From Coriobacteriales bacterium (GTDB lineage Bacteria > Actinomycetota > Coriobacteriia > Coriobacteriales > UMGS124): a DNA stretch of 64,000 nucleotides. The notes under the pieces are model-generated. The model was not told the origin of the DNA. It searched no databases and saw only the letters and a program-made list of their open reading frames with translations. How positions within the stretch are numbered: the first letter of the stretch is position 1; the number at the start of each line of letters is the position of its first letter. Below, in pieces: positions 1 through 64,000 of this stretch. The position numbers and the translations under genes were made by a program. The stretch is taken from contig JAFWFL010000005.1 in the NCBI GenBank assembly GCA_017515595.1, positions 4,516 to 68,515 of the forward strand. The letters run 5' to 3'.

Positions 1-368
1 TGGATGCCGAGACACCCTCGCAAATCCAAGATGAACCTCAGGTGCTTACGCCGGCAAAAGCCGCCCGGTTGCTTGAGGCAGCAGGAGCCACCACAGTTGG
101 CTGCAACTGCATGCCAATTGACCTCTGCGTTAAGGCGATTGCTCAAATGCGCTCCGCCTGCGATCTCCCGCTTGCGGTAATACCCAATGCAGGAGAACCT
201 TCTTATGACAAAGAGGGCAATCTTGTATGGCCATCCTCCCCTGATGATTTTGCCCGGGCTTCGCTTGACCTTCTCAGAGCAGGCGCCACACTGATTGGCG
301 CATGTTGCGGAGCAGACCCTGCCTGCATCAGCGCAATCTATGCGGTTGTGGGCGGAGTACAACTCTAA
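1..368 (+). CDS. Homocysteine S-methyltransferase-domain protein, C-terminal part (5' end lies outside the window)
   Basis: The reading frame of ORF 42..368 stays open to the window edge. The Cys motifs GCNCMP and IGACCGADP resemble the Zn-binding cysteines of the Hcy S-methyltransferase fold. Confidence 0.55.
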   Translation, partial: DAETPSQIQDEPQVLTPAKAARLLEAAGATTVGCNCMPIDLCVKAIAQMRSACDLPLAVIPNAGEPSYDKEGNLVWPSSPDDFARASLDLLRAGATLIGACCGADPACISAIYAVVGGVQL

Positions 369-431
369 AACCGGCGCTTCAATTACTTAAATAACGTTTT
401 ACAGGTTAATACCAACGCAAGGGATGTTTTT

Positions 432-2045
432 ATGTCCAAAGATACATCAGATATCAGCAATGAAGCTGTCGCCGGCCAGGGCAAACCTTTTGATTTGAAC
501 AGTCCAACCGGCAACCCTTTGGGCGATGCACCGGTACCTCAGCTTTTGCTCAAATATGCCCCGCCCGCTATCCTCTCCATGATGATAACGGCGCTTTACA
601 ACATCATAGATACGTTTTTTGTTGGGCATGCGGTTGGACAAGACGGAATTGCGGCTACTACGGTAGCCTTCCCGCTCATGATGCTCATGAGCGCATTCTC
701 GGCTTGGTTTGGTGCGGGCGGTAACGCGCTTGCGGCTCTTAAACTGGGTGAAGGCAAAAAGCCCGAGGCCGAGCGCATCATGGGCAATTCGCTCTTTATG
801 CTTGTCGCAATACCCGGCACTATGTCAATCTTGGCACTCACGTTCCTTGACCCGCTTCTGACCTTCCTTGGCGCGACCGAGGCAAACCGCCACTGGTCAC
901 AGGACTTTTGCACGGTTATTTTGGCGGGCTTTGTCATACAGGCCGTTGGCGTGGGTATCTCGAATTTTGTGCGTACTGACGGCGCGCCAAATTACGCACT
1001 GTTGGTAAACCTCGTAGGCACTCTCGCAGCAGTATTCTTTAACTGGCTTTTGGTTATGGTATATGATTACAAAATGACCGGGAGCGCTTTTGCTACCATC
1101 CTGGGCCAGGCGGTTACCACACTCATGGTCCTCCAATACTTCTTATCAAAACGTTCCCACATGAAGTTCGCTCTTCGCAACTTTAAGCCTGTGTGGGCAA
1201 TTTTGTGTGCCATCGCGGCGCTGGGCCTCTCGACCTTTGCAGTACAGATGGCAGGCGCGTTTACATCGAGTATGCTCAATATCCAAATCAACAACCTCGC
1301 ATACTCAGATCCTATTGGCGCAGACGGAGGACTTGCGGTTATTGGTACGGTAAACAAGGTCATCCAGCTCTTGCTCTTTGTAACTCTGGGCTTTGCGATT
1401 GCCGTACAGCCAATTATTGGCTTTAACTACGGAGCACAAAGATATGTAAGGGTGCGCTCGGCGCTGTGGATAACGGTAGCAGCGGCTTCTTTGGTAAACC
1501 TTGTGCTTTGGATACTCTGCCACATCTTTATCAGTCCCATCATGGCTTTCTTCAACCTTGATGCAAGTCTCCACGGGTTTGCGGCCGAGGCATTCATGTT
1601 CATGACGTTTATGTTCCCCATTGTGCCTTTCCAAATAGTGTGCTCAAACTACTTCCAGGCAACAGGACAACCGCTCAAAGCCACAACCCTTACGCTTACG
1701 CGCCAGCTCATCTTCTATTTACCGAGCCTGTTCCTGGTTCCCCCGCTTTTTGCGAGTATTCTGGGCCGCTCCGAACTCATGTGCTTAACGGCAGCTCCGT
1801 CAGTCGCAGACTTTCTCGCCATTATCACCACAGGTATATTCATTATTATTGAGATGAAGCGTCTCGATAAACTAATTGCCCAGCATGAGGAGCGCGCACA
1901 GGGCCGCGACAGCTCATGGGCACAGGTGGGAGACAAAGTCCAAAGCAGCTTTGCGCATGGCCATGAATTAATAGAACAGCAGGCACACAATATGCCTGAA
2001 CCTTCTGATAATGACAATTCTGAAGATACTCAAAAGGAGTTTTAA
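432..2045 (+). CDS. MATE family efflux transporter with a hydrophilic C-terminal tail
   Basis: 537-aa polytopic ORF. The N-terminal PPAILSMMITALYNIIDTFFVGH segment is typical of MATE/MurJ-superfamily exporters, and about 12 hydrophobic segments are present. Confidence 0.8.
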   Translation: MSKDTSDISNEAVAGQGKPFDLNSPTGNPLGDAPVPQLLLKYAPPAILSMMITALYNIIDTFFVGHAVGQDGIAATTVAFPLMMLMSAFSAWFGAGGNALAALKLGEGKKPEAERIMGNSLFMLVAIPGTMSILALTFLDPLLTFLGATEANRHWSQDFCTVILAGFVIQAVGVGISNFVRTDGAPNYALLVNLVGTLAAVFFNWLLVMVYDYKMTGSAFATILGQAVTTLMVLQYFLSKRSHMKFALRNFKPVWAILCAIAALGLSTFAVQMAGAFTSSMLNIQINNLAYSDPIGADGGLAVIGTVNKVIQLLLFVTLGFAIAVQPIIGFNYGAQRYVRVRSALWITVAAASLVNLVLWILCHIFISPIMAFFNLDASLHGFAAEAFMFMTFMFPIVPFQIVCSNYFQATGQPLKATTLTLTRQLIFYLPSLFLVPPLFASILGRSELMCLTAAPSVADFLAIITTGIFIIIEMKRLDKLIAQHEERAQGRDSSWAQVGDKVQSSFAHGHELIEQQAHNMPEPSDNDNSEDTQKEF

Positions 2046-2047
2046 CT

Positions 2048-2254
2048 ATGTCCGCAGAAGATGATTTTGATTACCCTGAAACAGAAGATGACCAGGCACC
2101 CGAGGCTGATCCTTTTGAGGACGAACCTCGCAAACAACCATCTGTGCGTAATGACTTTGTTCGCTCAGAATCTGAAGACGATGTCGGTTATGACCCGTAC
2201 TCAGACCGTCCCGCCCGTCCCGAGCCGCTTTTTGAACGCGACCCCTGGAATTAA
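2048..2254 (+). CDS. Small, highly acidic hypothetical protein (68 aa)
   Basis: The start lies 2 nt after the MATE stop, with GGAG about 9 nt upstream. The composition is D/E/P-rich and low-complexity, and no family was recognised. Confidence 0.35.
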   Translation: MSAEDDFDYPETEDDQAPEADPFEDEPRKQPSVRNDFVRSESEDDVGYDPYSDRPARPEPLFERDPWN

Positions 2255-2280
2255 CCATATCAGAAGGAGTGTGCCAAAGA

Positions 2281-2407
2281 GGAATGCAAGTTTTGACGAG
2301 CGCTAGCATGATCAAAGCTTCAAGGATTTAAAATACCTGGGCTTTTGCCGAGAAACCCTTGAGAATTTGCTTATTGTCATGCTAGCACTCGTCAAAACTT
2401 GCATTCC
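2281..2407. mobile_element. MITE-like element, copy A (127 bp, 31-bp terminal inverted repeats)
   Basis: GGAATGCAAGTTTTGACGAGCGCTAGCATGA at 2281..2311 is the reverse complement, with 1 mismatch, of 2377..2407. The internal core TACCTGGGCTTTTGCCGAGAAACCC is shared, in inverted orientation, with the copy at 27368..27491. Confidence 0.7.
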
Positions 2408-2497
2408 ATAAAAATAAGACAGGGGACAAGCCCTGTCTTATTTACTTTTGTGGATTATCATAAGATAGGGGACATGCCCCTGCCTTATGCATTGAGA

Positions 2498-4201
2498 TTA
2501 CCAGAGGTCAGGAGCCTTGGCGGCAGTCTCGGGAACCTCCCACTGGCAGTTGCCGTTGGCGTCGACAAAGACATCGCGTACATCATCAAACTTTGCAGGA
2601 TTGGTGGGAGCCTCGAGGCCAAGTGCATCGAGAACGGTGTAACGGCCGGCTGAGATGCAGTGTGAGTTCGAACAACCGCCGGGCATGCTCCAGTTAATAC
2701 CACCGCAGATGTTGTCGGCGCAAACACCGGCACCATAGAGATGAGGAATAACGTTGCCCTGAGCGTCAACTGCCTGATACTTGTCATTGGTGGTAAAGCC
2801 GGCGTTAATGGCTGCAAGACCAAGGACGTCCTTAATGCAGTAGAACGGAGCAGTTTCAATCTTGCGAAGCTTTGCGCCTGCTACGCCAAAGTCGTTATCT
2901 GCACCTTCATCGCACAGCTGGTTGTAACGGTCAATTGACTCCTTGGCTGCCTCATAGGGGATGCCAACCTCTTCGCACAGAGCCTCGAGCGTGTCGGCAC
3001 GATGCATAACATGATGGAAGTCATAAATGGTAATAGGCCTGTCCTCATCAATGCAGCTGTCGAGCATAGCCTTGGGAGGAACGGGCATAAAGTCAGCGTA
3101 CTTCTCGGGGTAGTCGGCATCAAAGAAACGATAAAGAATGGTGTTCTCGCCTTGCGGATAATGATACGACGCTACCGTGTTCCAGCTGGTCATGTATACG
3201 TCCTCGTTCATGAAGCGTTTGCCCTGAGGATCAAGAGCAATGAGCGGAGCCTTCATAAAGAACGGGATAACGCCGTGTACCTGGTGCGGATGGCACGGCG
3301 GAACCATGCGGGCGCCTGCGAGAATACCAAGGATTTGGCCGTCGCCGGTGCGGTTCTTCTGCAGCATGAAGTAACGTCCCGCAAGATCACGTGAATAGTG
3401 ATCCATCATGGCGTCGTTGTTCATGTAGTCGCCGGCGGCGAGAATAACGGCCTTCTCGGCATTGAGCTTAATGTAACTGCCGTCGGGCTGCTTACCAATA
3501 ACACCGGTAACCGTGCCGTCCTCAGCCTGGACAAGCTGGACAGCCGGGGTGCTGTAGTGGAATACAGCGCCCTTGCTCTCGGCAAGATCAGCCAATGCCA
3601 ACATAATTACCTGGTTACCCACGGTACTGCTGATTTCAAAAATAGCTGCGGTCTGGCCGTCCTCATACACAACGGTGCCGCTCGTCTTGCCGGTAATGGT
3701 ATCGGCAACACCGGCCTCGCGTGCCTTCTCAACAATCCAGCTGATGGTTTCTTCTGAATGCTCAATGTGGAACCTAAAGAGGTCACGGTTGATGCGCCAG
3801 CCATCGCCCTTTGCGAAGTCTTCCATCCAGCGGTAAACGCCGGCCATAGTAGAAGCGTCTTTCTTGATGGCGCTCTCGCCGTAGCCGTTAGCTGCAACAA
3901 TCTCTTCCTTTTGGAGGCAACCGACTGTCGCGCCTTCCTCAATAGCGGTCAGGATGGCAGGAACACCGGCGACACCAGCACCTACAACAACAATGTCATA
4001 GGTTTCCTCGGCTGCGAACTCGGTAATGGGTTCAAGTTCAACACAGCTGGCCTTAACGTCATCCTCAGTGAGGTCATTGGGAAGCTTAAAAGCTGCGGGA
4101 GCCTCGTCTGCAAGCGCAACGCCGCTCAAACCGGCCAATGCTGCGCCTCCTGCTACCAAAGCGCTACCCTGAACAAATGACCTACGATCCATATTAGCCA
4201 T
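2498..4201 (-). CDS. Tat-exported FAD-dependent oxidoreductase (fumarate reductase/flavocytochrome-like flavoprotein)
   Basis: The twin-arginine leader is MANMDRRSFVQGSALVAGGAALAG, and the dinucleotide-binding motif is YDIVVVGAGVAGV. It is a paralog of 36069..37805, sharing AVILAAGDY and GKRFMNE. Confidence 0.8.
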   Translation of the reverse strand: MANMDRRSFVQGSALVAGGAALAGLSGVALADEAPAAFKLPNDLTEDDVKASCVELEPITEFAAEETYDIVVVGAGVAGVPAILTAIEEGATVGCLQKEEIVAANGYGESAIKKDASTMAGVYRWMEDFAKGDGWRINRDLFRFHIEHSEETISWIVEKAREAGVADTITGKTSGTVVYEDGQTAAIFEISSTVGNQVIMLALADLAESKGAVFHYSTPAVQLVQAEDGTVTGVIGKQPDGSYIKLNAEKAVILAAGDYMNNDAMMDHYSRDLAGRYFMLQKNRTGDGQILGILAGARMVPPCHPHQVHGVIPFFMKAPLIALDPQGKRFMNEDVYMTSWNTVASYHYPQGENTILYRFFDADYPEKYADFMPVPPKAMLDSCIDEDRPITIYDFHHVMHRADTLEALCEEVGIPYEAAKESIDRYNQLCDEGADNDFGVAGAKLRKIETAPFYCIKDVLGLAAINAGFTTNDKYQAVDAQGNVIPHLYGAGVCADNICGGINWSMPGGCSNSHCISAGRYTVLDALGLEAPTNPAKFDDVRDVFVDANGNCQWEVPETAAKAPDLW

Positions 4202-4512
4202 GGTTCCCCCTTTACTTGGAAAATCCTATACATACCGCTTTGATGCGGTAAACTGCTCGCTTTTTGTGTACCGCGAACAAAGCGTATCATACATCTGCTG
4301 AGCAAATTGGTTATAGTCCTCAGAGTATGAATTGGGTATTATTTACACAGACAAATCTAAACTGAATCCCCCGCAGCGTACTACGCATTTTTTATACTCC
4401 CTGTTTTACGGCTCTTATTTATTGTGTAAAATAGATACGATTTATCTCACTCAGCAATGAGTCACGAGGACGATACTCTTGACTCATAGTAACCCATAAA
4501 GGAGCGATATTT

Positions 4513-5109
4513 ATGCGAAAGAACACCGTATCTCAGAGCATACTTCCTGTTCACACTACTGGAGCAATGAAGCTCATAATGGCTTTCTTGGTTGGCGCAG
4601 CGCTTGTATGTGCATGTTTATACGGTGCGAACACGGCATATGCAGGCCCGTTTTCTATGAGTGATGCTGATGCCGCTACAGAGGAGTCAAACAGCGATCT
4701 TCTCGCGCTTGCGAATCCTGATTCAGAAGCTGCACAACAAGCACGCGCCAATGCCCAAAAGAGCGACTTTGAAAAAGCAAAGTGGCAACTGGATGATATC
4801 AATATTATTGGCGTTGACAATGCAACACTCCAGGAAGCTAAAGCCTATGTCAAGCTTTTGGGTCTTGGAGACATGCTGGAATTTAACAATGACGGCAGCC
4901 TGACCACCACGTTTACCGGACTAAACGGCACATCCAAAGACTTTAAAGGCACTTGGACTCTAACGTCCTCAAAAACCGCGGATATTCTCTTCTCGAATGC
5001 GCTGCTTGATCTCAAACTCAAGGCGTCAATCTCAAACAATAAACTCATCATAAGAGCCCCCGAGAACCTGGGACTATTTGTCCAGCTCATATATGCGCCC
5101 GTAAAGTAA
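4513..5109 (+). CDS. Secreted hypothetical protein (198 aa)
   Basis: AAAGGAG lies upstream and there is an N-terminal hydrophobic signal-like segment. No family was recognised. Confidence 0.45.
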   Translation: MRKNTVSQSILPVHTTGAMKLIMAFLVGAALVCACLYGANTAYAGPFSMSDADAATEESNSDLLALANPDSEAAQQARANAQKSDFEKAKWQLDDINIIGVDNATLQEAKAYVKLLGLGDMLEFNNDGSLTTTFTGLNGTSKDFKGTWTLTSSKTADILFSNALLDLKLKASISNNKLIIRAPENLGLFVQLIYAPVK

Positions 5110-5179
5110 CAATCTGGATTTTCACCTTCCTCTTGAGGGGAAGGTGGCTCGCAGGACCAGATGAGGCAGGAGCTTCTTG

Positions 5180-5686
5180 TTACCTTCCCAAGTACTGACA
5201 GAGGCGGTTGAAGTGGAGAAACTCGCCGCGGTTATTGATTTCGCATATTTCTTTCCAGGTTGCGAGTTTAAAATCAATTGCCTCTGATTGCTGTAGTGTA
5301 ATGTCCTGCTCAGAGAAATCGAACCTGATATGGTAGATGTCTACCATATAGTTGTCTCCTCGGGCAAGATCAACATTTTCATAGCTGTAAACAGGCTCCA
5401 AATCCATGCCGGTTATATTAAGACCGGTTTCCTCGCCCACCTCACGTTTAACAGCATCGAGCGGGGTTTCTCCGCTGAGCACACCGCCGCCGGTTACCTC
5501 CCACCAGCCGCCGGCCCAATGTTTATCATGTGAACGCTGCGTTATAAGAAACTTACCGTCAAGGTTCTCAAGAATCGCAAGTACATAGAGCATATACTGA
5601 CCCTCTTTGAGAAAAGCTCCTTCCCGGGGGATGGTTTCTCCGGTACGTTTACGGTCACGGGTATAGATGTCAATAAGCTCTTCCAT
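5180..5686 (-). CDS. NUDIX hydrolase
   Basis: The Nudix box GGGVLSGETPLDAVKREVGEETGL matches GX5EX7REUXEEXGU. Confidence 0.85.
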   Translation of the reverse strand: MEELIDIYTRDRKRTGETIPREGAFLKEGQYMLYVLAILENLDGKFLITQRSHDKHWAGGWWEVTGGGVLSGETPLDAVKREVGEETGLNITGMDLEPVYSYENVDLARGDNYMVDIYHIRFDFSEQDITLQQSEAIDFKLATWKEICEINNRGEFLHFNRLCQYLGR

Positions 5687-5874
5687 TGGCAGGTTTTCTC
5701 CTTGGTTCGTTTGCAGCGGACATTCCTTATGTGCCTATGGTATAACATCATGAATGTCAAACAAAAGAACAAGCAGCTTTTGATGCAAAACCGACAAAGC
5801 TGCTCAGGAACAGTACATTTGTGGTAAAATAACTCATTGGTTATGACCTGAGCAACAGAAAGAAGGTTTTATTT

Positions 5875-6081
5875 ATGGAGCATGTAGAGATTAAAGTTGA
5901 AGGTATGCGCTGCCCCTCATGCGAGAAACTCGTTGTAGCATCACTCGTAGATCTTGGTGCCGAAAGCGCCACGGCAGACCATATTGCCAAAACGGTAACC
6001 TATGACGCAGACCCAGCACTCGTAACCCCCGAGGCCGTAGCTGCAGCTATTGCTGATTGTGGCTTTAAAGTTGTCGCATAA
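5875..6081 (+). CDS. Heavy-metal-associated (CopZ-like) domain protein
   Basis: The protein is 68 aa and carries GMRCPSCE, an MxCxxC metal-binding motif, in the HMA ferredoxin-like size range. Confidence 0.8.
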   Translation: MEHVEIKVEGMRCPSCEKLVVASLVDLGAESATADHIAKTVTYDADPALVTPEAVAAAIADCGFKVVA

Positions 6082-6107
6082 ATACATTTTGAACCTTTTG
6101 GTTACTA

Positions 6108-6145
6108 AGCGGACGGGCGGTTTGTTGCTAAACCACCCGTCCGCT
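6108..6145. terminator. Bidirectional hairpin between convergent genes
   Basis: AGCGGACGGGCGG, a 12-nt loop, then CCACCCGTCCGCT followed by TT. It lies between the stop of 5875..6081 (+) and the stop of the LuxR gene (-). Confidence 0.6.
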
Positions 6146-6169
6146 TTATGTCTCGCAGTAACCGCGATG

Positions 6170-7825
6170 CTATTGCTTCTGTGACAGGCGCGTATCAACC
6201 ATATCGAGAAGGGCCTGTCGGTTATGAACGCCAAGCTTTTGATAGATATGGCGGGTATGCGTACTCGCCGTACCCTGGGAAATATGGAGCTCTTCCTGCA
6301 TGCGTGCAAGCGTTCTGCCACGCAAAATAAGCGGCAAAACCTCTGATTCACGGGCAGTAAGCCCGTATTCCTCCGCAAGTTCGGCTGCTATCTTTTCGAG
6401 CGGATCTGCAACAGAAGCCGCAGAACCGCTCACGGTTACCTCGTCATAATTTGGTTCGGTAAGATTACCGTTCCCGGCTGCTATGACGGTATCATCAATG
6501 ATCTCTCCGGGCAAGAATAAAACTTCTTCTTCGTCTTCGTCGGTCATCTCGCCTATGCCTGTTTCTATAAGGTCTTCTTCAGTAAACAGGAAAGACGTGG
6601 TGATAAGTGTTACGGCACATATTACAAATGCCATAACGGGCAAGCTGGCAACGGTCACGCCTAAAACCTCGGTAAGCACAACGCACAAAAGAGATCCCAG
6701 CAGCTCTCCCAAATAAAGTGCAAAAAAGGAAAATCCAAATGTCTTGGTTGCGCGCTGGTCAAAATAATTGCTCACGTCAATGCAGATACCACAAAGCATT
6801 ATAACAAAGCCGCCTTCATAGGCGCCCCAGTACACAACCTCAGAAAGTCCCGGTATCTGCACAAGAAAAATAGTGAGCAAGCAACCCAGCATTAAGAGTA
6901 CAAACACAATGCGCCGGGCATCAGTCATAAACGATGTAGTCCTTGACAGTGCCATAAGCGCAATAACACTCGAAACCACCGCGAGACTGACAGCTAAATA
7001 CGTCTCATAATGATCAGGCACCGGCACATAGTTAAAACCGGCCAAAACATCCAAAAAGCCCGCAACCAAACCCAGTATTCCACAAGCAACAAGACCGCGA
7101 ATAAACATAAGACGGGTACGCCGCTTGAGTTTGTGATCGCGTTTTGGCTGAGGACGCTCGGGTCTGATAAAAGCGCTCATGCGCAAGAGGACAGCAGAAA
7201 CAGCAGCCAAAAGCAACGTAAATATAAGGGCTACTATGGGGTGCATAACAGAAAGCACAATATTCATAACGGCAGCCGCTACTGATGCCAGCGCCATCTC
7301 GAACATTGCCGGGCGCGGGCCTACATCTGCATAGAGCCTGCACCAGCCCAAAAAGAGCACGCCGGATGAAGCTCCCGTAAAAATCGCACTTAAAAGCGTA
7401 ATCACAAAGCCAAACAGCGTTGATGTATCTGCAAGGGGTAGTATCGCTGTTGAGATAACCATGACCGAACCGCAAAGTATGACCACACGTTTTGAGAGTA
7501 CTTGTTTGTCGGCCCGCCGGAATATAAGCGGTACAGACACAAGCGTTATCGCAAGTACGCCAAGAGAAACCAGCATGTTCACATAAAGCGTCTGGCGCAT
7601 ATCCTGAGCGCCCACCAATAAAAACGTGTTGTAAAACGTTGCGAGCATCCATGCCAAATATGCCGAGAAACCCGCCCAGCGCAGCGGGTTAAAACGCTCT
7701 TTGAGTTGTTCCAAAAGAGATGTTTTTGTAAGAGCTGCTTCATGATGGGCTTCTTTTTGTGCAACATCATCCAAAGGCTCGTTCTTTACCCTGGCATCAT
7801 GTTCCACATGTACTGTTTCCATCAT
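6170..7825 (-). CDS. Polytopic-membrane LuxR-family transcriptional regulator
   Basis: The C-terminal LuxR HTH is LTARESEVLPLILRGRTLARMQEELHISQGTASTHTRHIYQKLGV, preceded by about 10 hydrophobic segments. The start was moved to MMETV (7825) because GGAGGG lies just upstream. Confidence 0.8.
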   Translation of the reverse strand: MMETVHVEHDARVKNEPLDDVAQKEAHHEAALTKTSLLEQLKERFNPLRWAGFSAYLAWMLATFYNTFLLVGAQDMRQTLYVNMLVSLGVLAITLVSVPLIFRRADKQVLSKRVVILCGSVMVISTAILPLADTSTLFGFVITLLSAIFTGASSGVLFLGWCRLYADVGPRPAMFEMALASVAAAVMNIVLSVMHPIVALIFTLLLAAVSAVLLRMSAFIRPERPQPKRDHKLKRRTRLMFIRGLVACGILGLVAGFLDVLAGFNYVPVPDHYETYLAVSLAVVSSVIALMALSRTTSFMTDARRIVFVLLMLGCLLTIFLVQIPGLSEVVYWGAYEGGFVIMLCGICIDVSNYFDQRATKTFGFSFFALYLGELLGSLLCVVLTEVLGVTVASLPVMAFVICAVTLITTSFLFTEEDLIETGIGEMTDEDEEEVLFLPGEIIDDTVIAAGNGNLTEPNYDEVTVSGSAASVADPLEKIAAELAEEYGLTARESEVLPLILRGRTLARMQEELHISQGTASTHTRHIYQKLGVHNRQALLDMVDTRLSQKQ

Positions 7826-8267
7826 TCGTCCCTCCAAAAAGGTATGTATGAACATCAATTATAAGCGAACCGTCAGCTTCTGACAGGCATATCGGTCATA
7901 TATTTGAATATTATATGAAGCAAAATGACTGTTTATGACATCTCTTTTCTCACGTATATCAGAAGAATGCATGATTTTGTAATTCTGCTGTTTACCTTTG
8001 TCTTTATGATCATAATCATAGATATTTATGATGCGTTTCCTGCAGTTTTACCATTCACTTCACACACGTATAAGACCGGCTTTTGTCTCAAATCAGGAAT
8101 ACAGGCGATGTGGCAAAGAGTCGTTTTGCCCATTATTCGTCTCAGCTTGCAACAAACAAACGGTTTACCGCATTCACGGACAGAGAGAATCCCGAGAGGT
8201 AAACACAAAAACGTTTGCAGAAGGTACAGCTGAGAGAATATATAAGATTCAACAGAAGGGAGAGGGA

Positions 8268-11200
8268 ATGGGTCAGCTCAATCTCACACGCCGCGGCTTT
8301 GTAAAGGCAGCCGCCGTGACAGCAGCTGCCGCAGCGTTCGCTGCCAATGTCCCCCGGGCGTTGGCATTCGACGCCTCAACCGTAGGAGAAACTGCTTGCC
8401 AGATCCTCGGTAGCGACACCGTAACCGTTAAAACTTGCTGCCGTGGTTGCGGCAAGATGGAGTGCGGTGTTAAGGTTATTGTAAAAGACGGCCGTGCGAT
8501 TCGTGTTGAAGGCGACGAGGGTGCTTTCCAGTCAATGGGTAACTGCTGCACCAAGAGCCAGTCATCAATCCAGGCAGCTTATCACCCGGATCGTCTCATG
8601 TACCCGCTCAAGCGTACCAATCCCAAGGGCGACAATGATCCGGGTTGGGTCCGCATCAGCTGGGACGAAGCAATCGCAACCGTTTGCGACAAGATGGTTG
8701 AGATTCAGCAGCAGTACGGCGGCGAGGCAATCGCTCTTGCCGTAGGCACCTCACGTGTATGGTGCATGCATTCAGAGTCATGCTTAAAGGCGCTTTTCCA
8801 AACACCAAACAACCTCGAAGCATGGCAAATCTGCAAAGGCCCGCGTCACTTTGCAACCGAAATGACCTCAACCTTCTCGATGAGCTGGATGGAAACCGTA
8901 GACCGTCCGCGTGTTTATGTACAATGGGGCGGCGCTTCCGAAATTTCAAACTACGACGACTCCTGCCGTACCACCGTTGACGCAGCAACCCGCGCTGATG
9001 TACACATTTCTGTTGACCCACGTATGGCCAACATGGGCAAAGAGGCTGATTACTGGCAGCATCTGCGCACCGGTACCGACGGTGCTCTTGCATTGAGCTG
9101 GATGAACGTCATTATTGAGAACAACCTCATTGACGAGCTGTATGTAAAGAAGTGGACAAACGCTCCGTTCCTTGTATGCGATGACATTGAGCCCAGCGGA
9201 TTCCCCGCACGTCGTAACGACGGCACCTACTATGACGTTAAGACCCGTCTTCTTAAAGAGAGCGACGTTGTAGAAGGCGGCAGCCCTTATAAGTTCTTTG
9301 TGTATGACAATAACTGGGAAAAGCTTGCCGCTGAGGGTATTGAGCATCAGTATGGCGAATTCACCTGGTTCAACGCAGACCAGGAAAGCGTTATTGACAA
9401 TACCGGCGGCTTCTGGGAGGCAGAGAACTACGACTCCCGCAAAGCTCGCGAAGGCCGTGAGGCTACCCAGCCCAACCTTCTGAAGGGCCAGATTCAGGGA
9501 CATTTGCCTGACCCCATGGGCTTTGACCCAGCAATTGATCCTGCTCTTCGCGGTGAGTTTACCATTAAACTCAAGGACGGCAAAGAGCACAAGGTTCGCC
9601 CCGTTTACGACGTTATGGCCGAGAAGTGCGCCGAGTATGCCCCCGAGATTGCCGAAGGCATCACCGGCATTCCTGCTGCTGAGATCGAAGCTGCCGCTAA
9701 AGCATATGCTACCCGCATTGATCCTGAAAGCGGTTACGGCAACGGCGGTATTCAGTACATGCTCGCTATTGAGCATGCCTGCAACGCCGTACAAAACAGC
9801 CGCTGCTGCGACGCCATTGTTGCTCTTACCGGCAACATTGACACCCCCGGTGGCAACCGTTCCACCACCATTGTTCCCATTGACGGCGACCTCCAGGGCT
9901 TCTCGGCATGGGTACCCGGCGCTTCATTGCCTCCTCGCGAGGTCAACGAGAAGCAGCTTGGTATGGAGAAGATGCCGCTGCTTGACTGGTGGGGTTACTG
10001 GTGCGATATGAACGCAACGTTCACCGCTATGCTTACCAGCGATCCGTACCCCGTACGTGCTCTCTGGAACGAGTCGGGCAACTTCATGTGTGCCTGCAAC
10101 AGCACCTTTGCTTGGGAAGCACTCAACAGTCTCGACTTTATGGTTGACCTTAACCTCTGGCATGCTCCTTCAACCGACGCAGCAGACATTCTGCTTCCGG
10201 TTGCTCACTGGATCGAGCTTAGCAGCCCGCGTGCCTCCCAGGGTTCCGCTGGCGCCATGGGCGCTACGGTTAAGTGCGTTGAGCCTCCTGCAGAGGCCCG
10301 CTATGACCCGGAGATTGTTATGGACGTCTACAAGTACATGGGTGTTCCGTGGAACGATGATCCGGACAACATGTGGCCTGACATCAACTGGCAGCTTGCT
10401 GACGCCATTAAGCTCTATTCTGATGAAGAGTACATGAAGCACTACTACAAGGTTGAGAACGGTCAGATTGTTGAGGACGAAATCATTGGTAAGCCGTTCG
10501 CCGAGCTCGAGCCCAAGTACAAGACCTGGGCTGAGTACATCCAGGCCTTTGAGGAGCACGGCTGGTGGCAGGCCAAGGAGATCGAGCCCGAGATGTGGGG
10601 CACCTACCGCCGTTACCAAACCGGTGGTTTCCGTGGCCGCGACATTGTGTGGGCACGCCTCGACTCTACCTGTGGTATCCCCGGCGTTGCTGACTGGAAG
10701 CCCGGCTTCTTCACCCCAACCATGAAGCACGAGCTTTGGTCAACCATCGTCGAGTCTTATATGCCCGACCGCGAGGACCTCTGGCTCCCCAGCTGGAAAG
10801 AACCGCCTCACGGCCCCGTTGCTGATCCCGAGCGTGCCAAGGAATACCCGCTCACCGCTACAACCGGCCGCCGTATCCCCGTGTACTTCCACTCCGAGCA
10901 CCGTCAGCTTCCGTGGTGCCGCGAGCAATGGCCCGTACCTCGCATTGAGATTAACCCCATCACTGCCGAGAAGTACGGCATTGAGCAGGGCGACTGGGTT
11001 TGGATTGAGACCGAGTGGGGCAAGATTCGCGAGTGCGCAGACCTCTATTTTGGTGTTGATCAAAACACCGTTAACCTCGAGCACACCTGGTGGTATCCTG
11101 AGGTACAGGACGCCGGCCACGGCTTCCAGCTCTCTGCTGTTAACCAGCTCATTGACAAGGACGCACAAGACCCCATCTCTGGTTCTTCGAACCTCCGTGC

Positions 11201-11348
11201 ATACCAGGTCAAGATTTACAAGGCAACGCCTGAGAACTCTCCGTTTGGCAATCCCTGCCCATGCGATTCAAACGGCGTTGAGATTATCCATGACGCCAGT
11301 GACCCACGATTGAAGGAATGGCTGCCCACTTATGAAGGGAGGCTGTAA
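8268..11348 (+). CDS. Tat-exported molybdopterin (bis-MGD, DMSO reductase family) oxidoreductase catalytic subunit
   Basis: The ATG at 8268 is preceded by GAAGGGAGAGGG. The twin-arginine leader is MGQLNLTRRGFVKAAAVTAAAAAFA, and the N-terminal FeS Cys cluster is CCRGCGKMEC...C. The size is about 1026 aa, and FeS and anchor subunits follow. Confidence 0.85.
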   Translation: MGQLNLTRRGFVKAAAVTAAAAAFAANVPRALAFDASTVGETACQILGSDTVTVKTCCRGCGKMECGVKVIVKDGRAIRVEGDEGAFQSMGNCCTKSQSSIQAAYHPDRLMYPLKRTNPKGDNDPGWVRISWDEAIATVCDKMVEIQQQYGGEAIALAVGTSRVWCMHSESCLKALFQTPNNLEAWQICKGPRHFATEMTSTFSMSWMETVDRPRVYVQWGGASEISNYDDSCRTTVDAATRADVHISVDPRMANMGKEADYWQHLRTGTDGALALSWMNVIIENNLIDELYVKKWTNAPFLVCDDIEPSGFPARRNDGTYYDVKTRLLKESDVVEGGSPYKFFVYDNNWEKLAAEGIEHQYGEFTWFNADQESVIDNTGGFWEAENYDSRKAREGREATQPNLLKGQIQGHLPDPMGFDPAIDPALRGEFTIKLKDGKEHKVRPVYDVMAEKCAEYAPEIAEGITGIPAAEIEAAAKAYATRIDPESGYGNGGIQYMLAIEHACNAVQNSRCCDAIVALTGNIDTPGGNRSTTIVPIDGDLQGFSAWVPGASLPPREVNEKQLGMEKMPLLDWWGYWCDMNATFTAMLTSDPYPVRALWNESGNFMCACNSTFAWEALNSLDFMVDLNLWHAPSTDAADILLPVAHWIELSSPRASQGSAGAMGATVKCVEPPAEARYDPEIVMDVYKYMGVPWNDDPDNMWPDINWQLADAIKLYSDEEYMKHYYKVENGQIVEDEIIGKPFAELEPKYKTWAEYIQAFEEHGWWQAKEIEPEMWGTYRRYQTGGFRGRDIVWARLDSTCGIPGVADWKPGFFTPTMKHELWSTIVESYMPDREDLWLPSWKEPPHGPVADPERAKEYPLTATTGRRIPVYFHSEHRQLPWCREQWPVPRIEINPITAEKYGIEQGDWVWIETEWGKIRECADLYFGVDQNTVNLEHTWWYPEVQDAGHGFQLSAVNQLIDKDAQDPISGSSNLRAYQVKIYKATPENSPFGNPCPCDSNGVEIIHDASDPRLKEWLPTYEGRL

Positions 11349-11351
11349 GCC

Positions 11352-12020
11352 ATGCAAAAGGCAATCTTTACTGACCTCAACCGCTGCGTAGGTTGTTTGT
11401 CCTGCAGCGTTGCTTGCAAAGCTCTGAACGAAGTTCAGATTGGTAACTTCTGGAACCGCGTTGTACGCGTTGGACCAAACCCTGAGTACGAAGGTGCCGA
11501 CTACCCTGATGTGTACATGTACTTCCTGCCGGTAACCTGCCAGCATTGCGAAAACGCTCCGTGCGTTGCCGTATGCCCCACAGGCGCCAGCATGAAGACA
11601 GAGGACGGAACCGTCCAAATTGACCACGAGCAGTGCATTGGCTGCGGCGCCTGCCTTGACGCCTGCCCCTACGGTGTACGCTACATCAACATTGACACCA
11701 ATGTTGCCGAGAAGTGCACGTTCTGCAGCCAAAACATCAAAGATGACGGCGTGCCCCAGTGCGTAAGCCAGTGCTCTGGCAATGCCCGTTGGGTAGGCGA
11801 TCTTGATGAAGGCTATGACAGCTTTGTTGGTACGTATGACACCGACGGTGACTATGGCGGAGAGCGCCGCCGCATGATGGACTTTATTGAGCCCTTCACC
11901 GAGGAAGATGTACATACTCTTCCCGATATTGGCAACGGTCCTTCCTTCCGTTACATCCTTCGTGGCCACAAGTGGTACGGAGCCGAGGGTGGCGTCGAAG
12001 GCGCTACCATGGCAATGTAA
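11352..12020 (+). CDS. 4Fe-4S electron-transfer subunit (DmsB-like)
   Basis: Four ferredoxin-type Cys groups are present: CVGCLSCSVAC, CQHCENAPCVAVCP, CIGCGACLDACP and CTFC. The start is 3 nt after the catalytic-subunit stop. Confidence 0.85.
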   Translation: MQKAIFTDLNRCVGCLSCSVACKALNEVQIGNFWNRVVRVGPNPEYEGADYPDVYMYFLPVTCQHCENAPCVAVCPTGASMKTEDGTVQIDHEQCIGCGACLDACPYGVRYINIDTNVAEKCTFCSQNIKDDGVPQCVSQCSGNARWVGDLDEGYDSFVGTYDTDGDYGGERRRMMDFIEPFTEEDVHTLPDIGNGPSFRYILRGHKWYGAEGGVEGATMAM

Positions 12021-12035
12021 GCTGAGGAGTAACAC

Positions 12036-12920
12036 ATGACTCTATCCTGGCCTCTTATTGCGTACGTAATGTTAGGCGTAGCATGTGCCGGTACCCTGGG
12101 AACACAGGGAGTCCTGGCTCTGAGAGGTCGCGGTGGTAAGGTCCACTTGTACTCAGCTATTCTAGCGCTGGTACTTTGCCTGGGGGCGATGGCTGCCGCC
12201 GTCGCCCGACTGGGCAGAGTGGACCGTGTCTTTAATGTTTTAGCCCACTTGTCCAGTGGCATTTCGCAAGGTTATGCGGTACTTATTGTTTTTGCGGCTG
12301 CAGCTGTGGTTGCCATTGTTGCCATACATCGCGACGAGGACAACTCAATGCCCCGTTGGTGCGGTGTCATGTGTGTAATTGTGGCCCTGCTTACGGCATA
12401 CGGCATCGCAGCAAACCTTACCGCCACCGGCTTACATGCAGGCAAGACACTGCTCGCGACCGCTTATCTTGTGGCTGCAGCATTAGCAGCAGGCTTCTTT
12501 GTGATGAGCATCATGTTTACGCTTTGCCATGACGAATCCTGCCCGGCCCCGCTTTTGGCGCTTGGCTCAACTATTGCATCTGCCGCAACCGGTATTCTTG
12601 CATACATTTTTGCAACCATTGCTCCTACATTGGGAATCCGCGCCACCCAGATTGTCAAGTCTGACTACGGAATGGTTGGGATTCATCCTACACAAGGTAT
12701 CAATGCATCAGTACAAAATGATCAACTGGTGTTATGGGTTCTTGCTTTGGTGGTGGGAGCACTGGTACCGCTTGTAATAAGCCTGATTGCCCGCAAGATT
12801 AAAGGTGCAGGCTCAGCCGGCATCAATGCCCTTGGCGTAATTGCAGTTCTTGTTGCTGTTGCCGCAACGGTAAGTATTGCACTTTTCTCCGGTCAGGCAG
12901 TACAGCTGCTCAGCAGATAA
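12036..12920 (+). CDS. Integral membrane anchor subunit (DmsC/NrfD-like)
   Basis: 294 aa with about 8 hydrophobic helices. It is third in the operon, after the catalytic and FeS subunits. Confidence 0.65.
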   Translation: MTLSWPLIAYVMLGVACAGTLGTQGVLALRGRGGKVHLYSAILALVLCLGAMAAAVARLGRVDRVFNVLAHLSSGISQGYAVLIVFAAAAVVAIVAIHRDEDNSMPRWCGVMCVIVALLTAYGIAANLTATGLHAGKTLLATAYLVAAALAAGFFVMSIMFTLCHDESCPAPLLALGSTIASAATGILAYIFATIAPTLGIRATQIVKSDYGMVGIHPTQGINASVQNDQLVLWVLALVVGALVPLVISLIARKIKGAGSAGINALGVIAVLVAVAATVSIALFSGQAVQLLSR

Positions 12921-13207
12921 GTTCTTTTGCAACACTCTTGGTAAGGCATTTGACTTACCCCTTGTTTTACCCGGTTTATTTGTTCTGATTTGTCCGTACC
13001 TGCACGGATACACCCCCCATGGTATCCGTGCAGGTGGCGAAAGTCCCTGAAGAGAGACGGGCTCCCTCTCTCTTTTGCAATAGGCTTCTCTCTTCTTCCT
13101 CCTTCCAGCCTATATGCTACTCCCCGTCTTTCTCCAGAGACTTTCGCCACGGTTGGTGTTTGCCCCCATAAATACCAGCCGCTCCCGTGTGCCCAAAGGA
13201 GTTCCCT

Positions 13208-14371
13208 ATGAACACAAGCGCCAAGACCGTGCTTGGGCAGCTCAACTCGCTCTCAGGCAATAACGTGCGTGTCTATGGCAACCGTTGCGTCCGCGTAAAA
13301 AACCGCAATGCCACGTGCGAAGCCTGTGCAGATGTATGCACAACCGGCGCTATAAGCGTTGGTGAACATGGCTTTGAGATCAAAGAAAACCTTTGTATTG
13401 GGTGCGGAACCTGCGCAACAGCCTGTCCAACCTGCGCTTTGGAATCACTTAATCCCACAGACTCTGATCTTTTTGAACGCGCATATACCGCCATGAATAA
13501 CAACGGCGGCCAGGCAGTATTTGCGTGCGCTTCCAATCTTGACAAGCAATTTGGCAAAATTGACGAGTCAAAAGTCTGCCGTGTAACCTGTATAGGCAGA
13601 GTGGATGAAAGCCTGATCGCCACCCTTAAAAAGGCCGGAGCAACCGACATTTGTTTTGTTGAACATGGTTGCGATACCTGCATACACGCATCAGGCCGCG
13701 ATACGGCATGTGCAGTTGCCAATTCCGCGGCCTCAATTCTTGAAATCTGGGGTAACCCGTTACCCATAACATTCATTGACTCGTTCCCCCGGCAAATCAA
13801 GCTTAATATGCCTTTTGAAGCGGATGTTGCACTCCCGGACAGCGATCTTTCTTATACCGAGAATAACGCGCGTATAGAAAGCGCTCCTGCCGAGAATCCC
13901 GAGCAGCCTCATCTTATGAAAACCGGTAAAAACGGCGTGCTTCCCCAATATGTACCAAGCAGGCGCGGGCAGCTTCTGAGCACCCTCAAAGACCTGGGTC
14001 CCATACCCAGCGAACCTGTATCGAGCCGCCTGTGGGCAACGGTATCAATAGATACCAATGTATGTGGTTCATGCCGTTTATGCGCAGTCTTTTGCCCCAC
14101 GGGTGCACTTGCCAAATTTGATGACCGCACCTCGGCCACATTTGGCATCAAACATACACCCGGCAAATGCGTAGCATGCGGAACATGCCGTGATATATGC
14201 CCCAAACATGCCATCACTCTTTTGGATGGCGTTGAGGCGGCTGATCTCTATGACAATTCCTGTGTTACATTCACCATGCGCCCGCGCGAAGTAGAACCCG
14301 GGAAACCCGACACTATCATCCGCAAAATGCGCAACCTCCTCACCGACTCCAAATATGTGAGCCAGGCATAA
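13208..14371 (+). CDS. Multi-cluster 4Fe-4S ferredoxin-domain protein
   Basis: AAGGAG precedes the ATG at 13208. There are two pairs of CxxCxxCxxxCP motifs: CIGCGTCATACP and CEACADVC at the N-terminus, CGSCRLCAVFCP and CVACGTCRDICP at the C-terminus. Confidence 0.8.
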   Translation: MNTSAKTVLGQLNSLSGNNVRVYGNRCVRVKNRNATCEACADVCTTGAISVGEHGFEIKENLCIGCGTCATACPTCALESLNPTDSDLFERAYTAMNNNGGQAVFACASNLDKQFGKIDESKVCRVTCIGRVDESLIATLKKAGATDICFVEHGCDTCIHASGRDTACAVANSAASILEIWGNPLPITFIDSFPRQIKLNMPFEADVALPDSDLSYTENNARIESAPAENPEQPHLMKTGKNGVLPQYVPSRRGQLLSTLKDLGPIPSEPVSSRLWATVSIDTNVCGSCRLCAVFCPTGALAKFDDRTSATFGIKHTPGKCVACGTCRDICPKHAITLLDGVEAADLYDNSCVTFTMRPREVEPGKPDTIIRKMRNLLTDSKYVSQA

Positions 14372-14443
14372 CGCCTGACAAAAGGTGCGTCCTTTTGTCA
14401 GGTATGCAGCAAACCAGTACAACCAATATAAGGAGAGATACCT

Positions 14444-15265
14444 ATGACCATCAGCACCATTGATCCAAACGCCATTGACATTGCCAACGATCTCATCTCT
14501 GACAATGATGTAGAAGAAACATCCAATGAGTTTGGCGGCGGCCTCACAAAAGAAGACTCTGACCGGGCAATCGAAGAAAACGAAGATTTCATACCCTACA
14601 TTGGCGATGCTTCTGAAGATCACACTCCTCAGGTTACAGAAGACACACGCCCGGCCCACGTGCGCACCGCTGAGCTTTTTGACCGTATGAAGCCTCGCCG
14701 CCGCGAACTCATGAAAATCCTCGCACTTTGTACGGAGCCTGTTGATGCCGCAGATGTTCATAAAGCAGGCAACGCCATGCAGGCTGCTCATCGCTCGGTA
14801 TATGACGGAGAAGCCCTTTGCAATCTTCTTGTGAGAGCCGGTGCTCTTCAAAAGATCGAATCAGAAGACCGTGCGCCAGAAGTGGTGGTAGAAGACGGCA
14901 TCGAGTACCTGAAGCCCGCCGGGAAAAAGAGTGTACAATACTGCACCACCCCCGTTGGCCAGGCTGTTCTTGATGATGATAAGCCCAAAGAGCGCTTGTT
15001 CGCAGCGCTCGAGAAGGAGCCGGAGTACAAGCCCATCTTTTTGCGTATCCTTTTGGCTTGCGCCGAGGACGGCGGTAAAACCGCAAAACAACTTGGTGAT
15101 TTGGTAGACAAAGACGAGCTTTTGCAATCACCCCGCCGCTGGGCAGCGTACTTCTTTAACATCCTTCACGAATGCGACGCTCTTACCTGGAACACCACGT
15201 GGACCACAACCGAGCTTGGTATGCAAGGTATTGAAGCTCTTGAACTCGAAGGTGTCATGGCTTAA
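14444..15265 (+). CDS. Hypothetical protein with an acidic N-terminus (273 aa)
   Basis: A good RBS (AAGGAGAG) and coding-like composition. It is embedded between the ferredoxin and TorD-like genes, and no family was recognised. Confidence 0.45.
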   Translation: MTISTIDPNAIDIANDLISDNDVEETSNEFGGGLTKEDSDRAIEENEDFIPYIGDASEDHTPQVTEDTRPAHVRTAELFDRMKPRRRELMKILALCTEPVDAADVHKAGNAMQAAHRSVYDGEALCNLLVRAGALQKIESEDRAPEVVVEDGIEYLKPAGKKSVQYCTTPVGQAVLDDDKPKERLFAALEKEPEYKPIFLRILLACAEDGGKTAKQLGDLVDKDELLQSPRRWAAYFFNILHECDALTWNTTWTTTELGMQGIEALELEGVMA

Positions 15266-15351
15266 AAAGCCGGCTCTTTTACCTGTTATCTGCATTACTT
15301 TTATCTGTCATCGCGTCTGTAAAACAGCGCCCTCACCCCATGGAGGTTCCC

Positions 15352-16056
15352 ATGTCAAACGCTCTTAACAATGATCAGTCCCAGCTCACACTTGCTGAGT
15401 TTGCAGAAATTAACGACCGCCGTGCAAGCTCCTATGCATTTTTATCAAGGCTTTTTGCAAAAGAGGTTGATCCTGAACTTCTCGATCACATGCATAATAT
15501 GAAGTTCCCCATGAATACCGGCAATAGCGATACTGATGAAGGTAATCGTCTGTTGGCAGGTTATCTCTCAAATATCTGGGACGGTACACTCCAGGAACTT
15601 GCAGTTGACTATGTACACACCTTTATTGGCAGCGGAATTGATGCATTCTCGGCAGCATACCCGTACGAAAGTGTTTACACAAGTCCCAAAAGGCTTATGA
15701 TGCAAGAAGCGCGCGATGAGGTGCTTGCCATTTACCGCAGCCAGGGAATAGAAAAGGCCCTGAGCTGGCAGGAGGCCGAGGATCATGTAGCAGCCGAGCT
15801 CGAATTTATGGCAGCGCTCGCAACCCGCACCGCAGATTTGTGCCGTGAGGAGAACGAGGAGGCCGTTACACGCTTACTGCGTACTCAGCGCGGCTTTTTG
15901 GCTGATCATCTTTATGCGTGGACCGGAATGCTTACTGCCGATATGCGCAAATACGCCCGCACAGACTTTTACAAATCCCTCGCCAGCCTGCTCGATGGCC
16001 TTTTGGGCAGCGATCTCGAAACACTGAACAATATTCTGGGACCGGAAGAAGCATAA
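15352..16056 (+). CDS. TorD/DmsD-family redox-enzyme maturation chaperone
   Basis: Its size, helical character, FLSRLF...EVD..LL N-terminus and EDH.A.ELEFM segment resemble TorD/DmsD. It sits in a molybdoenzyme locus. GGAGG lies 5 nt before the ATG at 15352. Confidence 0.65.
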   Translation: MSNALNNDQSQLTLAEFAEINDRRASSYAFLSRLFAKEVDPELLDHMHNMKFPMNTGNSDTDEGNRLLAGYLSNIWDGTLQELAVDYVHTFIGSGIDAFSAAYPYESVYTSPKRLMMQEARDEVLAIYRSQGIEKALSWQEAEDHVAAELEFMAALATRTADLCREENEEAVTRLLRTQRGFLADHLYAWTGMLTADMRKYARTDFYKSLASLLDGLLGSDLETLNNILGPEEA

Positions 16057-16087
16057 ACATACAACAGGAATTCTAAGTATTCTTGAA

Positions 16088-16172
16088 ATATGCGAAAGCC
16101 TTGACAGGAGGGGTGACCCGGCAAATTGGGCACATGGGGAGGGTTACTCCTCCTATCAGGGCTTTCGCATAT
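16088..16172 (+). promoter_or_regulatory. Long imperfect hairpin (about 32-bp arms) 20 nt upstream of the next start codon
   Basis: ATATGCGAAAGCCTTGACAGGAGGGGTGACCC pairs with GGGTTACTCCTCCTATCAGGGCTTTCGCATAT. No T-tract follows. Confidence 0.5.
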
Positions 16173-16192
16173 GATGTATACGGGGTTATTAT

Positions 16193-18094
16193 ATGAAAAC
16201 GTTTGATTATTCTTCAAATGCGCAGGTGACAATTCTCACCTCATGCGCGGGGCAAGACGCCGTACAGGGACTTATAAGCCATGTTGAACGCATGGTCAAA
16301 GACACCGACGCCTGCCCTCAAGATGTGCTCGTTCTCACAGCAAGTTCAACCATAGCAACAGACTTGCGCAACCGGCTGGCGTCGCAGCAGAATCCCTTCT
16401 TCGCTGAGATCACCATAGCCACTCCGCGCGACCTTGCTCTTGAGCTTTTAAACAGTGCCGAGGCTTTTGATATTACACATCGTCGCGCCAGGGTGCTCTA
16501 CGATTTTGAGCTTTCGTTTTTGAATGAAGACATTAAAGTGTTTGGCAAGCAGGGCCGCCGCATCAAAGAGATGCTCAAGTTTTTAGAGCGCGGCTGGAGC
16601 GAAATGCGCGAAGAAGAAGACGGCTGGCTTATTACGGGTGAAGAAAGGTCAATGGAGACCTTTTTAAAGGAGCACCTTGCGCTTCTTGAAGCGCTCCATC
16701 CGTCTGAAGTCGAAGCTGTTTGCATGAGATATCTCCGGGCTTCTGCCAGTGCTCTCGAGCAGGCCGCCTTTAACCATGTCTTTGTTTTGGGCGCACGCTC
16801 CATGGGAAGAGCCGCACAAATTCTTGCCTGCAATCTTGCCAAAGAAAACCTTGTTGTCGAGTGGAATACCGACGCTGCTCTTTTGGGTGACGGACCATAT
16901 GCCTATGCAGACGGCCTGCAAGAGCTTATGCGCGATAACCCGCAGCATACCTGCATAAACCTTGATGCTCCGTTAATGAGCGGCGCTGTTTTGGACATTC
17001 TCAATAATCTCTTTGCCGCACGTAAAGAGGCTCCTCATACCAATACCTGCGAGTTCTTGCCAGGCACAGAGGGTTCTTTTGCCGTTATAAACGCCAACAG
17101 GCTCGATCATGAGATGTCATGCGTTGTTAATGCGGTTCAGGAACATCTGTCAAACGGTGACCAACCGGAACAAATCTTTGTGGCAACGCCCAATGATGCC
17201 TGGACGCGGCGCGTGTCTGCCGTATTCGCCCAGGCAGAGATACCGTACACCTCCATTGAGGAACGGCAGGTCCTTACCTGTGATGTTCGTGATGCTGCCA
17301 AAAGCGCCGCTGCCCGCGTGGTAACTGCCCTTATGCTCGCCCAAAATCCCCAGGATTGTATGGCATGGCGTGCATGGTGCGGGTTTGGCGATTATCTAAC
17401 CTGCTCGGGAGGTTTTGCGACGCTTTTTGAGAATGTCAAAGCAAGCGGTACGGGACTTGTTGCAGAACTCGATGCGCTGGTTTCTCGGCATCATGACAAT
17501 AGCCTGCCAAAGGGTCTTGCGTTGATTGCGGAGAAATATCTTGCAGGCTGTGCTTTTATTGAACAGGCGCGCGGGCTGGCGGGAGAAGATCTCATCAAAG
17601 CAGCTTGTATGGCGGCAACCGGATTGGAAGAGTTGCCACATGCCTTAAAGACTCTCTTTAGCGATACCAAGCCGCATGCTGACGCTTCTTTATTGTGTAC
17701 GCATATTTATCAAAAGCTCATGCGTCCTCCTTTTGACAGGTGCGGTGTTAAGATTGGCAGCTGGGAACGCGTAAACGGCCTGGCGCCTCAAACCGTTATC
17801 ATGAGCGGCATGGTCAACGGTCTTGTGCCGGAGAGCGCATATTTTGATTTGACCCTGCTTACTCTCGATGCGCGGGCAAAAAAGCATGAGCAGCTGCTTG
17901 AGCGTATGATTGCTACCGTAAGCAGTGCAAAAACAAACGTTATCTGCACAACCTTCTCGGAGTGTACACTTATAGAAGCTGAGACGCTCAAGCTCGACAG
18001 CAATCGCATTAAACTTGTAGACAGAGAACGCATTTGCACAATTTCGCCAAGCATAACCGTCAGGCTCATGCAAGGTGTGTATAATGGTGAGTAA
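16193..18094 (+). CDS. UvrD/PcrA-like superfamily-1 helicase homolog with degenerate ATPase motifs
   Basis: The motif order resembles UvrD: VLVLTASSTIATDLRNRL (Ia-like), IFVATPNDAW...AEIPY (IV-like) and VIMSGMVNGLVPE (VI-like). The Walker A position reads SCAGQDAV and the DEFQD position reads LGARS. Confidence 0.5.
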   Translation: MKTFDYSSNAQVTILTSCAGQDAVQGLISHVERMVKDTDACPQDVLVLTASSTIATDLRNRLASQQNPFFAEITIATPRDLALELLNSAEAFDITHRRARVLYDFELSFLNEDIKVFGKQGRRIKEMLKFLERGWSEMREEEDGWLITGEERSMETFLKEHLALLEALHPSEVEAVCMRYLRASASALEQAAFNHVFVLGARSMGRAAQILACNLAKENLVVEWNTDAALLGDGPYAYADGLQELMRDNPQHTCINLDAPLMSGAVLDILNNLFAARKEAPHTNTCEFLPGTEGSFAVINANRLDHEMSCVVNAVQEHLSNGDQPEQIFVATPNDAWTRRVSAVFAQAEIPYTSIEERQVLTCDVRDAAKSAAARVVTALMLAQNPQDCMAWRAWCGFGDYLTCSGGFATLFENVKASGTGLVAELDALVSRHHDNSLPKGLALIAEKYLAGCAFIEQARGLAGEDLIKAACMAATGLEELPHALKTLFSDTKPHADASLLCTHIYQKLMRPPFDRCGVKIGSWERVNGLAPQTVIMSGMVNGLVPESAYFDLTLLTLDARAKKHEQLLERMIATVSSAKTNVICTTFSECTLIEAETLKLDSNRIKLVDRERICTISPSITVRLMQGVYNGE

Positions 18095-18125
18095 TAACCG
18101 AGCTTGACTTTTGAGAGGGAATCTT

Positions 18126-19214
18126 ATGATGAATGCAGCAAAAATCTTACACACTTACCTTACGCAAGAGCTTGAACATCCCGTACCTTTTGCAGGAGAT
18201 ATTGTGCACCTGGAGTATCCGCCAAAAGAAAACTCAGTAGGTGTCACGGTAGATACACGCTCGAATTTTATTGCAACATTTACCATTACGGTTCCCGCAA
18301 GTGAGCTTGAACCCACCATCGAAAACGCAAAGCTTGCCATCGTACGCAATCTTGGTTTTAATGCCAAAGATCCCGCATCAATTGATGCTGCGCGCAAAAA
18401 ACTCGGCGACAAAGCGTTTGAGGAGCATACCGAGAATATGGTTCGCCTCGCATTTCTCTCAACAGCAATGATGCGCACCGGAGTTTTTGCGTTCTTATCG
18501 CCTGAGATACTGCCAAGCAAACCCATCAAACTCGGTGAGGATTATATCTTCCAAGCCCAAATGACGCTTCGCCCCCGCTCCGGTCTTACCAGCACAAAAG
18601 CTCCTGCAATTAAAAAGCCTGCCAAACCGGAGATTACCAACCAGGCAATTAACGAGCGCATGAACCAAATGATTGGTGGCAACGTGCCCTGGGACATGGT
18701 TAGTAGCGACAAATCAGAAAGTGTCGAGAAGCTCCGCTCGCAAATGCGCGATCTTATTTCTGCAGAAAACGAATCCCAGTGGCATGAAGAAGTAGTTAAT
18801 CTCTGCCTGGACGAAATGGTCAAACGGCTCACCGAAGAAGTTCCGTATAAACACATCGAACTCCTGCGCGACAACATGGCAAACTCGTATGCATCAAACT
18901 TGGTATCAAACGGCGTCGACTGGGACGCATATATTGCATCACCCGGTTTTAATTTAAATGATTTCAAGCAGCAAATGACCATGAATGCGATTTCGGCTTT
19001 GAACCGCGGTATGGCACTGGATGCTCTTGCCGAAGCTCTCAAGATTAAACTCACAGAAGACGATATCCTTGGCGCCGCCGGACAAGTTGCTCCCGGACAT
19101 GAGGCTGAGGCTATCCAGGGTATGCTTCAAACAGGACAGCTCCCCCAGCTTTGCGAAGTCACCAAGCGCATTAAGGCCGGTGACTGGCTGGTCCGTAATT
19201 GCAAGGATGCTTAA
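18126..19214 (+). CDS. Trigger-factor-like protein lacking the PPIase domain
   Basis: By eye, the N-terminal part aligns to the Tig ribosome-binding/linker region (KLGEDYIFQAQMTLRP...KKPAKPEITNQAINERMNQM). A helical C-terminal arm region follows. At about 362 aa there is no room for an FKBP insert. Confidence 0.4.
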   Translation: MMNAAKILHTYLTQELEHPVPFAGDIVHLEYPPKENSVGVTVDTRSNFIATFTITVPASELEPTIENAKLAIVRNLGFNAKDPASIDAARKKLGDKAFEEHTENMVRLAFLSTAMMRTGVFAFLSPEILPSKPIKLGEDYIFQAQMTLRPRSGLTSTKAPAIKKPAKPEITNQAINERMNQMIGGNVPWDMVSSDKSESVEKLRSQMRDLISAENESQWHEEVVNLCLDEMVKRLTEEVPYKHIELLRDNMANSYASNLVSNGVDWDAYIASPGFNLNDFKQQMTMNAISALNRGMALDALAEALKIKLTEDDILGAAGQVAPGHEAEAIQGMLQTGQLPQLCEVTKRIKAGDWLVRNCKDA

Positions 19215-19217
19215 TAT

Positions 19218-20081
19218 ATGATTCGCTACTCGTTGCCTGATTTTACCGTTGGCCTGCAATACAATCTCATGTTTGTGCAGCTTATGCGTTCATGTCCTCA
19301 ATTCTTTTTTGATGACATCACAGTGAGCAGTCTCTATGGATGCTTCCCAAGCTGCATTATGAACGGCGGGCGCACGTTTGTTCGCGACCCCTATACCTAC
19401 GAGCAAATGGTTGCAACTTTTGATGCTCTTGAGGATGCCGGACTCACCGCACGCCTTACGTTCACGAACATGCTTGTAGAACCAAGCCAATTCTCCGACG
19501 AGTATTTTAATATGATTCTTGATGCAGCAAACGGCCGCGATGTGGAAGTTATTGTTTATTTGGATGAGCTTGCTGACTATATCAAAGCCCGTTACGGATT
19601 TAAAACAACGCTCTCCACAACGCGGCAGCTCCCAGATGTAGCGAGCCTCAACCGCATGCTTGAGCGCTACGATATGGTTGTTTTGGATTATAACCACAAT
19701 AAGGACAAAGCATTTCTTAGTGCAGTAACAGATCCTGCGCGTCTTGAGGTCATGCCTAATGAGCTCTGCAATCCGGGCTGCCCTCACCGCCAGCGGCATT
19801 ATGAACACAATTCCCGCAATCAGCTTTTGAACCAAGTAACACCCTTCCGCGACTGCAAACATGAAGGACCCGGTTTTACCACACGCACTCAAACGTCGCC
19901 CACACTCTTGAGCAACAGCGATATCAGAGATCTCAACTGTACATACGGTATCGAGAACTATAAGATTGTAGGACGCGGTGTTACAAGCGAGCTCACCCTC
20001 GAGTCATATCTCTATTACCTTGTGCGACCTGAACACCGTTCAGGTTTGCATCAAGCGCTCGCCGCCAAACTCGGCCAATAA
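19218..20081 (+). CDS. Conserved-cysteine protein of unknown function, paralog of 48772..49785
   Basis: By-eye alignment to 48772..49785 gives four blocks: YGCFPSCIMNGGR/YGSPLCAWAGGR, LTFTN/FTFSH, NELCNPGCPH/NERCARDCPY and YKIVGRG/FKIQGRG. The ATG lies 1 nt after the previous stop. Confidence 0.55.
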   Translation: MIRYSLPDFTVGLQYNLMFVQLMRSCPQFFFDDITVSSLYGCFPSCIMNGGRTFVRDPYTYEQMVATFDALEDAGLTARLTFTNMLVEPSQFSDEYFNMILDAANGRDVEVIVYLDELADYIKARYGFKTTLSTTRQLPDVASLNRMLERYDMVVLDYNHNKDKAFLSAVTDPARLEVMPNELCNPGCPHRQRHYEHNSRNQLLNQVTPFRDCKHEGPGFTTRTQTSPTLLSNSDIRDLNCTYGIENYKIVGRGVTSELTLESYLYYLVRPEHRSGLHQALAAKLGQ

Positions 20082-20204
20082 TCCGGTCTGAGTGTATTAT
20101 ATGAGAATAAAAGACTGTCCTCACGGCCTCTGTGCACGGAAATCTTTATTTTATAGCTACTCAAACGCATTTAAGTAGCCTATTTGTAAATACAAGAAAA
20201 GGTC

Positions 20205-20402
20205 GCCGAGAAGAACTCGCAGGTCAGAAGCGCGGCACTTCTCGGCCTTACGAGCAAAAGGGTGCAAACAGACAACTCAAATGCATTTGAGTTGTCACGA
20301 AAGGGAGATTTCTGTGCAGGGAGACAAGAAAAAGGGACAGTTCTAGGTAAGTGCACAGGGGACAGTTCTATGTGCACTTACCTAGAACTGTCCCCTGTGC
20401 AC
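20205..20402. repeat. Palindrome-dense intergenic region between convergent genes
   Basis: Three structures are present. One is the hairpin GCCGAGAAG...CTTCTCGGC (20205..20246). The second is a perfect 26-bp palindrome, GACAACTCAAATGCATTTGAGTTGTC (20271..20296). The third is three copies (two direct, one inverted) of GGGACAGTTCTA (20334..20402). Confidence 0.75.
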
Positions 20403-20410
20403 TGTCTTCT

Positions 20411-21178
20411 TTACTTAATGTGACCCAAGAAGTCCTTGGTGCGATCTGATTGCGGATGGTCAAAGACTTCCTCGGGGGTACCCTGCTCTACAATGACCCC
20501 GCCGTCCATAAAGACAACGCGGTCAGCAACATCGCGGGCAAAGCCCATTTCGTGGGTTACTACCATCATGGTCATACCGCCGCGGGCAAGGTCCTTCATT
20601 ACATTCAAAACATCGCGCACAAGCTCGGGGTCAAGTGCGCTTGTTGCCTCGTCAAACAACATAACATGCGGGTTCATGGCCAAAGCACGGGCAATGGCCA
20701 CACGTTGCTGCTGTCCACCCGAGAGCTGCGAGGGCTTATAATCAATGCGGTCGGCCAAACCAACGCGCGACAGTTCTTCTATCGCGATTTTCTCGGCCTC
20801 TGCAGCGGAACGCTTGAGTACTTTGCGCTGGGCGAGCATGACGTTCTTTTTGGCGGTCAGGTGAGGAAACAGGTTAAAGCTCTGGAATACCATACCAAGC
20901 TTTGCGCGAACAGCGTTAAGGTTGGTTTTTGGAGCTGTAATGTCTTGTCCTTCGAATATAATCTGCCCGCTTGTAGGAGTCTCGAGCAAGTTCACGCAGC
21001 GCAGCAGGGTCGACTTTCCCGAGCCGCTGGGACCCAGGATAACCACAACCTCGCCGCGGTGTACATCAAGGTCAACACCTTTGAGAACATCGAGATCGCC
21101 AAAGCTTTTGTGCAGATTTTTAATGCTTACCACAACTTCAGAGCTCTTGAGAGGAGCATGCTGGGTGTTGTTATCCAT
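20411..21178 (-). CDS. Polar amino-acid ABC transporter ATP-binding protein
   Basis: Walker A is GPSGSGKST, the signature is [15 protein letters not shown] and Walker B is VMLFDE, in a GlnQ/HisP-like layout. Confidence 0.9.
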
Positions 21179-21196
21179 ATCAATATCTCCTCTCGA

Positions 21197-22672
21197 CTAT
21201 AAGCTCGACATTTGGGCCGGTGTTATTGTTTCTTTATCTACCGCATCAGGCCGCAGGAACCTGTCACGGTCCATAGCATCTGCAAGCCCGGCTTCTTCGA
21301 GATCTTCAAGAGCTGCAAAACCTTGCTCCTGAGAACCTATTCCTGCGATTCCGGAACCTTTTGACTTCTTTGCTGTCTTGGGACGGCTTGCACCGGTATC
21401 GCCGTTTGCAAGTCTCCGCTCAAGAATACCTACGAGCCTGGCGAGCGGGAGCGTTACTACCAGGTAGAAGCAGGCGGCAACAATGTACGGTGTAATTGAA
21501 CCGGTAGAGGCTACGATGGTCTTGGCGTACATAACAACTTCCATGACGCCGACTGCCGCCAGAAGTGAAGTATCCTTGTAGAGCAAAATGAATTCGCTTG
21601 TCATGGTAGGTATTACGCGGCGAATCGTTTGAGGAATAATAACGCTCATCATGGTTTGAGCGCCGTTCATGCCTAAGCTGCGTGATGCCTCAAACTGGCC
21701 TTTGCTGATTGACTGAATACCGCCTCTAAAGATTTCGCACTGGTAAGCGCATGAGTTCATGGCAAGCACAATGACGCCCAGCAAAAACGGCGGAATGGTA
21801 ATACCGGCAAGCGGCAAACCAAAGAAGGCAATGTAGATTTGGAGAAACACCGGTGTACCACGAATTATGTTGACGTACAGCGACGCAATGCCTCTCAAAA
21901 CCGCAAACTTGGACATGCGCATGAGCGAGAGAATCAAACCAAAGGGTATAGCGAGCGGGAATGCTATCAAAACAATGGCAAGCGCCATCAAAAAGCCTTT
22001 TGCCACAATAGGGAAGCTCTTAACGAGAATGGGCGGGTTCAAAAAGAGGCGCAGGAACTTGTTCTCGTTCCACTTCTGTACCCAGGGCTGTTCCTCAAGA
22101 TAGCTGGCGATCTGTCCGGAAAGCGTGATACCTTTGATATTAAGCGCCGGGATATCATCTATGGTGAGCTGGGTTCCGTTTGACAAGGTATAGGTACCGG
22201 TAAGCGGCATAACTCCGCCCTCGGTGGGGAATACTACGTCGTATATTTCAATTCTAAAGTACGCCCCCTCCGCTAACGGCTCATCGAGCTCAACATGAAG
22301 CGTTGTGCCCTCAGCTGTAGCCGATGCCGGGATAAACGTACGGTCCATGAGGTCTTCTCCGCTCAAATGCGTTACGCGAGTGTCATCAAGACCAAACGTG
22401 GTTCCCTCGGGGAAGATGATCGAAATACTCTTAAGCGATTCTTCTTCGCCGAGTTGCGCTTCATACTTGACGCGGGTGACTGTACCACCAAGGATATCAT
22501 TGCCCTCGCTCGCGTTAGGACGCGCCGTACATTGTGCGGTATTAAGCGCATACGCAAAAACCGGCGTACTCAATACCCATATAACGGCCAGTAAAAGCAC
22601 GGCTGCAATAACATACAACCGGTATGTACTGCGGTTTTTGCCGGTATTCATATGACGGAGCTCTCGCACCAT
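21197..22672 (-). CDS. Amino-acid ABC transporter permease with an extra N-terminal extracytoplasmic domain of about 200 aa
   Basis: The C-terminal half has a HisM/GlnP-type permease core (IRGTPVFLQIYIAFFGLP, EASRSLGM). The N-terminus has a signal anchor plus a soluble domain, and the tail is hydrophilic. Confidence 0.8.
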   Translation of the reverse strand: MVRELRHMNTGKNRSTYRLYVIAAVLLLAVIWVLSTPVFAYALNTAQCTARPNASEGNDILGGTVTRVKYEAQLGEEESLKSISIIFPEGTTFGLDDTRVTHLSGEDLMDRTFIPASATAEGTTLHVELDEPLAEGAYFRIEIYDVVFPTEGGVMPLTGTYTLSNGTQLTIDDIPALNIKGITLSGQIASYLEEQPWVQKWNENKFLRLFLNPPILVKSFPIVAKGFLMALAIVLIAFPLAIPFGLILSLMRMSKFAVLRGIASLYVNIIRGTPVFLQIYIAFFGLPLAGITIPPFLLGVIVLAMNSCAYQCEIFRGGIQSISKGQFEASRSLGMNGAQTMMSVIIPQTIRRVIPTMTSEFILLYKDTSLLAAVGVMEVVMYAKTIVASTGSITPYIVAACFYLVVTLPLARLVGILERRLANGDTGASRPKTAKKSKGSGIAGIGSQEQGFAALEDLEEAGLADAMDRDRFLRPDAVDKETITPAQMSSL

Positions 22673-22740
22673 ATGACCTTCTCCTACATTCCCTACTGCT
22701 ACCTAAGTGTGGCAGTACAAATCATGACAAAACATTTCAA

Positions 22741-23634
22741 TTACGCGTTGAGATTCCATGCAGCCAGGAGCTCGTCAAGCTTACCGTCTTCCTTCATCTC
22801 TTTGATAACAGCGCTGATCGCAGCGGTAAGGCCGGGGTTCTCCTTAGATACAACCATAGCGTAGTCTTCGCCGGTTGCCTCGCGCATAATAATGTGCTGC
22901 TCGGGATATGACTTAATAACGTCAGCCGCAACGCTGTTGTTGGTACAAATAGCGTCTGCCTGGCTTGCCTGAAGAGCTGCGAAGGTATCGTTTGCGCCGC
23001 CAAGACCCTTAACGGTTGCCTCGGGGAAGTTCTCCTTGGCATAGGTCTCGCCGGTAGTACCGCTTTGAGCAACAATGGTGCGGGTAGACTTGTTGAGCTC
23101 TTCGCGAACGTTCTCGGCAGTAATATCGCTGTCGACGGTTACAATAACTGCCATATCATCGGTATAGTATGCCTCGGTAAAGTCAATCTCTTTCTTACGG
23201 TCAGGAGTTACCGAGAAGCCCGAGACACCCACGTCATACTGGCCGCCCTGGACAATTGCCGGAATAATGGCGTCAAACTGAAGAGGCTTAATGACGCACT
23301 CAAGGCCCATACGCTTGCAGATTTCCTGAATCAGGTCAACCTCAAAGCCCACATAGGTCTCGCCGTCCTCAGCGAGGTTCTCAAAGGGCGGGTAGTCGGG
23401 CGAAGAAGCAAAGGTGAGTTTGCCTTCAGAAACCAGGGTATACTCGGCAGCTTCCTTGTCATCTGCAGGGGCTTCATCCTTGGCGTCATCAGCAGGGGTT
23501 TCTTCCTTCTTTTCTTCCTTCTTGTCATTATCGGTGGTAGTGCAACCGGCAAGTGCAAAAGGCGCAACAACGGCTGCCATGGCCGCAAAACCAACGAGCT
23601 GTCTGCGGGTCAAACCTGTCTGTGAAAATGCCAT
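22741..23634 (-). CDS. Amino-acid ABC transporter substrate-binding lipoprotein
   Basis: A lipobox (LAGC) is followed by a K/E/D-rich linker and an SBP_bac_3-like body (YPPFE, GFEVDL, GFSVTPDRK). Confidence 0.85.
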   Translation of the reverse strand: MAFSQTGLTRRQLVGFAAMAAVVAPFALAGCTTTDNDKKEEKKEETPADDAKDEAPADDKEAAEYTLVSEGKLTFASSPDYPPFENLAEDGETYVGFEVDLIQEICKRMGLECVIKPLQFDAIIPAIVQGGQYDVGVSGFSVTPDRKKEIDFTEAYYTDDMAVIVTVDSDITAENVREELNKSTRTIVAQSGTTGETYAKENFPEATVKGLGGANDTFAALQASQADAICTNNSVAADVIKSYPEQHIIMREATGEDYAMVVSKENPGLTAAISAVIKEMKEDGKLDELLAAWNLNA

Positions 23635-23800
23635 AGCTCATACTTCCTTTCGGGCTTATCTGCGGGCATGATGCCGCGCGTTTCATTCCTTATACATACA
23701 TGCGCAACTATACGCATGTGCATGCATACTAGCGCGTTAAAATTACAATTTAATGAATAATCACATGATGTCAAAGGCAAGGACAGGTTTGCAAAAATGA

Positions 23801-23840
23801 AACAAGGGGTAAGCGCATCGGATGCTTACCCCTTGTTTTT
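23801..23840. terminator. Hairpin terminator downstream of the feo operon
   Basis: AACAAGGGGTAAGC, a loop, then GCTTACCCCTTGTT, flanked by A/T runs on both sides. Confidence 0.7.
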
Positions 23841-23862
23841 AATTACTTATGTTTGTAAACCG

Positions 23863-24060
23863 CTAATTCTTGTTCTTTTGTGCTGCTTGCAGACGTGCTG
23901 CACAGGCAGAGCAGCTTGGGCAGCCGGTGCATGCGGGCATTCTGCCGCCTGTATCACAGCAACTGCCATGGGCACTTTTCTTTCCAAAGAACGTAGCCTT
24001 AATAGCGAGGCCAACAATTACCAGTACAATTCCTAATACAATCCAACTTGCAAGGTTCAT
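23863..24060 (-). CDS. FeoB-associated Cys-rich membrane protein
   Basis: 65 aa, with one TM helix followed by SCCDTGGRMPACTGCPSCSAC. It lies immediately downstream of feoB. Confidence 0.75.
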   Translation of the reverse strand: MNLASWIVLGIVLVIVGLAIKATFFGKKSAHGSCCDTGGRMPACTGCPSCSACAARLQAAQKNKN

Positions 24061-24068
24061 AATCTCAC

Positions 24069-26771
24069 TTACTTTGTTTTTGCGGCGAGAGCTTTAGGCG
24101 CGGGCCTAAAGAGGCCAAAGAGGATAAGAGCAAGAAGAGCAAATGCAACAACCGTCCAGAATCCAAAGGCGCCGGTAATAACGAGCTTACCGATTTGGAA
24201 AATAATAAGTGCAACGGCATATGCCCAGCCGCATTCCCAGAGAAGCGCAGCCCAGAACCACTTGTTAAAGCCGCCCATCTCGCGCTTAATTGCGCCAATA
24301 GCAGCAAAGCATGGGGCGCACAAAAGCTGGAAGGTCATGAACGAGAATGCTGCGACGTGGATAAGAGCGGCTGAACCTGCTGCTACACCAAGCGACTGCA
24401 TAAAGACCAGCGGCCAAGCGGAGTTGCCGCCGCCAAATACCACCGCCATGGTACCAATAACATTCTCTTTGGCAATAAGGCCGGTGATAACGCTTGAAGC
24501 AGCCTGCCAGTTCGCAAAGCCAAGCGGAGCAAAGAGCCATGCGAAGGAATTGCCAAAGTATGCGAGGAACGAGTGATCCATGAGGTCTTCTCCGACCCAC
24601 ATGAACTTGCCCTCGTAAATGCCGTAACCGGAGAGGAACCAGACAATGATGGTTGCGAGCAAAATGATGGTACCGGCCTTCTTGATGAATGCCCATGCAC
24701 GTTCCCACATGCTGCGGAGCAAGTCAACAAAGCGTGGAAGCCTGTACTCGGGAAGCTCCATAATATACGGAGTGGTTTCGCCCAAGAAAGGCTTGGTCTT
24801 CTTGAGTATTATACCCGAGATAACAATCGAAGCAATACCCATAAAGTAAGCAAGAGGTCCTACCCACCAAACGCCACCGAATACCGCGGTAGAAATTAGA
24901 GCAATGATGGGAAGCTTGGCCGAGCAGGGCATGAAGGTGGTTGTCATAACCGTGAGGTGACGGGACGACTCACTCTCAATGGTACGTGATGCCATAATTC
25001 CGGGCACGCCGCAACCCGTGCCTACAATCATAGGAATAAATGTCTTACCCGAGAGACCAAAGCGACGGAAGATACGGTCGAGGATAAAGGTAACACGAGC
25101 CATATAACCGCAGCTCTCCAAGATGGCAAGCAGGAAGAAGAGGATCATGATCTGCGGTACAAAGCCGAGAACTGCGCCAACGCCGGCAATAATACCGTCC
25201 ATGATAAGGTCATAAAGCCAGTCCACGCAGCCAATGGACTTAAGAGCGGAACCAATGATTACCGGAATGCCGGGCACCCAAATTCCGTACTCAGAAGGCT
25301 CACCGGGAGCAGCAACTTGAATGCCCTGGGTGACGGTCTCGGTCTCACCTTCGTCATTCTCTGCCTCTACCTCGCCGTCAAAGCAATAAATCACAGCTTC
25401 TGCGGCTTCAGCGCGGCCTTCGCTTTCGATCTCGGCATTGCGGGCATCGGCAAGTTCCTGAGCGGCGGCTTCACTCTCTGCACCATAATAGACAAAATAG
25501 TCCGTTTCGACAGTTGTATCTGCATCAACTGCCATAAACTCGCCAATTACGCCGGACTTTGCTGCCGCGGCTTTAAATGCGTCGAGTGCAGCCTGAGCTT
25601 CTTCAGATTCAGGATCTGCTTCAAAGTCCCCGCCCATTGCTTCGAGAACTTCTTCACCAGGCTCGGCAAGGAAATTTGCGGCTATGGCTGTGGTATCAAT
25701 ACCGGCTTCTTCTGCTGCCTCAAGATAAGCCGCAATTGCCTGCTGAGCCACGTTATACGGGTCGACATCAGCATCATAAGCAGCTTGAGCGCCTGCATCA
25801 GGATTCACAATGGCCACCGGATCAAGGAACCACCCGTCTCCAAATACACCATCATTTACACAATCAGTAGCATACTTACCTACGGTCGAAATTGAAATCC
25901 AATAGATCGCGATGATAACCAGCACAAATATTGGCAGAGCCAAAATACGGTTCAATACCACGCGATCAATTTTCTCGGTAGTCGAAAGCGCAGAATTCTT
26001 GCGCTTTTGTACCTTGTTAATAAAACCGGTGATGTACTCATAGCGCGCGTTTGCAACAACGGCATCTGCCTTGTCACCAAAGCGGGCCTCTACCGCATGT
26101 ACATGGTTCTCAAGGTCACTTATCTTGCCGAGCTCTTTAATGACCTTCTCATCACGCTCAAGATATTTAATTGCATAAAAACGCTTGAGGCGTGGGTCAA
26201 CAGAAGCAGGAAGGTCATTCTCGAGATGTGCGATCAAGGCTTCAAGATCATCCGAGAAAGGCGCGGGCTTGGGAGCTTGACCAGAAGCTGCAGCCTTCTT
26301 AGCTGCAGATATAAGCTCATCAATTCCGTCGCCCTGGAGCGCTGAGATTTCAACAACCGGGAGGCCCAGGCGCTCTGAAAGCTCTTTGGAATCAATTTGA
26401 TACCCGCGCTTGTGCACAATGTCCATTTGGTTCAGGGCAACAACAACCGGAATACCAAACTCCATGAGCTGGGTGGTCAGATACAGGTTACGCTCAAGGT
26501 TTGAGGCGTCCACAATGTCCAGAATAACGTTTGCCTCACGGCTGATCAAATAGTCGCGAGCCACCACTTCTTCATTTGAATAAGGCGTGAGCGAATAAAT
26601 ACCCGGCAGGTCAACAACCTCAACATCATGGTCGTTTTTAAGCGTACCCGTTTTGCGTTCAACAGTGACTCCCGGCCAGTTACCCACGTACTGCCGGTTG
26701 CCGGTAAGCTGGTTGAACAGCGTAGTTTTGCCTGAGTTGGGGTTTCCAACCAAGGCTATGGTTACCGCCAT
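24069..26771 (-). CDS. feoB: Ferrous iron transporter FeoB, 900 aa, with a large acidic insertion
   Basis: The N-terminal GTPase has G1 GNPNSGKTTLFN and G3 DLPG, and the permease domain is polytopic. An A/E/D-rich segment of about 200 aa lies between the first membrane segments. Confidence 0.9.
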   Translation of the reverse strand: MAVTIALVGNPNSGKTTLFNQLTGNRQYVGNWPGVTVERKTGTLKNDHDVEVVDLPGIYSLTPYSNEEVVARDYLISREANVILDIVDASNLERNLYLTTQLMEFGIPVVVALNQMDIVHKRGYQIDSKELSERLGLPVVEISALQGDGIDELISAAKKAAASGQAPKPAPFSDDLEALIAHLENDLPASVDPRLKRFYAIKYLERDEKVIKELGKISDLENHVHAVEARFGDKADAVVANARYEYITGFINKVQKRKNSALSTTEKIDRVVLNRILALPIFVLVIIAIYWISISTVGKYATDCVNDGVFGDGWFLDPVAIVNPDAGAQAAYDADVDPYNVAQQAIAAYLEAAEEAGIDTTAIAANFLAEPGEEVLEAMGGDFEADPESEEAQAALDAFKAAAAKSGVIGEFMAVDADTTVETDYFVYYGAESEAAAQELADARNAEIESEGRAEAAEAVIYCFDGEVEAENDEGETETVTQGIQVAAPGEPSEYGIWVPGIPVIIGSALKSIGCVDWLYDLIMDGIIAGVGAVLGFVPQIMILFFLLAILESCGYMARVTFILDRIFRRFGLSGKTFIPMIVGTGCGVPGIMASRTIESESSRHLTVMTTTFMPCSAKLPIIALISTAVFGGVWWVGPLAYFMGIASIVISGIILKKTKPFLGETTPYIMELPEYRLPRFVDLLRSMWERAWAFIKKAGTIILLATIIVWFLSGYGIYEGKFMWVGEDLMDHSFLAYFGNSFAWLFAPLGFANWQAASSVITGLIAKENVIGTMAVVFGGGNSAWPLVFMQSLGVAAGSAALIHVAAFSFMTFQLLCAPCFAAIGAIKREMGGFNKWFWAALLWECGWAYAVALIIFQIGKLVITGAFGFWTVVAFALLALILFGLFRPAPKALAAKTK

Positions 26772-26884
26772 AGAATATCATCCTCCGTTCGTTCAAAATA
26801 AGACAACAAACCATACAGACCTTGGGAGACATAAGGTATCCCAAGGTCTCCATATGCAAATATCGTTACTGTGTACGCGGTTGT

Positions 26885-27109
26885 TTATGCAGGTATTACT
26901 TCAATATTCTGAGCATCGCTTCTGCGCAGAGAAAGATGATAACCACGAACGGTAATATCAATAGGATCGCCGAGAGGGGCTACTTTTTGCACGCAAATCT
27001 CAGCGCCTTTGGTAATACCCATGTCCATAATACGACGACGAATCTCTCCGTCATCATTGAGCTTCTCAACCGTACAGCTGCTTCCAATCGCAATGTCATT
27101 CAGAGTCAT
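26885..27109 (-). CDS. feoA: FeoA family protein
   Basis: 74-aa SH3-like FeoA pattern (RRIMDMGITKGAEI...GDPIDITVRGYHLSLRRSDA), upstream of feoB. Confidence 0.85.
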   Translation of the reverse strand: MTLNDIAIGSSCTVEKLNDDGEIRRRIMDMGITKGAEICVQKVAPLGDPIDITVRGYHLSLRRSDAQNIEVIPA

Positions 27110-27161
27110 AATCTCTCCTAAAAACTCAGACTCAATAGTTATAATACTCTTACTTATGACA

Positions 27162-27260
27162 TATTAGACTTAGGTAACTTTTTTGTCCATACTCTAACAG
27201 CCGAGAATCTCAGATTATTAGACATCTTTAACTATTTTCCATATATTAGAATAATCTAAC
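27162..27260. promoter_or_regulatory. Three direct 17-bp repeats (TATTAGA-N7-TAAC) in the feoA upstream region
   Basis: The copies are TATTAGACTTAGGTAAC (27162), TATTAGACATCTTTAAC (27216) and TATTAGAATAATCTAAC (27244). They lie 53-150 nt upstream of the feoA start. Confidence 0.45.
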
Positions 27261-27367
27261 TTTATGAGGACTGCTAAAACAAGATATGCCCAGCGACTAT
27301 GAATCAGGCAAACAGAAGGCGTATGAGAAGTATTATTCGGACAATCTCTTGTCTTGCCAACACGTAT

Positions 27368-27491
27368 GAATGCAAGTTATGACGGGTACTAGCATGAGAT
27401 AAATCAATATTTGAAGGCTTTCTCCGCAAAAGCCCAGGAATTTGAAATATTGCGAATATTGATCATGCTAGTATCCGTCATAACTTGCATG
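27368..27491. mobile_element. MITE-like element, copy B (about 124 bp, 28-bp terminal inverted repeats)
   Basis: ATGCAAGTTATGACGGGTACTAGCATGA is matched by its reverse complement with 1 mismatch. The internal core is the reverse complement of the core of copy A (2281..2407). Confidence 0.7.
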
Positions 27492-27604
27492 GCGATCTTA
27501 AGAACAGTATCTTGAGCGTCTTTATTGACCGGGATAACATCTGGCTGGCAAAATAGCTATAATACGGTTAGGTGAATGGTAGTGGGGTAAAGGGGATTAG
27601 GTTT

Positions 27605-29236
27605 ATGGCTACTATGGGGTCAACAGAAGAGGTGTTATCTACTGCGCGTGTGCCTCATTTCTCCGGTGAGGAAGCTGTACCACCTGTTACCAAGCCGCCC
27701 GTCAATTGTTTGCTGGTAATTGTTGGAATGGCCTTTTTATGGCCGTGCCTCGGAACATTTGTTACCAGCCGTTTTAGACACATGCTCTCGCTTTCTGATG
27801 CTGCTTTGAATTTCTCGGTTGTGGGAATTGTTTTTGGATGCCTTTGCCTGAGTGTTGTTGCAGTGTGCCTTTTGTTTCGCAAGCGTCTCGAACCACTGTT
27901 TGCACACGGAAGCACTGTGGTTCTGGCAGTGGGTATTCTTGGACTGGCCGGACACGCACTTATTATTTGGTCCCAAGTCTTACAGATATTGGTTACACCA
28001 CTAGTAGTCCTGGGACTTGCACTGAGCGCGTTATTCGTAGTAGTTCACACCTATGCCTGGGGTTCTTCGGCATACGATTTTACACCCGGGCAGGTAATAA
28101 CGATTTACGCGGCATCGTGTGCGTTAAGCTTTGGCCTGCAGCTTTTTATCTGGCTGCTTCCGGGAGAGCTGACCGTGTACTTTTTGCTTATTTGTCCACT
28201 CGGGTCAGGTATATGCTGGCATCTTGCCTATGGAAGAGTTTTTAGGCAGGATTTAAAAGATCATCCCTCTCTGAGAATATCATTTCGTCAATTACCTTGG
28301 AAATTCATTGTTCCTGCTTTGCTATTGATTTACTTTGAGCTTGTTTTCTCGAACCTCTTGTTTTTACGCTATGAAAACTGGCCAAATGCTCATGTTTGGA
28401 TTTCGCTTGCAATCTGCTGTCTATTCTGGCTCATTTGTGCCGTAGTGGTCTCCAAGATGCATGACCGAGCAAACATCCCCACGTTGATCCCTATCCTCGT
28501 ATGGATTCTTGCTGCGCTCCTGGTTTTGTTTATGGCAGCACTTCTGTTAACCGTGCTGTTCCCCGCGGGAACCTCGCTCATTACAGAGCGAATCCTGGTG
28601 GGCACTGGCAGTTGCCTGCGCTTTTATATATTTATTGCCATTGCGTGTGCCATATCAGAACGTCGGGCGTCTGTTTTGGCCGGTTTTAGCTTTTTTACCG
28701 TTTTGGTGGTATGCATCCCGGTTATGCGTTTGGTAACCATCGCGGTTTCACATGTTGAAGATCAAACTCTTATCGCTTCCCTTACCGCACCTCAAGTAGT
28801 AGTACCCATAGCAGGAATTATGCTATTTGCCATAGCTGTAGGACTTGTACTTGCAAGCCTTCGGGAAGCACAAAACCTCGCAAAATCAAACGCACTCCAA
28901 GCAGAACAAGCCATTCAAGCTGCACAAGCCGAGAAGGACCAGGCGCTGCTCGAAAGAGAACAGCTGTTAAGTGAGATAGAAAGGGCCGCTCAAACTACTG
29001 ATGCTGCCGGCGGGCAAGACACCTCAAAGCTTCAGGAAATAGCAGCAACCATGGGCCTCTCCGCACGAGAGGGCGAGGTATTGGATCTGATTGTTCACGG
29101 ATACAGCGCAAAACGTATAGCCCAAAAACTCTTTGTGAGCGAATCAACTGTCGTGACCCACACAACCCATATATATCGCAAGTTTGGTGTTTCTTCCAAA
29201 CAAGAACTTCTTGAGAAAATCGAGAGTACACGCTAA
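27605..29236 (+). CDS. Polytopic-membrane LuxR-family transcriptional regulator
   Basis: The C-terminal HTH is LSAREGEVLDLIVHGYSAKRIAQKLFVSESTVVTHTTHIYRKFGV, preceded by a coiled Q/A/E-rich linker and at least 10 hydrophobic segments. The ATG at 27605 is preferred over the GTG at 27572. Confidence 0.8.
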   Translation: MATMGSTEEVLSTARVPHFSGEEAVPPVTKPPVNCLLVIVGMAFLWPCLGTFVTSRFRHMLSLSDAALNFSVVGIVFGCLCLSVVAVCLLFRKRLEPLFAHGSTVVLAVGILGLAGHALIIWSQVLQILVTPLVVLGLALSALFVVVHTYAWGSSAYDFTPGQVITIYAASCALSFGLQLFIWLLPGELTVYFLLICPLGSGICWHLAYGRVFRQDLKDHPSLRISFRQLPWKFIVPALLLIYFELVFSNLLFLRYENWPNAHVWISLAICCLFWLICAVVVSKMHDRANIPTLIPILVWILAALLVLFMAALLLTVLFPAGTSLITERILVGTGSCLRFYIFIAIACAISERRASVLAGFSFFTVLVVCIPVMRLVTIAVSHVEDQTLIASLTAPQVVVPIAGIMLFAIAVGLVLASLREAQNLAKSNALQAEQAIQAAQAEKDQALLEREQLLSEIERAAQTTDAAGGQDTSKLQEIAATMGLSAREGEVLDLIVHGYSAKRIAQKLFVSESTVVTHTTHIYRKFGVSSKQELLEKIESTR

Positions 29237-29260
29237 GGATTGTGTCAAAAACCTCAGGCC

Positions 29261-29625
29261 CAATGTCATTAAGTTAACAAGTAAAGATTGCAGATGTCCC
29301 AAAGTAAAGGATCAGGACTCTTTTAGAGGTGCGAATGTCCTAAAGTAAAGGATCAGGACTCTCCGAATGTCCCAAAGTATGGGATCAGGACGCTTGGATA
29401 CCGAGAAGCCCATGTGTACTTTTCTATAATACCAGGTAGAAAGCTTATCATATAAACGCGGGTTTCTCGGTGTGAAAAAGATAGAGTCCTGATCCTTTAC
29501 TTTGGGACATTCGCACCTCTAAAAGAGTCCTGATCCTTTACTTTGGGACATTCGCACCTCTAAAAGAGTCCTGATCCTTTACTTTGGGACATCTGCAATC
29601 TTTACTTGTTAACTTAATGACATTG
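29261..29625. repeat. 365-bp composite palindrome with three tandem units of about 41 nt per arm around a conserved core
   Basis: The right arm carries GAGTCCTGATCCTTTACTTTGGGACATTCGCACCTCTAAAA at 29484 and 29525, plus a partial copy at 29566. The left arm carries the reverse complements. The outer 40 nt (29261..29300 and 29586..29625) are also inverted repeats. Confidence 0.85.
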
Positions 29626-29866
29626 CCTCCATCCCCTTTGGCATACTCTAACTGGCATAATTATAATATCATAAGTTTCTTAGGATACCCAAAAGACAAA
29701 TTTGCGGGTTTCTTAGGATTACAAAAACATACCTCTCACCAATACTTGCCACCAACAGGTTGCGCATACGAGCAACCGCAGTGATGGCTATGCAAGTTGG
29801 CCATAAAGAAACGTCCGACACAATGCGCGCCATTCAGTATCGCGCATACACATGGAGAGGTGAAAC

Positions 29867-31843
29867 ATGGAACTGAATCGTAGGGATTTTCTTAAGAAGT
29901 TTGCTGCAGGCAGTGCCACAGCTATAGCTGCGGGTTCTTTGAGTACAGCTGCTTTTGCAGAAGAAGCCCAGGTAGGTGCTGCAAATATTGAACAATTAGG
30001 CGAAGGCACAGATCCTATAGTAACCGAGTTTGCTTTCCCCGGTGATACCGCTGCTCCTGACCAAACCGAGTATGAAGCAGACGTTGTTGTGGTGGGTTGC
30101 GGATGGGCAGGACTTCATGCAGCCGTTACTGCCGCTCGTGCCGGGCAAAACGTCATTGTAGTTGACAAAGGCCGCCCCGGATACTCGGGCATGGCACCCT
30201 TCTCGCAGGGATGCACCTACTTCGATGCAGAACTCGGCGATAATATGGATGCAAACCTCAAAGTGCTTCAGTACACCGGTGAGTATTTATGCAACATCGA
30301 GGGGTTCCGTCACACCCTTGAAAACTCTAAACAGGCATATGAAGAAAATTTTGAATTTGGTCTGACCGGCGGTTATATGTACGCTCCGGCCTCAGGGATT
30401 ACCGAATTTTCGCAGGACAAAGAGTATTTCCAGGCAAATCTTGCAAATGAACGCCATCATAAGTGGATGCAGGTTTTGAGTGCCGAAGGCGTTACCGTTC
30501 TGCCCCACACCATGGCGGTCAATGTCCTTGTTGCAGATGATGGTCGTGCTTGCGGTATTGTCGCACTTCACGTTAAGAGCGGAACCGCTGTAACGGTAGC
30601 GGCTAAGGCAGTTATTTTGTGCGCCGGCAGCGGCTCATATAAACCGGGCGGTTTTGTTGTAGGCGGAGACACATTTGACGGTGCCTGTATGGCCTATGAT
30701 CTTGGTCTTACCATAGTAGGCATGGAGTTTGACGATTTCCATCAAACTAACTCGTTCGCTCCGGGTGATTACTACTTTAGCAATACCTGGGATTATGTTG
30801 AGCCGTATACGCCATATGACACCTATAACACCGCTCCTGTCAGCGATGACGAAGTCGCCCAGTATGCGGCAGGTAAACACAGCTTTATGTCGGCTAATCG
30901 TGTAAAGCAGGGACTCTACGGTCTTGCGGCAAATGATGGATCAGGAGTCTCAAACCGTACCACCAACGGCTCCGCAAACCCCGATGATCCTCGTTGTGCA
31001 TATTGTCTCTCCTGGGGTGACCAGGGCAAAAACCGTACAGCCGATTCCTATGGTGCATGTCCCGGTATGCCGCTCCACATGGCCTCGGGCGTGTATTGCG
31101 GTTGGGATGAGCGCAATGGTGCAACACCCATCACCGGCCTTTACGTAGCCGGTGACGGTGAGTTTGGCGATATGGCCGAGGGAGTTGTGTACGGTTTTGT
31201 GGGTTCGACATCAACCAACTGCTCGGTTCAGGGCGACCTCGCAGGTGCGGCGGCTGCGGCTTATGCAGACAGTGTCGAGCTCGCAGAACTTCCCGAGGAT
31301 CAGGTAGTCGCTGCTACTGATGCTATATTTGCACCTCGTACAATTACTAAGGGCTGGGATCCCAATTACGTAGTAGACCGCTTGTGCGCTATTATGACCC
31401 CGCCCGAAGTTCAACTCACCAAGAACGCCGTTAACCTTTATGCCGCGCTAACTCAGGTAGAGTATCTCCGCGACAAAGTATGTCCCAAGATGATGGGTTA
31501 TAGCGGTCATGACCTGCGCATCTGTATAGAAGCACAGCACAAGGTCACCTCAGCAGAAATGAAACTTCGCGCTGCTCTTGCCCGCGAAGAAAGCCGTGGC
31601 ACCCACTACCGCGAAGAGTTCCCCTACCGTGACGATGCCAATTTCCTGTGCCATATAGGCCTTTCAAAGAGTGATGATGGACATATGACGGTAAGCAGGA
31701 TAGAAATTCCCGAGGAGTGGAAAGGCGATCTTACCGCCGACTACGCTACACGTTATCCGGGACGTTTCCCCGGTGAGGAAGAAGCCCTTGGCCTTACAGC
31801 TGAGGCTGTAGAAGCCACAGGTTCATATGCACATAAGGACTAA
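29867..31843 (+). CDS. Tat-exported FAD-dependent reductase (FrdA/SdhA/AprA-like flavoprotein)
   Basis: The twin-arginine leader is MELNRRDFLKKFAAGSATAIAAG and the FAD motif is VVVVGCGWAGLHAA. The C-terminal EESRGTHYREEFP resembles the succinate dehydrogenase/fumarate reductase flavoprotein signature. Confidence 0.8.
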   Translation: MELNRRDFLKKFAAGSATAIAAGSLSTAAFAEEAQVGAANIEQLGEGTDPIVTEFAFPGDTAAPDQTEYEADVVVVGCGWAGLHAAVTAARAGQNVIVVDKGRPGYSGMAPFSQGCTYFDAELGDNMDANLKVLQYTGEYLCNIEGFRHTLENSKQAYEENFEFGLTGGYMYAPASGITEFSQDKEYFQANLANERHHKWMQVLSAEGVTVLPHTMAVNVLVADDGRACGIVALHVKSGTAVTVAAKAVILCAGSGSYKPGGFVVGGDTFDGACMAYDLGLTIVGMEFDDFHQTNSFAPGDYYFSNTWDYVEPYTPYDTYNTAPVSDDEVAQYAAGKHSFMSANRVKQGLYGLAANDGSGVSNRTTNGSANPDDPRCAYCLSWGDQGKNRTADSYGACPGMPLHMASGVYCGWDERNGATPITGLYVAGDGEFGDMAEGVVYGFVGSTSTNCSVQGDLAGAAAAAYADSVELAELPEDQVVAATDAIFAPRTITKGWDPNYVVDRLCAIMTPPEVQLTKNAVNLYAALTQVEYLRDKVCPKMMGYSGHDLRICIEAQHKVTSAEMKLRAALAREESRGTHYREEFPYRDDANFLCHIGLSKSDDGHMTVSRIEIPEEWKGDLTADYATRYPGRFPGEEEALGLTAEAVEATGSYAHKD

Positions 31844-31929
31844 TTTCGCATAACCCAAGCCAAGATTACTGTCATATCACGTCAGCCCGGGATAATAAAC
31901 CCGGCCCACAAAAGAGAGGAAACTCTGCG

Positions 31930-32217
31930 ATGAGCGTTGCACGTCTTGATCTTAACAAATGTGTAGGATGCCAAAATTGCGTTAACATTTGCCCCATGGA
32001 TGTCTTTTACTTTGATGAAAATGCCAACAAGTCTGTCATGGCATTTCCCGAGAATTGCCAAAGCTGTGCCCAGTGCTATCTTCACTGCATAGGAGGTTCG
32101 CTCACTATGAGCACCCTGCGTGCAAGCTACGCCATGTCAGGTGGCCGCGCCTTGCGAACCTTCCCCATAGAAAAATCCCAATATGCCCAGGAAACATCAG
32201 GCAGCTGGGGTAAATAA
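31930..32217 (+). CDS. Small 4Fe-4S ferredoxin
   Basis: CVGCQNCVNICP and CQSCAQCYLHC motifs. It lies directly downstream of the flavoprotein. Confidence 0.8.
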   Translation: MSVARLDLNKCVGCQNCVNICPMDVFYFDENANKSVMAFPENCQSCAQCYLHCIGGSLTMSTLRASYAMSGGRALRTFPIEKSQYAQETSGSWGK

Positions 32218-32263
32218 AAAATAACCGGCTACGCCGGTATATAAATACAACTCATCATTTGAT

Positions 32264-32298
32264 GCCGAGAAACCCACGCGGGTTTCTCGGCAAGTTTT
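32264..32298 (+). terminator. Rho-independent terminator (REP-like stem)
   Basis: GCCGAGAAACCC, loop ACGC, GGGTTTCTCGGC, followed by AAGTTTTT. Confidence 0.8.
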
Positions 32299-32300
32299 TG

Positions 32301-33236
32301 CTAAAAATTCTTCCAGCAATTCTCTTTTAGAAATGCTGTAATAATTCCGTCAGCTTCTCCTTCATAGTAGGCTACAAGTAGTTTCTTAAACTCAGAAACA
32401 TGCGCTTCCGGAATGACCAGAAGCCCGTGCCCATGGGCGATCAGAAAATGATTCGCATAGATCACAGCTGCGCGTTTGTTTCCATCGATAAACACCTGAG
32501 TTTTCATGGTATAAAGGCACAAGCAGATTGCTTTATCGATATCTTCCATATCTGACTGCAGAATATCCTCTATCTTTTCTCTGACCTCAAATTCTATCGG
32601 AAGGCGAGGAATATATGATGAGCCGCCTATCGTAACCGGAACCCCGCGGATACGGCCTCCGTCAGCAAAAAAGCCTTCATTGACCAATCGGGCAATATGA
32701 CAGAGGACGTAGTAATCGCTCTTTGCCTGTATTACGCCCGGATCCAGTATGAATTCCCAAGCGTGCTTTAGATTCAGGATCTTCTGAACGTCAGACGCTG
32801 TCATGCCGTTTACTTTCCCGTTTTCTATAATCTCTTCTGTTTGCGGGAACGACGTGGCAACGCCCTCTAAAACAGCCTGATCATAGATGTTCACTTTCAT
32901 ATTGGCTCTGGCAAAGTCCAGATTCTGAATCACACGGGGAGAAACCTCGCCTTCCTGATATCCCAGTTCAGCAAGCGCTTTATCCAGTTTTCGGAGTTGT
33001 TTTTTGAGTTCCCGCGCTTCCCGGGTGTTCCGGAGAAGCAGCTCGTAGAGCTCATCCGAATATACCCCGACATAGGTGGATGTTACTCTGCTCCCAACTC
33101 GTTTTCTTGTATAAAGGTATTTCTTGCCATTGACCTCCTTGATCTCCGTCGTTCCTTCATACGGGATAAGAGAAAGCCTCGCATGCAGATCAGCTCTTTC
33201 ACGAAGGGCGGACTGAATCTCATCGAATACAGACAT
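32301..33236 (-). CDS. Fic/Doc-family protein with a non-canonical active-site motif
   Basis: The Fic-fold region ends in TQVFIDGNKRAAV. This is the Doc-type HxFx(D/N)GNKR motif with Gln in place of the catalytic His. Confidence 0.6.
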   Translation of the reverse strand: MSVFDEIQSALRERADLHARLSLIPYEGTTEIKEVNGKKYLYTRKRVGSRVTSTYVGVYSDELYELLLRNTREARELKKQLRKLDKALAELGYQEGEVSPRVIQNLDFARANMKVNIYDQAVLEGVATSFPQTEEIIENGKVNGMTASDVQKILNLKHAWEFILDPGVIQAKSDYYVLCHIARLVNEGFFADGGRIRGVPVTIGGSSYIPRLPIEFEVREKIEDILQSDMEDIDKAICLCLYTMKTQVFIDGNKRAAVIYANHFLIAHGHGLLVIPEAHVSEFKKLLVAYYEGEADGIITAFLKENCWKNF

Positions 33237-33248
33237 AATAGCATCCTC

Positions 33249-33317
33249 AATTAGGGAACATTACTTGTTTTATTATCATAATATGTTCCCTAATTGTCAA
33301 GCGAAATTAGGGAACAT
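33249..33317. promoter_or_regulatory. Three copies of the 13-mer AATTAGGGAACAT in the Fic upstream region
   Basis: Copies lie at 33249..33261 (direct), 33283..33295 (inverted) and 33305..33317 (direct). They start 13 nt upstream of the Fic start codon. Confidence 0.55.
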
Positions 33318-33464
33318 TCCACTGCATTATAAATAAATAGTTACTGTTCATACGGATCTATAACACGGGACAGACACAGCTCTCATGATTTTTATACTAT
33401 TGTAGTATTGAAATACTCTTTTTTGTGAGTATCATGGTGCATCAGAGAGGAGGGCGTGTTAGGA

Positions 33465-33710
33465 ATGCTCCATATTAGCGTCGTTGATGATGACCGGGAA
33501 CACAGCAGTGTTTTAACCGGATATTTGGAACGCTATTTTTCACAAACACAGAACGAAACATCGCCTGCCGCTCTCTATGAATGCCGGGTGTTTGCTGATG
33601 GCTCTGAGTATCTGGCGAATATGCCTCCCGAAACCGATATCTTGTTTTTGGATATTATTATGTCAAAAACAAACGGAATCGAAACCGCACGCAGGGTACG
33701 TGAGTTCATA
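33465..33710 (+). pseudogene. Truncated response-regulator receiver domain (remnant)
   Basis: MLHISVVDDD...DILFLDIIMSKTNGIETARRVRE matches the first ~80 aa of a receiver domain and is homologous to 35884..35462. After about 33710 the ORF continues as non-homologous sequence, with no output domain. Confidence 0.6.
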
Positions 33711-33835
33711 ATACCTCGTATTCGCTTGGTAAGATACCAAAAATCTCAACCAATTAACCCCCGTAAAGCGCAAACTGTCATTGTTATTGTAGTAACACAG
33801 CTAACTGTCCCCTGTGTTACCCTGTGTTAGCTGTG

Positions 33836-35167
33836 TTAGTCTACCGGAATTGGTATACAAGCAGTCAGAGTAAAAACATTATCGCTTGTATGCCAGGAGC
33901 ATTCGCCGCCATAGCGTTGGATTATGCGGGTAATATTAGGAAGACCGTAGCCATGGCCTGAGTCAGGCTTTGTGGTTTTTGGCATATCCCTGTCTGCATC
34001 AATGGTACCTTTAAACGGATTACTGCAGCGAATGAATGCGAGGTCATTTTGGTAAATGACCGAGAGCTCAATATCACGAACATCCTTGCTTTCTACCTGC
34101 TGTGCAGCTTCAATAGCATTGTCGAGAATATTCCCAAATACCGAAGCGATATCAAAACCACTCATAAAACCAAGACGGCTCCCATCTGCATACATGGCAA
34201 TTCGCAACCCTTTTTGTGTACATTCACGCTTTTTATGGGTGAGAACAATGTCGAGATAGATATTTCCCGTTTTAACACTAAGCGCGGTTGGTTCGATACT
34301 GGTACGAAACTCAGAAATGAGCTGGTCAAGATTGCGGGTCATTTCTTCGCTTGGCTGTCCGGTATCACGAATGGCTTCCAGTGCCGAGACATAGTGTTTA
34401 AGATCATGGTACTGGCGGTATGCCGCATCAAGCGCGGTCTTCTCGGCCTCGTATTGTTTATTGCGCTCTTTCAATATAGACTCCATCTCGACCAGCTCGA
34501 TTTTAGTGAGTTGGTCTGCGAGACTCTTGGCATTCATAACAACCATAATAATGGTCCAAAAAGAGAGTATTAGCATAAGGGCGACAAGACGTATATACAA
34601 AGCATGATCATCATTGTTGTAAGCATACGTACTGCTGCGAATTACAATATAGGGAATGAGCGGCATTAATACGAGAAGGTATTGTTTGAGAGAAAGCTTC
34701 TCTATGCCGGGCACAAATGTCCAGCGCGAGACAAGCCAGAGCAAAAGTCCGGCAACCGCAATAACAATAACAATCCAAAGACCGGTAATAAGCAGCTCCG
34801 GCAATGTCGAAAGTACGTTGTATAACGGTTGCATACAGATATCAACACTAATGATTTTTCCGATTTCGATGCAGAGCAAAAATATGCTTGAGTAATACAA
34901 GCTTTCTACTACATGGAGACGCTTCCAAATGAGCAGCATAATAGTGCCGAGAAGCAATTTCAGAGTGAAGTCATAAATAAAATCGAGATGGATATATTCG
35001 ATGGTGCGCCATGCGGCATAAAAGCCGGCTATACAAACCACTGTTTTGAGTAAAGAAGAGCTCCTGCCTTTTGCATTACGGGTAAAAGCTATAAAGAGTG
35101 CAACCTGAAGTGCTCCAAAAATCCACCAGGTTATGTGTTCCGCGCCAAGTAAATGGTCACTAATCAT
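33836..35167 (-). CDS. AgrC/ComD-type (HPK10, GHKL) membrane sensor histidine kinase
   Basis: There are six to seven N-terminal TM segments. The H-box is YHDLKHYVSAL, the N-box is FGNILDNAIEA and the G-box is GHGYGLPNI. It lies adjacent to a LytTR regulator. Confidence 0.8.
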   Translation of the reverse strand: MISDHLLGAEHITWWIFGALQVALFIAFTRNAKGRSSSLLKTVVCIAGFYAAWRTIEYIHLDFIYDFTLKLLLGTIMLLIWKRLHVVESLYYSSIFLLCIEIGKIISVDICMQPLYNVLSTLPELLITGLWIVIVIAVAGLLLWLVSRWTFVPGIEKLSLKQYLLVLMPLIPYIVIRSSTYAYNNDDHALYIRLVALMLILSFWTIIMVVMNAKSLADQLTKIELVEMESILKERNKQYEAEKTALDAAYRQYHDLKHYVSALEAIRDTGQPSEEMTRNLDQLISEFRTSIEPTALSVKTGNIYLDIVLTHKKRECTQKGLRIAMYADGSRLGFMSGFDIASVFGNILDNAIEAAQQVESKDVRDIELSVIYQNDLAFIRCSNPFKGTIDADRDMPKTTKPDSGHGYGLPNITRIIQRYGGECSWHTSDNVFTLTACIPIPVD

Positions 35168-35180
35168 ATCATATTACCTG

Positions 35181-35884
35181 CTAACGTGACGAAGCGACAT
35201 ACTCGGAAAGCGCCGCTAAAAAGAGCGATTTGCGGTGTTTGCTTATGGGAATCTCGTTGCCCCGGATTACCAGGCGGTCAGGCAAAACCGACTCAGCATA
35301 GGCAAAGTTAACAAGAAACGCGCTATGGACCCGGTAAAACGACGTGGCATCGAGTTTTGCTTCGACTGCTTTCATGGGTTCTGAGCAGTCAAAATCACCG
35401 GTTTCGGTATGAATCAGGGTTTTCTTTCGTTGTGTTTCTACGTAGAGGATTTTTCGCTCATCTATAAAGTGCTCGAGTTTCCTTCTTTAATACATACCAA
35501 GTGTGGCGTATGACGTTCGGTAAAAGTCATAATTCTGTCGAGCATCTGAGTAAACGAAAAGAACGAGATAGGTTTGATGAGATACCCCAGCGCACCTACC
35601 GTATAACCTTCGAGGGCAAAACTGTCAAGGTTGGTAAGGAACGCAAGCGGCATAGTGCAACCTCTGTTGCGTAATTCGCGGGCAGCTTCGACTCCGTTTA
35701 TGAGCGGCATTTCTATATCAAGCAGTATAAACGCTGCTTTCTCGGGATGGGCTTCGAGCAGCTCTTTGCCGTTGGAAAACACTTGTACCTCAAAAGAAAG
35801 GTTATGGTCTTTTGCGTACGTATCAAGATATGTGCATAAAGATCGCACGTCATTCTCGGAATCCTCTGCAACCATAACCAGCAT
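35181..35884 (-). pseudogene. LytR/AlgR (LytTR) family response regulator, interrupted by a frameshift
   Basis: The receiver domain (35884..35462) ends ...HLVCIKEGNSSTL-stop. The LytTR domain continues in another frame as KLEHFIDERKILYVETQRKKTLIHTETG...MKAVEAKLD...FYRVHSAFLVN (to 35181). The frame change is near 35465..35480. Confidence 0.7.
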
Positions 35885-36068
35885 ACCATCCACCCTCCCT
35901 TGAGTGATTGACGCTTTTAATAGAGTACCACAATAAGACCAAACAGTCGCAGGAGATATCCAGTTAGTCACAATGGCTTGAATTGCCCGCCGGTACCTGT
36001 CAATCTACGGATGCGAGGCAAGAAACAGCAATGCTTTTAACCAAACATCCCAAGAAAGGGGACCAATT

Positions 36069-37805
36069 ATGAGCAAGAGTTTTGACCGCCGTTCATTCAT
36101 TACCGGAAGTGCAACCATGGCTGCAGCCGCAGCTCTCGGAACTTCTGCCATGGCGTTCGCCGCCGAGGAGAACTCTCTGGCAGCGTTTGTTGCACCCGAG
36201 ACGGCAACCGTCCGAGCCGGATATCTTTCATATTTTGACTGGCTGGGCGAGGCACCCGTTATTGATGAGTCGCTTATTGTTGACGAACAGGCAGTTGACG
36301 TTGTAATTGTCGGCGCCGGTGCTTCTGGTATGTGCGCAGCACTTTCTGCTGCCGAGAATGGCGCAAGCGTTGCTGTTATTGAGAAGCAGCCCGAAGACAT
36401 GTATATGTTCATAGGCCATGACATTGGTACACTGAACTCGGAATATGTTCTCTCCAAGGGCGGGCAGGCAATTGATACCGCAGAGTTTATTCAGGACTGG
36501 CAGCGCCGCAACGGAGACCGCACCAACTCTGCTCTTACCCGCATCTTTGCCGAGAATTCCGGTAAGGCTCTTGACTGGATTCTTTCTCACCTGTCCGACG
36601 AAATCATTGAGAACTGCGGTGTATTTGCGGTACCGTATCCCACTGAATATCCGGGTGCGATCTCGGGCTTCAAGGCATGGTGCTGCGCGCTTCACTTCCA
36701 GGACGACGGCACCGACTGGCCGGATGCCGCAAAAACGCTCATGGCAGCCGCCAAAGAACTTGGCGCAACATGGGACTTTGACACAGAAGCCGTTGTGCTC
36801 GAGAAGGACGGCGAGCGTGTAAGCGGCGTTATTGCTCAGCTTCCCGACGGTACCTACAAGCGCTATACCGCTGCTAAAGCCGTTATTCTTGCTGCCGGCG
36901 ATTACGGTGGAAACCCGCTTATGACCTTTGCTCTGAACGACGAGTACCGCAACTTTGTTGAGGTTCGCCGCCAGGATTGGTCAGAGATTCGTTCTATGAG
37001 CGGCCGCACCGGTGACGGACAAAAGATGGGCTGCTGGGCCGGTGCCGTTATGGAGCCGGGTCCCCGCGCTTCTATGGGTCGTGCCATGGGTGCCGGATGC
37101 TTTGGCGACCTCGCTATGATTCAGATGAACGCCAAAGGCAAGCGCTTTATGAACGAAGGCATCTTTGGTGTTTGGGGCAATTACTTCCAGCAAATGCGTC
37201 AGCCTATTGGCCGAATCTATGCAGTTATTGACAGCAAGTGGCGTGAATTCGTGCAGAAAAACGCTCCCGAGCATGTATATCCCGGTACCGGTGGCTGGCA
37301 TGACGGCGGCTTCCTGACAACACTCGACGAAGAGCTCCCCAAGGTTCTCGAAGCCGGCGCAGAAGGTTACAAGATTCGCGGTTGCGCAACCTATGCAGCC
37401 AATACGCTCGAAGAACTTGCCGATTACCTCGAGCTTGAGGGTGAGGTCCGCGACAACTTCTTTGCGAGCATCGAGCGTTACAACGAGCTTGCTGCCGCAG
37501 GCAAAGACACCGACTTTGGTAAGGACGCCTTCCTCATGGAGCCCATTAGCGAGCCGCCGTTCTATTGCTCAACTCTGAGCAACGAGAAGTTCAGCCTTGG
37601 TCTCGTAGAGCTCTCCGGTCTCGTAGTTGACGAGAACCAAAACTGCCTTACCGCCATGGGCGATCCCATCCCCGGCCTTTATACCGTAGGTAACAACTGC
37701 GGCGGACGTTTTGCCCTCCAGTATCACACCCCCATTGCCGGTATCTCCATGGGCTGGGCCACCACCATGGGCTACATGCTTGGCAAGACTGTAGCAGCCC
37801 TGTAA
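36069..37805 (+). CDS. Tat-exported FAD-dependent oxidoreductase (flavocytochrome/fumarate-reductase-like flavoprotein)
   Basis: The twin-arginine leader is MSKSFDRRSFITGSATMAAAAALG and the FAD motif is VDVVIVGAGASGMCAA. It is a paralog of 2498..4201. Confidence 0.8.
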   Translation: MSKSFDRRSFITGSATMAAAAALGTSAMAFAAEENSLAAFVAPETATVRAGYLSYFDWLGEAPVIDESLIVDEQAVDVVIVGAGASGMCAALSAAENGASVAVIEKQPEDMYMFIGHDIGTLNSEYVLSKGGQAIDTAEFIQDWQRRNGDRTNSALTRIFAENSGKALDWILSHLSDEIIENCGVFAVPYPTEYPGAISGFKAWCCALHFQDDGTDWPDAAKTLMAAAKELGATWDFDTEAVVLEKDGERVSGVIAQLPDGTYKRYTAAKAVILAAGDYGGNPLMTFALNDEYRNFVEVRRQDWSEIRSMSGRTGDGQKMGCWAGAVMEPGPRASMGRAMGAGCFGDLAMIQMNAKGKRFMNEGIFGVWGNYFQQMRQPIGRIYAVIDSKWREFVQKNAPEHVYPGTGGWHDGGFLTTLDEELPKVLEAGAEGYKIRGCATYAANTLEELADYLELEGEVRDNFFASIERYNELAAAGKDTDFGKDAFLMEPISEPPFYCSTLSNEKFSLGLVELSGLVVDENQNCLTAMGDPIPGLYTVGNNCGGRFALQYHTPIAGISMGWATTMGYMLGKTVAAL

Positions 37806-37826
37806 TCAAAACATTCCATCCTAAAT

Positions 37827-37874
37827 AATCAGCTTGCCGAGAAGCCCCCGGGTTTCTCGGCAAGCTGATTTTAG
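37827..37874 (+). terminator. Rho-independent terminator (REP-like stem)
   Basis: AATCAGCTTGCCGAGAAGCCC pairs with GGGTTTCTCGGCAAGCTGATT and is followed by TT. Confidence 0.8.
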
Positions 37875-38000
37875 TGTATACAGAGGTCATGTGTACACAT
37901 GAACTGCACATCAGCCATCATCTGTTTTGAACGCGTGATGAACTGCGTAAGGCTCGCGGCTTTGAAGGTTCTGCCACAGCAGACCGCGCAATATATACTA

Positions 38001-39080
38001 TCAACCTTGCTGCGAGCCAAACAGAAGGGTAGTACATTGGAAGTAAACTTTCGCGGGCTGCGGTTGTGTTGCGACCCATTTTGACTTGATGAAAGACGGG
38101 TTACATCTCATAAGGAGCATGAAGGTTTTGCCCCCTTCTCCTATAGGAAGCATGCACGAAATTGAAGCATCCGGGATACGGTGCCAGCGGGAGTCCACCA
38201 CACCCCAGGCCTCAAGGAGCCTGCATGCTTTCTCTCCGGGTGCATCCTTTGCGAACAAAACAGACGCATCGGAAGCATGTACATGTTTCAAGGTAAGGTC
38301 GGCCCCAAGAGTGTCTCCCACACCCCCTTCTACCGCATCAAGCTGGAGCTCAAGTATGAACGGCAGCGCTGCTAACGCCTGTAAGCGCTCGAGCATCACG
38401 CTGTCAAACGCCGTGAAACCTGCCCGGGTAAGGTCATCTGCAAGCGTGCGCGGGTCAGCCGCATAGTCTGCCTGGCGTTCTACAGATACAAATGCTCCCA
38501 CACGCACGCCTGAGCCCGGCCGGTTGGGGAAAAGTCCTAAATACCACGGTTGCCATGATCCCGGAAGACGGGCAAGCAGCTCTGAGGTGTAACCGTACGA
38601 ACCATCCGCCTCAAGCGATGTAAAGAAACCTCGCTCGTCAGCGAGCGGCTTACTCCCAAAGTTTACGTATGCGCCTACGTCACAGCTCCCATCACGCAGA
38701 TCATGAGCAAAACCTACTCCTACACCACCCGTCTCAACATTAAAATACCAGTCAAACATGGCTTGCATACCAAAACCGCAACCTGACTCAAAGTGATCGC
38801 CCGGGTCCACCTGTCCTCGGTTATAGTATACGTGCAGGTCAAAGCCAGGGTTGCCAAGAAGCGGTACCTCCATCCAATAGTTTGGGAAGTAGTCCCCAAT
38901 GAGGCTTTTTTGGTATGCACCGGCGGCCAGGGCAGAAGTATCACCCAGGAACTCCGTGCCACCGGAGTGTTTTGCGACAAGCCCCACCAGTGCACCAAAC
39001 GCTATCTCGCGAAATGTACCGTTCGGGTCAGCAAGCTCTTTTAGATCCCGCAGATTACCAATGTTCATCTCGTTACTCAT
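38001..39080 (-). CDS. Hypothetical protein (359 aa)
   Basis: A long ORF with coding-like composition. It is divergent from the gcv operon, and no family was recognised. Confidence 0.45.
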   Translation of the reverse strand: MSNEMNIGNLRDLKELADPNGTFREIAFGALVGLVAKHSGGTEFLGDTSALAAGAYQKSLIGDYFPNYWMEVPLLGNPGFDLHVYYNRGQVDPGDHFESGCGFGMQAMFDWYFNVETGGVGVGFAHDLRDGSCDVGAYVNFGSKPLADERGFFTSLEADGSYGYTSELLARLPGSWQPWYLGLFPNRPGSGVRVGAFVSVERQADYAADPRTLADDLTRAGFTAFDSVMLERLQALAALPFILELQLDAVEGGVGDTLGADLTLKHVHASDASVLFAKDAPGEKACRLLEAWGVVDSRWHRIPDASISCMLPIGEGGKTFMLLMRCNPSFIKSKWVATQPQPAKVYFQCTTLLFGSQQG

Positions 39081-39090
39081 CCGTTTCTCC

Positions 39091-39153
39091 TAACCCAGGG
39101 GACAGTTCTATGTGTTCCCTAAGCAAGAACACATAGAACTGTCCCCTGGGTTA
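39091..39153. repeat. Perfect 27-bp-arm palindrome in a divergent promoter region
   Basis: TAACCCAGGGGACAGTTCTATGTGTTC, loop CCTAAGCAA, GAACACATAGAACTGTCCCCTGGGTTA. It shares AGGGGACAGTTCTATGTG with 20357..20374. Confidence 0.85.
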
Positions 39154-39252
39154 CTTCAAGTTTTTCTTACTTATATAGTAATTTACAAGATGCGCTTCAC
39201 CATAAATAAGCATAATATGCTTATGTGTAAGTTTAGCAAAAAAGGAGTGCAC

Positions 39253-41901
39253 ATGGCAGAACTAAAGCGGACCCCCCTGTATGAGGCACATGTAGCTGCA
39301 GGGGCTACCATGGTTGACTTTGGCGGATGGGAAATGCCGGTTCAGTACCCAACAGGTATTGTGGCTGAGCATCTTTTTACCCGCAGCAGTTGCTCGCTGT
39401 TTGACGTCTCTCATATGGGGCGTTTCTTTGTAGAAGGCCCCGAGCGGGTCGCGTTTTTGCAGCATGTGCTTACGAGCAATGTTGAGGCGCTCGAGCTGGG
39501 TATGGCTCAGTACGGCATTATTTCTGATGCTCAGGGCTTTGCCATTGATGACGCCTATCTCTACCGTTTTGAAGAAGAGAAGCTCCTGCTCGTGGTCAAC
39601 GCTGCCAATACCCAGAAGGACTGGGATCACCTTTTGCCCATTTCTAAGCAGTTTGACTGCACGCTCACCAATGTTTCTGACGAATACGCCGCTATTGCGG
39701 TTCAGGGTCCGCTCAGCCGTGAACTCCTGACCGAGCTCGCAGGCGGAGTACAGCTCACCGAGCCCATGAAGAATGCTGTCGCTCTTGTTGAGCTTGAAGG
39801 CCATCCAACAGGCATTGCAAAAACCGGCTACACCGGAGAGCCGCTTGGATACGAGGTCTACATCGCAGCTAAAGACGTAGTCTGGCTGTGGAACCGCCTC
39901 ATAGAGATGGGCGCCAAACCGGCCGGCCTTGGCGCGCGTGACACGTTGCGTCTCGAGGCATGCCTGCCGCTCTATGGCCATGAGCTGGGCAATGACCCAA
40001 GCGGCGCACCTATCCCCATTTGCGCCATGCCGCTTTCGCGCTTTGCGGTAAGCCTTGCTCCGCAAAAGGGCGATTTCATTGGCCGAGAACCCCTCACCGC
40101 TCAGCGCGAAGCTTATAAGAAGCTTATGGACCGGGACTTCTCGGCACTTGACGTACTTCCCCGTTGCATTAAGCCCATTGCCCTCATTGACCGCGGCGTT
40201 ATTCGCGCGGGCATGGAGGTATACCGTGGCGACGAGTGCATTGGCTGGGTCACAAGCGGCACCATGGTTCCGTATTATAAGAGCTCCGGAGAAGGTCTTG
40301 AGACCGTCATCAGCAGCGATGATGCAAAGCGCTCCATTGGTTTTGCTTACATCGCAAGCGACGTGCTCGAAGATGACTTTGTTGAGGTAGACGTACGTGG
40401 CAAGCGACTCAAGGCCGTTATTGTGCCGTGCCACCTGCGCTCCGACGCTCCGCCTTATGCCCGTCCCATTATTTACGGCACCGAGCTTGCACCTCGTGCA
40501 TCCTTACATGAAACCCGTCTTGCAAATGCGATTGAGCTCATGGGCCGCGCCTGCGAAAACCACGTTTGGCGTCAGCAGCAATGCGTTAACCTTATTCCGT
40601 CCGAGAATACCCCGAGCCCTGCCGTACGTGCACTTTGCGCCGCAGACCCAAGCGGCCGTTATGCCGAGCACCGCAAGGCCAAGGCCTTCTATGACAAAGA
40701 CGTATTCTATTACCAGGGCACAGATTTTATTAACGAGGTAGAACAGCTCCTCGTTGACGAGATGCGCACCTACTTTGGCTGCACCGAGGTCGAAACCCGT
40801 GTTATCAGCGGCCAGATGTCAAACATGGCGGTCTTCTCGTCATTGCTTGACTGGAAAAACAGAGTTGACCGCAAGTCAGCTCCCCGCAGGCTGGGATACG
40901 TGCTCAACAACCATATTATTAAGGGCGGCCACCTCTCGGCACAGCCCATGGGAGCTTTGCGCGACTTTATTGCAACCGACCCCGCCACCGAGCGCCCGGC
41001 TGTTGTGAACTTCCCGGTTTGCGCAGATAACGAGTATAAAATTGACGTCGAGGCAACCAAACAAATCATTGAGCGCTACCGCCCCGAGCTCATCATCTTT
41101 GGCAAGAGCATGGTGCTCCACAAAGAGCCGGTCGCAGCTATTCGCGCGTTTGTTGACGAGGCTGGGATCCCTACCACCATCATGTATGACATGGCCCACG
41201 TCCTCGGCATTTTGGGACCGTCTTTCCAGAACCCCTTTGAGGAAGGCGCCGAGATTGTTACCGGTTCAACCCACAAGACTTTCTTTGGCCCGCAGCGCGG
41301 TGTTATCGCAACCAACTGGAAAGAAGAAGACCTCAAGTACGGCCTTTGGGAAACCATCGAGACCCGCACCTTCCCGGGCAGCGTCTCTAACCACCACCTG
41401 GGCACCCAGCTTGGCCTTCTCATGGCTGCGTACGAGATGAACGCATTCCGCAAAGAGTACCAAAGCGCCGTATGCGCAAATGCCCGCTCTTTCGCGCGTG
41501 CCTGCAAAGATGCCGGTCTTGACGTCGCAGGCGACGAGTCTATAGGCTTTACCGAGACACACCAGGTCATTGTGCGCGTTGGCTACGGCGCCGGCGCTGA
41601 AGTAGCACGCCGCCTTGAGAACAACAATATTATTGTGAACTACCAGGCAACCCCTGATGAAGAAGGCTTTACTGCCTCAGGCGCTTTGCGCATGGGCGTC
41701 TCTGAAATGACACGCTTTGGATTTGGCAAGGCAGAGTTTGAACGCCTCGCCGAGCTTATGGCTGCCTGCATTCTGGAGAACAAGAACGTTGCGGCCGAGG
41801 TATCTGAGCTGAGATCAGGATACACGCAAATGCACTATTGCTTTGAAGGCGCTGAGTTTGATGCCGCACTTAAGAAGCTCTTGCAAACCATTGGTTTATA
41901 A
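39253..41901 (+). CDS. gcvT: Fusion protein: glycine-cleavage T protein (aminomethyltransferase) plus a serine hydroxymethyltransferase-like domain
   Basis: AAAGGAG precedes the ATG at 39253. The N-terminal half has RTPLYEAHVAAGATMVDFGGWEMPVQY (GcvT). The C-terminal half has VNLIPSENTPSPAV and GSTHKTFFGPQRG, an SHMT PLP-lysine motif. The ORF is uninterrupted at 882 aa. Confidence 0.8.
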   Translation: MAELKRTPLYEAHVAAGATMVDFGGWEMPVQYPTGIVAEHLFTRSSCSLFDVSHMGRFFVEGPERVAFLQHVLTSNVEALELGMAQYGIISDAQGFAIDDAYLYRFEEEKLLLVVNAANTQKDWDHLLPISKQFDCTLTNVSDEYAAIAVQGPLSRELLTELAGGVQLTEPMKNAVALVELEGHPTGIAKTGYTGEPLGYEVYIAAKDVVWLWNRLIEMGAKPAGLGARDTLRLEACLPLYGHELGNDPSGAPIPICAMPLSRFAVSLAPQKGDFIGREPLTAQREAYKKLMDRDFSALDVLPRCIKPIALIDRGVIRAGMEVYRGDECIGWVTSGTMVPYYKSSGEGLETVISSDDAKRSIGFAYIASDVLEDDFVEVDVRGKRLKAVIVPCHLRSDAPPYARPIIYGTELAPRASLHETRLANAIELMGRACENHVWRQQQCVNLIPSENTPSPAVRALCAADPSGRYAEHRKAKAFYDKDVFYYQGTDFINEVEQLLVDEMRTYFGCTEVETRVISGQMSNMAVFSSLLDWKNRVDRKSAPRRLGYVLNNHIIKGGHLSAQPMGALRDFIATDPATERPAVVNFPVCADNEYKIDVEATKQIIERYRPELIIFGKSMVLHKEPVAAIRAFVDEAGIPTTIMYDMAHVLGILGPSFQNPFEEGAEIVTGSTHKTFFGPQRGVIATNWKEEDLKYGLWETIETRTFPGSVSNHHLGTQLGLLMAAYEMNAFRKEYQSAVCANARSFARACKDAGLDVAGDESIGFTETHQVIVRVGYGAGAEVARRLENNNIIVNYQATPDEEGFTASGALRMGVSEMTRFGFGKAEFERLAELMAACILENKNVAAEVSELRSGYTQMHYCFEGAEFDAALKKLLQTIGL

Positions 41902-41944
41902 GTATCGTCGCTATGGGTTTTAACCCGCCCGAAAGGAGCCTACC

Positions 41945-42322
41945 ATGAAAATTCCTGCAGATCTGAGCTATTCAAAGACCCACGAGTGGGTGCGCATTGA
42001 GGGCGAAACCGCCATCATTGGCATCACTGATTACGCACAGGACGCCCTCGGCGATATTGTATTCATTAACCTTCCCGAGGTGGACGATACTCTTGAGGCT
42101 GGCGACTCGTTTGGCGACGTTGAATCTGTTAAAGCGGTAAGCGATGTCATGAGCCCTGTTGCAGGCACCGTAAGCGCAATCAACGAGGAACTCATTGATT
42201 CTCCCGAGCTTATGAACAGCGATCCGTACGGCGCATGGATTATCAAGCTCGAGGGCATTACCGTGCCCGATGACCTGCTTGATGCCGCTGCCTATGAGGC
42301 ATTTTGCGCAGAAAGCGAGTAA
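41945..42322 (+). CDS. gcvH: Glycine cleavage system H protein
   Basis: 125 aa with the lipoyl-lysine motif VESVKAVSDV. Confidence 0.9.
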   Translation: MKIPADLSYSKTHEWVRIEGETAIIGITDYAQDALGDIVFINLPEVDDTLEAGDSFGDVESVKAVSDVMSPVAGTVSAINEELIDSPELMNSDPYGAWIIKLEGITVPDDLLDAAAYEAFCAESE

Positions 42323-42328
42323 CATGTC

Positions 42329-43639
42329 ATGAGTTACGTGCCTTCTACCGAGGCACAACGCAAAGAGATGCTCGCGGCTGTTGGTGTGAGTGACTACCGC
42401 GAGCTCTATGCAGACGTGCCGCAACAAATGCTCCTCACGGAGCCCCTCGATATTCCGCCGGGAATGGGCGAGCTCGAGGTAAGCCGCGCCATGAATGCGC
42501 TTGCCAACAAAAACGTGCAGTACACAACCATACTGCGCGGAGCCGGTGCATATGATCACTATATCCCGGCTGCCGTTCGCTCCATCCCCGCAAAAGAAGA
42601 GTTTCTTACTGCATACACTCCCTACCAGGCCGAGATGAGCCAGGGCGTGCTGCAATCCATTTTTGAATACCAAACCATGATCTGCGAGCTTACCGGCATG
42701 GATGTCTCGAATGCCTCAGTGTATGACGGCGCCACCGCCGCCGCAGAAGCCGCAGCTATGTGCCGTGATCGCAAGCGGAGCGTAACACTTGTCTCGGCCG
42801 CAGCACACCCGGATGTTATTAATACCATACGTACCTATTGCTACGGTACCGGCGACGAGATGCGCGTTATACCTGCAAAGGACGGGCACACTGACCTCGA
42901 CGCTCTTCGCGAAATGCTTGGAAGCGATGTCTCCTGCGTGTACATTCAGCAGCCCAATTTCTACGGGCTCTTAGAGGACGCCACAGCCATTGGCGAAGCA
43001 GTGCATGAGGCCGGCGCGCTTTATGTCATAGGTGCAAACCCCATCTCGCTTGGCATCCTCAAAACGCCGCGTGAATGCGGGGCAGACATCGCCGTGGGCG
43101 AAGGCCAGCCGCTTGGATTGCCGCTTGGGTTTGGCGGACCTTACCTGGGCTTTATGGCTGCTACCACCAAGCTCATGCGCAAGCTCCCCGGCCGCATTGT
43201 GGGCGAGACTGTTGACACCGCGGGCAATCGCGCATACGTTCTTTCGCTCCAAGCCCGCGAACAGCACATTCGCCGCGAAAAGGCGAGCAGCAACATCTGC
43301 TCAAACGAGGCACTCTGCGCCTTAACCGCAAGCGTTTATATGGCGGTTATGGGACCTCAGGGCCTTGCTGAAGTCGCACGTCAGTGCACGGCAAAAGCCC
43401 ATTACCTTGCCGAGAAACTCACTGCCATTGATGGCATTGACCTCGTATATCCCGGTGCATTCTTCCATGAGTTTGTGACAACTCTCCCGCGCCAAAACGA
43501 GGTCTTGAGCGCCTTGGAAACCGCCGGCATCTTGGGAGGTCTTCCTCTTGATGAAGGCGTTCTCTGGTGCGTGACCGAGAAGGCCAGCCGCGATGATCTG
43601 GACCGCGCCGTAAGCATTGTGAAGGAGGTGCTCGCATAA
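42329..43639 (+). CDS. gcvPA: Glycine dehydrogenase (aminomethyl-transferring) subunit 1
   Basis: Size, position and the YTPYQAEMSQG motif are typical of GcvPA. Confidence 0.9.
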   Translation: MSYVPSTEAQRKEMLAAVGVSDYRELYADVPQQMLLTEPLDIPPGMGELEVSRAMNALANKNVQYTTILRGAGAYDHYIPAAVRSIPAKEEFLTAYTPYQAEMSQGVLQSIFEYQTMICELTGMDVSNASVYDGATAAAEAAAMCRDRKRSVTLVSAAAHPDVINTIRTYCYGTGDEMRVIPAKDGHTDLDALREMLGSDVSCVYIQQPNFYGLLEDATAIGEAVHEAGALYVIGANPISLGILKTPRECGADIAVGEGQPLGLPLGFGGPYLGFMAATTKLMRKLPGRIVGETVDTAGNRAYVLSLQAREQHIRREKASSNICSNEALCALTASVYMAVMGPQGLAEVARQCTAKAHYLAEKLTAIDGIDLVYPGAFFHEFVTTLPRQNEVLSALETAGILGGLPLDEGVLWCVTEKASRDDLDRAVSIVKEVLA

Positions 43640-45063
43640 TGGAGCTTATTTTTGAGAAAAGCGTTGCCGGCCGTGCATGCGACATACTCGGCGCCTGCGA
43701 TTGCGACTATGTTGACCTCCCTCAGGATGTTTTGCGCGCACAGCCGCCCAAACTCCCCGAGCTTGCCGAGGTAGACGTAACGAGACATTATACCGAGCTC
43801 TGCCACCATGTGCATGGTGTTAACTGCGGGTTTTATCCGTTAGGCTCCTGCACCATGAAGTATAACCCTCGTATAGATGAGGAAATCGCAGCATTACCGG
43901 GATTCCAGCGCATACACCCGCTGGCTCCCCAGCACGCTGTCACAGGCTGCCGGGAAGTTCTTGACCTGGCACGCAGCTACCTCTGCAAAATCTCCGGCAT
44001 GGACAATATGACCTTCCAGCCTGCAGCCGGCGCACACGGTGAGTTTACCGGCGTTCTGCTCATTAAACAATATCACGACAGCCGCGGCGATACCGCGCGC
44101 ACCAAGATTATTGTCCCTGACTCCGCCCACGGCACCAACCCCGCAACCGCAGCTATGTGCGGTTACGAGGTAGTAAATATACCCTCCGCACCGGACGGAT
44201 GTGTTGATCTTGACGCGTTGGCAAACGCATTGGGCGATGATACAGCTGGTCTCATGCTTACGAACCCCAACACGGTAGGCTTGTTTGACCAGAACATTTT
44301 AAAGATCACCGCTATGGTTCATGAAGCAGGCGGCCTTTGCTATTATGACGGCGCCAACCTTAACGCCGTTATGGGTGTAGTACGCCCCGGTGACATGGGC
44401 TTTGACTGCATCCACATGAACCTCCACAAAACCTTTGCCACTCCTCACGGCGGAGGCGGACCGGGAGCATGCGCCGTTGGGTGCAAAGAGTTCCTGAGCG
44501 AATTCCTGCCTAAGTCAGCCCTTATGGACGAGGCCGGACATCTGCAGGTACGGAGCTTTGCCGGCAACTTCCTTGTTGTTGTTAGAGCGCTCACCTACCT
44601 TATGTCAATGGGACGCGAAGGCATTCCCGAGGCAGCACATAATGCCGTGCTCAATGCCAACTATCTCATGCGCCGCATCCAGGGCACTTTTGAGCCTGCA
44701 TTTGACCGCATTTGCATGCATGAGTTTGTGCTCGACCTCTCTGAGTTTAAGAAAGAAACCGGAGTCTCCGCACTCGATGTTGCGAAGTCGCTTATTGACT
44801 ACGGCATGCATCCACCAACAATGTACTTCCCCATGATTGTGCACGAAGCGCTTATGCTCGAACCAACCGAGACCGAGAGCAAAGAGACACTCGACTGGGC
44901 AGCCGGCGTATTTGCCGAGCTTTACGAGCTTGGTAAAACCAATCCTGCCGTCATGCATGAAGCGCCTCATCATGCGCAGATTGGCCGCCCTGATGAAGTT
45001 CGTGCTTCCCGTACCCCTGTGTTAAGATGGTATCCGCAAGAAGAAGGTTCAGCAGCACTATGA
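43639..45063 (+). CDS. gcvPB: Glycine dehydrogenase (aminomethyl-transferring) subunit 2
   Basis: NLHKTFATPHGGGGPG is the PLP-lysine region of GcvPB. The start overlaps the gcvPA stop. Confidence 0.9.
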   Translation: MELIFEKSVAGRACDILGACDCDYVDLPQDVLRAQPPKLPELAEVDVTRHYTELCHHVHGVNCGFYPLGSCTMKYNPRIDEEIAALPGFQRIHPLAPQHAVTGCREVLDLARSYLCKISGMDNMTFQPAAGAHGEFTGVLLIKQYHDSRGDTARTKIIVPDSAHGTNPATAAMCGYEVVNIPSAPDGCVDLDALANALGDDTAGLMLTNPNTVGLFDQNILKITAMVHEAGGLCYYDGANLNAVMGVVRPGDMGFDCIHMNLHKTFATPHGGGGPGACAVGCKEFLSEFLPKSALMDEAGHLQVRSFAGNFLVVVRALTYLMSMGREGIPEAAHNAVLNANYLMRRIQGTFEPAFDRICMHEFVLDLSEFKKETGVSALDVAKSLIDYGMHPPTMYFPMIVHEALMLEPTETESKETLDWAAGVFAELYELGKTNPAVMHEAPHHAQIGRPDEVRASRTPVLRWYPQEEGSAAL

Positions 45064-47456
45064 TAAACAAGCTACAACTGGTTTATGGAACGAGTACAAA
45101 CCCTTACGAGAACCTTGCGCTCGAGCAGTGGCTCTTAGAGAAGGCCGATGCCAACAGCTGCACATTGTTCTTATGGCAAAATGCTCAAACCGTCGTGATT
45201 GGACGCAACCAAAATGCCTGGCGTGAGTGCAATGTTGAGCAGCTCCGCGCAGACGGAGGGTGCCTGGCCCGAAGGCTCTCGGGCGGAGGTGCTGTGTATC
45301 ATGACCTGGGGAACCTGAACTATACGTTTTTGATGCCGCGCGAAGACTACAATATCGCCCAGCAGCTTAAAGTTATTACCCGGGCATGTGCTCTTCTTGG
45401 AATCGAGGTTAAACGCTCCGGACGCAACGACCTTACCGTCAACGGACAAAAAATCTCGGGCAGTGCATTCTGCCATCATGAGGGACGTTCGTTCCATCAT
45501 GGAACCCTGCTCGTAAACACTGACATGGACGCCATGGAGCGCTACCTTAATCCCTCAAGAGCAAAACTTGAGGCCAAGGGCGTCGAGTCGGTAAAATCGC
45601 GGGTTACCAATCTTACCGAGGTACTGCCCACACTTACTGTGGATGACCTCAAAGATGCGCTTGCTGTCGCATTTGAGCAGGTATATGGTCTCCCGGTAGC
45701 CATTTTGGAAGCCGATGACATCAATACTGCGGCTGTAGCCAAACTTAAAGAGCACTTTGAGAGCTGGGACTGGAACTACGGCGCCCAAAAACAGCCCTTT
45801 ACTTATGAGTTGGAACGCCGCTTTAGCTGGGGAGAAATACAACTCGAACTTGAGATAACAAAGGGTTTCATCACTGATGCACGGGTTTATACCGATTCTC
45901 TTGACTTAGAAATAGCCGAGACCCTGCAAAAGACCCTCAATGGCTGTCGCTTTGATGCTGACAGCATCTCAGGCGCATTAGCCAAAGGTGAACTGAGTCC
46001 ATTTATCGCTATTGACATCATACGCCTGTTGAACAGCAGTATTACGCCATCTCCCAAGAGTGAAGAAGAGAGCACCGCGAAAGACTACGGTCTCATGGTG
46101 ATAGGAGCAGGTCCCGGAGGCTATACTGCCGCACTCAAAGCAGCAGAGCTGGGCATTGAAACCGCTCTCGTCGAGAAGGACCTTATTGGCGGTACCTGCC
46201 TTAACCGGGGCTGTGTCCCCACAAAAACCCTGCTCCATGCCTCTGAGGTGTACGGAGATATTGCGGCAGGCGCAGCGTTTGGCATTCATGCCGAGAACGT
46301 CTCTTTAAACATGGACGAGCTCTTCTCGTATAAAGAGCAAGTTGTAGAAACTCTGCGCAAAGGGATCGAAGGACTGCTGAGCCGGGCAAAAGTTGATGTT
46401 ATTCCCGGTAAAGCAACAATTTTGAAGCCGGGTGTTGTGGAAGTAACTCCGCAAGAGGGCTCCGCAGAAAAGGCAACTTATACCACAGAGAACATCCTCA
46501 TTGCAACGGGTTCGGCTCCGGCGCGGCCGCCCATACCCGGGCTTGACCTGCCCGGCGTCATGACGTCTGACGAACTCCTCGCAAAAACCGACCGTCTCTT
46601 GGACTCCCTTGTCATCATTGGAGGCGGCGTCATTGGAGTTGAGTTTGCCAGCTTCTACGAAGCGCTTGGCATCCAAGTCACCATAGTCGAAGGCCTCGAC
46701 CGCCTGCTTCCCACGCTCGACAAAGAGCTGGGTCAAAGTATTGCAGCCATTCTCAAAAAACAGGGTGTCGAAATATACACCAAATCAATGGTACAAAAAA
46801 TTGAACAAGAAGACGCCGGCTTAGCAGTGCATTTTGCTTGCAACGATGACCAAAAGTGCATAAGAGGCGAAGCGGTTCTTTGTGCGGTAGGACGAACCCC
46901 CTATCACAGAGACCTGTTTGCCCCCGAGCTTGAGCCCAACATGCAGGGCCGCGCACTCGCGGTAGACAGCAAGTTTAAAACCAACATTCCCGGCATTTAT
47001 GCGATTGGCGATGTCTCCTCGCCCGTTCAGCTTGCCCATGTAGCTGCGGCACAAGGAACTGCTTGTGTGGAGATGATCGCAGGCCACAAGAGCAGTGTTG
47101 ACCTGAATGTCATCCCCAGCTGTGTATATTGCTCCCCCGAGATTGCCTCGGTAGGGCTCACAGAAGCTCAGGCAAAAGAGGAGGGCATTCCTGTTAAGGT
47201 TGGTAAATGCGCTATGGGCGGCAATGCCCGTACTCTTATTGCAGGCGCAGGCCGCAGCTTTATGAAGATTGTTGTTCATGCCGAGAATAACCGCATCTTG
47301 GGCGCGCAGCTCATGTGCACCAATGCAAGCGACATGATCTCTCAAATAAGCGTTGCAATTGCCAACAACATGACCACTGAGCAACTTCTGAAGGCTATGC
47401 GTCCCCACCCCACCTTTGAAGAAGCTCTCACTCAGGCTCTTGAAGGTCTCAAGTAA
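45060..47456 (+). CDS. Fusion protein: lipoate-protein ligase A domain plus dihydrolipoyl dehydrogenase (L protein)
   Basis: The ATG at 45060 overlaps the gcvPB stop (ATGA). The N-terminal part carries RRLSGGGAVYHDLGNLNYTF (LplA). From about 46080 it carries GAGPGGYTAA...GGTCLNRGCVPTK (redox disulfide) and a C-terminal HPTFEEA dimerisation motif. Confidence 0.85.
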   Translation: MINKLQLVYGTSTNPYENLALEQWLLEKADANSCTLFLWQNAQTVVIGRNQNAWRECNVEQLRADGGCLARRLSGGGAVYHDLGNLNYTFLMPREDYNIAQQLKVITRACALLGIEVKRSGRNDLTVNGQKISGSAFCHHEGRSFHHGTLLVNTDMDAMERYLNPSRAKLEAKGVESVKSRVTNLTEVLPTLTVDDLKDALAVAFEQVYGLPVAILEADDINTAAVAKLKEHFESWDWNYGAQKQPFTYELERRFSWGEIQLELEITKGFITDARVYTDSLDLEIAETLQKTLNGCRFDADSISGALAKGELSPFIAIDIIRLLNSSITPSPKSEEESTAKDYGLMVIGAGPGGYTAALKAAELGIETALVEKDLIGGTCLNRGCVPTKTLLHASEVYGDIAAGAAFGIHAENVSLNMDELFSYKEQVVETLRKGIEGLLSRAKVDVIPGKATILKPGVVEVTPQEGSAEKATYTTENILIATGSAPARPPIPGLDLPGVMTSDELLAKTDRLLDSLVIIGGGVIGVEFASFYEALGIQVTIVEGLDRLLPTLDKELGQSIAAILKKQGVEIYTKSMVQKIEQEDAGLAVHFACNDDQKCIRGEAVLCAVGRTPYHRDLFAPELEPNMQGRALAVDSKFKTNIPGIYAIGDVSSPVQLAHVAAAQGTACVEMIAGHKSSVDLNVIPSCVYCSPEIASVGLTEAQAKEEGIPVKVGKCAMGGNARTLIAGAGRSFMKIVVHAENNRILGAQLMCTNASDMISQISVAIANNMTTEQLLKAMRPHPTFEEALTQALEGLK

Positions 47457-47569
47457 CATATGGAACACAAAGGGTCAGGAATTGTGTATAATAGAGCGTA
47501 AGAAACCAGCCGGCTGCCTTGTATAACCAAAAGAGCAAAAACGCTGGTTGCGACTCAAAAGGAGTGTAT

Positions 47570-47776
47570 ATGGCAGATCAAAACAACGACATCAATAAGC
47601 AAAAGTTCGACGAGGTCTTGAGTACGTTAAGCGAAGATCAGCGCGAGGAGGCCCGTGGCCTCAAGACTCCTGAAGAAATGTTGGAGTTTGCTCAAGAAGT
47701 GGGCGTTGTTCTTACCCCTGAACAGCTGGATCAGATCAGTGGCGGCGGCTGGTGGCCTTGCGGAGGATATAAATAA
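47570..47776 (+). CDS. Nif11-like / double-glycine leader peptide precursor (68 aa), predicted core GWWPCGGYK
   Basis: AAAAGGAG lies 5 nt upstream of the ATG at 47570. The leader ends LTPEQLDQISGG, which fits the LSxxELxxIxGG export-leader consensus. A 9-aa C-terminal core follows. Confidence 0.65.
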   Translation: MADQNNDINKQKFDEVLSTLSEDQREEARGLKTPEEMLEFAQEVGVVLTPEQLDQISGGGWWPCGGYK

Positions 47777-47787
47777 ACCGGTAAGGT

Positions 47788-48753
47788 ATGATGCAAATGC
47801 AGCCTTTGCTTCCATATTGCCATGACCCGTATCACGGGCTCACCACCCTCAATCCCGCCCACGTGGCGGGGTTGTCTTTAGGGGATGCTATAGCACAGGC
47901 CGAGCAGGAACTTGGATGCGTGCCCAAGGGACGTTTGGCAGACCTCGTTATGCTGTTTGTCACTGCGTGTATGTTGCAAAGGCTTGAGGACCGGCAGGGT
48001 GAACCACTCCTCGTTGTAAAAGGCGGTCTTGTCTCGCAAGACCTGCTTGGTGAGCGGGCACGCTATACGCCTGATGTCGATGCCGCTTTGCGCTGTAGCA
48101 CCAGCGAATTTTTGCAACGCCTTCCTGAAGCGTTTAGCAAACCCTGGGGACAGGTACATGCGACACTTGGAGAAATTATCGAGTCGCCGTACGGTTGGTG
48201 TCCCTATGAAATGCTTGTGGTCCATGTTTTACTTGAAGCTGACGGGTGCGAGCCACAAGATGTAACGGTAGATATCCTCTGCGGACCTACCGCAAAGAAC
48301 TTCAGTTCACGTTGTAGCAGTGTACCTGCGCTTTCAGGTGTGGGGCTCCCCGAGCCCCACACATTTTGGACTATCACACCGGAAGCCGTAGTTACCGAGA
48401 AGATCGCTGCCTGCGTTGATGTGAACGTATTCGATCTCGATGACAAAAAGCTGCTCCCCATTCATGCCGCTCGCGCCAAGCATCTGGTTGATCTTGTGTG
48501 GTTGTCGCGCATGTGCGATGCGGGGATTCTCTCAAATAAGAAGGTCGTGGACGAGGTTGAAGGACTTCGCCGCTGTTCAACACCGGTGCGTGAAGAACGC
48601 GGTTTCCAGCCGCTTCCTCGCATGATGCGCATTAAAGTTTGGGAGGGCTGGCGCTTTGTTTATCTTGGCGCAGCCTTACAGACAGGTCTCAATATCACTA
48701 TGGACGAGGCTGTACAAGAAGTGAACGGCTGGCTTGAGCGAATTGGGCTGTAG
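47788..48753 (+). CDS. AbiEii/DUF1814-like nucleotidyltransferase-fold protein
   Basis: LLVVKGGLVSQDLLGERARYTPDVDAAL resembles the GG(T/S)..-R.T.D(I/L)D NTase motif. EKIAAC...RAKHLVDLVWL resembles the C-terminal K..A...R..D..D motif. The start is 12 nt after the precursor stop. Confidence 0.5.
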   Translation: MMQMQPLLPYCHDPYHGLTTLNPAHVAGLSLGDAIAQAEQELGCVPKGRLADLVMLFVTACMLQRLEDRQGEPLLVVKGGLVSQDLLGERARYTPDVDAALRCSTSEFLQRLPEAFSKPWGQVHATLGEIIESPYGWCPYEMLVVHVLLEADGCEPQDVTVDILCGPTAKNFSSRCSSVPALSGVGLPEPHTFWTITPEAVVTEKIAACVDVNVFDLDDKKLLPIHAARAKHLVDLVWLSRMCDAGILSNKKVVDEVEGLRRCSTPVREERGFQPLPRMMRIKVWEGWRFVYLGAALQTGLNITMDEAVQEVNGWLERIGL

Positions 48754-48771
48754 CTCCTCTCCGGAAGGGTC

Positions 48772-49785
48772 ATGATGCTATCTGACATCATACGTCTCAA
48801 AGACAATCGTGTGTCCTGGAAGATCCCGTCATTGTTTGATAACGACTGGGTTGCGCTGCACCTGTCACATGCGCTTTCTCCCATACTGAATAAACCCCTT
48901 TTTGACATCGCCTATGGAAGCCCGCTGTGTGCCTGGGCGGGCGGACGCCCTCCGCGCGTGACAACCACATTGTCTGAAGAAGAGGTACGAACCCGGCTTG
49001 AGGCTTATTTGGCAGTTGGTGCAAGATGCGCGTTTACTTTTTCACACATCAATGCCGGAGCGTACACAGACGACCCCTATTGCAACATGCTGTTGTCATT
49101 AATCGAGGAATACCAAGGACAGGCAATTGTAGCTGATGATGCTCTGGCACGTTATATACGACGCCGGCACCCCGCATTGAAGCTTGTGTGCTCAAACGTG
49201 AGGGTTGTGCTTGATCACCACAACGGTTTTCTGGGTCAGGACGAGAATACCTATTATCACAGCTTACGCGGCCTCTATGACGAAGTCGTAGTTCGTACAG
49301 AGGCACTGCTCGAGAGCGGTATCTCAAGCGAACTGCAGGACATGGCTGACCATATAGAGCTCATCGTAAATGAGAGATGTGCACGCGATTGCCCCTATGC
49401 GGCCGAACATATAGCCGCCATGGCTCAGGCTACAGCCAGCGCGCGCGACCGCGACCCGGCAGAACCTCAGCCCGGTTGCATCTATGACCAAAGACGCAGC
49501 AAACCAACTGAGCTCGTAGATAACATCTATGTGCCGGATGAGCGCCGCAAATATCTTGCGGACAAAGGATTCACAAAATTCAAAATCCAAGGACGTGGAG
49601 CATCTCCCGTTTGGTTCGCGAATACCCTGCTCACCGAGATATTGTTCGATGGAGACAAACTTGCCGGTCAAGAAGACATGCAAGACATCATCACGCCCAT
49701 CGCACTTCTCCAGCTATTCAACCCTGATTCAGAAGCCCGTCTGGCCATCCCCAAAAGTGGGCGTGACATAAACCGGGGATTATAG
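48772..49785 (+). CDS. Conserved-cysteine protein of unknown function, paralog of 19218..20081
   Basis: It shares blocks with 19218..20081 (see that entry). It lies 18 nt after the NTase gene and is followed by a terminator. Confidence 0.55.
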   Translation: MMLSDIIRLKDNRVSWKIPSLFDNDWVALHLSHALSPILNKPLFDIAYGSPLCAWAGGRPPRVTTTLSEEEVRTRLEAYLAVGARCAFTFSHINAGAYTDDPYCNMLLSLIEEYQGQAIVADDALARYIRRRHPALKLVCSNVRVVLDHHNGFLGQDENTYYHSLRGLYDEVVVRTEALLESGISSELQDMADHIELIVNERCARDCPYAAEHIAAMAQATASARDRDPAEPQPGCIYDQRRSKPTELVDNIYVPDERRKYLADKGFTKFKIQGRGASPVWFANTLLTEILFDGDKLAGQEDMQDIITPIALLQLFNPDSEARLAIPKSGRDINRGL

Positions 49786-49788
49786 CGC

Positions 49789-49826
49789 CAAGGGCTTCTC
49801 GGCATATTGATGCCGAGAAGCCCTTG
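49789..49826. terminator. Bidirectional terminator (REP-like stem)
   Basis: CAAGGGCTTCTCGGCAT, loop ATTG, ATGCCGAGAAGCCCTTG, between convergent genes. Confidence 0.8.
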
Positions 49827-49859
49827 CAATTTCCTGCTATCAGGCGATAACAATATACG

Positions 49860-50501
49860 TTATTCCGGGAGCACCTTCCCGTCGCAGAAGCTCGTAAATG
49901 CTTCGCGCTCTACCTGCGGGAGGCCGTACTTGGCTTTAGCGTCTGCTATGGCGCGGATCATGAAGGCCATATTCCGTGCGAGGTTTCTCATAGTTTGAAG
50001 GCCTTCGAGGTCTTTAAGAACGTCCTCAGCCTTAGCGCCATGAACCTGGTTCCAGTATGTGCTCGAAGCCACAGGCATGCCGCTAATGGTGAAGTATTTG
50101 TTGAGGACATCAAAACTTGCGGTATTTCCTCCGCGGCGGCAGCTTACTATTGCAGCTCCCACCTTCATTTGCTTGGAATAAGAGGTGCTGTAGAAGAGTC
50201 TGTCCATAAAAGAAAGGATTGCACCGTTAGGAGAAGCGTAATAAACGGGACTGCCCACAACGAGGCCGTCAGCAGCTTCGAATTTTGCGGCGACCTCATT
50301 AACCGGGTCAGTGTTAAAAATACATCTGCCGGACCTGCGGCAATACCCGCATGAGGTGCAAGCTCTCACTTCTTTTTGCCCTACCTGGACAAGGTAAGTA
50401 TCTATATGTTCCTCTTCAAAAACGTTCATCATCTCGTTGAGCGCTGTCGCGGTGCAACCGTGAATATGCGGGCTTCCGTTTAACAGTATTACCTTAGGCA
50501 T
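49860..50501 (-). CDS. Flavodoxin-fold FMN reductase / iron-sulfur flavoprotein-like protein
   Basis: The N-terminus is KVILLNGSPHIHGCT, and the compact Cys cluster CTSCGYCRRSGRC is typical of Isf-like NAD(P)H-dependent FMN reductases. Confidence 0.6.
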   Translation of the reverse strand: MPKVILLNGSPHIHGCTATALNEMMNVFEEEHIDTYLVQVGQKEVRACTSCGYCRRSGRCIFNTDPVNEVAAKFEAADGLVVGSPVYYASPNGAILSFMDRLFYSTSYSKQMKVGAAIVSCRRGGNTASFDVLNKYFTISGMPVASSTYWNQVHGAKAEDVLKDLEGLQTMRNLARNMAFMIRAIADAKAKYGLPQVEREAFTSFCDGKVLPE

Positions 50502-50532
50502 TCAAAACCTCTCTTATCCTGAACAATAATCT

Positions 50533-51624
50533 TTATAGGTTCTCAGACCAGCTTCCCCAGTCCGTCTGTTCAGGGTCAACTGGGGATCCTACAATTTCTG
50601 TCGCATTGACAGTAATTTGCCATTCGTATCCGGCAGGAAGATCGGTACGGTAGACATCTTCAAATTCATTGAACTTCATATACTCGTAGGAACCGTTACG
50701 ACCAAAAGTTTGATCCATGCCGTACCATTCGTATCCGCTTGCATTCTTAATACGGTAAATACCGCCGGGGAGATATGTGCTGATGGTTGAGGTACCGGTT
50801 ACAAACATAACCGAGGCAAGAATGCCGTCATCGGTATAAACCATAAAAAGCATACCGCGTTCTTCATTGGGACTGTTTACAACAAAGGTAAGAAGCATTT
50901 CTCCGCTGTACATGTAATCATTATGCCAAAGCTCGCCATAACCCGGCCACGGCTGAATGCATGCCTCTGCACGCTCCTTGTAGTTGCCGTACTTGCTCTT
51001 CTCAAATGACTCTTTTGCGTTGTAATACTTTCCCTGAAGATAATATATGCAAGCCTTCATGTAAGCGTACTGGCTCGTATCCTTAGTAGTCTCGTAATAC
51101 TTATCAAGAATCTTATCTGCTTCTGTCTGGTTGGCTACAATCAGAATGGGCGGCAAAAGCTGTTCATAAGCATTCGCATCTATAGACTGAACCGGTGCGA
51201 TACCTAGCACACCAAAAAAGCTGTTAAGATATTCAATGGTATCAGGCCCAATAACACCGTTTATCTCAACCGGATAACCCAGATCAGCGAGTGTCTGCTG
51301 AACACCGGCAGCAGTATCGCCGGTTGAACCCTCAGAAAGTACTTCGCCATTTTTAAGAGCTTTTAACGTGTTGCTATAAACATCATTATTAAGAGCTTTA
51401 AGGGTATCCTCAAGGGCTTGTGCCTTTTCTTTTGCCTTTTGAGCAGCCTCATCATCTTTTTTGTCGCTTGACGCAGAGCTCGCAATCTGTGCCGCAGATT
51501 GTGTAGTCTCTTTGTCTTTAGAGCCCAAAAAACCGGACGTAGTATTGCCCGCAGCAAGAGCTGCTCCCGGGAGCAGCGCCAGCGCTAAAACAAGCGAAAC
51601 TGATGCAGCAAGTATTTTTCTCAT
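50533..51624 (-). CDS. Secreted protein with a peptidoglycan-binding-like repeat
   Basis: GGAGG precedes MRKILAASVSLVLALALLPGAALA (signal peptide). GVQQTLADLGYPVEINGVIGPDTIEYLNSF resembles PG_binding_1. Confidence 0.5.
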   Translation of the reverse strand: MRKILAASVSLVLALALLPGAALAAGNTTSGFLGSKDKETTQSAAQIASSASSDKKDDEAAQKAKEKAQALEDTLKALNNDVYSNTLKALKNGEVLSEGSTGDTAAGVQQTLADLGYPVEINGVIGPDTIEYLNSFFGVLGIAPVQSIDANAYEQLLPPILIVANQTEADKILDKYYETTKDTSQYAYMKACIYYLQGKYYNAKESFEKSKYGNYKERAEACIQPWPGYGELWHNDYMYSGEMLLTFVVNSPNEERGMLFMVYTDDGILASVMFVTGTSTISTYLPGGIYRIKNASGYEWYGMDQTFGRNGSYEYMKFNEFEDVYRTDLPAGYEWQITVNATEIVGSPVDPEQTDWGSWSENL

Positions 51625-51893
51625 ATAGAACACCTCCATGTGTGCCAGTTGAATACTCCGGTTCATGTCGCCTCCCAGATAAAACCAGCAGACGGCACAT
51701 GCCGCTCTTATTATAGCAATTTCATAAAAGCATAAGGAGATAAATGTGCCACACTTTAGATCAGTAAAGCATTTTATACAGATAAGCGGTGAAAGAATTG
51801 TTCACATAATACCCGCATGAACCATATCCCAAAACCGATATAAAAATGTTATGATACGAACGTTCTGTTTCCGAGAGAAAGGGGGGCGCACAA

Positions 51894-52454
51894 ATGAGTG
51901 AAGTTTTGGATCGTGCGTCTGAATTGGTAGATGAAGGTGCTGACGCCATTGAACAAGCCGGCAATGCGGCTGAAGATGTAGCCGAGAAGGCCGTAGACGC
52001 AGTGGAGGACGCTGCCAAGCAGGCTGCCGATGCAGCTGAGGACGTAGCCGAGAAGGCTGTTGACGCAGCTGAGCAGGCTGTAGACGCAGTTGAGGATGCA
52101 GCAGAAGAAGCTGCAGAAACTGCTGAGGAAGCTTTTGACGCTGTAGAAGAAGTAGTAGCTGAGCGCATTGATGCTTTTGAAGCTGCTGCAGACGGCATCA
52201 AAACTGCATTTGATGCAAACGGCGACGGCAAGGTTGATTTCGAAGAAGTCGCCAGTGCTGCCGGTGAGCGTCTTGGAGAAGTTAAAGATGCCGTTGTGGG
52301 CGTTGTCGACAGCACAAAGGCCGCTCTTGACGCAGATGGCGACGGCACGGTTTCTCCTGACGAAGTAGCTGACGTTGCAAAGGGATTCCTCAACAACCTC
52401 AGCGAAGGCGCCAAGGGCTTTGTTAACAAGCTCAAGAATGCTTTTCAAAAGTAA
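51894..52454 (+). CDS. Acidic repeat protein with two canonical EF-hand loops
   Basis: A/E/D-rich tandem helical repeats (AAEDVAEKAVDA...) are followed by DANGDGKVDFEE and DADGDGTVSPDE, which fit the 12-residue EF-hand loop pattern. Confidence 0.65.
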   Translation: MSEVLDRASELVDEGADAIEQAGNAAEDVAEKAVDAVEDAAKQAADAAEDVAEKAVDAAEQAVDAVEDAAEEAAETAEEAFDAVEEVVAERIDAFEAAADGIKTAFDANGDGKVDFEEVASAAGERLGEVKDAVVGVVDSTKAALDADGDGTVSPDEVADVAKGFLNNLSEGAKGFVNKLKNAFQK

Positions 52455-52490
52455 AACCGTTTAACGTCATCAATTTGACGTACGATCCTA

Positions 52491-52532
52491 CAAAGAAACC
52501 TCCGAGAGGTACATCCTCCGGAGGTTTCTTTG
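52491..52532. terminator. Bidirectional hairpin terminator
   Basis: CAAAGAAACCTCCG, a loop, then CGGAGGTTTCTTTG, between convergent EF-hand genes. Confidence 0.75.
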
Positions 52533-52578
52533 TTGTGTGAGTCATTGAGTCATAGGAGAAAATTCTCCCCAAAGAGAA

Positions 52579-52779
52579 CTACTCGGCTTTGGGAGCGCCA
52601 ATCACGCCGTCGCCGTTGATATCCATACCGGTAGCTTCCTCAATAGGCGAAACAGCGCCGCCCAGAGCTTCCTGTACTGATGCCTCGGTATTTGCATCTA
52701 ACTCATCAAACTTCTTATGCATATCTTCGAGCAGCTCTTCAATATCGTCTTTACCGTTATTATTCAGATCAATAGTCAT
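52579..52779 (-). CDS. Small acidic EF-hand-like protein (66 aa)
   Basis: DLNNNGKDDIEE is a canonical loop pattern, and DINGDGVIG is a partial second loop. Confidence 0.5.
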   Translation of the reverse strand: MTIDLNNNGKDDIEELLEDMHKKFDELDANTEASVQEALGGAVSPIEEATGMDINGDGVIGAPKAE

Positions 52780-53029
52780 AATACCTCACTCCTTTTGCTG
52801 CATACTGTTTTAGCAGCATAGCTTGTTAACCGTACAAAGCTTCCTCATAAGTATACACTGACAAGCCAAACCGTGCAAACGTTGTTTGCACCACGCTTCC
52901 TGAAAAGTTTTCAAAGAGTTGAGGGTTTCGCGCATTATCGCGAGAATCACTTAAGTTTTAATTGCTTTCAGTGCCCTTTCAGGAACTTTGGATATTGTTT
53001 TTGGCATCCAAACATGAAGGAGGCCAGCG

Positions 53030-53797
53030 ATGGAAGCAGTAAGCAAGGTGCGTGCAAATATTCAAACCTTTAAGCGCATTGAGAAAAAGTTTATTCTCAT
53101 GCCGGGAGTATACGAGAAACTCATGGATCTCATAAGCGAAAACATAAAAACTGACGCCTTTGGGATCTCCGACATCCGGAGCCTTTATTTGGACACACCC
53201 ACCTCGCTTATAGTGCGAAGGTCACAAATGAAGCCTGTTGTCTATAAAGAGAAAGTCCGCATTCGCAGTTATGGAGCTCCAAAAGATCATCATGCGAGCG
53301 TGTTTTTGGAACTCAAGAAAAAGTTTAAGGGTATTGTTTATAAGCGCAGGCTGCGCATGCCGCTCTCTGAGGCAGAAGCTTTTGCCGAGTCGCGCTTATG
53401 GCCGGCATCTGTAGAAGATAATGTACAGAACACAAACGCCCAGATTCTGCGCGAAATTGGGTTTACCCTCGACAGGTATATACCAGAGGGCGGTCTGCAT
53501 CCGTCTATGCTGATTTCTTCGCAGCGTCAGTCATTTGTTGGTAAAGAAGATTCCGGGCTTCGCCTCACCTTTGATCAAGACGTGCTTTGGAGACAAGACG
53601 CCTTAAGTCTTATGGAACCCTTGGGAGGAACACCGCTTTTAGACGCAGGAGCGCATTTGCTCGAGGTCAAAGCAGCAGGCACTATGCCGGTCTGGCTTGC
53701 AAATGCCCTGAGTATAAGCGATGCCAAAGCTACGTCCTTCTCCAAATACGGCAACGCCTATTTGGCATCACTTGCAAGCTATGAAAAGTCAGCATAG
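53030..53797 (+). CDS. VTC-domain (polyphosphate polymerase-like, CYTH superfamily) protein
   Basis: FKRIEKKFIL...IRSLYLDTP...YKEKVRIRSYG...LELKKKFKGIVYKRR is the characteristic bacterial VTC domain pattern. GGAGG lies 7 nt upstream. Confidence 0.7.
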   Translation: MEAVSKVRANIQTFKRIEKKFILMPGVYEKLMDLISENIKTDAFGISDIRSLYLDTPTSLIVRRSQMKPVVYKEKVRIRSYGAPKDHHASVFLELKKKFKGIVYKRRLRMPLSEAEAFAESRLWPASVEDNVQNTNAQILREIGFTLDRYIPEGGLHPSMLISSQRQSFVGKEDSGLRLTFDQDVLWRQDALSLMEPLGGTPLLDAGAHLLEVKAAGTMPVWLANALSISDAKATSFSKYGNAYLASLASYEKSA

Positions 53798-53877
53798 TTT
53801 TTAATCCTGTCAACCGGCATCCAAGCCTAAATTTTCGACCTCATTAATCATCGCATTCTCAAAGAAGGGAAACCGTT

Positions 53878-54573
53878 ATGGACATCAATGTACTTGCTCA
53901 ATCGATTCTGAACTCGGTTCAGGAGGGCTCGGCGACGTTGCCCGAGTTTATTATCTGCACACTTGCATCATTGATAATTGGTGTTGCTGTTGCATTTATT
54001 TACATGTATAAGTCTCAGTATTCCAAAGACTTTGTGGTTACGCTTGCACTTTTGCCTGCTATTGTGCAGGTTGTCATCATGATGGTAAACGGCAATATGG
54101 GTGTGGGTATTGCAGTTCTCGGCGCTTTTTCGCTGGTACGCTTTAGGTCAATACCCGGCAGTGCGCGCGACATCGCAGCAATCTTCCTCTCAATGGCGGT
54201 AGGTCTTGCATGCGGTATGGGTTACATCTGGATAGCCGCTCTCTTTGTGATCATCATGGCTTTGGCAAATGCCTTCTTTATTAAGGTAGGCCTTGGTGCA
54301 AGTTCTGACGGAAAACGCCAGCTCAAAGTCAGCATCCCCGAGACTTTAGATTTCGAAACCGTTTTTGATGACCTCTTTGCAAAGTATCTTGACCATTGGG
54401 ACCTTGAGATTGTGCGCACCACAAACATGGGAGCTTTGTATACGCTCTGCTACACTATCCGCATGAAGCAAGACACAGATCACAAGGCGTTTATGGATGA
54501 GCTGCGTCAGCGTAACGGCAATCTCGAAGTATCCCTGGGCCGCGGTCTTTTTAGCAACAAAGACGTGCTCTAG
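53878..54573 (+). CDS. DUF4956-like membrane protein (usual VTC partner)
   Basis: Four N-terminal TM segments plus a soluble C-terminal domain. It lies immediately downstream of the VTC gene. Confidence 0.55.
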   Translation: MDINVLAQSILNSVQEGSATLPEFIICTLASLIIGVAVAFIYMYKSQYSKDFVVTLALLPAIVQVVIMMVNGNMGVGIAVLGAFSLVRFRSIPGSARDIAAIFLSMAVGLACGMGYIWIAALFVIIMALANAFFIKVGLGASSDGKRQLKVSIPETLDFETVFDDLFAKYLDHWDLEIVRTTNMGALYTLCYTIRMKQDTDHKAFMDELRQRNGNLEVSLGRGLFSNKDVL

Positions 54574-54582
54574 GTACTCGTG

Positions 54583-56064
54583 CTATCTGCTTGTGTTTGG
54601 AGCTATAAAACCCGTTAACAGAATCAACGCAAAACTAACGCAGATCACAAGCAGCACACGTCTCCAATACACAAGCGTTGAAGCAGCAGGGCGTTCTCGG
54701 TTGATACCCCAATTGAGATACAGGATGGTACCAAAGACGTATATAGTCGCGCCATAGACCAAAATTCCTGTGACGCCCTGCATCCATGCTTCCAAACTGT
54801 ACGGTTCATCTCCCCAACCGCCGGCTATCACATAGGGTACACGTTCTATCAGGTTAACCAAGAATACAAAGATACCAATAGCAGCAGCAATCATAAGCAC
54901 TATGCGTATAACTAAGGGGAGTCTCTTACGCATACCGGAGGGTGTCGCCAGACGCTTCGCAATTAAACCCCAAATGCCTTTGAGCTTTGCTGCCGGAGGC
55001 AAAAGACCGGGTTGATGCGAAGAAGAACCTGCAGATATGTCACCGGTATTTGGCGCATTATCTGCCAATAAAGCGTTGCTGTTGTTTGCCACTTGACCAA
55101 TCATGTTTGCTACAGCGGCAACAGATGCCTGCTTATGCATATCCTCTAAACTGCCATGCGTAGGAAGGATGTCTTCAAATCCCAGAACACGGGCTGCTTG
55201 GTACAGTGCGATTGCAAACTCTCGTGCACTCTGAAACCGGGCTGTTGGCTCAAAGGCACATGCCTTACGGACAATCGCCGCGATTTCCTGAGAAACACCT
55301 GGTTCAGACAGTGCTGTTTCATAATCTTGAGTACCAGGTTCTTTGGCACACAGCATATACCCCAAAAGCCGTCCCGCGGCATAAACATCACTGCGCCGGT
55401 CAGTTTGGGCAAAGCCAAATTGCTCGGGAGCAGCAAATCCCCGCGTACCCAGCACGCGCGTATCATGACCGGCAGGAACATCTGCATCGCCATATGACGA
55501 ACTATCAGAAACAGCGTTACCAGGTTTTGCAAACCTTGCGATGCCATAGTCAAGCAAAACCGCATGGCGCTTAAGATGCTCCATCCGGAGAGGCCGTGAT
55601 GAAGCTATTCCTCCTAAGCCTACTACTATCACATTACCGGGCGTTACGTCTCTATGGATAATGGGCCTGGGTTTTGCTGATGCCAAGGCTTCCAGCGCTT
55701 CGCATACATAAAGCATAATGCATACCGCATCTTTGACATCTATGGAGCCACCCTCTTTAACCAGACTTTCTACAGAGATACCCTCTATGTACTCCATAAT
55801 AATAACCAAGTAATTGGGCAGCTCATAGATTTGCTCTATATGTGCAAGCGTATAACAAGAATCTTCTTGAGCGGTAAGGCGGGCAATTTCTTCCCATACC
55901 TCACGGTTGGCCAGCTCAATGGGTATGTACTTACGCACAAATACCTTGAAATCGCTCTTTCTGCAGACAACCTCTACTCTGCCCTGTACAGAGTCTGAGA
56001 TGGTATTAATACATGTATAAGAGTCATCAAGCACTAAAGCATCGAGCAGCTCCCCGTCTGTCAT
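54583..56064 (-). CDS. Ser/Thr protein kinase with C-terminal membrane segments
   Basis: The catalytic loop is HRDVTPGNVIV, with DYGIARF (DFG-like) and GTRGFAAPEQ (APE). There are three or more hydrophobic helices at the C-terminus. Confidence 0.85.
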   Translation of the reverse strand: MTDGELLDALVLDDSYTCINTISDSVQGRVEVVCRKSDFKVFVRKYIPIELANREVWEEIARLTAQEDSCYTLAHIEQIYELPNYLVIIMEYIEGISVESLVKEGGSIDVKDAVCIMLYVCEALEALASAKPRPIIHRDVTPGNVIVVGLGGIASSRPLRMEHLKRHAVLLDYGIARFAKPGNAVSDSSSYGDADVPAGHDTRVLGTRGFAAPEQFGFAQTDRRSDVYAAGRLLGYMLCAKEPGTQDYETALSEPGVSQEIAAIVRKACAFEPTARFQSAREFAIALYQAARVLGFEDILPTHGSLEDMHKQASVAAVANMIGQVANNSNALLADNAPNTGDISAGSSSHQPGLLPPAAKLKGIWGLIAKRLATPSGMRKRLPLVIRIVLMIAAAIGIFVFLVNLIERVPYVIAGGWGDEPYSLEAWMQGVTGILVYGATIYVFGTILYLNWGINRERPAASTLVYWRRVLLVICVSFALILLTGFIAPNTSR

Positions 56065-56525
56065 TATCCCTCGCTTTTGTCATCAAGCAGAGGTACTTCG
56101 CCCAAGCGATACAACTCGTCATCACATTGAACACGCGTATAGCCGTGCTCAAGGCAAAACAAAATTATGGCATCCCGGCGGTTGCGGCTATACAGCTGCG
56201 AAAACCCAGCATGAGTTAGCAGGCGCTGAGTTTCTTTTACCGTACATCCAAGGCCAAATGCGAGCAAAAGCGCAGTCCCTCTCGACACCCCGCGCGAACC
56301 CTCAAATATCTGGTAAACAAAGGTTGTGTTAAGCCCGCTCGCCCTGATAACATCAGCCCTCGTAAGCTCTTTTTTGTTCAGAAGCTCATGCAAATACCCC
56401 GAGAGATCACGCGCTACCAAATCGCCGTCTGCCCGTGCCCGGTTTAAATATGCTTCAGGAGTGGCAGAAGCCATAAGCTGCTCAAGCAGCTCTTCTGTCA
56501 TATGCACAAACTCAGTCGCCACCAT
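56064..56525 (-). CDS. Helix-turn-helix domain protein
   Basis: LTRADVIRASGLNTTFVYQIFEGSRGVSRGTALLLAFGL is an XRE-like HTH. Its stop overlaps the kinase start. Confidence 0.5.
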   Translation of the reverse strand: MVATEFVHMTEELLEQLMASATPEAYLNRARADGDLVARDLSGYLHELLNKKELTRADVIRASGLNTTFVYQIFEGSRGVSRGTALLLAFGLGCTVKETQRLLTHAGFSQLYSRNRRDAIILFCLEHGYTRVQCDDELYRLGEVPLLDDKSEG

Positions 56526-56738
56526 ATGCCTCCAACCCCTGCGCTGCTCAAATCAACATGCTCAAGCTTTGTAGTCGATAATTTTAGCATAGTCTGTTTG
56601 CGCATATAAGCGAACTCATTTAGCAAACAATCGTTTTTAACGACAGCTCATAATAAACACGGCAGTCTTTGATATACTATATGCTGCCGGAGAAGAAGAT
56701 CGCTTCTTTATCTAATCTGTTGGAAGGAACACGTTTCT

Positions 56739-57440
56739 ATGTCAACAAGAGGCCTTATCTTTTATCTGGTCCTCGAGGCGCTGCTGCTTTGTTTGATTGA
56801 AACCGGCATTTATATGAGCTGGAATGGACAGATTGTTAATACTCTTATGTATGCCGCGATCCTGATCAACACAATAGTTGTGGCTTATCGCTTTTTCCGC
56901 TTGAGAGCAGATCAGAGAAGCGCTCATGATAAGTTTATTGCCTATGCAATCTTTGTAACGGCGGTAGCGGATATCTTTTTGACATTAATTGGCAGCGCTG
57001 ACACATTTCTTCCCGGAGTTATCTTATTCTGCATGGTACAGATAATTTATGCCATATACCTTTATCCCACCGCGAAATCGCTCCTGATCCGAGTAGCTCT
57101 CTTCGCGATATGTCTGTTGTTGTTAAAGATTTTTGAAATGCTGAGTCTGTCAAATGCTTTTGGTTTATTGGATATCAGCCTTCTTCTGGTTAATGTCATC
57201 ATAGCCTGGACTTTAACAAGAGTTAAAATACCATTGTTGTTCCGGATAGGAATCACTCTGTTCCTCTGCTGTGATCTTTCTATTGCACTCAGAATTTTTA
57301 CAACAGGAGAAGCGTTTGGAATTATTGGCCTCCTTGTCTGGCTCTTCTATATTCCTTCTCAAGTATTGATCACATTGTCATATCTCAGCAGCACTAGTGT
57401 GTCAAGGAGTGTGTCAGAGAACCGACCCTTGACACACTGA
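56739..57440 (+). CDS. YhhN/lysoplasmalogenase-like polytopic membrane protein
   Basis: 233 aa with about 8 TM segments. Intramembrane acidic motifs (AVADIFL, LCCDLSIAL) resemble the YhhN family. This is a tentative call. Confidence 0.35.
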   Translation: MSTRGLIFYLVLEALLLCLIETGIYMSWNGQIVNTLMYAAILINTIVVAYRFFRLRADQRSAHDKFIAYAIFVTAVADIFLTLIGSADTFLPGVILFCMVQIIYAIYLYPTAKSLLIRVALFAICLLLLKIFEMLSLSNAFGLLDISLLLVNVIIAWTLTRVKIPLLFRIGITLFLCCDLSIALRIFTTGEAFGIIGLLVWLFYIPSQVLITLSYLSSTSVSRSVSENRPLTH

Positions 57441-59549
57441 GCTGCGGACAATGGATTTTGAGAGCTGGTAGGTTACGATGAGGTACACGGCGTAGATCGC
57501 TACTATGGTAAATGCCGAGATGCCTATGAGACCTGAGGGGTTAACGCCAAGCTCGGCAAAGAGGGTTGCAGAGACTACACTTACTGCACAGATTGTATGG
57601 CTGGCTGCCAGTACAAGCGGAGCACAGAAGTATACGATGGTCTGGATACGGAGCGAACCAAGGATTTGCTTCATGTCACAGCCAAGGTCAGAGAGACGGC
57701 GGTAGCGCTGAAGGCTGTCGGCAGTCTCGGAGAGCTGCTGGATTGCGAGAACCGCGGCGGTGGCGACAAGCATAACAAAGCCAATGTAAAGCGCGAGGAA
57801 CGTAATGACCATTTTGAGACCGCTTGCCTGCTCTGCCATAGCGTGGCCTGTGTAGACATTTGTTACCGGCCAGGGAGTCCTTTGGAATTGGTCCTCGATG
57901 CCATCAGTAAGAGGAGTCTTGCCATCTTTGAGAGGAACTGCTTTGGCAAGTATCTTTGACAAAGCCGAGTCGCCCTGTGTACGATCTCCGTTGTACATTA
58001 TGTTAAAGTGCGTGTAAGCAGGAAACTCCGTATGTTCGCGAAGGCTTGTTACTACCTCATCAGGCACAATAATTTGGAGCGCAACATCGCTCATTGCCGT
58101 GGTATCGAGCGGAACACATTGCAGCGACCCATATCCATACAGCATTATACCTGCTATCTCGAGACTCACATCGTTTTTACTCATGGCTTTGCCCAGGTCA
58201 TCATAACCTACAATTGTGTTATCGATGGCAAACTGATTGGCTGCAAGCTGAACACCTGTTTCACCAATGAGCTCGCAGCAGGCATTGTACTGGCTCTCCG
58301 AGATTACTTTAATTTCGGTTTTTCCCATACTCGCAAGCGTTTGGGCATCTTTCATAGCTTCAGCACCCTGAATTTGATCAAGCAATTCCTGGTAGTTTAC
58401 ACCGGCAGGCCAAAAGTCAGTTTGCGCGCTTTTACGGACAACGCTGTCCCAATTATCCGCGCGGCTTGACAGACACGCTTCAATGTCACCGTTAAACTCT
58501 CGGTATGTATCTTGCCACGAAGGATCGGGCTTATAGAAAAGCTCTGCCGAGGCAACAATGGATGCATCATAGCGTGTGGTCTGCTCAATGTTGCCGGCAA
58601 AGAGTTCGAGAAGTCCCATGCCCACAGAGGCTGTGGTGAGTGCGAAGAACAACATTACACACACGACACTCATGCTGACAAACGCCGTATTTACCTTGCT
58701 CGCAATCTGCCGCACCGTAAACATGCGAATGCCCTTAAGATAAACACCTTTGGCGTGGGTTAGGGCAAAGATCACAAATCCGGCGACGGACCAAAAGAAT
58801 AAAAACGTGCCAATAATCATGAGCACGGTTGCTGCCCAAAAATGCACGTCTGCCTGCTGTAATCCGTTAATGGAAAGCTGCCAGTAAGCGCAGCCGAGGA
58901 TAACGATGGCCACAACAAATCCCACTACACGCAGGGGCACATGCACCATACCAACATGCTCATTCGCTTCCCGGGCAGAAAGCAGGGTAATAAGCTTGCA
59001 CCGGCGAATATAAATGACATCTACCAGCGCTGATACCATAAACACCACAACAAAACAAAGCACCGTGAGTCCAATGGCATCTGGAGAAACTATAAAACGG
59101 TATTTGGTCATAGTGGTACCCATGAGCGCAGCTGTCGCAAACGAGAGACCCTGTGACATGGCAATACCCAGCGCAAGACCCACCACAAGCGAGGCAAGTC
59201 CCACAAGGATCGTCTCGCACAAAAGCACACGGCTCACACGCCCGGCGCTCATGCCCAGCAGCAGATACGTACCAAATTCACGACGACGACGTCTGATGAG
59301 GAACCGGTTGGCATAGACTACCAAAAAGCCCAAAACACACGCTACAACAATAGAAAACATTCTGATGAGCAACGTCAGTAAATCGAGCATACGCGCGCTG
59401 TCTGCTGACATTGCATCAAACAGCACAGTTTGACTCTTGATCGCATTGAACGCATAAAACAGAGCAACGCCCAAAACAACGGTAATAAAGTAAATAGCGT
59501 AGTCGCGGCCTGCTCGCTTGACGTTTCTCAAGGCCAGCTTAACGAGCAT
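57414..59549 (-). CDS. BceB-type (FtsX-domain) ABC transporter permease
   Basis: It starts at MLVKLALRNVKRAGRDY, has about 10 TM segments and carries a large extracytoplasmic domain. It overlaps the ATPase gene by 11 nt. Confidence 0.8.
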   Translation of the reverse strand: MLVKLALRNVKRAGRDYAIYFITVVLGVALFYAFNAIKSQTVLFDAMSADSARMLDLLTLLIRMFSIVVACVLGFLVVYANRFLIRRRRREFGTYLLLGMSAGRVSRVLLCETILVGLASLVVGLALGIAMSQGLSFATAALMGTTMTKYRFIVSPDAIGLTVLCFVVVFMVSALVDVIYIRRCKLITLLSAREANEHVGMVHVPLRVVGFVVAIVILGCAYWQLSINGLQQADVHFWAATVLMIIGTFLFFWSVAGFVIFALTHAKGVYLKGIRMFTVRQIASKVNTAFVSMSVVCVMLFFALTTASVGMGLLELFAGNIEQTTRYDASIVASAELFYKPDPSWQDTYREFNGDIEACLSSRADNWDSVVRKSAQTDFWPAGVNYQELLDQIQGAEAMKDAQTLASMGKTEIKVISESQYNACCELIGETGVQLAANQFAIDNTIVGYDDLGKAMSKNDVSLEIAGIMLYGYGSLQCVPLDTTAMSDVALQIIVPDEVVTSLREHTEFPAYTHFNIMYNGDRTQGDSALSKILAKAVPLKDGKTPLTDGIEDQFQRTPWPVTNVYTGHAMAEQASGLKMVITFLALYIGFVMLVATAAVLAIQQLSETADSLQRYRRLSDLGCDMKQILGSLRIQTIVYFCAPLVLAASHTICAVSVVSATLFAELGVNPSGLIGISAFTIVAIYAVYLIVTYQLSKSIVRSSVCQGSVL

Positions 59550-60342
59550 CGAGATCACCGCCCAAAAATGCCATAACCTCCATGATGCGCTGGTAGTACT
59601 CTTTGCGAGGAGTGTCGCCACGGCTCAAATCATTAAAGAGACGCCCGTCGCGCACAAATACGGTGCGGGTTGAATATGACGCAGCAAAGGCATCATGGGT
59701 AACCATAAGGATGGTCGCACCCATGCGTGTATTCATGCTCTCGAGTACTTCGAGAAGTACCGCAGAGCTCTTTGAGTCAAGTGCACCTGTGGGCTCGTCG
59801 GCTAGGATGAGCTTGGGGTTTCCTACAATAGCCCGCGCTGCCGCCACACGCTGGCGCTGTCCGCCAGACATTTGCTGGGGATACTTTTGGAGCACCTCCT
59901 CCACGCCCAGCACACGTGCAAGCTCATTGACGGACTGCTCAATCTGATGCGGATGTTCACCTTTGAGGGTAAGAGCAAGCGCGATATTCTCGAATCCTGT
60001 GAGCGTGTCCAAAAGGTTTGAATCCTGGAAGATGAATCCCAGTTCATCGCGGCGGAAATTTGCAAGCTCTGCCCGGCGAAGGCGCGTGATATCCCTCCCG
60101 CCCAGAGTAATGGTTCCCGATGTTGCGGAGTCGATAGTTGATACGCAGTTCAAGAGCGTTGACTTGCCCGAACCCGAGGGGCCCATGATGGCTACAAACT
60201 CGCCTTTGTGCACCGTGAGCGACACGTCGTCAAGCGCGGTAGTGATGACGCCCTTGCCGCCGTAAATTTTCCCCACATGTGAAAGCTCAAGCAACGCCGC
60301 AGATGAACCGGCTACTGCCGTCACGGCCATTTTCTCAGACAT
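59539..60342 (-). CDS. BceA/MacB-type ABC transporter ATP-binding protein
   Basis: Walker A is GPSGSGKST, the signature is MSGGQRQRVAAARAI and Walker B is LILADEP. AAGGAG precedes the ATG at 60342. Confidence 0.9.
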   Translation of the reverse strand: MSEKMAVTAVAGSSAALLELSHVGKIYGGKGVITTALDDVSLTVHKGEFVAIMGPSGSGKSTLLNCVSTIDSATSGTITLGGRDITRLRRAELANFRRDELGFIFQDSNLLDTLTGFENIALALTLKGEHPHQIEQSVNELARVLGVEEVLQKYPQQMSGGQRQRVAAARAIVGNPKLILADEPTGALDSKSSAVLLEVLESMNTRMGATILMVTHDAFAASYSTRTVFVRDGRLFNDLSRGDTPRKEYYQRIMEVMAFLGGDLDAR

Positions 60343-60425
60343 GATTATTACTCCTTGTCTTCTCAGCACTACAAATTGATGATGCTATGCTAACAAGACA
60401 TTTGCTTGGGTACCATCGATTCCGC

Positions 60426-61475
60426 TTACAGATAACTTACAGTATTGTCACATTGGGCGTCGAGTCTGCGGCGATCCAGCGGGAATTTTACCGATGCACA
60501 GGTCCCTTCCCCGTCAACCGAGGATATCGAAAGACCCAGGCCCAACTGCTCACAGAGCCGTGCCGCGAGGTAGAGGCCCATTCCCGTTGAGGCTGCACCT
60601 TCCCTGCCGCGCGTGCCCGTAAACCCACGCTCAAACACGCGGCTCACGTCTTCTGCCGGGATACCGCGACCATCATCTTCTACCCGGAGCACAATATAAC
60701 CGGAGTCTTGATCAGAACCGTTTTGCTCGGCAGTAAACCGCAGATGATGTGCACCGTATTTGGCGGCGTTCTCAACAAGCTGGGAAACAATAAACACCGC
60801 CTGCTTTTTGTCGGTAAAAACCTTGAGGCTTTCATCAATGGCTATCTCGGGGATGCAGTCCTGTTCAATAAGGAATCGTGCGTTATCCCTGCAAACCTTG
60901 CGGGGAATCTCGGCAAGGGTTACCTCATGAATGGCGTAGTCCTGGTTGGCACAGTCAGAGCGTGCATACCAGAGAGCAGCATCGACCTTTTTACCTACTT
61001 TGTCGAGCTCAAGCCGCAACTGAGACCGCTCCGGCTCGTTTACACGCTCAGCAATGAGACTGCATGATGCGAGCGGCGCTTTTATGCCGTGCACCCATCC
61101 TTCAACAAACTCACGGTGCTCCTTTGCCTTAGCATTCGCCTGAGCTACCTCATTGGCAGAAACGGTCCCCATAGCTTCCAAGGCCTCATAAACAATTGCC
61201 TGGTCAGACAAGGTGGGTTCCTTCATAAGCGCATGAAGCTGGTAAGGACGCTCGAGTTTCTCGGCCAGGTTATGCAAATCATCATAGAAACGTTTTATGC
61301 GGAAGCAGTCAATGGCACAAGCGCACGCGGTTGCAATCAAAAGAACCGCTGCTATGAGTACAACGGCATCAGGGGGACATCCGCATACAGCAGCAATAAC
61401 GCAGGCAGAGATAATACCAACTGCCATGCAAAAAAGCCCGGCAGCCTTTGCACGTATGTATTCCAAGACACTCAC
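60426..61475 (-). CDS. Intramembrane-sensing histidine kinase (BceS-like)
   Basis: Two N-terminal TM helices with almost no extracellular loop. The phosphoacceptor-region segment is HGIKAPL, and the HATPase motifs are SQLVENAAKY and DDGRGI...GMGLYL. Confidence 0.8.
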   Translation of the reverse strand: MSVLEYIRAKAAGLFCMAVGIISACVIAAVCGCPPDAVVLIAAVLLIATACACAIDCFRIKRFYDDLHNLAEKLERPYQLHALMKEPTLSDQAIVYEALEAMGTVSANEVAQANAKAKEHREFVEGWVHGIKAPLASCSLIAERVNEPERSQLRLELDKVGKKVDAALWYARSDCANQDYAIHEVTLAEIPRKVCRDNARFLIEQDCIPEIAIDESLKVFTDKKQAVFIVSQLVENAAKYGAHHLRFTAEQNGSDQDSGYIVLRVEDDGRGIPAEDVSRVFERGFTGTRGREGAASTGMGLYLAARLCEQLGLGLSISSVDGEGTCASVKFPLDRRRLDAQCDNTVSYL

Positions 61476-62137
61476 AGCGAGTACCCCCGGCCTCGATGGG
61501 TCTTAAGAGCATCTTCAGGCGCTCCCAGGCTTTCAAGTGCACGACGCAGGCGGTTTACGTTAACGGTCAGCGTATTGTCATCCACAAACTCGTCGGTTTG
61601 CCAAAGCTCGCACATAAGATCCTGCCGGGAAACAATTGCGCCGCGGGCTCTGATAAGCGCCGCGAGAATAAACGTCTCGTTGCGTGAGAGGCCGGACTCA
61701 TTCCCGGCGAACGCGACGGTTCCGCGCGCCACGTCAAGGGCAATTCCGGCGAACTCAATACGCGAGGTATTTGTGTCGCCGGCACGTTGCAGCAAGCGTG
61801 CAACATGGGCTAAAAGTACAGCCGGGCGGTAAAGTTTTGTGAGGTAATCATCAGCTCCGAGCTTCATACTCATGATCTCGTCAAACTCGGCATCGGAGGA
61901 TGTGAGAATCAGAATGGGAACGTCGCTCTCTTCCCGGATTCCGCGACAAATCGCAAGGCCGCTCGCACCAGGCAGCTGCAGATCAAGAATCACAGCATCG
62001 GGATGTGCGGCAAGCACCTCTTTTGCCCCCTGTGCAAAGTTTGTACAAACACAAGGTTCGTATCCATCCAGTTCAAGGACGTTAATGAGCTCCCTGCGCA
62101 GCGACTCGTCATCCTCAATAATACATACTCTGCTCAT
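61472..62137 (-). CDS. OmpR-family response regulator (BceR-like)
   Basis: The receiver is MSRVCIIEDDESL...DAVILDLQLPG, and the winged-helix output carries LTVNVNRLRRAL...THRGRGYSL. It overlaps the kinase start. Confidence 0.85.
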   Translation of the reverse strand: MSRVCIIEDDESLRRELINVLELDGYEPCVCTNFAQGAKEVLAAHPDAVILDLQLPGASGLAICRGIREESDVPILILTSSDAEFDEIMSMKLGADDYLTKLYRPAVLLAHVARLLQRAGDTNTSRIEFAGIALDVARGTVAFAGNESGLSRNETFILAALIRARGAIVSRQDLMCELWQTDEFVDDNTLTVNVNRLRRALESLGAPEDALKTHRGRGYSL

Positions 62138-62194
62138 CCGGTTCCCGTCTCCAATGTCCAAATTCAACGCAATTCACAACCAACAGAACTCAAC

Positions 62195-62291
62195 CCATAG
62201 TAACCAAACAGCCCAGAATAATCAACAAGCCGCCAAGAAACCAACAATTGGGCTTCTCGGCAGCAGCAGCATTACCACCCGCAGCTCAATC
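62195..62291. repeat. ~95-bp direct repeat, copy 1 (upstream of the BceR-like operon)
   Basis: CCATAGTAACCAAACAGCCCAGAATAATCAACAAGCCGCCAAGAAACCAACAATTGGGCTTCTCGGCAGC... is closely similar, by eye, to 63395..63489. Confidence 0.8.
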
Positions 62292-62293
62292 TT

Positions 62294-62530
62294 GCTGCCA
62301 CAAACTCGATCGTTTGCACAACCCGCTGGCACAAACTCAAGTGTTTGCACATCCTAAAGGGATGAGCAGCAAGAGCTCCTCCAATCAGTAGTCTTTCTAC
62401 CTGGTCTTTTAATAAGCCGCGGAGAAACCCCGCTGATCACAACCCGCATTTCATTAAGAACGCATCAGCAGAGCGTGCAAACGCTCGAGTTTGAGCCAGC
62501 GGGTTGTGCAAACACTTGAGTTTGTGCCAG
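62294..62530. repeat. Composite palindrome with two tandem units of about 28 nt per arm around a core
   Basis: The left arm is CTGCCACAAACTCGATCGTTTGCACAACCCGCTGGCACAAACTCAAGTGTTTGCAC. The right arm is its near reverse complement (62475..62530). The core contains CTTTCTACCTGGT and GGAGAAACCCC. Confidence 0.75.
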
Positions 62531-62721
62531 AGCGCCTTTCCCAAACCAGGATCTGTGCCAGCCCCATATAATAACCTTATCATTCTCCATATTAGTCACT
62601 TCACCAGGTGCCCTGAGAATGAGGCTCACGTTTATACGATAGAATTTATCCTTGTCAACGCTATCAATCAGTCCCGGACAGAGTCATGTTCCGCGTCCAA
62701 AAGTCTTTTCCATATTACTTC

Positions 62722-63138
62722 CTAAGGCTCCGTTGCTTTAGCGGCTGGGTCTTTGTCTTGCAGAAGGAGTCTGCGGTATATATGGATATTCTTTCCGTTC
62801 TCATAGCTGTTGTCTTCAAGCAATACCTCTTTCCCGCAAAAAAGATCCACGTCCCACTCCAGGTCCTCCAACCCGTCAAAGAATTGGATTATTCTGGGAT
62901 TTACTTTGATCCTGCATTTTATGCCGGTGATCCGTCTGTTTTCATCCATAAGGAAAGAAACAAATTCTGCGAACTCATACCGTTCCGGTTCTCCCGGAAA
63001 CAGCTCCACAGTTGTGCCGACAACTGCCGGAACAAGGCAGTGGAAGTTTTTATGGAGGGGCTCTACTGACGGAATCGGAGAAGTAATGTCATATCCAAAA
63101 TCACAGCAAAGCTCATACTCTTTCTCTGTCTCTTCCAT
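62722..63138 (-). CDS. Hypothetical protein (138 aa)
   Basis: The only sizeable ORF between the two ~95-bp direct repeats. It is acidic, and no family was recognised. Confidence 0.4.
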   Translation of the reverse strand: MEETEKEYELCCDFGYDITSPIPSVEPLHKNFHCLVPAVVGTTVELFPGEPERYEFAEFVSFLMDENRRITGIKCRIKVNPRIIQFFDGLEDLEWDVDLFCGKEVLLEDNSYENGKNIHIYRRLLLQDKDPAAKATEP

Positions 63139-63394
63139 TTTTTCCTATCCTTATAGAACGGATTCTTCATCTTTTAATAACCTCATATTTATACAATTAG
63201 TTTTCACCTTGCCAAATAGGTCATCTGCTCTATGACATCCAGCGGGTTCGTTATACTGCCGGTCTAAAAAGATTTCCAAAAACTGTCAATTTTAATTTTG
63301 AGTTCATCTGTAACCATGTTTTATCCCTTTTCCCAGTTCTATGCTCATCTGGTTCCCGTTTTATCCCCACAATTTGCAACCTATGCATTCCGGA

Positions 63395-63489
63395 CCATGG
63401 TAACCAAACAGCCAAGAATAATCAACAAACAGCCAAGAAACCAACAAATGGGCTTCTCAGCAGCACCATTATCACCCGCAGCTCAATCC
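63395..63489. repeat. ~95-bp direct repeat, copy 2
   Basis: See 62195..62291. It lies about 257 nt upstream of the start of ORF 62722..63138 (-). Confidence 0.8.
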
Positions 63490-63583
63490 TCTAGAAACAA
63501 GATAGATTGTGAAAATAGCACTTTATAAACTGATTCTTGATTCACAAAATATAGCGCCGGTCCCCATCTGAAAGAGAAACGCT

Positions 63584-63972
63584 GGATGAAATTGTCCTTT
63601 ACGAGAGGATGGGTGGATGAGATTGCCGTTTTCGAGAGGATGGGTGGACAGGATTGCCGTTTTCGGGAAGATTGATGGATGAGATTGCCGTTTTCGAGAG
63701 GCGCTCTGCCACAGATCCGGGTTTTCGAGAGGATTTTGAAGCGAAGGGTCTCTCGGCATTTTAAAGAATACCAGGTAAATACCTATGTATCAAAAATGCA
63801 AGATGCCGAGAAGCCCAAAAATCCTCTCGAAAAGGCAGATTTGTGGCAGAGCGCCTCTCGAAAACCCGGATCCTATCCACCAATCCTCTCGAAAACAGCA
63901 ATCTCATCCACCCATCCTCTCGAAAACCCGGATCTTATCCACCGACCCTCTCGAAAACAGCAATCTCATCCC
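63584..63972. repeat. ~390-bp composite palindrome with five to six tandem units of about 31 nt per arm (each ending TTTTCGAGAGG) around a core
   Basis: The left arm units lie at 63584..63756. The centre, GGTCTCTCGGCATT..AATACCAGGTAAATACCT..GATGCCGAGAAGCCC, has its symmetry point near 63779. The right arm carries CCTCTCGAAAA units to 63972. Confidence 0.8.
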
Positions 63973-64000
63973 ATCAGTGAAAAATCAATATAGTCATTTA

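What the first reader, a model, noticed from the sequence alone, without database searches (positions are those of the whole stretch)
29261..29625. 365-bp palindrome built from inverted tandem repeats, between a membrane LuxR regulator and its neighbouring reductase gene
Each arm holds three tandem copies of a unit of about 41 nt. The conserved part is GAGTCCTGATCCTTTACTTTGGGAC. The outermost 40 nt are also inverted repeats.

The centre (29395..29480) contains CCGAGAAGCCC ... ATACCAGGTAGAAAG ... CGCGGGTTTCTCGG. The same core words recur in the centres of the palindromes at 62294..62530 and 63584..63972. The words are TACCTGG/CCAGGTA plus GCCGAGAA(A/G)CCC. They also occur in the MITE-like elements at 2281 and 27368. 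The arm sequences of these elements are unrelated.

A shared core flanked by variable, internally repeated, mutually complementary arms does not match CRISPR, an integron attC site or a simple terminator. It could form a cruciform or RNA hairpin more than 150 bp long.

Possible roles are a non-autonomous mobile element family, a REP/BIME-like structural element or a structured RNA.
Basis: seen in the sequence. Interest (0 to 1): 0.65.

Follow-up and report, generated by a model that had tools for sequence, protein, structure and literature searches.

The report
Long palindrome on an uptake-sequence-like hairpin
The 365-bp palindrome is real, non-coding and probably a piece of self-expanding intergenic DNA, but its "core word" is a motif scattered about every 1.7 kb through this uncultured gut bacterium's genes, behaving like the DNA-uptake sequences known only from Neisseria and Haemophilus.

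Summary
Window 29261-29625 is a 365-bp inverted repeat. Its arms are 99% complementary over 102 nt, and each arm is a 41-nt tandem array. It lies between a LuxR-family gene and a Tat-signal flavoprotein reductase gene.

It appears in independent assemblies. The only large difference from one near-identical strain is one 41-nt unit. It has no ORF, no Rfam match, no target-site duplication, and no second copy of its arms in about 83 kb of this genome.

Mismatches in the arms of the older sister palindromes show no strand-specific G·U bias, which argues against a selected RNA hairpin.

The "shared core" has two parts:
- GCCGAGAARCCC is not specific to these elements. GCCGAGAA is the commonest 8-mer here (46 copies in 77.5 kb, 3-5 expected). 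About 70% of copies lie inside genes, at codon choices that codon usage does not explain. Inverted pairs form terminator-like hairpins at convergent gene ends. It is absent from an adjacent ICE fragment.
- The neighbouring TACCWGG segment is truly homologous between elements.

Best reading: a young member of a low-copy, species-specific family of palindromes nucleated on these hairpins. It grows by slippage and arm mirroring and acts at most as a terminator or insulator. A MITE-like origin remains a serious rival.

The parts
29261..29395 (.). Left arm of palindrome A. A diverged terminal unit (29261-29288), two good units (29289-29329, 30-62) and a degenerate inner unit (29362-29394).
29396..29482 (.). 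Non-palindromic centre of A. An inverted pair of the genome-wide 12-mer encloses a 48-nt AT-rich loop. Folds as a hairpin on its own (DNA -11.8 kcal/mol, z = -3.1).
29400..29411 (+). Copy of the over-represented word (ACCGAGAAGCCC, 1 mismatch to GCCGAGAARCCC).
29460..29471 (-). Inverted copy of the word (ACCGAGAAACCC on the minus strand).
29425..29443 (.). Element-specific core segment TATAATACCAGGTAGAAAG, including the 9-nt palindrome TACCAGGTA at 29430-29438. 17 of 19 nt identical to B (62393-62411, opposite strand). Similar segment in C (63759-63784).
29483..29625 (.). Right arm of A. Three 41-nt units (29483, 29524, 29565) and a diverged terminal unit. One unit fewer in ERZ28018703.
27605..29236 (+). 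Upstream gene: LuxR/GerE-family regulator (543 aa as called in public assemblies). Its stop codon lies 25 nt before the element.
29638..29667 (+). Promoter-like site TTGGCA-18-TATAAT (11 of 12), 13 nt beyond the right end of the element.
   Evidence: This is a consensus match only; the number of matches in the region does not exceed that in shuffles.
29675..29727 (+). Two direct repeats GTTTCTTAGGAT, 33 nt apart. Similar boxes lie upstream of the orthologous reductase in L118. Probable operator of the LuxR regulator; separate from the palindrome.
   Evidence: The function is inferred.
29867..31843 (+). Downstream gene: flavoprotein reductase with a Tat-type N-terminus (FAD_binding_2, Succ_DH_flav_C).
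62295..62530 (.). Palindrome B. Arms are two 31-nt units, 83-88% complementary. The core CTTTCTACCTGGTC...GCGGAGAAACCC is at 62393-62430.
63573..63982 (.). Palindrome C. Arms are 4-5 units of 31 nt (62-nt super-unit), about 80% complementary. The centre is an inverted word pair (63746, 63805) around a 47-nt loop with TACCAGGTA.
2281..2407 (.). Palindrome D (127 nt). 31-nt arms and a core TACCTGGGCTTTTGCCGAGAAACCC. Lies between convergent gene ends.
27368..27492 (.). Palindrome E. A copy of D in the opposite orientation, 77% identical over 123 nt.
62170..62313 (-). Module shared by B and C (the copy at 63370-63510 is 78% identical; the inner 97 nt about 90%). On the minus strand it contains a terminator-like hairpin made of the word and a degenerate partner.
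32264..32291 (.). Example of a plain inverted word pair forming a terminator-like hairpin between convergent genes. Others are at 20205-20246, 37836-37861 and 49792-49823.

Best explanation
Element A is a non-coding structure at the DNA level, not a gene for a protein or a dedicated RNA.

Its seed is the kind of hairpin this genome uses at gene ends: an inverted pair of the hyper-abundant word (A/T)TGCCGAGAARCCC. Here the pair carries a roughly 48-nt AT-rich loop cassette with TACCAGGTA, which is homologous to the centres of palindromes B and C.

Around that seed a short sequence was multiplied into a 41-nt tandem array by replication slippage. The array was then copied in mirror image onto the other side, by intramolecular template switching or by gene conversion between the arms. 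This gave a 135-nt near-perfect inverted repeat.

Afterwards each arm drifts on its own. Units are gained and lost, as in a VNTR, and point mutations accumulate. A (99%), B (about 85%) and C (about 80%) look like young, middle-aged and old stages of the same process.

In its place, 25 nt after the LuxR stop codon and just before the reductase promoter and operator region, the only plausible activity is passive. When transcribed with the LuxR mRNA it makes a very stable hairpin that would stop or pause read-through and protect the 3' end. It thus insulates the regulated reductase promoter.

Shown: the anatomy, the homology between cores, the unit-number difference between strains, the absence of coding and of strand-specific compensation, and the genome-wide nature of the word.

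Inferred: the order of events, template switching as the mirroring step, and the terminator or insulator effect.
For: - Anatomy and stability.
- The diverged terminal unit is as perfectly mirrored as the fresh units (alignment). So the array diversified before it was mirrored or last homogenised.
- Arms drift independently afterwards. The inner left unit has decayed. The right arm carries an extra perfect unit that the ERZ28018703 strain lacks. This is the only large indel in about 37 kb compared between the two assemblies, against about 19 single-base differences.
- In C the two arms hold the unit variants out of register.
- B and C arms carry 10 and 33 mismatches with no G·U bias for either strand (3/4/3 and 8/11/14). 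This is neutral decay.
- The centres are inverted pairs of the word, as in the plain hairpins at convergent gene ends.
- Cores are homologous between A, B and C while the arms are not.
- Nearest orthologous LuxR-reductase loci have spacers of 250 nt (L118) and roughly 165 nt (L121, read from the LuxR stop codon to the MELN start) without any palindrome. The window spacer is 631 nt, that is 365 plus 266.
- No ORF of note lies in the element.
- No Rfam family matches.
- No transposase, RAYT or invertase was found among the window ORFs scanned.
Against: - The complete genome was not available, so other copies of A's arms cannot be excluded.
- D and E show that whole palindromes, arms included, do get copied to distant loci. 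This is easier to explain by a mobile mechanism.
- The arms do not abut the central hairpin. Unpaired spacers of 5 nt and 12 nt separate them, whereas a simple snap-back duplication predicts continuous pairing.
- Three independent expansions within 64 kb, all with tandem arms at periods close to whole helical turns (41, 31 and 31 nt), could mean the arms are selected, for instance as protein-binding arrays.
- The central hairpin has no T-run, so its action as a terminator is not shown.
- The nearest relatives (69-72% protein identity) are too distant to prove an empty site.
Confidence: 0.4

Rival explanations
1. A is a non-autonomous mobile element: a foldback-like MITE whose long terminal inverted repeats are made of sub-repeats. 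It was recently inserted between the LuxR gene and the reductase promoter, and is moved by an enzyme encoded elsewhere in the genome.
For: - The arms are near-perfect, which fits a recent arrival.
- The element accounts exactly for the excess spacer length relative to the orthologous loci.
- D and E are dispersed copies, 77% identical with arms included.
- B and C are paralogues.
- The A, B and C cores are homologous although 33 kb apart.
- Short-read contigs break at A, C and D.
Against: - No target-site duplication at any of the five elements.
- A's arms have no second copy in about 83 kb of this genome. They also have none in JGI metagenomes, IMG/VR, plasmid or phage records, but the species itself seems absent from those collections.
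- The pattern is the reverse of a MITE family, where the ends are what the transposase recognises: here the arms differ between elements and the centres are conserved.
- No transposase, RAYT or recombinase among the window ORFs scanned.
- Contig breaks are also explained by the internal repeats.
Confidence: 0.27
2. A is an invertible DNA switch (inverton). Recombination between the arms flips the 87-161-nt centre and redirects a promoter or terminator towards or away from the reductase gene.
For: - Inverted repeats flank a short segment between a regulator gene and its target gene.
- The centre has a promoter-like site on the minus strand, TTCACA-18-TATGAT, 10 of 12.
- The B and C cores lie in opposite orientation relative to their shared 144-nt flank.
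Against: - The orientation is the same in every assembly seen: A in two, B and C in four.
- The promoter-like site is no better than shuffled sequence gives, and it is not conserved in B, C or D.
- No invertase gene in the window.
- Arms of 135 nt built of tandem units are unlike known recombinase sites.
Confidence: 0.08
3. The arm units are a helically phased array of binding sites for a DNA-binding protein. Candidates are the neighbouring LuxR regulator, a nucleoid protein or a partition-like protein. The array would give the element a regulatory or architectural role.
For: - Unit periods of 41, 31 and 31 nt are close to 4 and 3 helical turns.
- Each A unit contains a short internal dyad, GTCC...GGAC (my reading).
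- The element is located in a regulatory spacer.
Against: - The sequence conserved with the orthologous loci is a different pair of direct repeats, TTTCTTAGGAT, downstream of the element.
- The units of A, B and C are unrelated, so each would need its own protein.
- The arms of B and C decay freely.
- Unit number differs between near-identical strains.
Confidence: 0.07
4. A encodes a structured RNA, a long hairpin processed into a functional small RNA or acting in cis as a regulatory leader.
For: - Extreme predicted stability.
- The single arm mismatch within the 102-nt perfect part is a G·U pair on the plus strand.
Against: - No Rfam family reaches its gathering score. The only hits are sub-threshold matches to plant miRNA precursors, which reflect hairpin shape alone.
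- There is no strand bias in the mismatches of the older paralogues, and 14 of 33 mismatches in C are transversions that break pairing on both strands.
- Perfect palindromes give no strand information.
- No conserved promoter.
Confidence: 0.05

Closest known systems
DNA uptake sequences: Neisseria DUS (AT-GCCGTCTGAA) and Pasteurellaceae USS (AAGTGCGGT), and their inverted pairs in terminators
   Same: This comparison concerns the core word only.
- It is an 8-12-nt word about once per 1.7 kb, on both strands.
- Most copies lie inside genes, at codon choices that codon usage does not explain.
- The flanking consensus is weaker than the core.
- Inverted pairs form the hairpins at convergent gene ends.
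- It is absent from an adjacent ICE fragment.
The general properties of USS and DUS are as summarised in PMC1852404.
   Different: - The sequence is different.
- The host is an uncultured anaerobe whose GcvPA is closest to Oscillospiraceae MAGs, not a proteobacterium.
- Uptake specificity, competence genes and a receptor were not testable.
- Known DUS and USS hairpins are not reported to expand into 200-400-bp palindromes with tandem-repeat arms (my knowledge).
REP/BIME elements of enterobacteria and REPINs of Pseudomonas (PMC3116915)
   Same: - They are intergenic, palindromic and hairpin-forming.
- They combine into mosaics.
- They are thought to terminate transcription or stabilise mRNA.
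- They have no target-site duplication.
- D and E (2 x 31-nt arms plus a 65-nt spacer) resemble a REPIN in size.
   Different: - REPs are conserved 20-40-nt sequences in hundreds of strictly extragenic copies, with a cognate RAYT gene.
- Here the conserved word is mostly intragenic and the arms are element-specific tandem arrays.
- No RAYT was seen among the window ORFs scanned. A genome-wide check was not possible.
Bacterial MITEs, including the minisatellite-bearing 'BrickBuilt' MITE of Porphyromonas gingivalis (PMC4596501)
   Same: - Small non-coding elements with inverted ends.
- BrickBuilt carries an internal tandem repeat (from the title and start of the abstract listed; that its copy number varies between copies is my own recollection, the paper was not read here).
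   Different: - MITE families share their ends and usually show target-site duplications.
- BrickBuilt's repeats form one direct array, not two mirrored arrays.
- Here the ends differ between elements and there is no duplication.
Eukaryotic Foldback and Galileo transposons (PMC3573991, PMC4079207)
   Same: Long inverted arms that are internally made of tandem repeats, with variable unit number and diverged outer units.
   Different: - They are eukaryotic and transposase-associated.
- Copies of one family share arm sequence.
- No bacterial counterpart is established.
Invertible promoters (invertons) of gut bacteria
   Same: Inverted repeats bracket a short intergenic segment next to a regulated gene.
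   Different: - Known invertons have short inverted repeats of roughly 10-40 bp and a dedicated invertase.
- Both orientations coexist in a population.
- None of this was seen here.

Membership tests
MITE | Terminal inverted repeats | tested here: met
   Arms are 99% complementary over 102 nt, starting at 29261 and ending at 29625.
MITE | Target-site duplication flanking the element | tested here: not met
   The flanks read ...CTCAGGCC | element | CCTCCATC..., so at most a 2-bp CC is shared. B, C, D and E have none either.
MITE | Several copies with the same ends at unrelated loci | tested here: inconclusive
   A has no second copy in about 83 kb of this genome or in JGI metagenomes, IMG/VR, plasmids or phages. 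D and E are two copies. The whole genome was not available.
MITE | Cognate transposase in the genome | not testable with these tools
   None among the window ORFs scanned against Pfam. The rest of the genome is unseen.
REP / BIME / REPIN | Short conserved palindromic unit confined to extragenic space, in many copies | tested here: not met
   The conserved word is mostly intragenic: 32 of 45 copies lie in long open frames. The arms are unique to each element.
REP / BIME / REPIN | Associated RAYT (IS200/IS605-like TnpA) gene | not testable with these tools
   None in the window. The genome is incomplete.
DNA uptake sequence (applies to the core word only) | Short word at about 1 per kb, far above expectation, on both strands | tested here: met
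   GCCGAGAA occurs 46 times in 77.5 kb against 2.6-5.3 expected (Markov orders 1-3). It is the top 8-mer by count and by observed/expected ratio. The strand split is 27 plus and 18 minus.
DNA uptake sequence (applies to the core word only) | Present inside genes through a DNA-level bias, not explained by protein or codon usage | tested here: met
   17 of 22 Ala-Glu-Lys/Asn tripeptides are written GCC-GAG, against 16% expected from codon usage. The tripeptide itself is 2.3-fold over-represented.
DNA uptake sequence (applies to the core word only) | Inverted pairs form terminator hairpins at gene ends | tested here: met
   Pairs at 20205, 32264, 37836 and 49792, and at L122 4217, all lie between convergent genes. 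Their hairpins fold at -17 to -22 kcal/mol.
DNA uptake sequence (applies to the core word only) | Rare in recently acquired DNA | tested here: met
   There are 0 copies in the first 7.6 kb of L149, of which about 5.2 kb is the ICE fragment (tet(M)-like, MobA/MobL, TnpW). About 4-5 would be expected at the native density. This is a single case.
DNA uptake sequence (applies to the core word only) | The word confers preferential DNA uptake; the organism is competent and has a receptor | not testable with these tools
   The organism is uncultured and there are no competence genes in the sequence available.
Inverton | Both orientations of the segment present in populations | tested here: inconclusive
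   Only one orientation appears in the assemblies. Reads were not available.
Inverton | Invertase gene and a promoter inside the segment | tested here: not met
   No recombinase in the window. The promoter-like match in the centre is within the expectation from shuffles and is not conserved in B, C or D.
CRISPR array | Repeats separated by unique spacers | tested here: not met
   The 16 nt between unit cores are identical from unit to unit.
Any Rfam RNA family | Match at the family's gathering score | tested here: not met
   0 matches in the window at gathering thresholds. The only hits are sub-threshold matches to plant miRNA hairpins.

The most novel reading that the evidence does not exclude
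(A/T)TGCCGAGAARCCC is a DNA uptake (self-recognition) sequence of an uncultured gut or rumen anaerobe. A second organism, Olsenella-like by its PEPCK, shares it. It would be the first such signal outside the Proteobacteria. The long tandem-armed palindromes would then be a previously undescribed by-product: uptake-sequence terminator hairpins that seed outward palindrome growth, and whose loop cassettes spread between hairpins by recombination anchored on the word.
Probability: 0.25. Interest if true: 0.85.

Novelty: new variant of a known kind. Interest (0 to 1): 0.5.

Why it matters
The palindrome by itself is a modest curiosity. It is a bacterial intergenic element with foldback-like, tandem-repeat arms that change unit number between near-identical strains. 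It could serve as a strain marker. It is also a case study of how long palindromes arise and decay in bacteria.

The larger point is what its "core word" turned out to be. The motif has every sequence-level hallmark of a DNA uptake sequence, in an uncultured anaerobe far from Neisseriaceae and Pasteurellaceae. If it is one, it implies sequence-selective natural transformation in gut anaerobes. It would give a direct handle for finding the receptor and for measuring gene flow in these communities. It would also offer a simple marker that separates native from imported DNA in their genomes.

Tried and rejected
That scan was wasted, and the species' representative genome was never located.

2. 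The arm-unit pattern gave 0 hits in JGI metagenomes and in IMG/VR. This is uninformative about copy number, because the species itself seems absent from those collections.

3. The inverted word pair and the D/E core gave 0 hits in IMG/VR.

4. The inverted word pair in metagenomes gave 19 loci. Most are one conserved hairpin of unrelated organisms with no enrichment. Only L143 (and L137, the same hairpin) comes from an organism with the word enriched.

5. A against plasmid and phage records gave no match.

6. I looked for "dialects" of the word in Atopobiaceae. The frequent 8-mers in L012, L045, L151 and L152 have no flanking consensus and are codon-usage effects. Rejected.

7. Relatives of the window's GcvPA (L147, L148) and of the reductase (L118-L121) lack the word.

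8. A promoter in the centre as a shared feature is not conserved.

9. Small ORFs in A: nothing credible.

10. A recombination breakpoint at A: the SNPs between the two assemblies cluster elsewhere, at 35896-35951 and 36854-36950.

11. Taxonomy from a second marker failed.

12. Sigma-54, IHF, Spo0A-box and SexAI-site resemblances came only from memory and were not pursued.

13. A putative hsdM remnant was checked against NCBIfam and gave no hit.
Full report
THE OBSERVATION

Window 29261-29625 is a 365-bp inverted repeat.
- The outer 102 nt of the two arms are 99% complementary. With one 9-nt gap the pairing runs over 29261-29395 / 29483-29625, with 129 matches and 5 mismatches.
- The right arm is a perfect 41-nt tandem array (TRF: 2.7 copies, 100% match). 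The left arm mirrors it, but its innermost unit has lost 9 nt and carries 3 substitutions.
- The 87-nt centre contains ACCGAGAAGCCC, then 48 AT-rich nt with TACCAGGTA, then GGGTTTCTCGGT. It folds as a hairpin on its own.
- The whole element folds into one hairpin of -267 kcal/mol, z = -28.8.

The element is genuine.
- It is found in a 159-kb contig of ENA ERZ28018703, identical except for one 41-nt unit fewer in the right arm.
- A contig from ERZ28653837 ends inside its first unit.
- Over about 37 kb shared with the ERZ28018703 contigs there are about 19 single-base differences. That 41-nt unit is the only large indel. I could not exclude that an assembler collapsed one unit.

CONTEXT

The element starts 25 nt after the stop codon of a LuxR/GerE-family regulator gene (27605-29236). 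It ends 241 nt before a flavoprotein reductase gene with a Tat-type N-terminus (29867-31843), which is followed by a small ferredoxin gene.

Just beyond its right end lie a promoter-like site (29638-29667) and two direct repeats GTTTCTTAGGAT (29675 and 29708).

The nearest orthologous loci have reductases 69-71% identical (L118-L121). They keep the LuxR-reductase-ferredoxin order and similar TTTCTTAGGAT-like boxes. Their spacers are only 250 nt (L118) and roughly 165 nt (L121, read from the LuxR stop codon to the reductase start), with no palindrome. The window spacer is 631 nt, that is 365 plus 266. So the palindrome is extra DNA placed between the regulator's stop codon and a conserved regulatory region. 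It is not the regulator's operator.

None of the window ORFs scanned against Pfam is a transposase, RAYT or recombinase.

THE "SHARED CORE"

(a) The 12-mer is a genome-wide word.
- GCCGAGAARCCC has 28 matches with at most 1 mismatch in the window, against 0.65 expected.
- GCCGAGAA is the commonest 8-mer. I counted 45 copies in 73 kb, and 46 in a 77.5-kb stretch that adds 4.4 kb of native DNA from the left flank. Markov models of order 1-3 predict 2.6-5.3.
- Its extended consensus is (A/T)T-GCCGAGAA-(G/A)-c-C-C.
- 32 of 45 copies lie in long open frames. There is no strong strand skew (27 against 18).
- Inside genes, 17 of 27 copies sit in frame as Ala-Glu-Lys/Asn. 17 of the 22 such tripeptides are spelled GCC-GAG, where codon usage predicts 16%. 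So the bias acts on DNA, not on protein.
- Inverted pairs of the word form clean hairpins between convergent genes at 20205, 32264, 37836, 49792 and L122 4217.
- Left of the window there is a fragment of a conjugative element (tet(M)-like, MobA/MobL, TnpW). The first 7.6 kb of that locus contain no copy, and the density returns in native DNA.
- These are the sequence-level hallmarks of DNA uptake sequences, as summarised in PMC1852404. I found no paper describing this word.

Hosts of the word.
- The window's host is uncultured. Its GcvPA is 77-81% identical to proteins that NCBI labels Oscillospiraceae or Clostridia MAGs.
- The word, with the same flanks and hairpin pairs, is also enriched in one metagenomic 2-Mb contig, L143 (PDYJ01000765.1). 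Its PEPCK is 85% identical to that of an Olsenella isolate.
- Closer relatives of either organism lack the word.

(b) The segment next to the word is specific to the elements.
- Four of the window's twelve TACCTGG/CCAGGTA words lie in the centres of A, B, C and D.
- A and B share 17 of 19 nt.
- A and C each have a 47-48-nt AT-rich loop with AATACCAGGTA between an inverted word pair.
- So the centres are homologous, and the palindromes form a family.

THE FAMILY

- D (2281-2407) and E (27368-27492) are two copies of a 127-nt palindrome, arms included. They are 77% identical, 25 kb apart and in opposite orientation.
- B (62295-62530) and C (63573-63982) are paralogues. They share a 144-nt flank that contains a terminator-like word hairpin. 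B's right flank matches a C arm unit. Their cores lie in opposite orientation relative to the shared flank.
- B and C are 99.9% identical in four assemblies.
- A's arms match nothing else in about 83 kb of this genome or in any collection searched.
- None of the five elements has a target-site duplication.

WHAT THE ARMS SAY

Arm complementarity falls from A (99%) to B (83-88%) to C (about 80%). The mismatches show no excess of G·U-compatible changes on either strand: 2/0/3 in A, 3/4/3 in B and 8/11/14 in C, counted as plus-strand G·U, minus-strand G·U and other. In C the two arms carry the two unit variants out of register.

The arms therefore start as near-perfect mirror images and then decay neutrally and independently. 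This argues against selection for an RNA hairpin and against conserved protein sites.

In A the old, diverged terminal unit is mirrored as perfectly as the fresh units. So the tandem array existed before the mirroring, or before the last homogenisation.

Rfam gives nothing at gathering thresholds, and only sub-threshold plant miRNA hairpins otherwise. There is no credible ORF.

MOST LIKELY EXPLANATION (confidence about 0.4)

A is a DNA-level palindrome nucleated on a word-pair hairpin of the type this genome uses at gene ends.
- A flanking sequence was amplified by slippage into a 41-nt array.
- The array was mirrored by template switching or by conversion between the arms.
- Each arm now drifts as a VNTR.

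Where it sits, the only plausible effect is passive. It would give a very stable 3' hairpin on the LuxR transcript that blocks read-through into the regulated reductase promoter and protects the mRNA end. That effect is inferred, not shown, and the central hairpin has no T-run.

RIVALS

- Foldback-like MITE (about 0.27). This is favoured by the dispersed D/E pair, the homologous cores and the exact fit of 365 bp to the excess spacer. It is disfavoured by the absence of target-site duplications, by arms that differ while centres are conserved, and by the lack of any transposase in view.
- Invertible switch (about 0.08), protein-binding array (about 0.07) and structured RNA (about 0.05) have little support.

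COMPARISON WITH KNOWN SYSTEMS

The word behaves like DUS or USS. Every sequence-level criterion I could test is met. Uptake itself is untestable here.

The palindromes resemble REP/BIME/REPIN elements and MITEs in being intergenic hairpin repeats, and eukaryotic Foldback elements in having tandem-repeat arms. They fail the defining tests of each:
- extragenic-only conserved units,
- shared ends,
- target-site duplications,
- a cognate enzyme.

I file A as a new variant of the known kind "intergenic palindromic repeat".

VERDICT

Interest in the palindrome itself is moderate. The unplanned result is that its core word is an uptake-sequence-like motif in an uncultured non-proteobacterial anaerobe. 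That is the most valuable lead and should be followed on a complete genome.

Noticed in passing
whole window; examples at 7662, 9896, 32264/32284, 37836/37854, 49796/49812: GCCGAGAA, with extended consensus (A/T)TGCCGAGAARCCC, is the commonest 8-mer, at about 1 per 1.7 kb. About 70% of copies are inside genes, written against codon usage. Inverted pairs form terminator-like hairpins at convergent gene ends. It has the sequence-level signature of a DNA uptake sequence.
   Followed up: partly
L143 (PDYJ01000765.1) 2307-12211; L137: A second organism carries the same word with the same flanks and hairpin pairs: 8 copies in 12.7 kb. Its GC is 0.59, and its PEPCK is 85% identical to that of an Olsenella isolate. 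The Olsenella isolate type itself (L151, L152) and the relatives of the window's GcvPA (L147, L148) lack it.
   Followed up: partly
L149 1-5200 (immediately left of the window): Fragment of a conjugative element (tet(M)-like EF-G, DUF3847, MobA/MobL relaxase, Cys_rich_VLP, TnpW). It contains no copy of the word (0 copies in the first 7.6 kb of L149; the first is at 7615), consistent with recent import.
   Followed up: partly
window 20334-20403 and 39091-39153: A second family of hairpin repeats sharing CAGGGGACAGTTCTATGTG, at two intergenic sites. One lies directly upstream of the gcvT-like gene.
   Followed up: no
window 13034-13150 and 16088-16172: Two further intergenic inverted repeats (28-nt and 32-nt arms, 88-89% complementary) inside the molybdopterin oxidoreductase gene cluster. 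They are unrelated to the other families.
   Followed up: no
window 29675-29727; L118 about 5830-5895: Direct repeats TTTCTTAGGAT upstream of the reductase gene. Similar boxes occur at the orthologous locus of a species 71% identical. This is a candidate operator for this class of membrane LuxR regulators.
   Followed up: no
window 62229-62264 and 63432-63461 (minus strand): The module shared by B and C holds a terminator-like hairpin made of the word and a degenerate partner. On the same strand there is a 15-16-codon hydrophobic ORF (MLLLPRSPIVGFLAAC / MVLLRSPFVGFLAVC) whose two copies differ by an in-frame 3-nt indel. Its significance is unknown (and my own reading).
   Followed up: no
window about 63140-63340 (minus strand): A broken reading frame, MVTDELKIKIDSFWKSF*TGSITNPLDVIEQMTYLAR*, recalls from memory the N-terminus of type I restriction-modification methylases. 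An NCBIfam scan of the mended fragment gave no hit, so this is unverified.
   Followed up: partly
window 39112-41901 and 45027-47456: Two gene fusions in the glycine-cleavage cluster: GcvT fused to serine hydroxymethyltransferase (929 aa; also in relatives L147 and L148), and lipoate-protein ligase fused to dihydrolipoyl dehydrogenase (809 aa).
   Followed up: no
window 35896-35951 and 36854-36950: The few SNPs between the window and the ERZ28018703 contig cluster in two tracts of 55-100 nt (6 and 7 differences). Otherwise there are 0 differences over many kb. This looks like short recombination imports or local assembly noise.
   Followed up: no
window 51964-52141: An imperfect tandem repeat (periods 21, 33 and 66 nt) lies inside a gene for an EF-hand protein with Ala/Glu/Lys-rich repeats. 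It contributes two in-frame copies of GCCGAGAAGG.
   Followed up: no

Follow-up and report, generated by a model that had tools for sequence, protein, structure and literature searches.

A cassette of three genes on the forward strand, encoding a leader peptide, a nucleotidyltransferase (NTase) and a U32-like protein, lies in a 64-kb stretch of DNA (the window) from a gut or rumen Coriobacteriales bacterium, between a gcv/lplA-lpd operon and an FMN reductase gene. The first open reading frame (ORF; 47570-47776) specifies a 68-residue precursor peptide whose leader region of 59 residues (47570..47746), helical and Nif11-like in character, terminates in LTPEQLDQISGG and is followed directly by the nine-residue core GWWPCGGYK and the stop codon (47747..47776). 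A Shine-Dalgarno sequence, AAAAGGAG, is read at 47557..47564, 5 nt before the peptide ATG at 47570. Gene 2 (47788..48753) begins after a gap of 11 nt from the peptide stop and encodes a 321-residue NTase of the MenT3/AbiEii family, or one of 318 residues from the alternative start at 47797 called by NCBI; following a gap of 18 nt, gene 3 (48772..49785) encodes a 337-residue divergent TIM-barrel protein of the U32 superfamily with a conserved Cys/His putative metal site. The small ORF with its core and ribosome-binding site, and the two larger genes, all of which an initial annotation had picked out, are confirmed at these coordinates.

A TATAAT hexamer on the same strand (47487..47492) is a candidate -10 element of the cassette; a consensus promoter scan of the forward strand found no full -35/-10 pair that matches it. 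Of the earlier proposal that the trio forms its own transcription unit, the hexamer is thus present, but the promoter call amounts to a lone TATAAT. A strong hairpin between convergent genes (49787..49827, assigned to neither strand) folds with -36.2 kcal/mol and z = -6.5, none of 200 shuffled sequences folding equally well, and is probably a bidirectional terminator. The terminator scan is silent on it because no T-run follows, so that the terminating hairpin described earlier stands as a fold but goes unreported as a terminator. A scan of the whole window against Rfam gave no matches.

The precursor peptide and its relatives

The window leader is one of a 46-member peptide family. All members (46/46) have L-12, E-9, Q-8 and G-2, L-7 and G-1 occur in 45 and 44 members respectively, and I/V-4 is near-invariant. 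C39 domains read hydrophobic residues at -4, -7 and -12 plus the GG of their leaders (PMC6363468), and the window leader carries I-4, L-7, L-12 and GG, positions that are kept in 43-46 of the 46 members. The export consensus LSxxELxxIxGG, to which the leader was originally fitted, holds at these positions, but there is T at -11, and E stands at -9 instead of -8. What follows the GG is unrelated between groups: nine-residue aromatic cores, WECSNAFSG, Cys-rich cores of ~45 residues, and charged cores. A conserved leader with a near-invariant Gly-Gly end and variable cargo is the pattern of Nif11-like precursors and bears out the earlier view that the double-glycine leader is genuine. Peptides with the same leader and a Zn-ribbon core are also seen at three loci (L021-L023) whose neighbouring genes are uninformative.

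In its architecture the peptide resembles Nif11 and double-glycine precursors such as ProcA, LahA1-9 and ComC/BlpC: a long helical leader of the form L(-12)...L(-7)..I(-4).GG is conserved before a hypervariable core, and the segment K[TS]PEE[ML]L.FA...G..LT.EQL resembles the Nif11 leader consensus. Unlike those precursors, however, it does not reach the curated cut-offs for TIGR03798, PF07862 or PF03047. TIGR03798 and PF07862 (cut-offs 32.3 and 23.8 bits) give no match to the window peptide at E<=1, and its relatives, the orthologue included, reach sub-threshold scores of 13.9-18.6 bits against the former (E 0.0016-0.049), so that the Nif11 membership first assigned to it is not upheld. The top matches of the window peptide, again sub-threshold, are to the pheromone leaders ComC (E 0.018, the curated ComC threshold likewise not being passed) and BlpC (E 0.0026); weak but recurrent matches also involve leader models of the GG/Nif11 kind and CtA, a substrate of PCAT1. 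The 68-residue ORF is nevertheless more than a chance reading frame, because it is conserved in 13 peptide clusters and pS in the leader (0.77) is far above pN (0.18; peptide dN/dS 0.22, L003 vs L018), and it is, as judged from sequence, a real double-glycine-leader precursor.

The core GWWPCGGYK is found, identical, on a different leader in peptide P0044. A sister core type, HWYNG[QR]GGY(A), is represented by 11 clusters and varies only by H or P at position 1, Q or R at position 6, and the terminal A; each type is near-fixed internally, and between the two types core pN is 0.59 vs 0.18 for the leader. Constant across both are W2, an aromatic residue at position 3, and GGY. The GG junction and the Trp of the originally proposed conserved core are therefore retained in relatives, but the Cys is not conserved (GWWPC vs HWYNG) and "WW..C" is not a constant feature.

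The nucleotidyltransferase and the U32-like protein

The AbiEii-like label first given to gene 2 proved apt: by sequence it is a MenT/AbiEii homologue with all catalytic motifs intact. It matches PF08843 (E 4.7e-11, 43.5 bits, cut-off 22.5), the PADLOC AbiEii model (E 2.3e-35) and, with full-length homology over residues 32-315, MenT3/Rv1045 in the PDB (E 6e-10), and it shares motifs I-IV with MenT3 (Rv1045)/AbiEii of the type IV/VII toxin-antitoxin (TA) and AbiE systems. These NTase motifs (G-G/S, [ST]xDxD, K..D) appear as K78-G-G (78-80), T94-x-D96-x-D98, E204-K-I (204-206) and K231-H-L-x-D-L (231-236), all invariant in six homologues; T94, the regulatory Ser/Thr position beside the DxD, is the invariant counterpart of MenT3 S78. 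An invariant N-terminal extension, PY.HDPYHGL, is not in the MenT3 alignment. The dN/dS of gene 2 is 0.06-0.14, and its AF2 model, from a three-sequence alignment, has a pLDDT of 57. The family contains three NTase clusters, to which a metagenome scan with the NTase alignment added one locus.

Because gene 2 is a true member of a toxin family of NTases, a serious rival that the first reading had missed is a TA or abortive-infection module, in which gene 2 would be a tRNA-NTase toxin, the small helical protein would replace AbiEi as antitoxin (compare MenA1/MenT1), and gene 3 would be an accessory or passenger. MenA antitoxins comprise several unrelated families, one of them small and helical (PMC11375011), and MenA1 is a small two-helix partner of MenT1. 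As in the MenT3 systems, a small gene is tightly coupled to the NTase, across the 11-nt gap here and with a 4-nt overlap at locus L012; the cassette is mobile, and the region around L005 is rich in TA genes; the closest annotated plasmid homologue sits in a canonical AbiEi-AbiEii pair; and the orphan peptides of L013 and L014 would suit an orphan antitoxin. Such a module nonetheless appears unlikely, since the conserved part of the small protein is a GG leader common to dozens of peptides that lie far from NTases and carry unrelated cargo, and the protein has no similarity to AbiEi or to PDB antitoxins; it was considered as an AbiEi remnant or a MenA1 relative and rejected. Unlike MenT3/AbiEii systems, gene 2 has no AbiEi- or MenA-like partner, neither of its neighbours matching any PADLOC or Pfam antitoxin model; its partners are instead a secretion-leader peptide and a U32-like putative metalloenzyme. 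A discrete nine-residue tail of two fixed types is difficult to reconcile with an antitoxin, a conserved 337-residue putative metalloenzyme under purifying selection is unexpected in a TA pair, and gene order flips between groups. AbiEii was the sole system component that PADLOC found, and a scan of viral contigs did not find the cassette.

Gene 3 matches no Pfam family, and PF01136 (gathering threshold 22.4 bits) gives nothing at E<=1. The AF2 model of the protein (pLDDT 91.7) has as its best Foldseek match in the PDB, and the only one at E<=1e-3, the U32 peptidase Mk0906 (5d88; E 3.8e-6, probability 1.0, TMt 0.61), and 57 of 118 distant relatives match PF01136 at E<=0.1 (best 1.5e-8) with no other family recurring. 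A profile search of the PDB returned noise only (TcdB N-terminus, E 0.26), and an hhalign comparison between the gene 3 family and the single E. coli UbiU and UbiV sequences was not significant (probability ~3% or less), a single-sequence template being too thin. On the evidence of the predicted fold and of these relatives, gene 3 is a divergent U32-superfamily TIM barrel, and the earlier U32 guess holds at the superfamily level. At least 97% of the 118 sequences retain C203, C207 and C236, 87% retain H213, and all 36 close relatives (100%) retain C53; the resulting site, C53-X149-C203-X3-C207-X28-C236 plus H213, is probably an Fe-S metal site. Gene 3 resembles the U32 "oxidases" UbiU/UbiV, RlhA and TrhP, which are Fe-S, prephenate-dependent, O2-independent hydroxylases, in its TIM barrel, its K-[IL]-x-G-R motif, and a conserved Cys set whose first ligand lies, as in UbiV, far upstream; the host is likewise an anaerobe and the candidate substrate aromatic. 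It differs from them in having no PF01136 match of its own, no C-terminal U32 domain, and a spacing of C-Xn-CX3C-X28-C (+His) vs CX6CX15CX3/4C in U32 proteins or CXnCX12CX3C in UbiV. One search recovered 38 gene 3 proteins, and the wider family comprises ~1,100 clusters, entirely unannotated.

Co-inheritance and genomic context

Wherever the contig is long enough to show it, namely in the window, L003 and L004, the trio is complete, and in L018 the peptide immediately precedes the NTase. Each locus has its own flanking genes: the L003 cassette lies between GNAT and acyltransferase genes, and that of L004 is followed by a redoxin gene. With dN/dS of 0.06-0.22 over all three genes, the cassette is, by comparison of these sequences, horizontally mobile and inherited together under purifying selection, and the original supposition of a conserved unit is vindicated by its recurrence in other genomes and different neighbourhoods with GG and Trp kept. 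The family is rare and comes only from metagenome assemblies, as might be expected if the small ORF were unconnected to its neighbours or no real gene; such a chance adjacency is already strongly disfavoured by this recurrence, by selection on the ORF and by its 13 clusters, and is very improbable.

The pairing of NTase and peptide persists at 38% NTase identity (L012, L016, L017) with gene order reversed and a new Trp-containing core. Relatives of gene 3 that are ~50% identical are flanked by two GG-leader peptides in L005 and L006, and the relative in L009 has a GG peptide upstream and a Peptidase_C39-ABC exporter pair at a distance of 2 kb. Homologues of gene 3 also occur without peptides, in L001, L002 and a Lachnospira eligens cobalamin operon, and the enzymes are therefore not obligatorily peptide-linked.

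Several other candidate partners were rejected. A HIT hydrolase, considered as a hint of a nucleotide conjugate, is confined to sister-group loci and is probably a housekeeping neighbour, because it is 97% identical there vs 79% for the NTases. Acyltransferase_3 genes lie downstream in both L003 and L013 but share no homology between the two loci, and uncharacterised proteins adjacent to gene 3 relatives in L005, L007 and L009 show no similarity to AbiEii-like NTases.

A Pfam scan of 46 window ORFs, all those that are non-nested and of at least 150 residues except 41972-42673(-), confirmed the earlier statement that the window holds neither exporter nor known RiPP enzyme: no C39-peptidase ABC exporter was found among these ORFs, and no known maturase (LanB/C/M/KC, rSAM-SPASM, YcaO, ATP-grasp, lasso B/C) among them or in the trio. 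Nif11 and double-glycine precursors are often encoded apart from their exporter, as would be the case for the cassette peptide; the cassette differs from such systems in its nine-residue core and in having no LanM, rSAM or cyclodehydratase partner, and its kinds of enzyme are not known to have been reported beside these leaders.

The same leader could also serve an unmodified class II-type bacteriocin or ComC/BlpC-like pheromone, exported by a distant C39 transporter, in which case the enzymes would not modify it and would have been inherited with it on other grounds, for example producer immunity, regulation or a small-molecule pathway. The top matches to ComC and BlpC leaders point this way, as do the two discrete core types on mixed leaders, which resemble pherotypes; many peptides that share the leader are orphans lacking enzyme genes in their vicinity, and distant gene 3 relatives lie in small-molecule contexts (cobalamin operon, FAD reductase genes). 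Upstream of the cassette, at a distance of 12 kb in the window and of 5 kb in L003, are genes for an AgrC/ComD-type kinase and a LytTR regulator, but these two-component systems are 31-39% identical between loci vs 68-76% for the trio and so are not co-inherited with it; the window LytTR regulator is moreover frameshifted, and the system was rejected as part of the cassette. A tight three-gene operon structure kept across differing genomic contexts, and an NTase-peptide pairing kept at such low identity, also argue against an unmodified product, and nine residues would be unusually short for a bacteriocin. This explanation is accordingly rather improbable, a little more so than a TA module.

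A candidate modified-peptide pathway

The best explanation, a tentative one at somewhat below even confidence, is that the cassette is a new RiPP or modified-pheromone pathway for a short, secreted, post-translationally modified peptide. In its favour each enzyme family also adjoins other GG-leader peptides, and the aromatic-rich core, as a candidate substrate of the U32-like gene 3 product, would match the aromatic targets of known U32 oxidases. Counted against it are the lack of an exporter or known RiPP enzyme among the scanned window ORFs, the sub-threshold Nif11 and ComC scores, the tRNA-targeting toxins that make up the characterised members of the gene 2 family, the tiny size of the family (38 gene 3 proteins, three NTase clusters), the NTase-peptide pair without gene 3 in L016, the sister-group peptides with no NTase nearby in L013 and L014, and the gene 3 homologues without peptides.

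Action of either enzyme on the peptide is something we infer. The leader would dock the precursor on the enzymes, and the NTase would use an NTP to nucleotidylate or phosphorylate a hydroxyl close to the C-terminal end of the core, candidate targets being the Tyr of GGY here and the Ser of FSG in the sister group; by analogy, the fold transfers NMP to a 3'-OH, and MenT1 and MenT3 show Ser/Thr autophosphorylation. The U32-like enzyme may carry out an O2-independent oxidation of the conserved Trp/Tyr pair, by hydroxylation or an aromatic cross-link, for which UbiU/UbiV, RlhA and TrhP would be precedents. A C39-peptidase ABC exporter encoded elsewhere would then cleave after the GG and export the product. 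In its most specific form, a new RiPP class of strict anaerobes, the proposal would have a recruited MenT/AbiEii NTase that O-nucleotidylylates or phosphorylates a Tyr or Ser close to the C-terminal end of the nine-residue core while the leader is attached and a U32-like Fe-S enzyme that gives the adjacent Trp/Tyr an O2-independent hydroxyl or aromatic cross-link, yielding a secreted peptide-nucleotide or modified pheromone of two "pherotypes"; so detailed a scheme is unlikely to be correct throughout.

Tailoring of a ribosomal peptide at or close to its C-terminus with a nucleotide- or phosphate-derived group, as proposed for the cassette, is known from microcin C and from phosphorylated or glycosylated lasso peptides (paeninodin, pseudomycoidin). 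Microcin C relies on the ThiF/E1-like MccB and a C-terminal Asn; HPr-kinase-like enzymes tailor lasso peptides, and an enzyme of the NTase fold takes part in the case of pseudomycoidin. We know of no peptide-nucleotide or phosphorylated RiPP with an AbiEii/MenT-family enzyme or a GG leader, and a literature search for links of the U32 or AbiEii enzyme families with RiPPs found none.

Were the cassette instead a TA module, a MenT-type toxin under a secretion-leader peptide would represent a new antitoxin type, and toxin activity could be tied to peptide export. Should the peptide be a substrate of the enzymes, as preferred here, both families would be new to RiPP biosynthesis, AbiEii/MenT NTases being known solely as tRNA-targeting toxins and U32-like Fe-S TIM barrels solely from quinone and RNA hydroxylation. 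The pathway would provide a first functional handle on the ~1,100-cluster gene 3 family, and new peptide chemistry suited to the anoxic gut or rumen, for example peptide nucleotidylylation or O2-independent aromatic oxidation.

Layout of the cassette and the precursor peptide

The cassette is a row of three forward-strand genes: a 68-aa precursor peptide ORF (47570-47776) encoding MADQNNDINKQKFDEVLSTLSEDQREEARGLKTPEEMLEFAQEVGVVLTPEQLDQISGG and then GWWPCGGYK, gene 2 (47788-48753, 321 aa) after a gap of 11 nt, and gene 3 (48772-49785, 337 aa) after a further 18 nt. A Shine-Dalgarno sequence AAAAGGAG (47557-47564, + strand) lies 5 nt ahead of the ATG at 47570, and this layout and the GWWPCGGYK core are as described in the initial annotation. 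The NCBI products, from a Coriobacteriales MAG, are MBR2834200.1 (hypothetical), MBR2834201.1 (AbiEii/AbiGii toxin family) and MBR2834202.1 (hypothetical). The unit had also been credited with a promoter and terminator of its own; the TATAAT hexamer (47487-47492, + strand) is present, although a promoter scan scored no full sigma-70-type promoter on that strand, and the hairpin (49787-49827), which lies between convergent genes, is a strong fold (-36.2 kcal/mol, z = -6.5), although it is followed by no T-run.

The leader/cargo architecture of the peptide is seen in a profile search that gave 47 related peptides, 46 of which keep the junction motif and were aligned on it. Counted back from the junction, L-12, E-9, Q-8 and G-2 are each found in 46/46, L-7 in 45/46, G-1 in 44/46 and I/V-4 in 43/46, and the residues after GG split into unrelated groups: 9-residue cores (GWWPCGGYK, HWYNG[QR]GGY(A), PWYNGRGGY), cores of 12-16 residues (H[TN]WECSNAFSGR and YVWECSNAFSGGATGA), Cys-rich, zinc-ribbon-like cargo of roughly 45 residues, and short charged cores. 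With GG near-invariant and the cargo variable, the double-glycine leader read earlier from the window peptide holds. The C39 peptidase domain of GG-leader exporters reads positions -4, -7 and -12 together with GG (PMC6363468). Matches to known leader models agree in direction, yet all fall below cut-off: the window peptide matches ComC at E 0.018 and BlpC at E 0.0026, its relatives match the Nif11 leader model TIGR03798 at E 0.0016-0.049 and PF07862 at E 0.002-0.039, and the PCAT1 substrate CtA is matched at E 0.36-1.4. By sequence the peptide therefore appears to work like a Nif11/GG leader outside formal membership of those models, and the Nif11 class proper is not established at the curated cut-offs.

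Codon analysis of the window against the related locus L003 gives a leader pS of 0.77 against a pN of 0.18, and the peptide has a dN/dS of 0.22 between L003 and L018, values with which we take the ORF to be a real gene under purifying selection, endowed with a double-glycine leader. The core diverged faster than the leader (pN 0.59 between two core types), and is near-fixed within a type on many different leaders; the HWYNG type varies only at H/P1, Q/R6 and the terminal A, and GWWPCGGYK is carried also by a leader of the other lineage (peptide cluster P0044). The WW..C core is conserved in part: the core types share W2, an aromatic third residue and GGY at the C-terminus, but differ in the Cys.

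The nucleotidyltransferase and the U32-like enzyme

The AbiEii-like nucleotidyltransferase (NTase) fold proposed for gene 2 is confirmed by PF08843 (43.5 bits against a cut-off of 22.5), by the PADLOC AbiEii model (E 2.3e-35) and by alignment of residues 32-315 with M. tuberculosis MenT3/Rv1045 (E 6e-10). Its catalytic residues are intact: K78-G-G, T94-x-D96-x-D98, E204-K-I and K231-H-L-x-D-L do not vary across six homologues, and T94 is the aligned counterpart of MenT3 S78, the conserved residue that acts in catalysis and is auto-phosphorylated. From the full motif set and the MenT3 homology, gene 2 is thus very probably an active NTase. An N-terminal extension, PY.HDPYHGL, is also invariant and lies outside the MenT3 alignment.

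These features bring in the main rival explanation, in which gene 2 is a MenT-type toxin and the small protein its antitoxin, of a new kind. The nearest annotated plasmid relative of gene 2 sits in a canonical AbiEi-AbiEii pair, and the heterogeneous MenA antitoxins include a small helical protein (PMC11375011). However, what is conserved in the peptide is a secretion leader of a generic kind, common to many unrelated cargoes, and a conserved metalloenzyme, as gene 3 probably is, would be unexpected in a toxin-antitoxin pair. AbiEi, the usual partner of AbiEii toxins, is absent at the window locus, and the peptide has no similarity to AbiEi or to any solved antitoxin. Overall we consider this rival unlikely.

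Gene 3 has no match in Pfam, NCBIfam or PADLOC. An indexed search returned 38 relatives, all unannotated and all from Coriobacteriia, and an exhaustive profile search reached 1,107 clusters at E<=1e-3, a far larger hidden family. The AF2 model (pLDDT 91.7) has the U32 peptidase Mk0906 (5d88, E 3.8e-6) as its sole significant PDB neighbour, and 57/118 diverse family members match PF01136 (best E 1.5e-8), other Pfam families recurring at most three times among the 118. The conserved, probable metal site on this U32-like barrel comprises C203, C207 and C236, each kept in 97% or more of these 118 proteins, with H213 in 87% and C53 in 36/36 close relatives. Characterized U32 proteins (UbiU/UbiV, RlhA, TrhP) are [4Fe-4S], O2-independent aromatic-ring hydroxylases with prephenate as the proposed oxygen donor; their Cys motif is CX6CX15CX3/4C, or in UbiV CXnCX12CX3C with the first Cys far upstream (PMC6747719, PMC11574389). 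The gene 3 spacing, C-X149-CX3C-X28-C, differs from both, although a distant first ligand is common to UbiV and gene 3. By the structural neighbour, the PF01136 matches of its relatives and the different Cys spacing, gene 3 is therefore assigned to a divergent branch of the U32 superfamily outside PF01136; the earlier U32 guess stands at the superfamily level but not for PF01136 itself.

Recurrence of the genes at other loci

The intact trio recurs at L003 and L004 with 68-76% identity and quite different flanking genes. With this three-gene co-inheritance, adjacency by chance is effectively excluded. At L018 the peptide gene immediately precedes that of the NTase. The partner of a sister NTase, 38% identical to gene 2, is a peptide that carries WECSNAFSG as its core behind the same leader (L012, L016, L017); gene 3 is absent there and the gene order is reversed, a flip between groups that also counts against the toxin-antitoxin explanation. 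A HIT-family hydrolase gene immediately upstream of the sister NTase (L012 3-356; L016 509-910, with a 3-nt gap in L016) was rejected as part of the system, being 97% identical between loci against 79% for the NTases, and looks like an adjacent housekeeping gene.

At L005 and L006, relatives of gene 3 with about 50% identity lie between two GG-leader peptides. On the 13-kb L005 contig, which has no lanthipeptide synthetase, one of the flanking precursors (9685-9915 and 6409-6651) has a Nif11-like leader and a Cys/Ser-rich core, SSWYCASVCPSNCSCDSECIIDTGSSCLLNA, and the second a 63-aa zinc-ribbon-like core with the C-terminal end YYYYYDGKVYIEK. At L009, in the MAG of a rumen actinobacterium, the gene 3 relative (7962-8911) is split by a frameshift and lies between a GG-leader peptide (4354-4686), 3.3 kb away, and an export block (10561-15506) consisting of a 198-aa protein without Pfam match, a Peptidase_C39-ABC transporter and a second ABC transporter; the exporter pair is 2 kb from the gene 3 relative. 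A TIR-domain protein is also found nearby.

Counter-examples exist. The sister-group peptide stands alone at L013 and L014, and gene 3 relatives occur without peptides at L001 and L002. In the Lachnospira eligens plasmid NC_012780.1 (L019) a 27% identical relative annotated as hypothetical (8869-9786) closes a cobalamin biosynthesis operon, just behind the cobyric acid synthase gene, a hint that the wider gene 3 family includes small-molecule enzymes. Separately, widespread 93-aa peptides with the same GG leader and zinc-ribbon-like cargo are found on 23 contigs (L021-L023, e.g. L021 8001-8282), between a YjbR-domain gene and an MgtC gene, and have no exporter or maturase nearby.

Surroundings in the window and possible function

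Upstream of the cassette are glycine-cleavage genes and an LplA-Lpd fusion, and downstream, on the opposite strand, an FMN reductase gene. Two fusions of this region are unusual, a 929-aa GcvT-SHMT protein (39112-41901) and the 809-aa lipoate-protein ligase plus dihydrolipoyl dehydrogenase (45027-47456). As noted initially, LanM/LanB, YcaO, radical-SAM and C39 exporter genes are lacking, none being found by Pfam scan among 46 larger window ORFs (every non-nested ORF of 150 aa or more apart from 41972-42673, - strand). An AgrC/ComD-type peptide-sensing histidine kinase (PF14501) and adjoining response regulator are encoded at 33836-35971 (- strand); the regulator's LytTR domain runs on in a different reading frame (about 35170-35460), and it is therefore a frameshifted gene or an assembly error. 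At L003 a LytTR regulator and kinase lie 5 kb upstream of the trio, only 31-39% identical to those of the window. A 359-aa protein (38001-39080, - strand) without Pfam or PDB sequence match has homologues with 30-35% identity (E 1e-47 to 1e-54): one follows a gene 3 relative by 2 nt (L007 1130-2185), and a tandem pair stands beside a GG-leader peptide (L005 10073-12096). The protein is absent from L003 and L004, and could represent a fourth family associated with such peptide loci.

Farther away, FtsX-type permease, ABC ATPase, histidine kinase and OmpR-type regulator genes stand in a row (57414-62167, - strand), an arrangement that resembles Bce-like peptide-antibiotic sensing and detoxification modules. 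The window also holds, within 432-37805, several FAD_binding_2 reductase genes (2498-4201, 29867-31843, 36069-37805), all with a LuxR-type regulator gene close by (6170-7858, 27572-29236), a molybdopterin oxidoreductase cluster (8028-16056) and a Fic/DOC protein gene (32301-33236).

The best-supported reading, held tentatively, is that the trio is a compact RiPP or pheromone cassette. Modification of the core would be guided by the leader; the NTase might add a nucleotidyl or phosphoryl group to the hydroxyl of a C-terminal Tyr or Ser, the U32-like enzyme might carry out O2-independent oxidation of the Trp/Tyr pair, and a C39 exporter encoded at a distance would cut the product and carry it out of the cell. 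That the peptide is instead an unmodified pheromone or bacteriocin, the two enzymes serving another purpose, we consider quite unlikely. Secreted GG-leader peptides are already known but their pairing with these enzymes is not, and no link of U32-like or AbiEii-family proteins to ribosomal peptides was found in the literature. The system is rare and metagenome-only and we infer its every mechanistic step; the signal from comparison between loci is solid, and the chemistry that may be involved is unusual.
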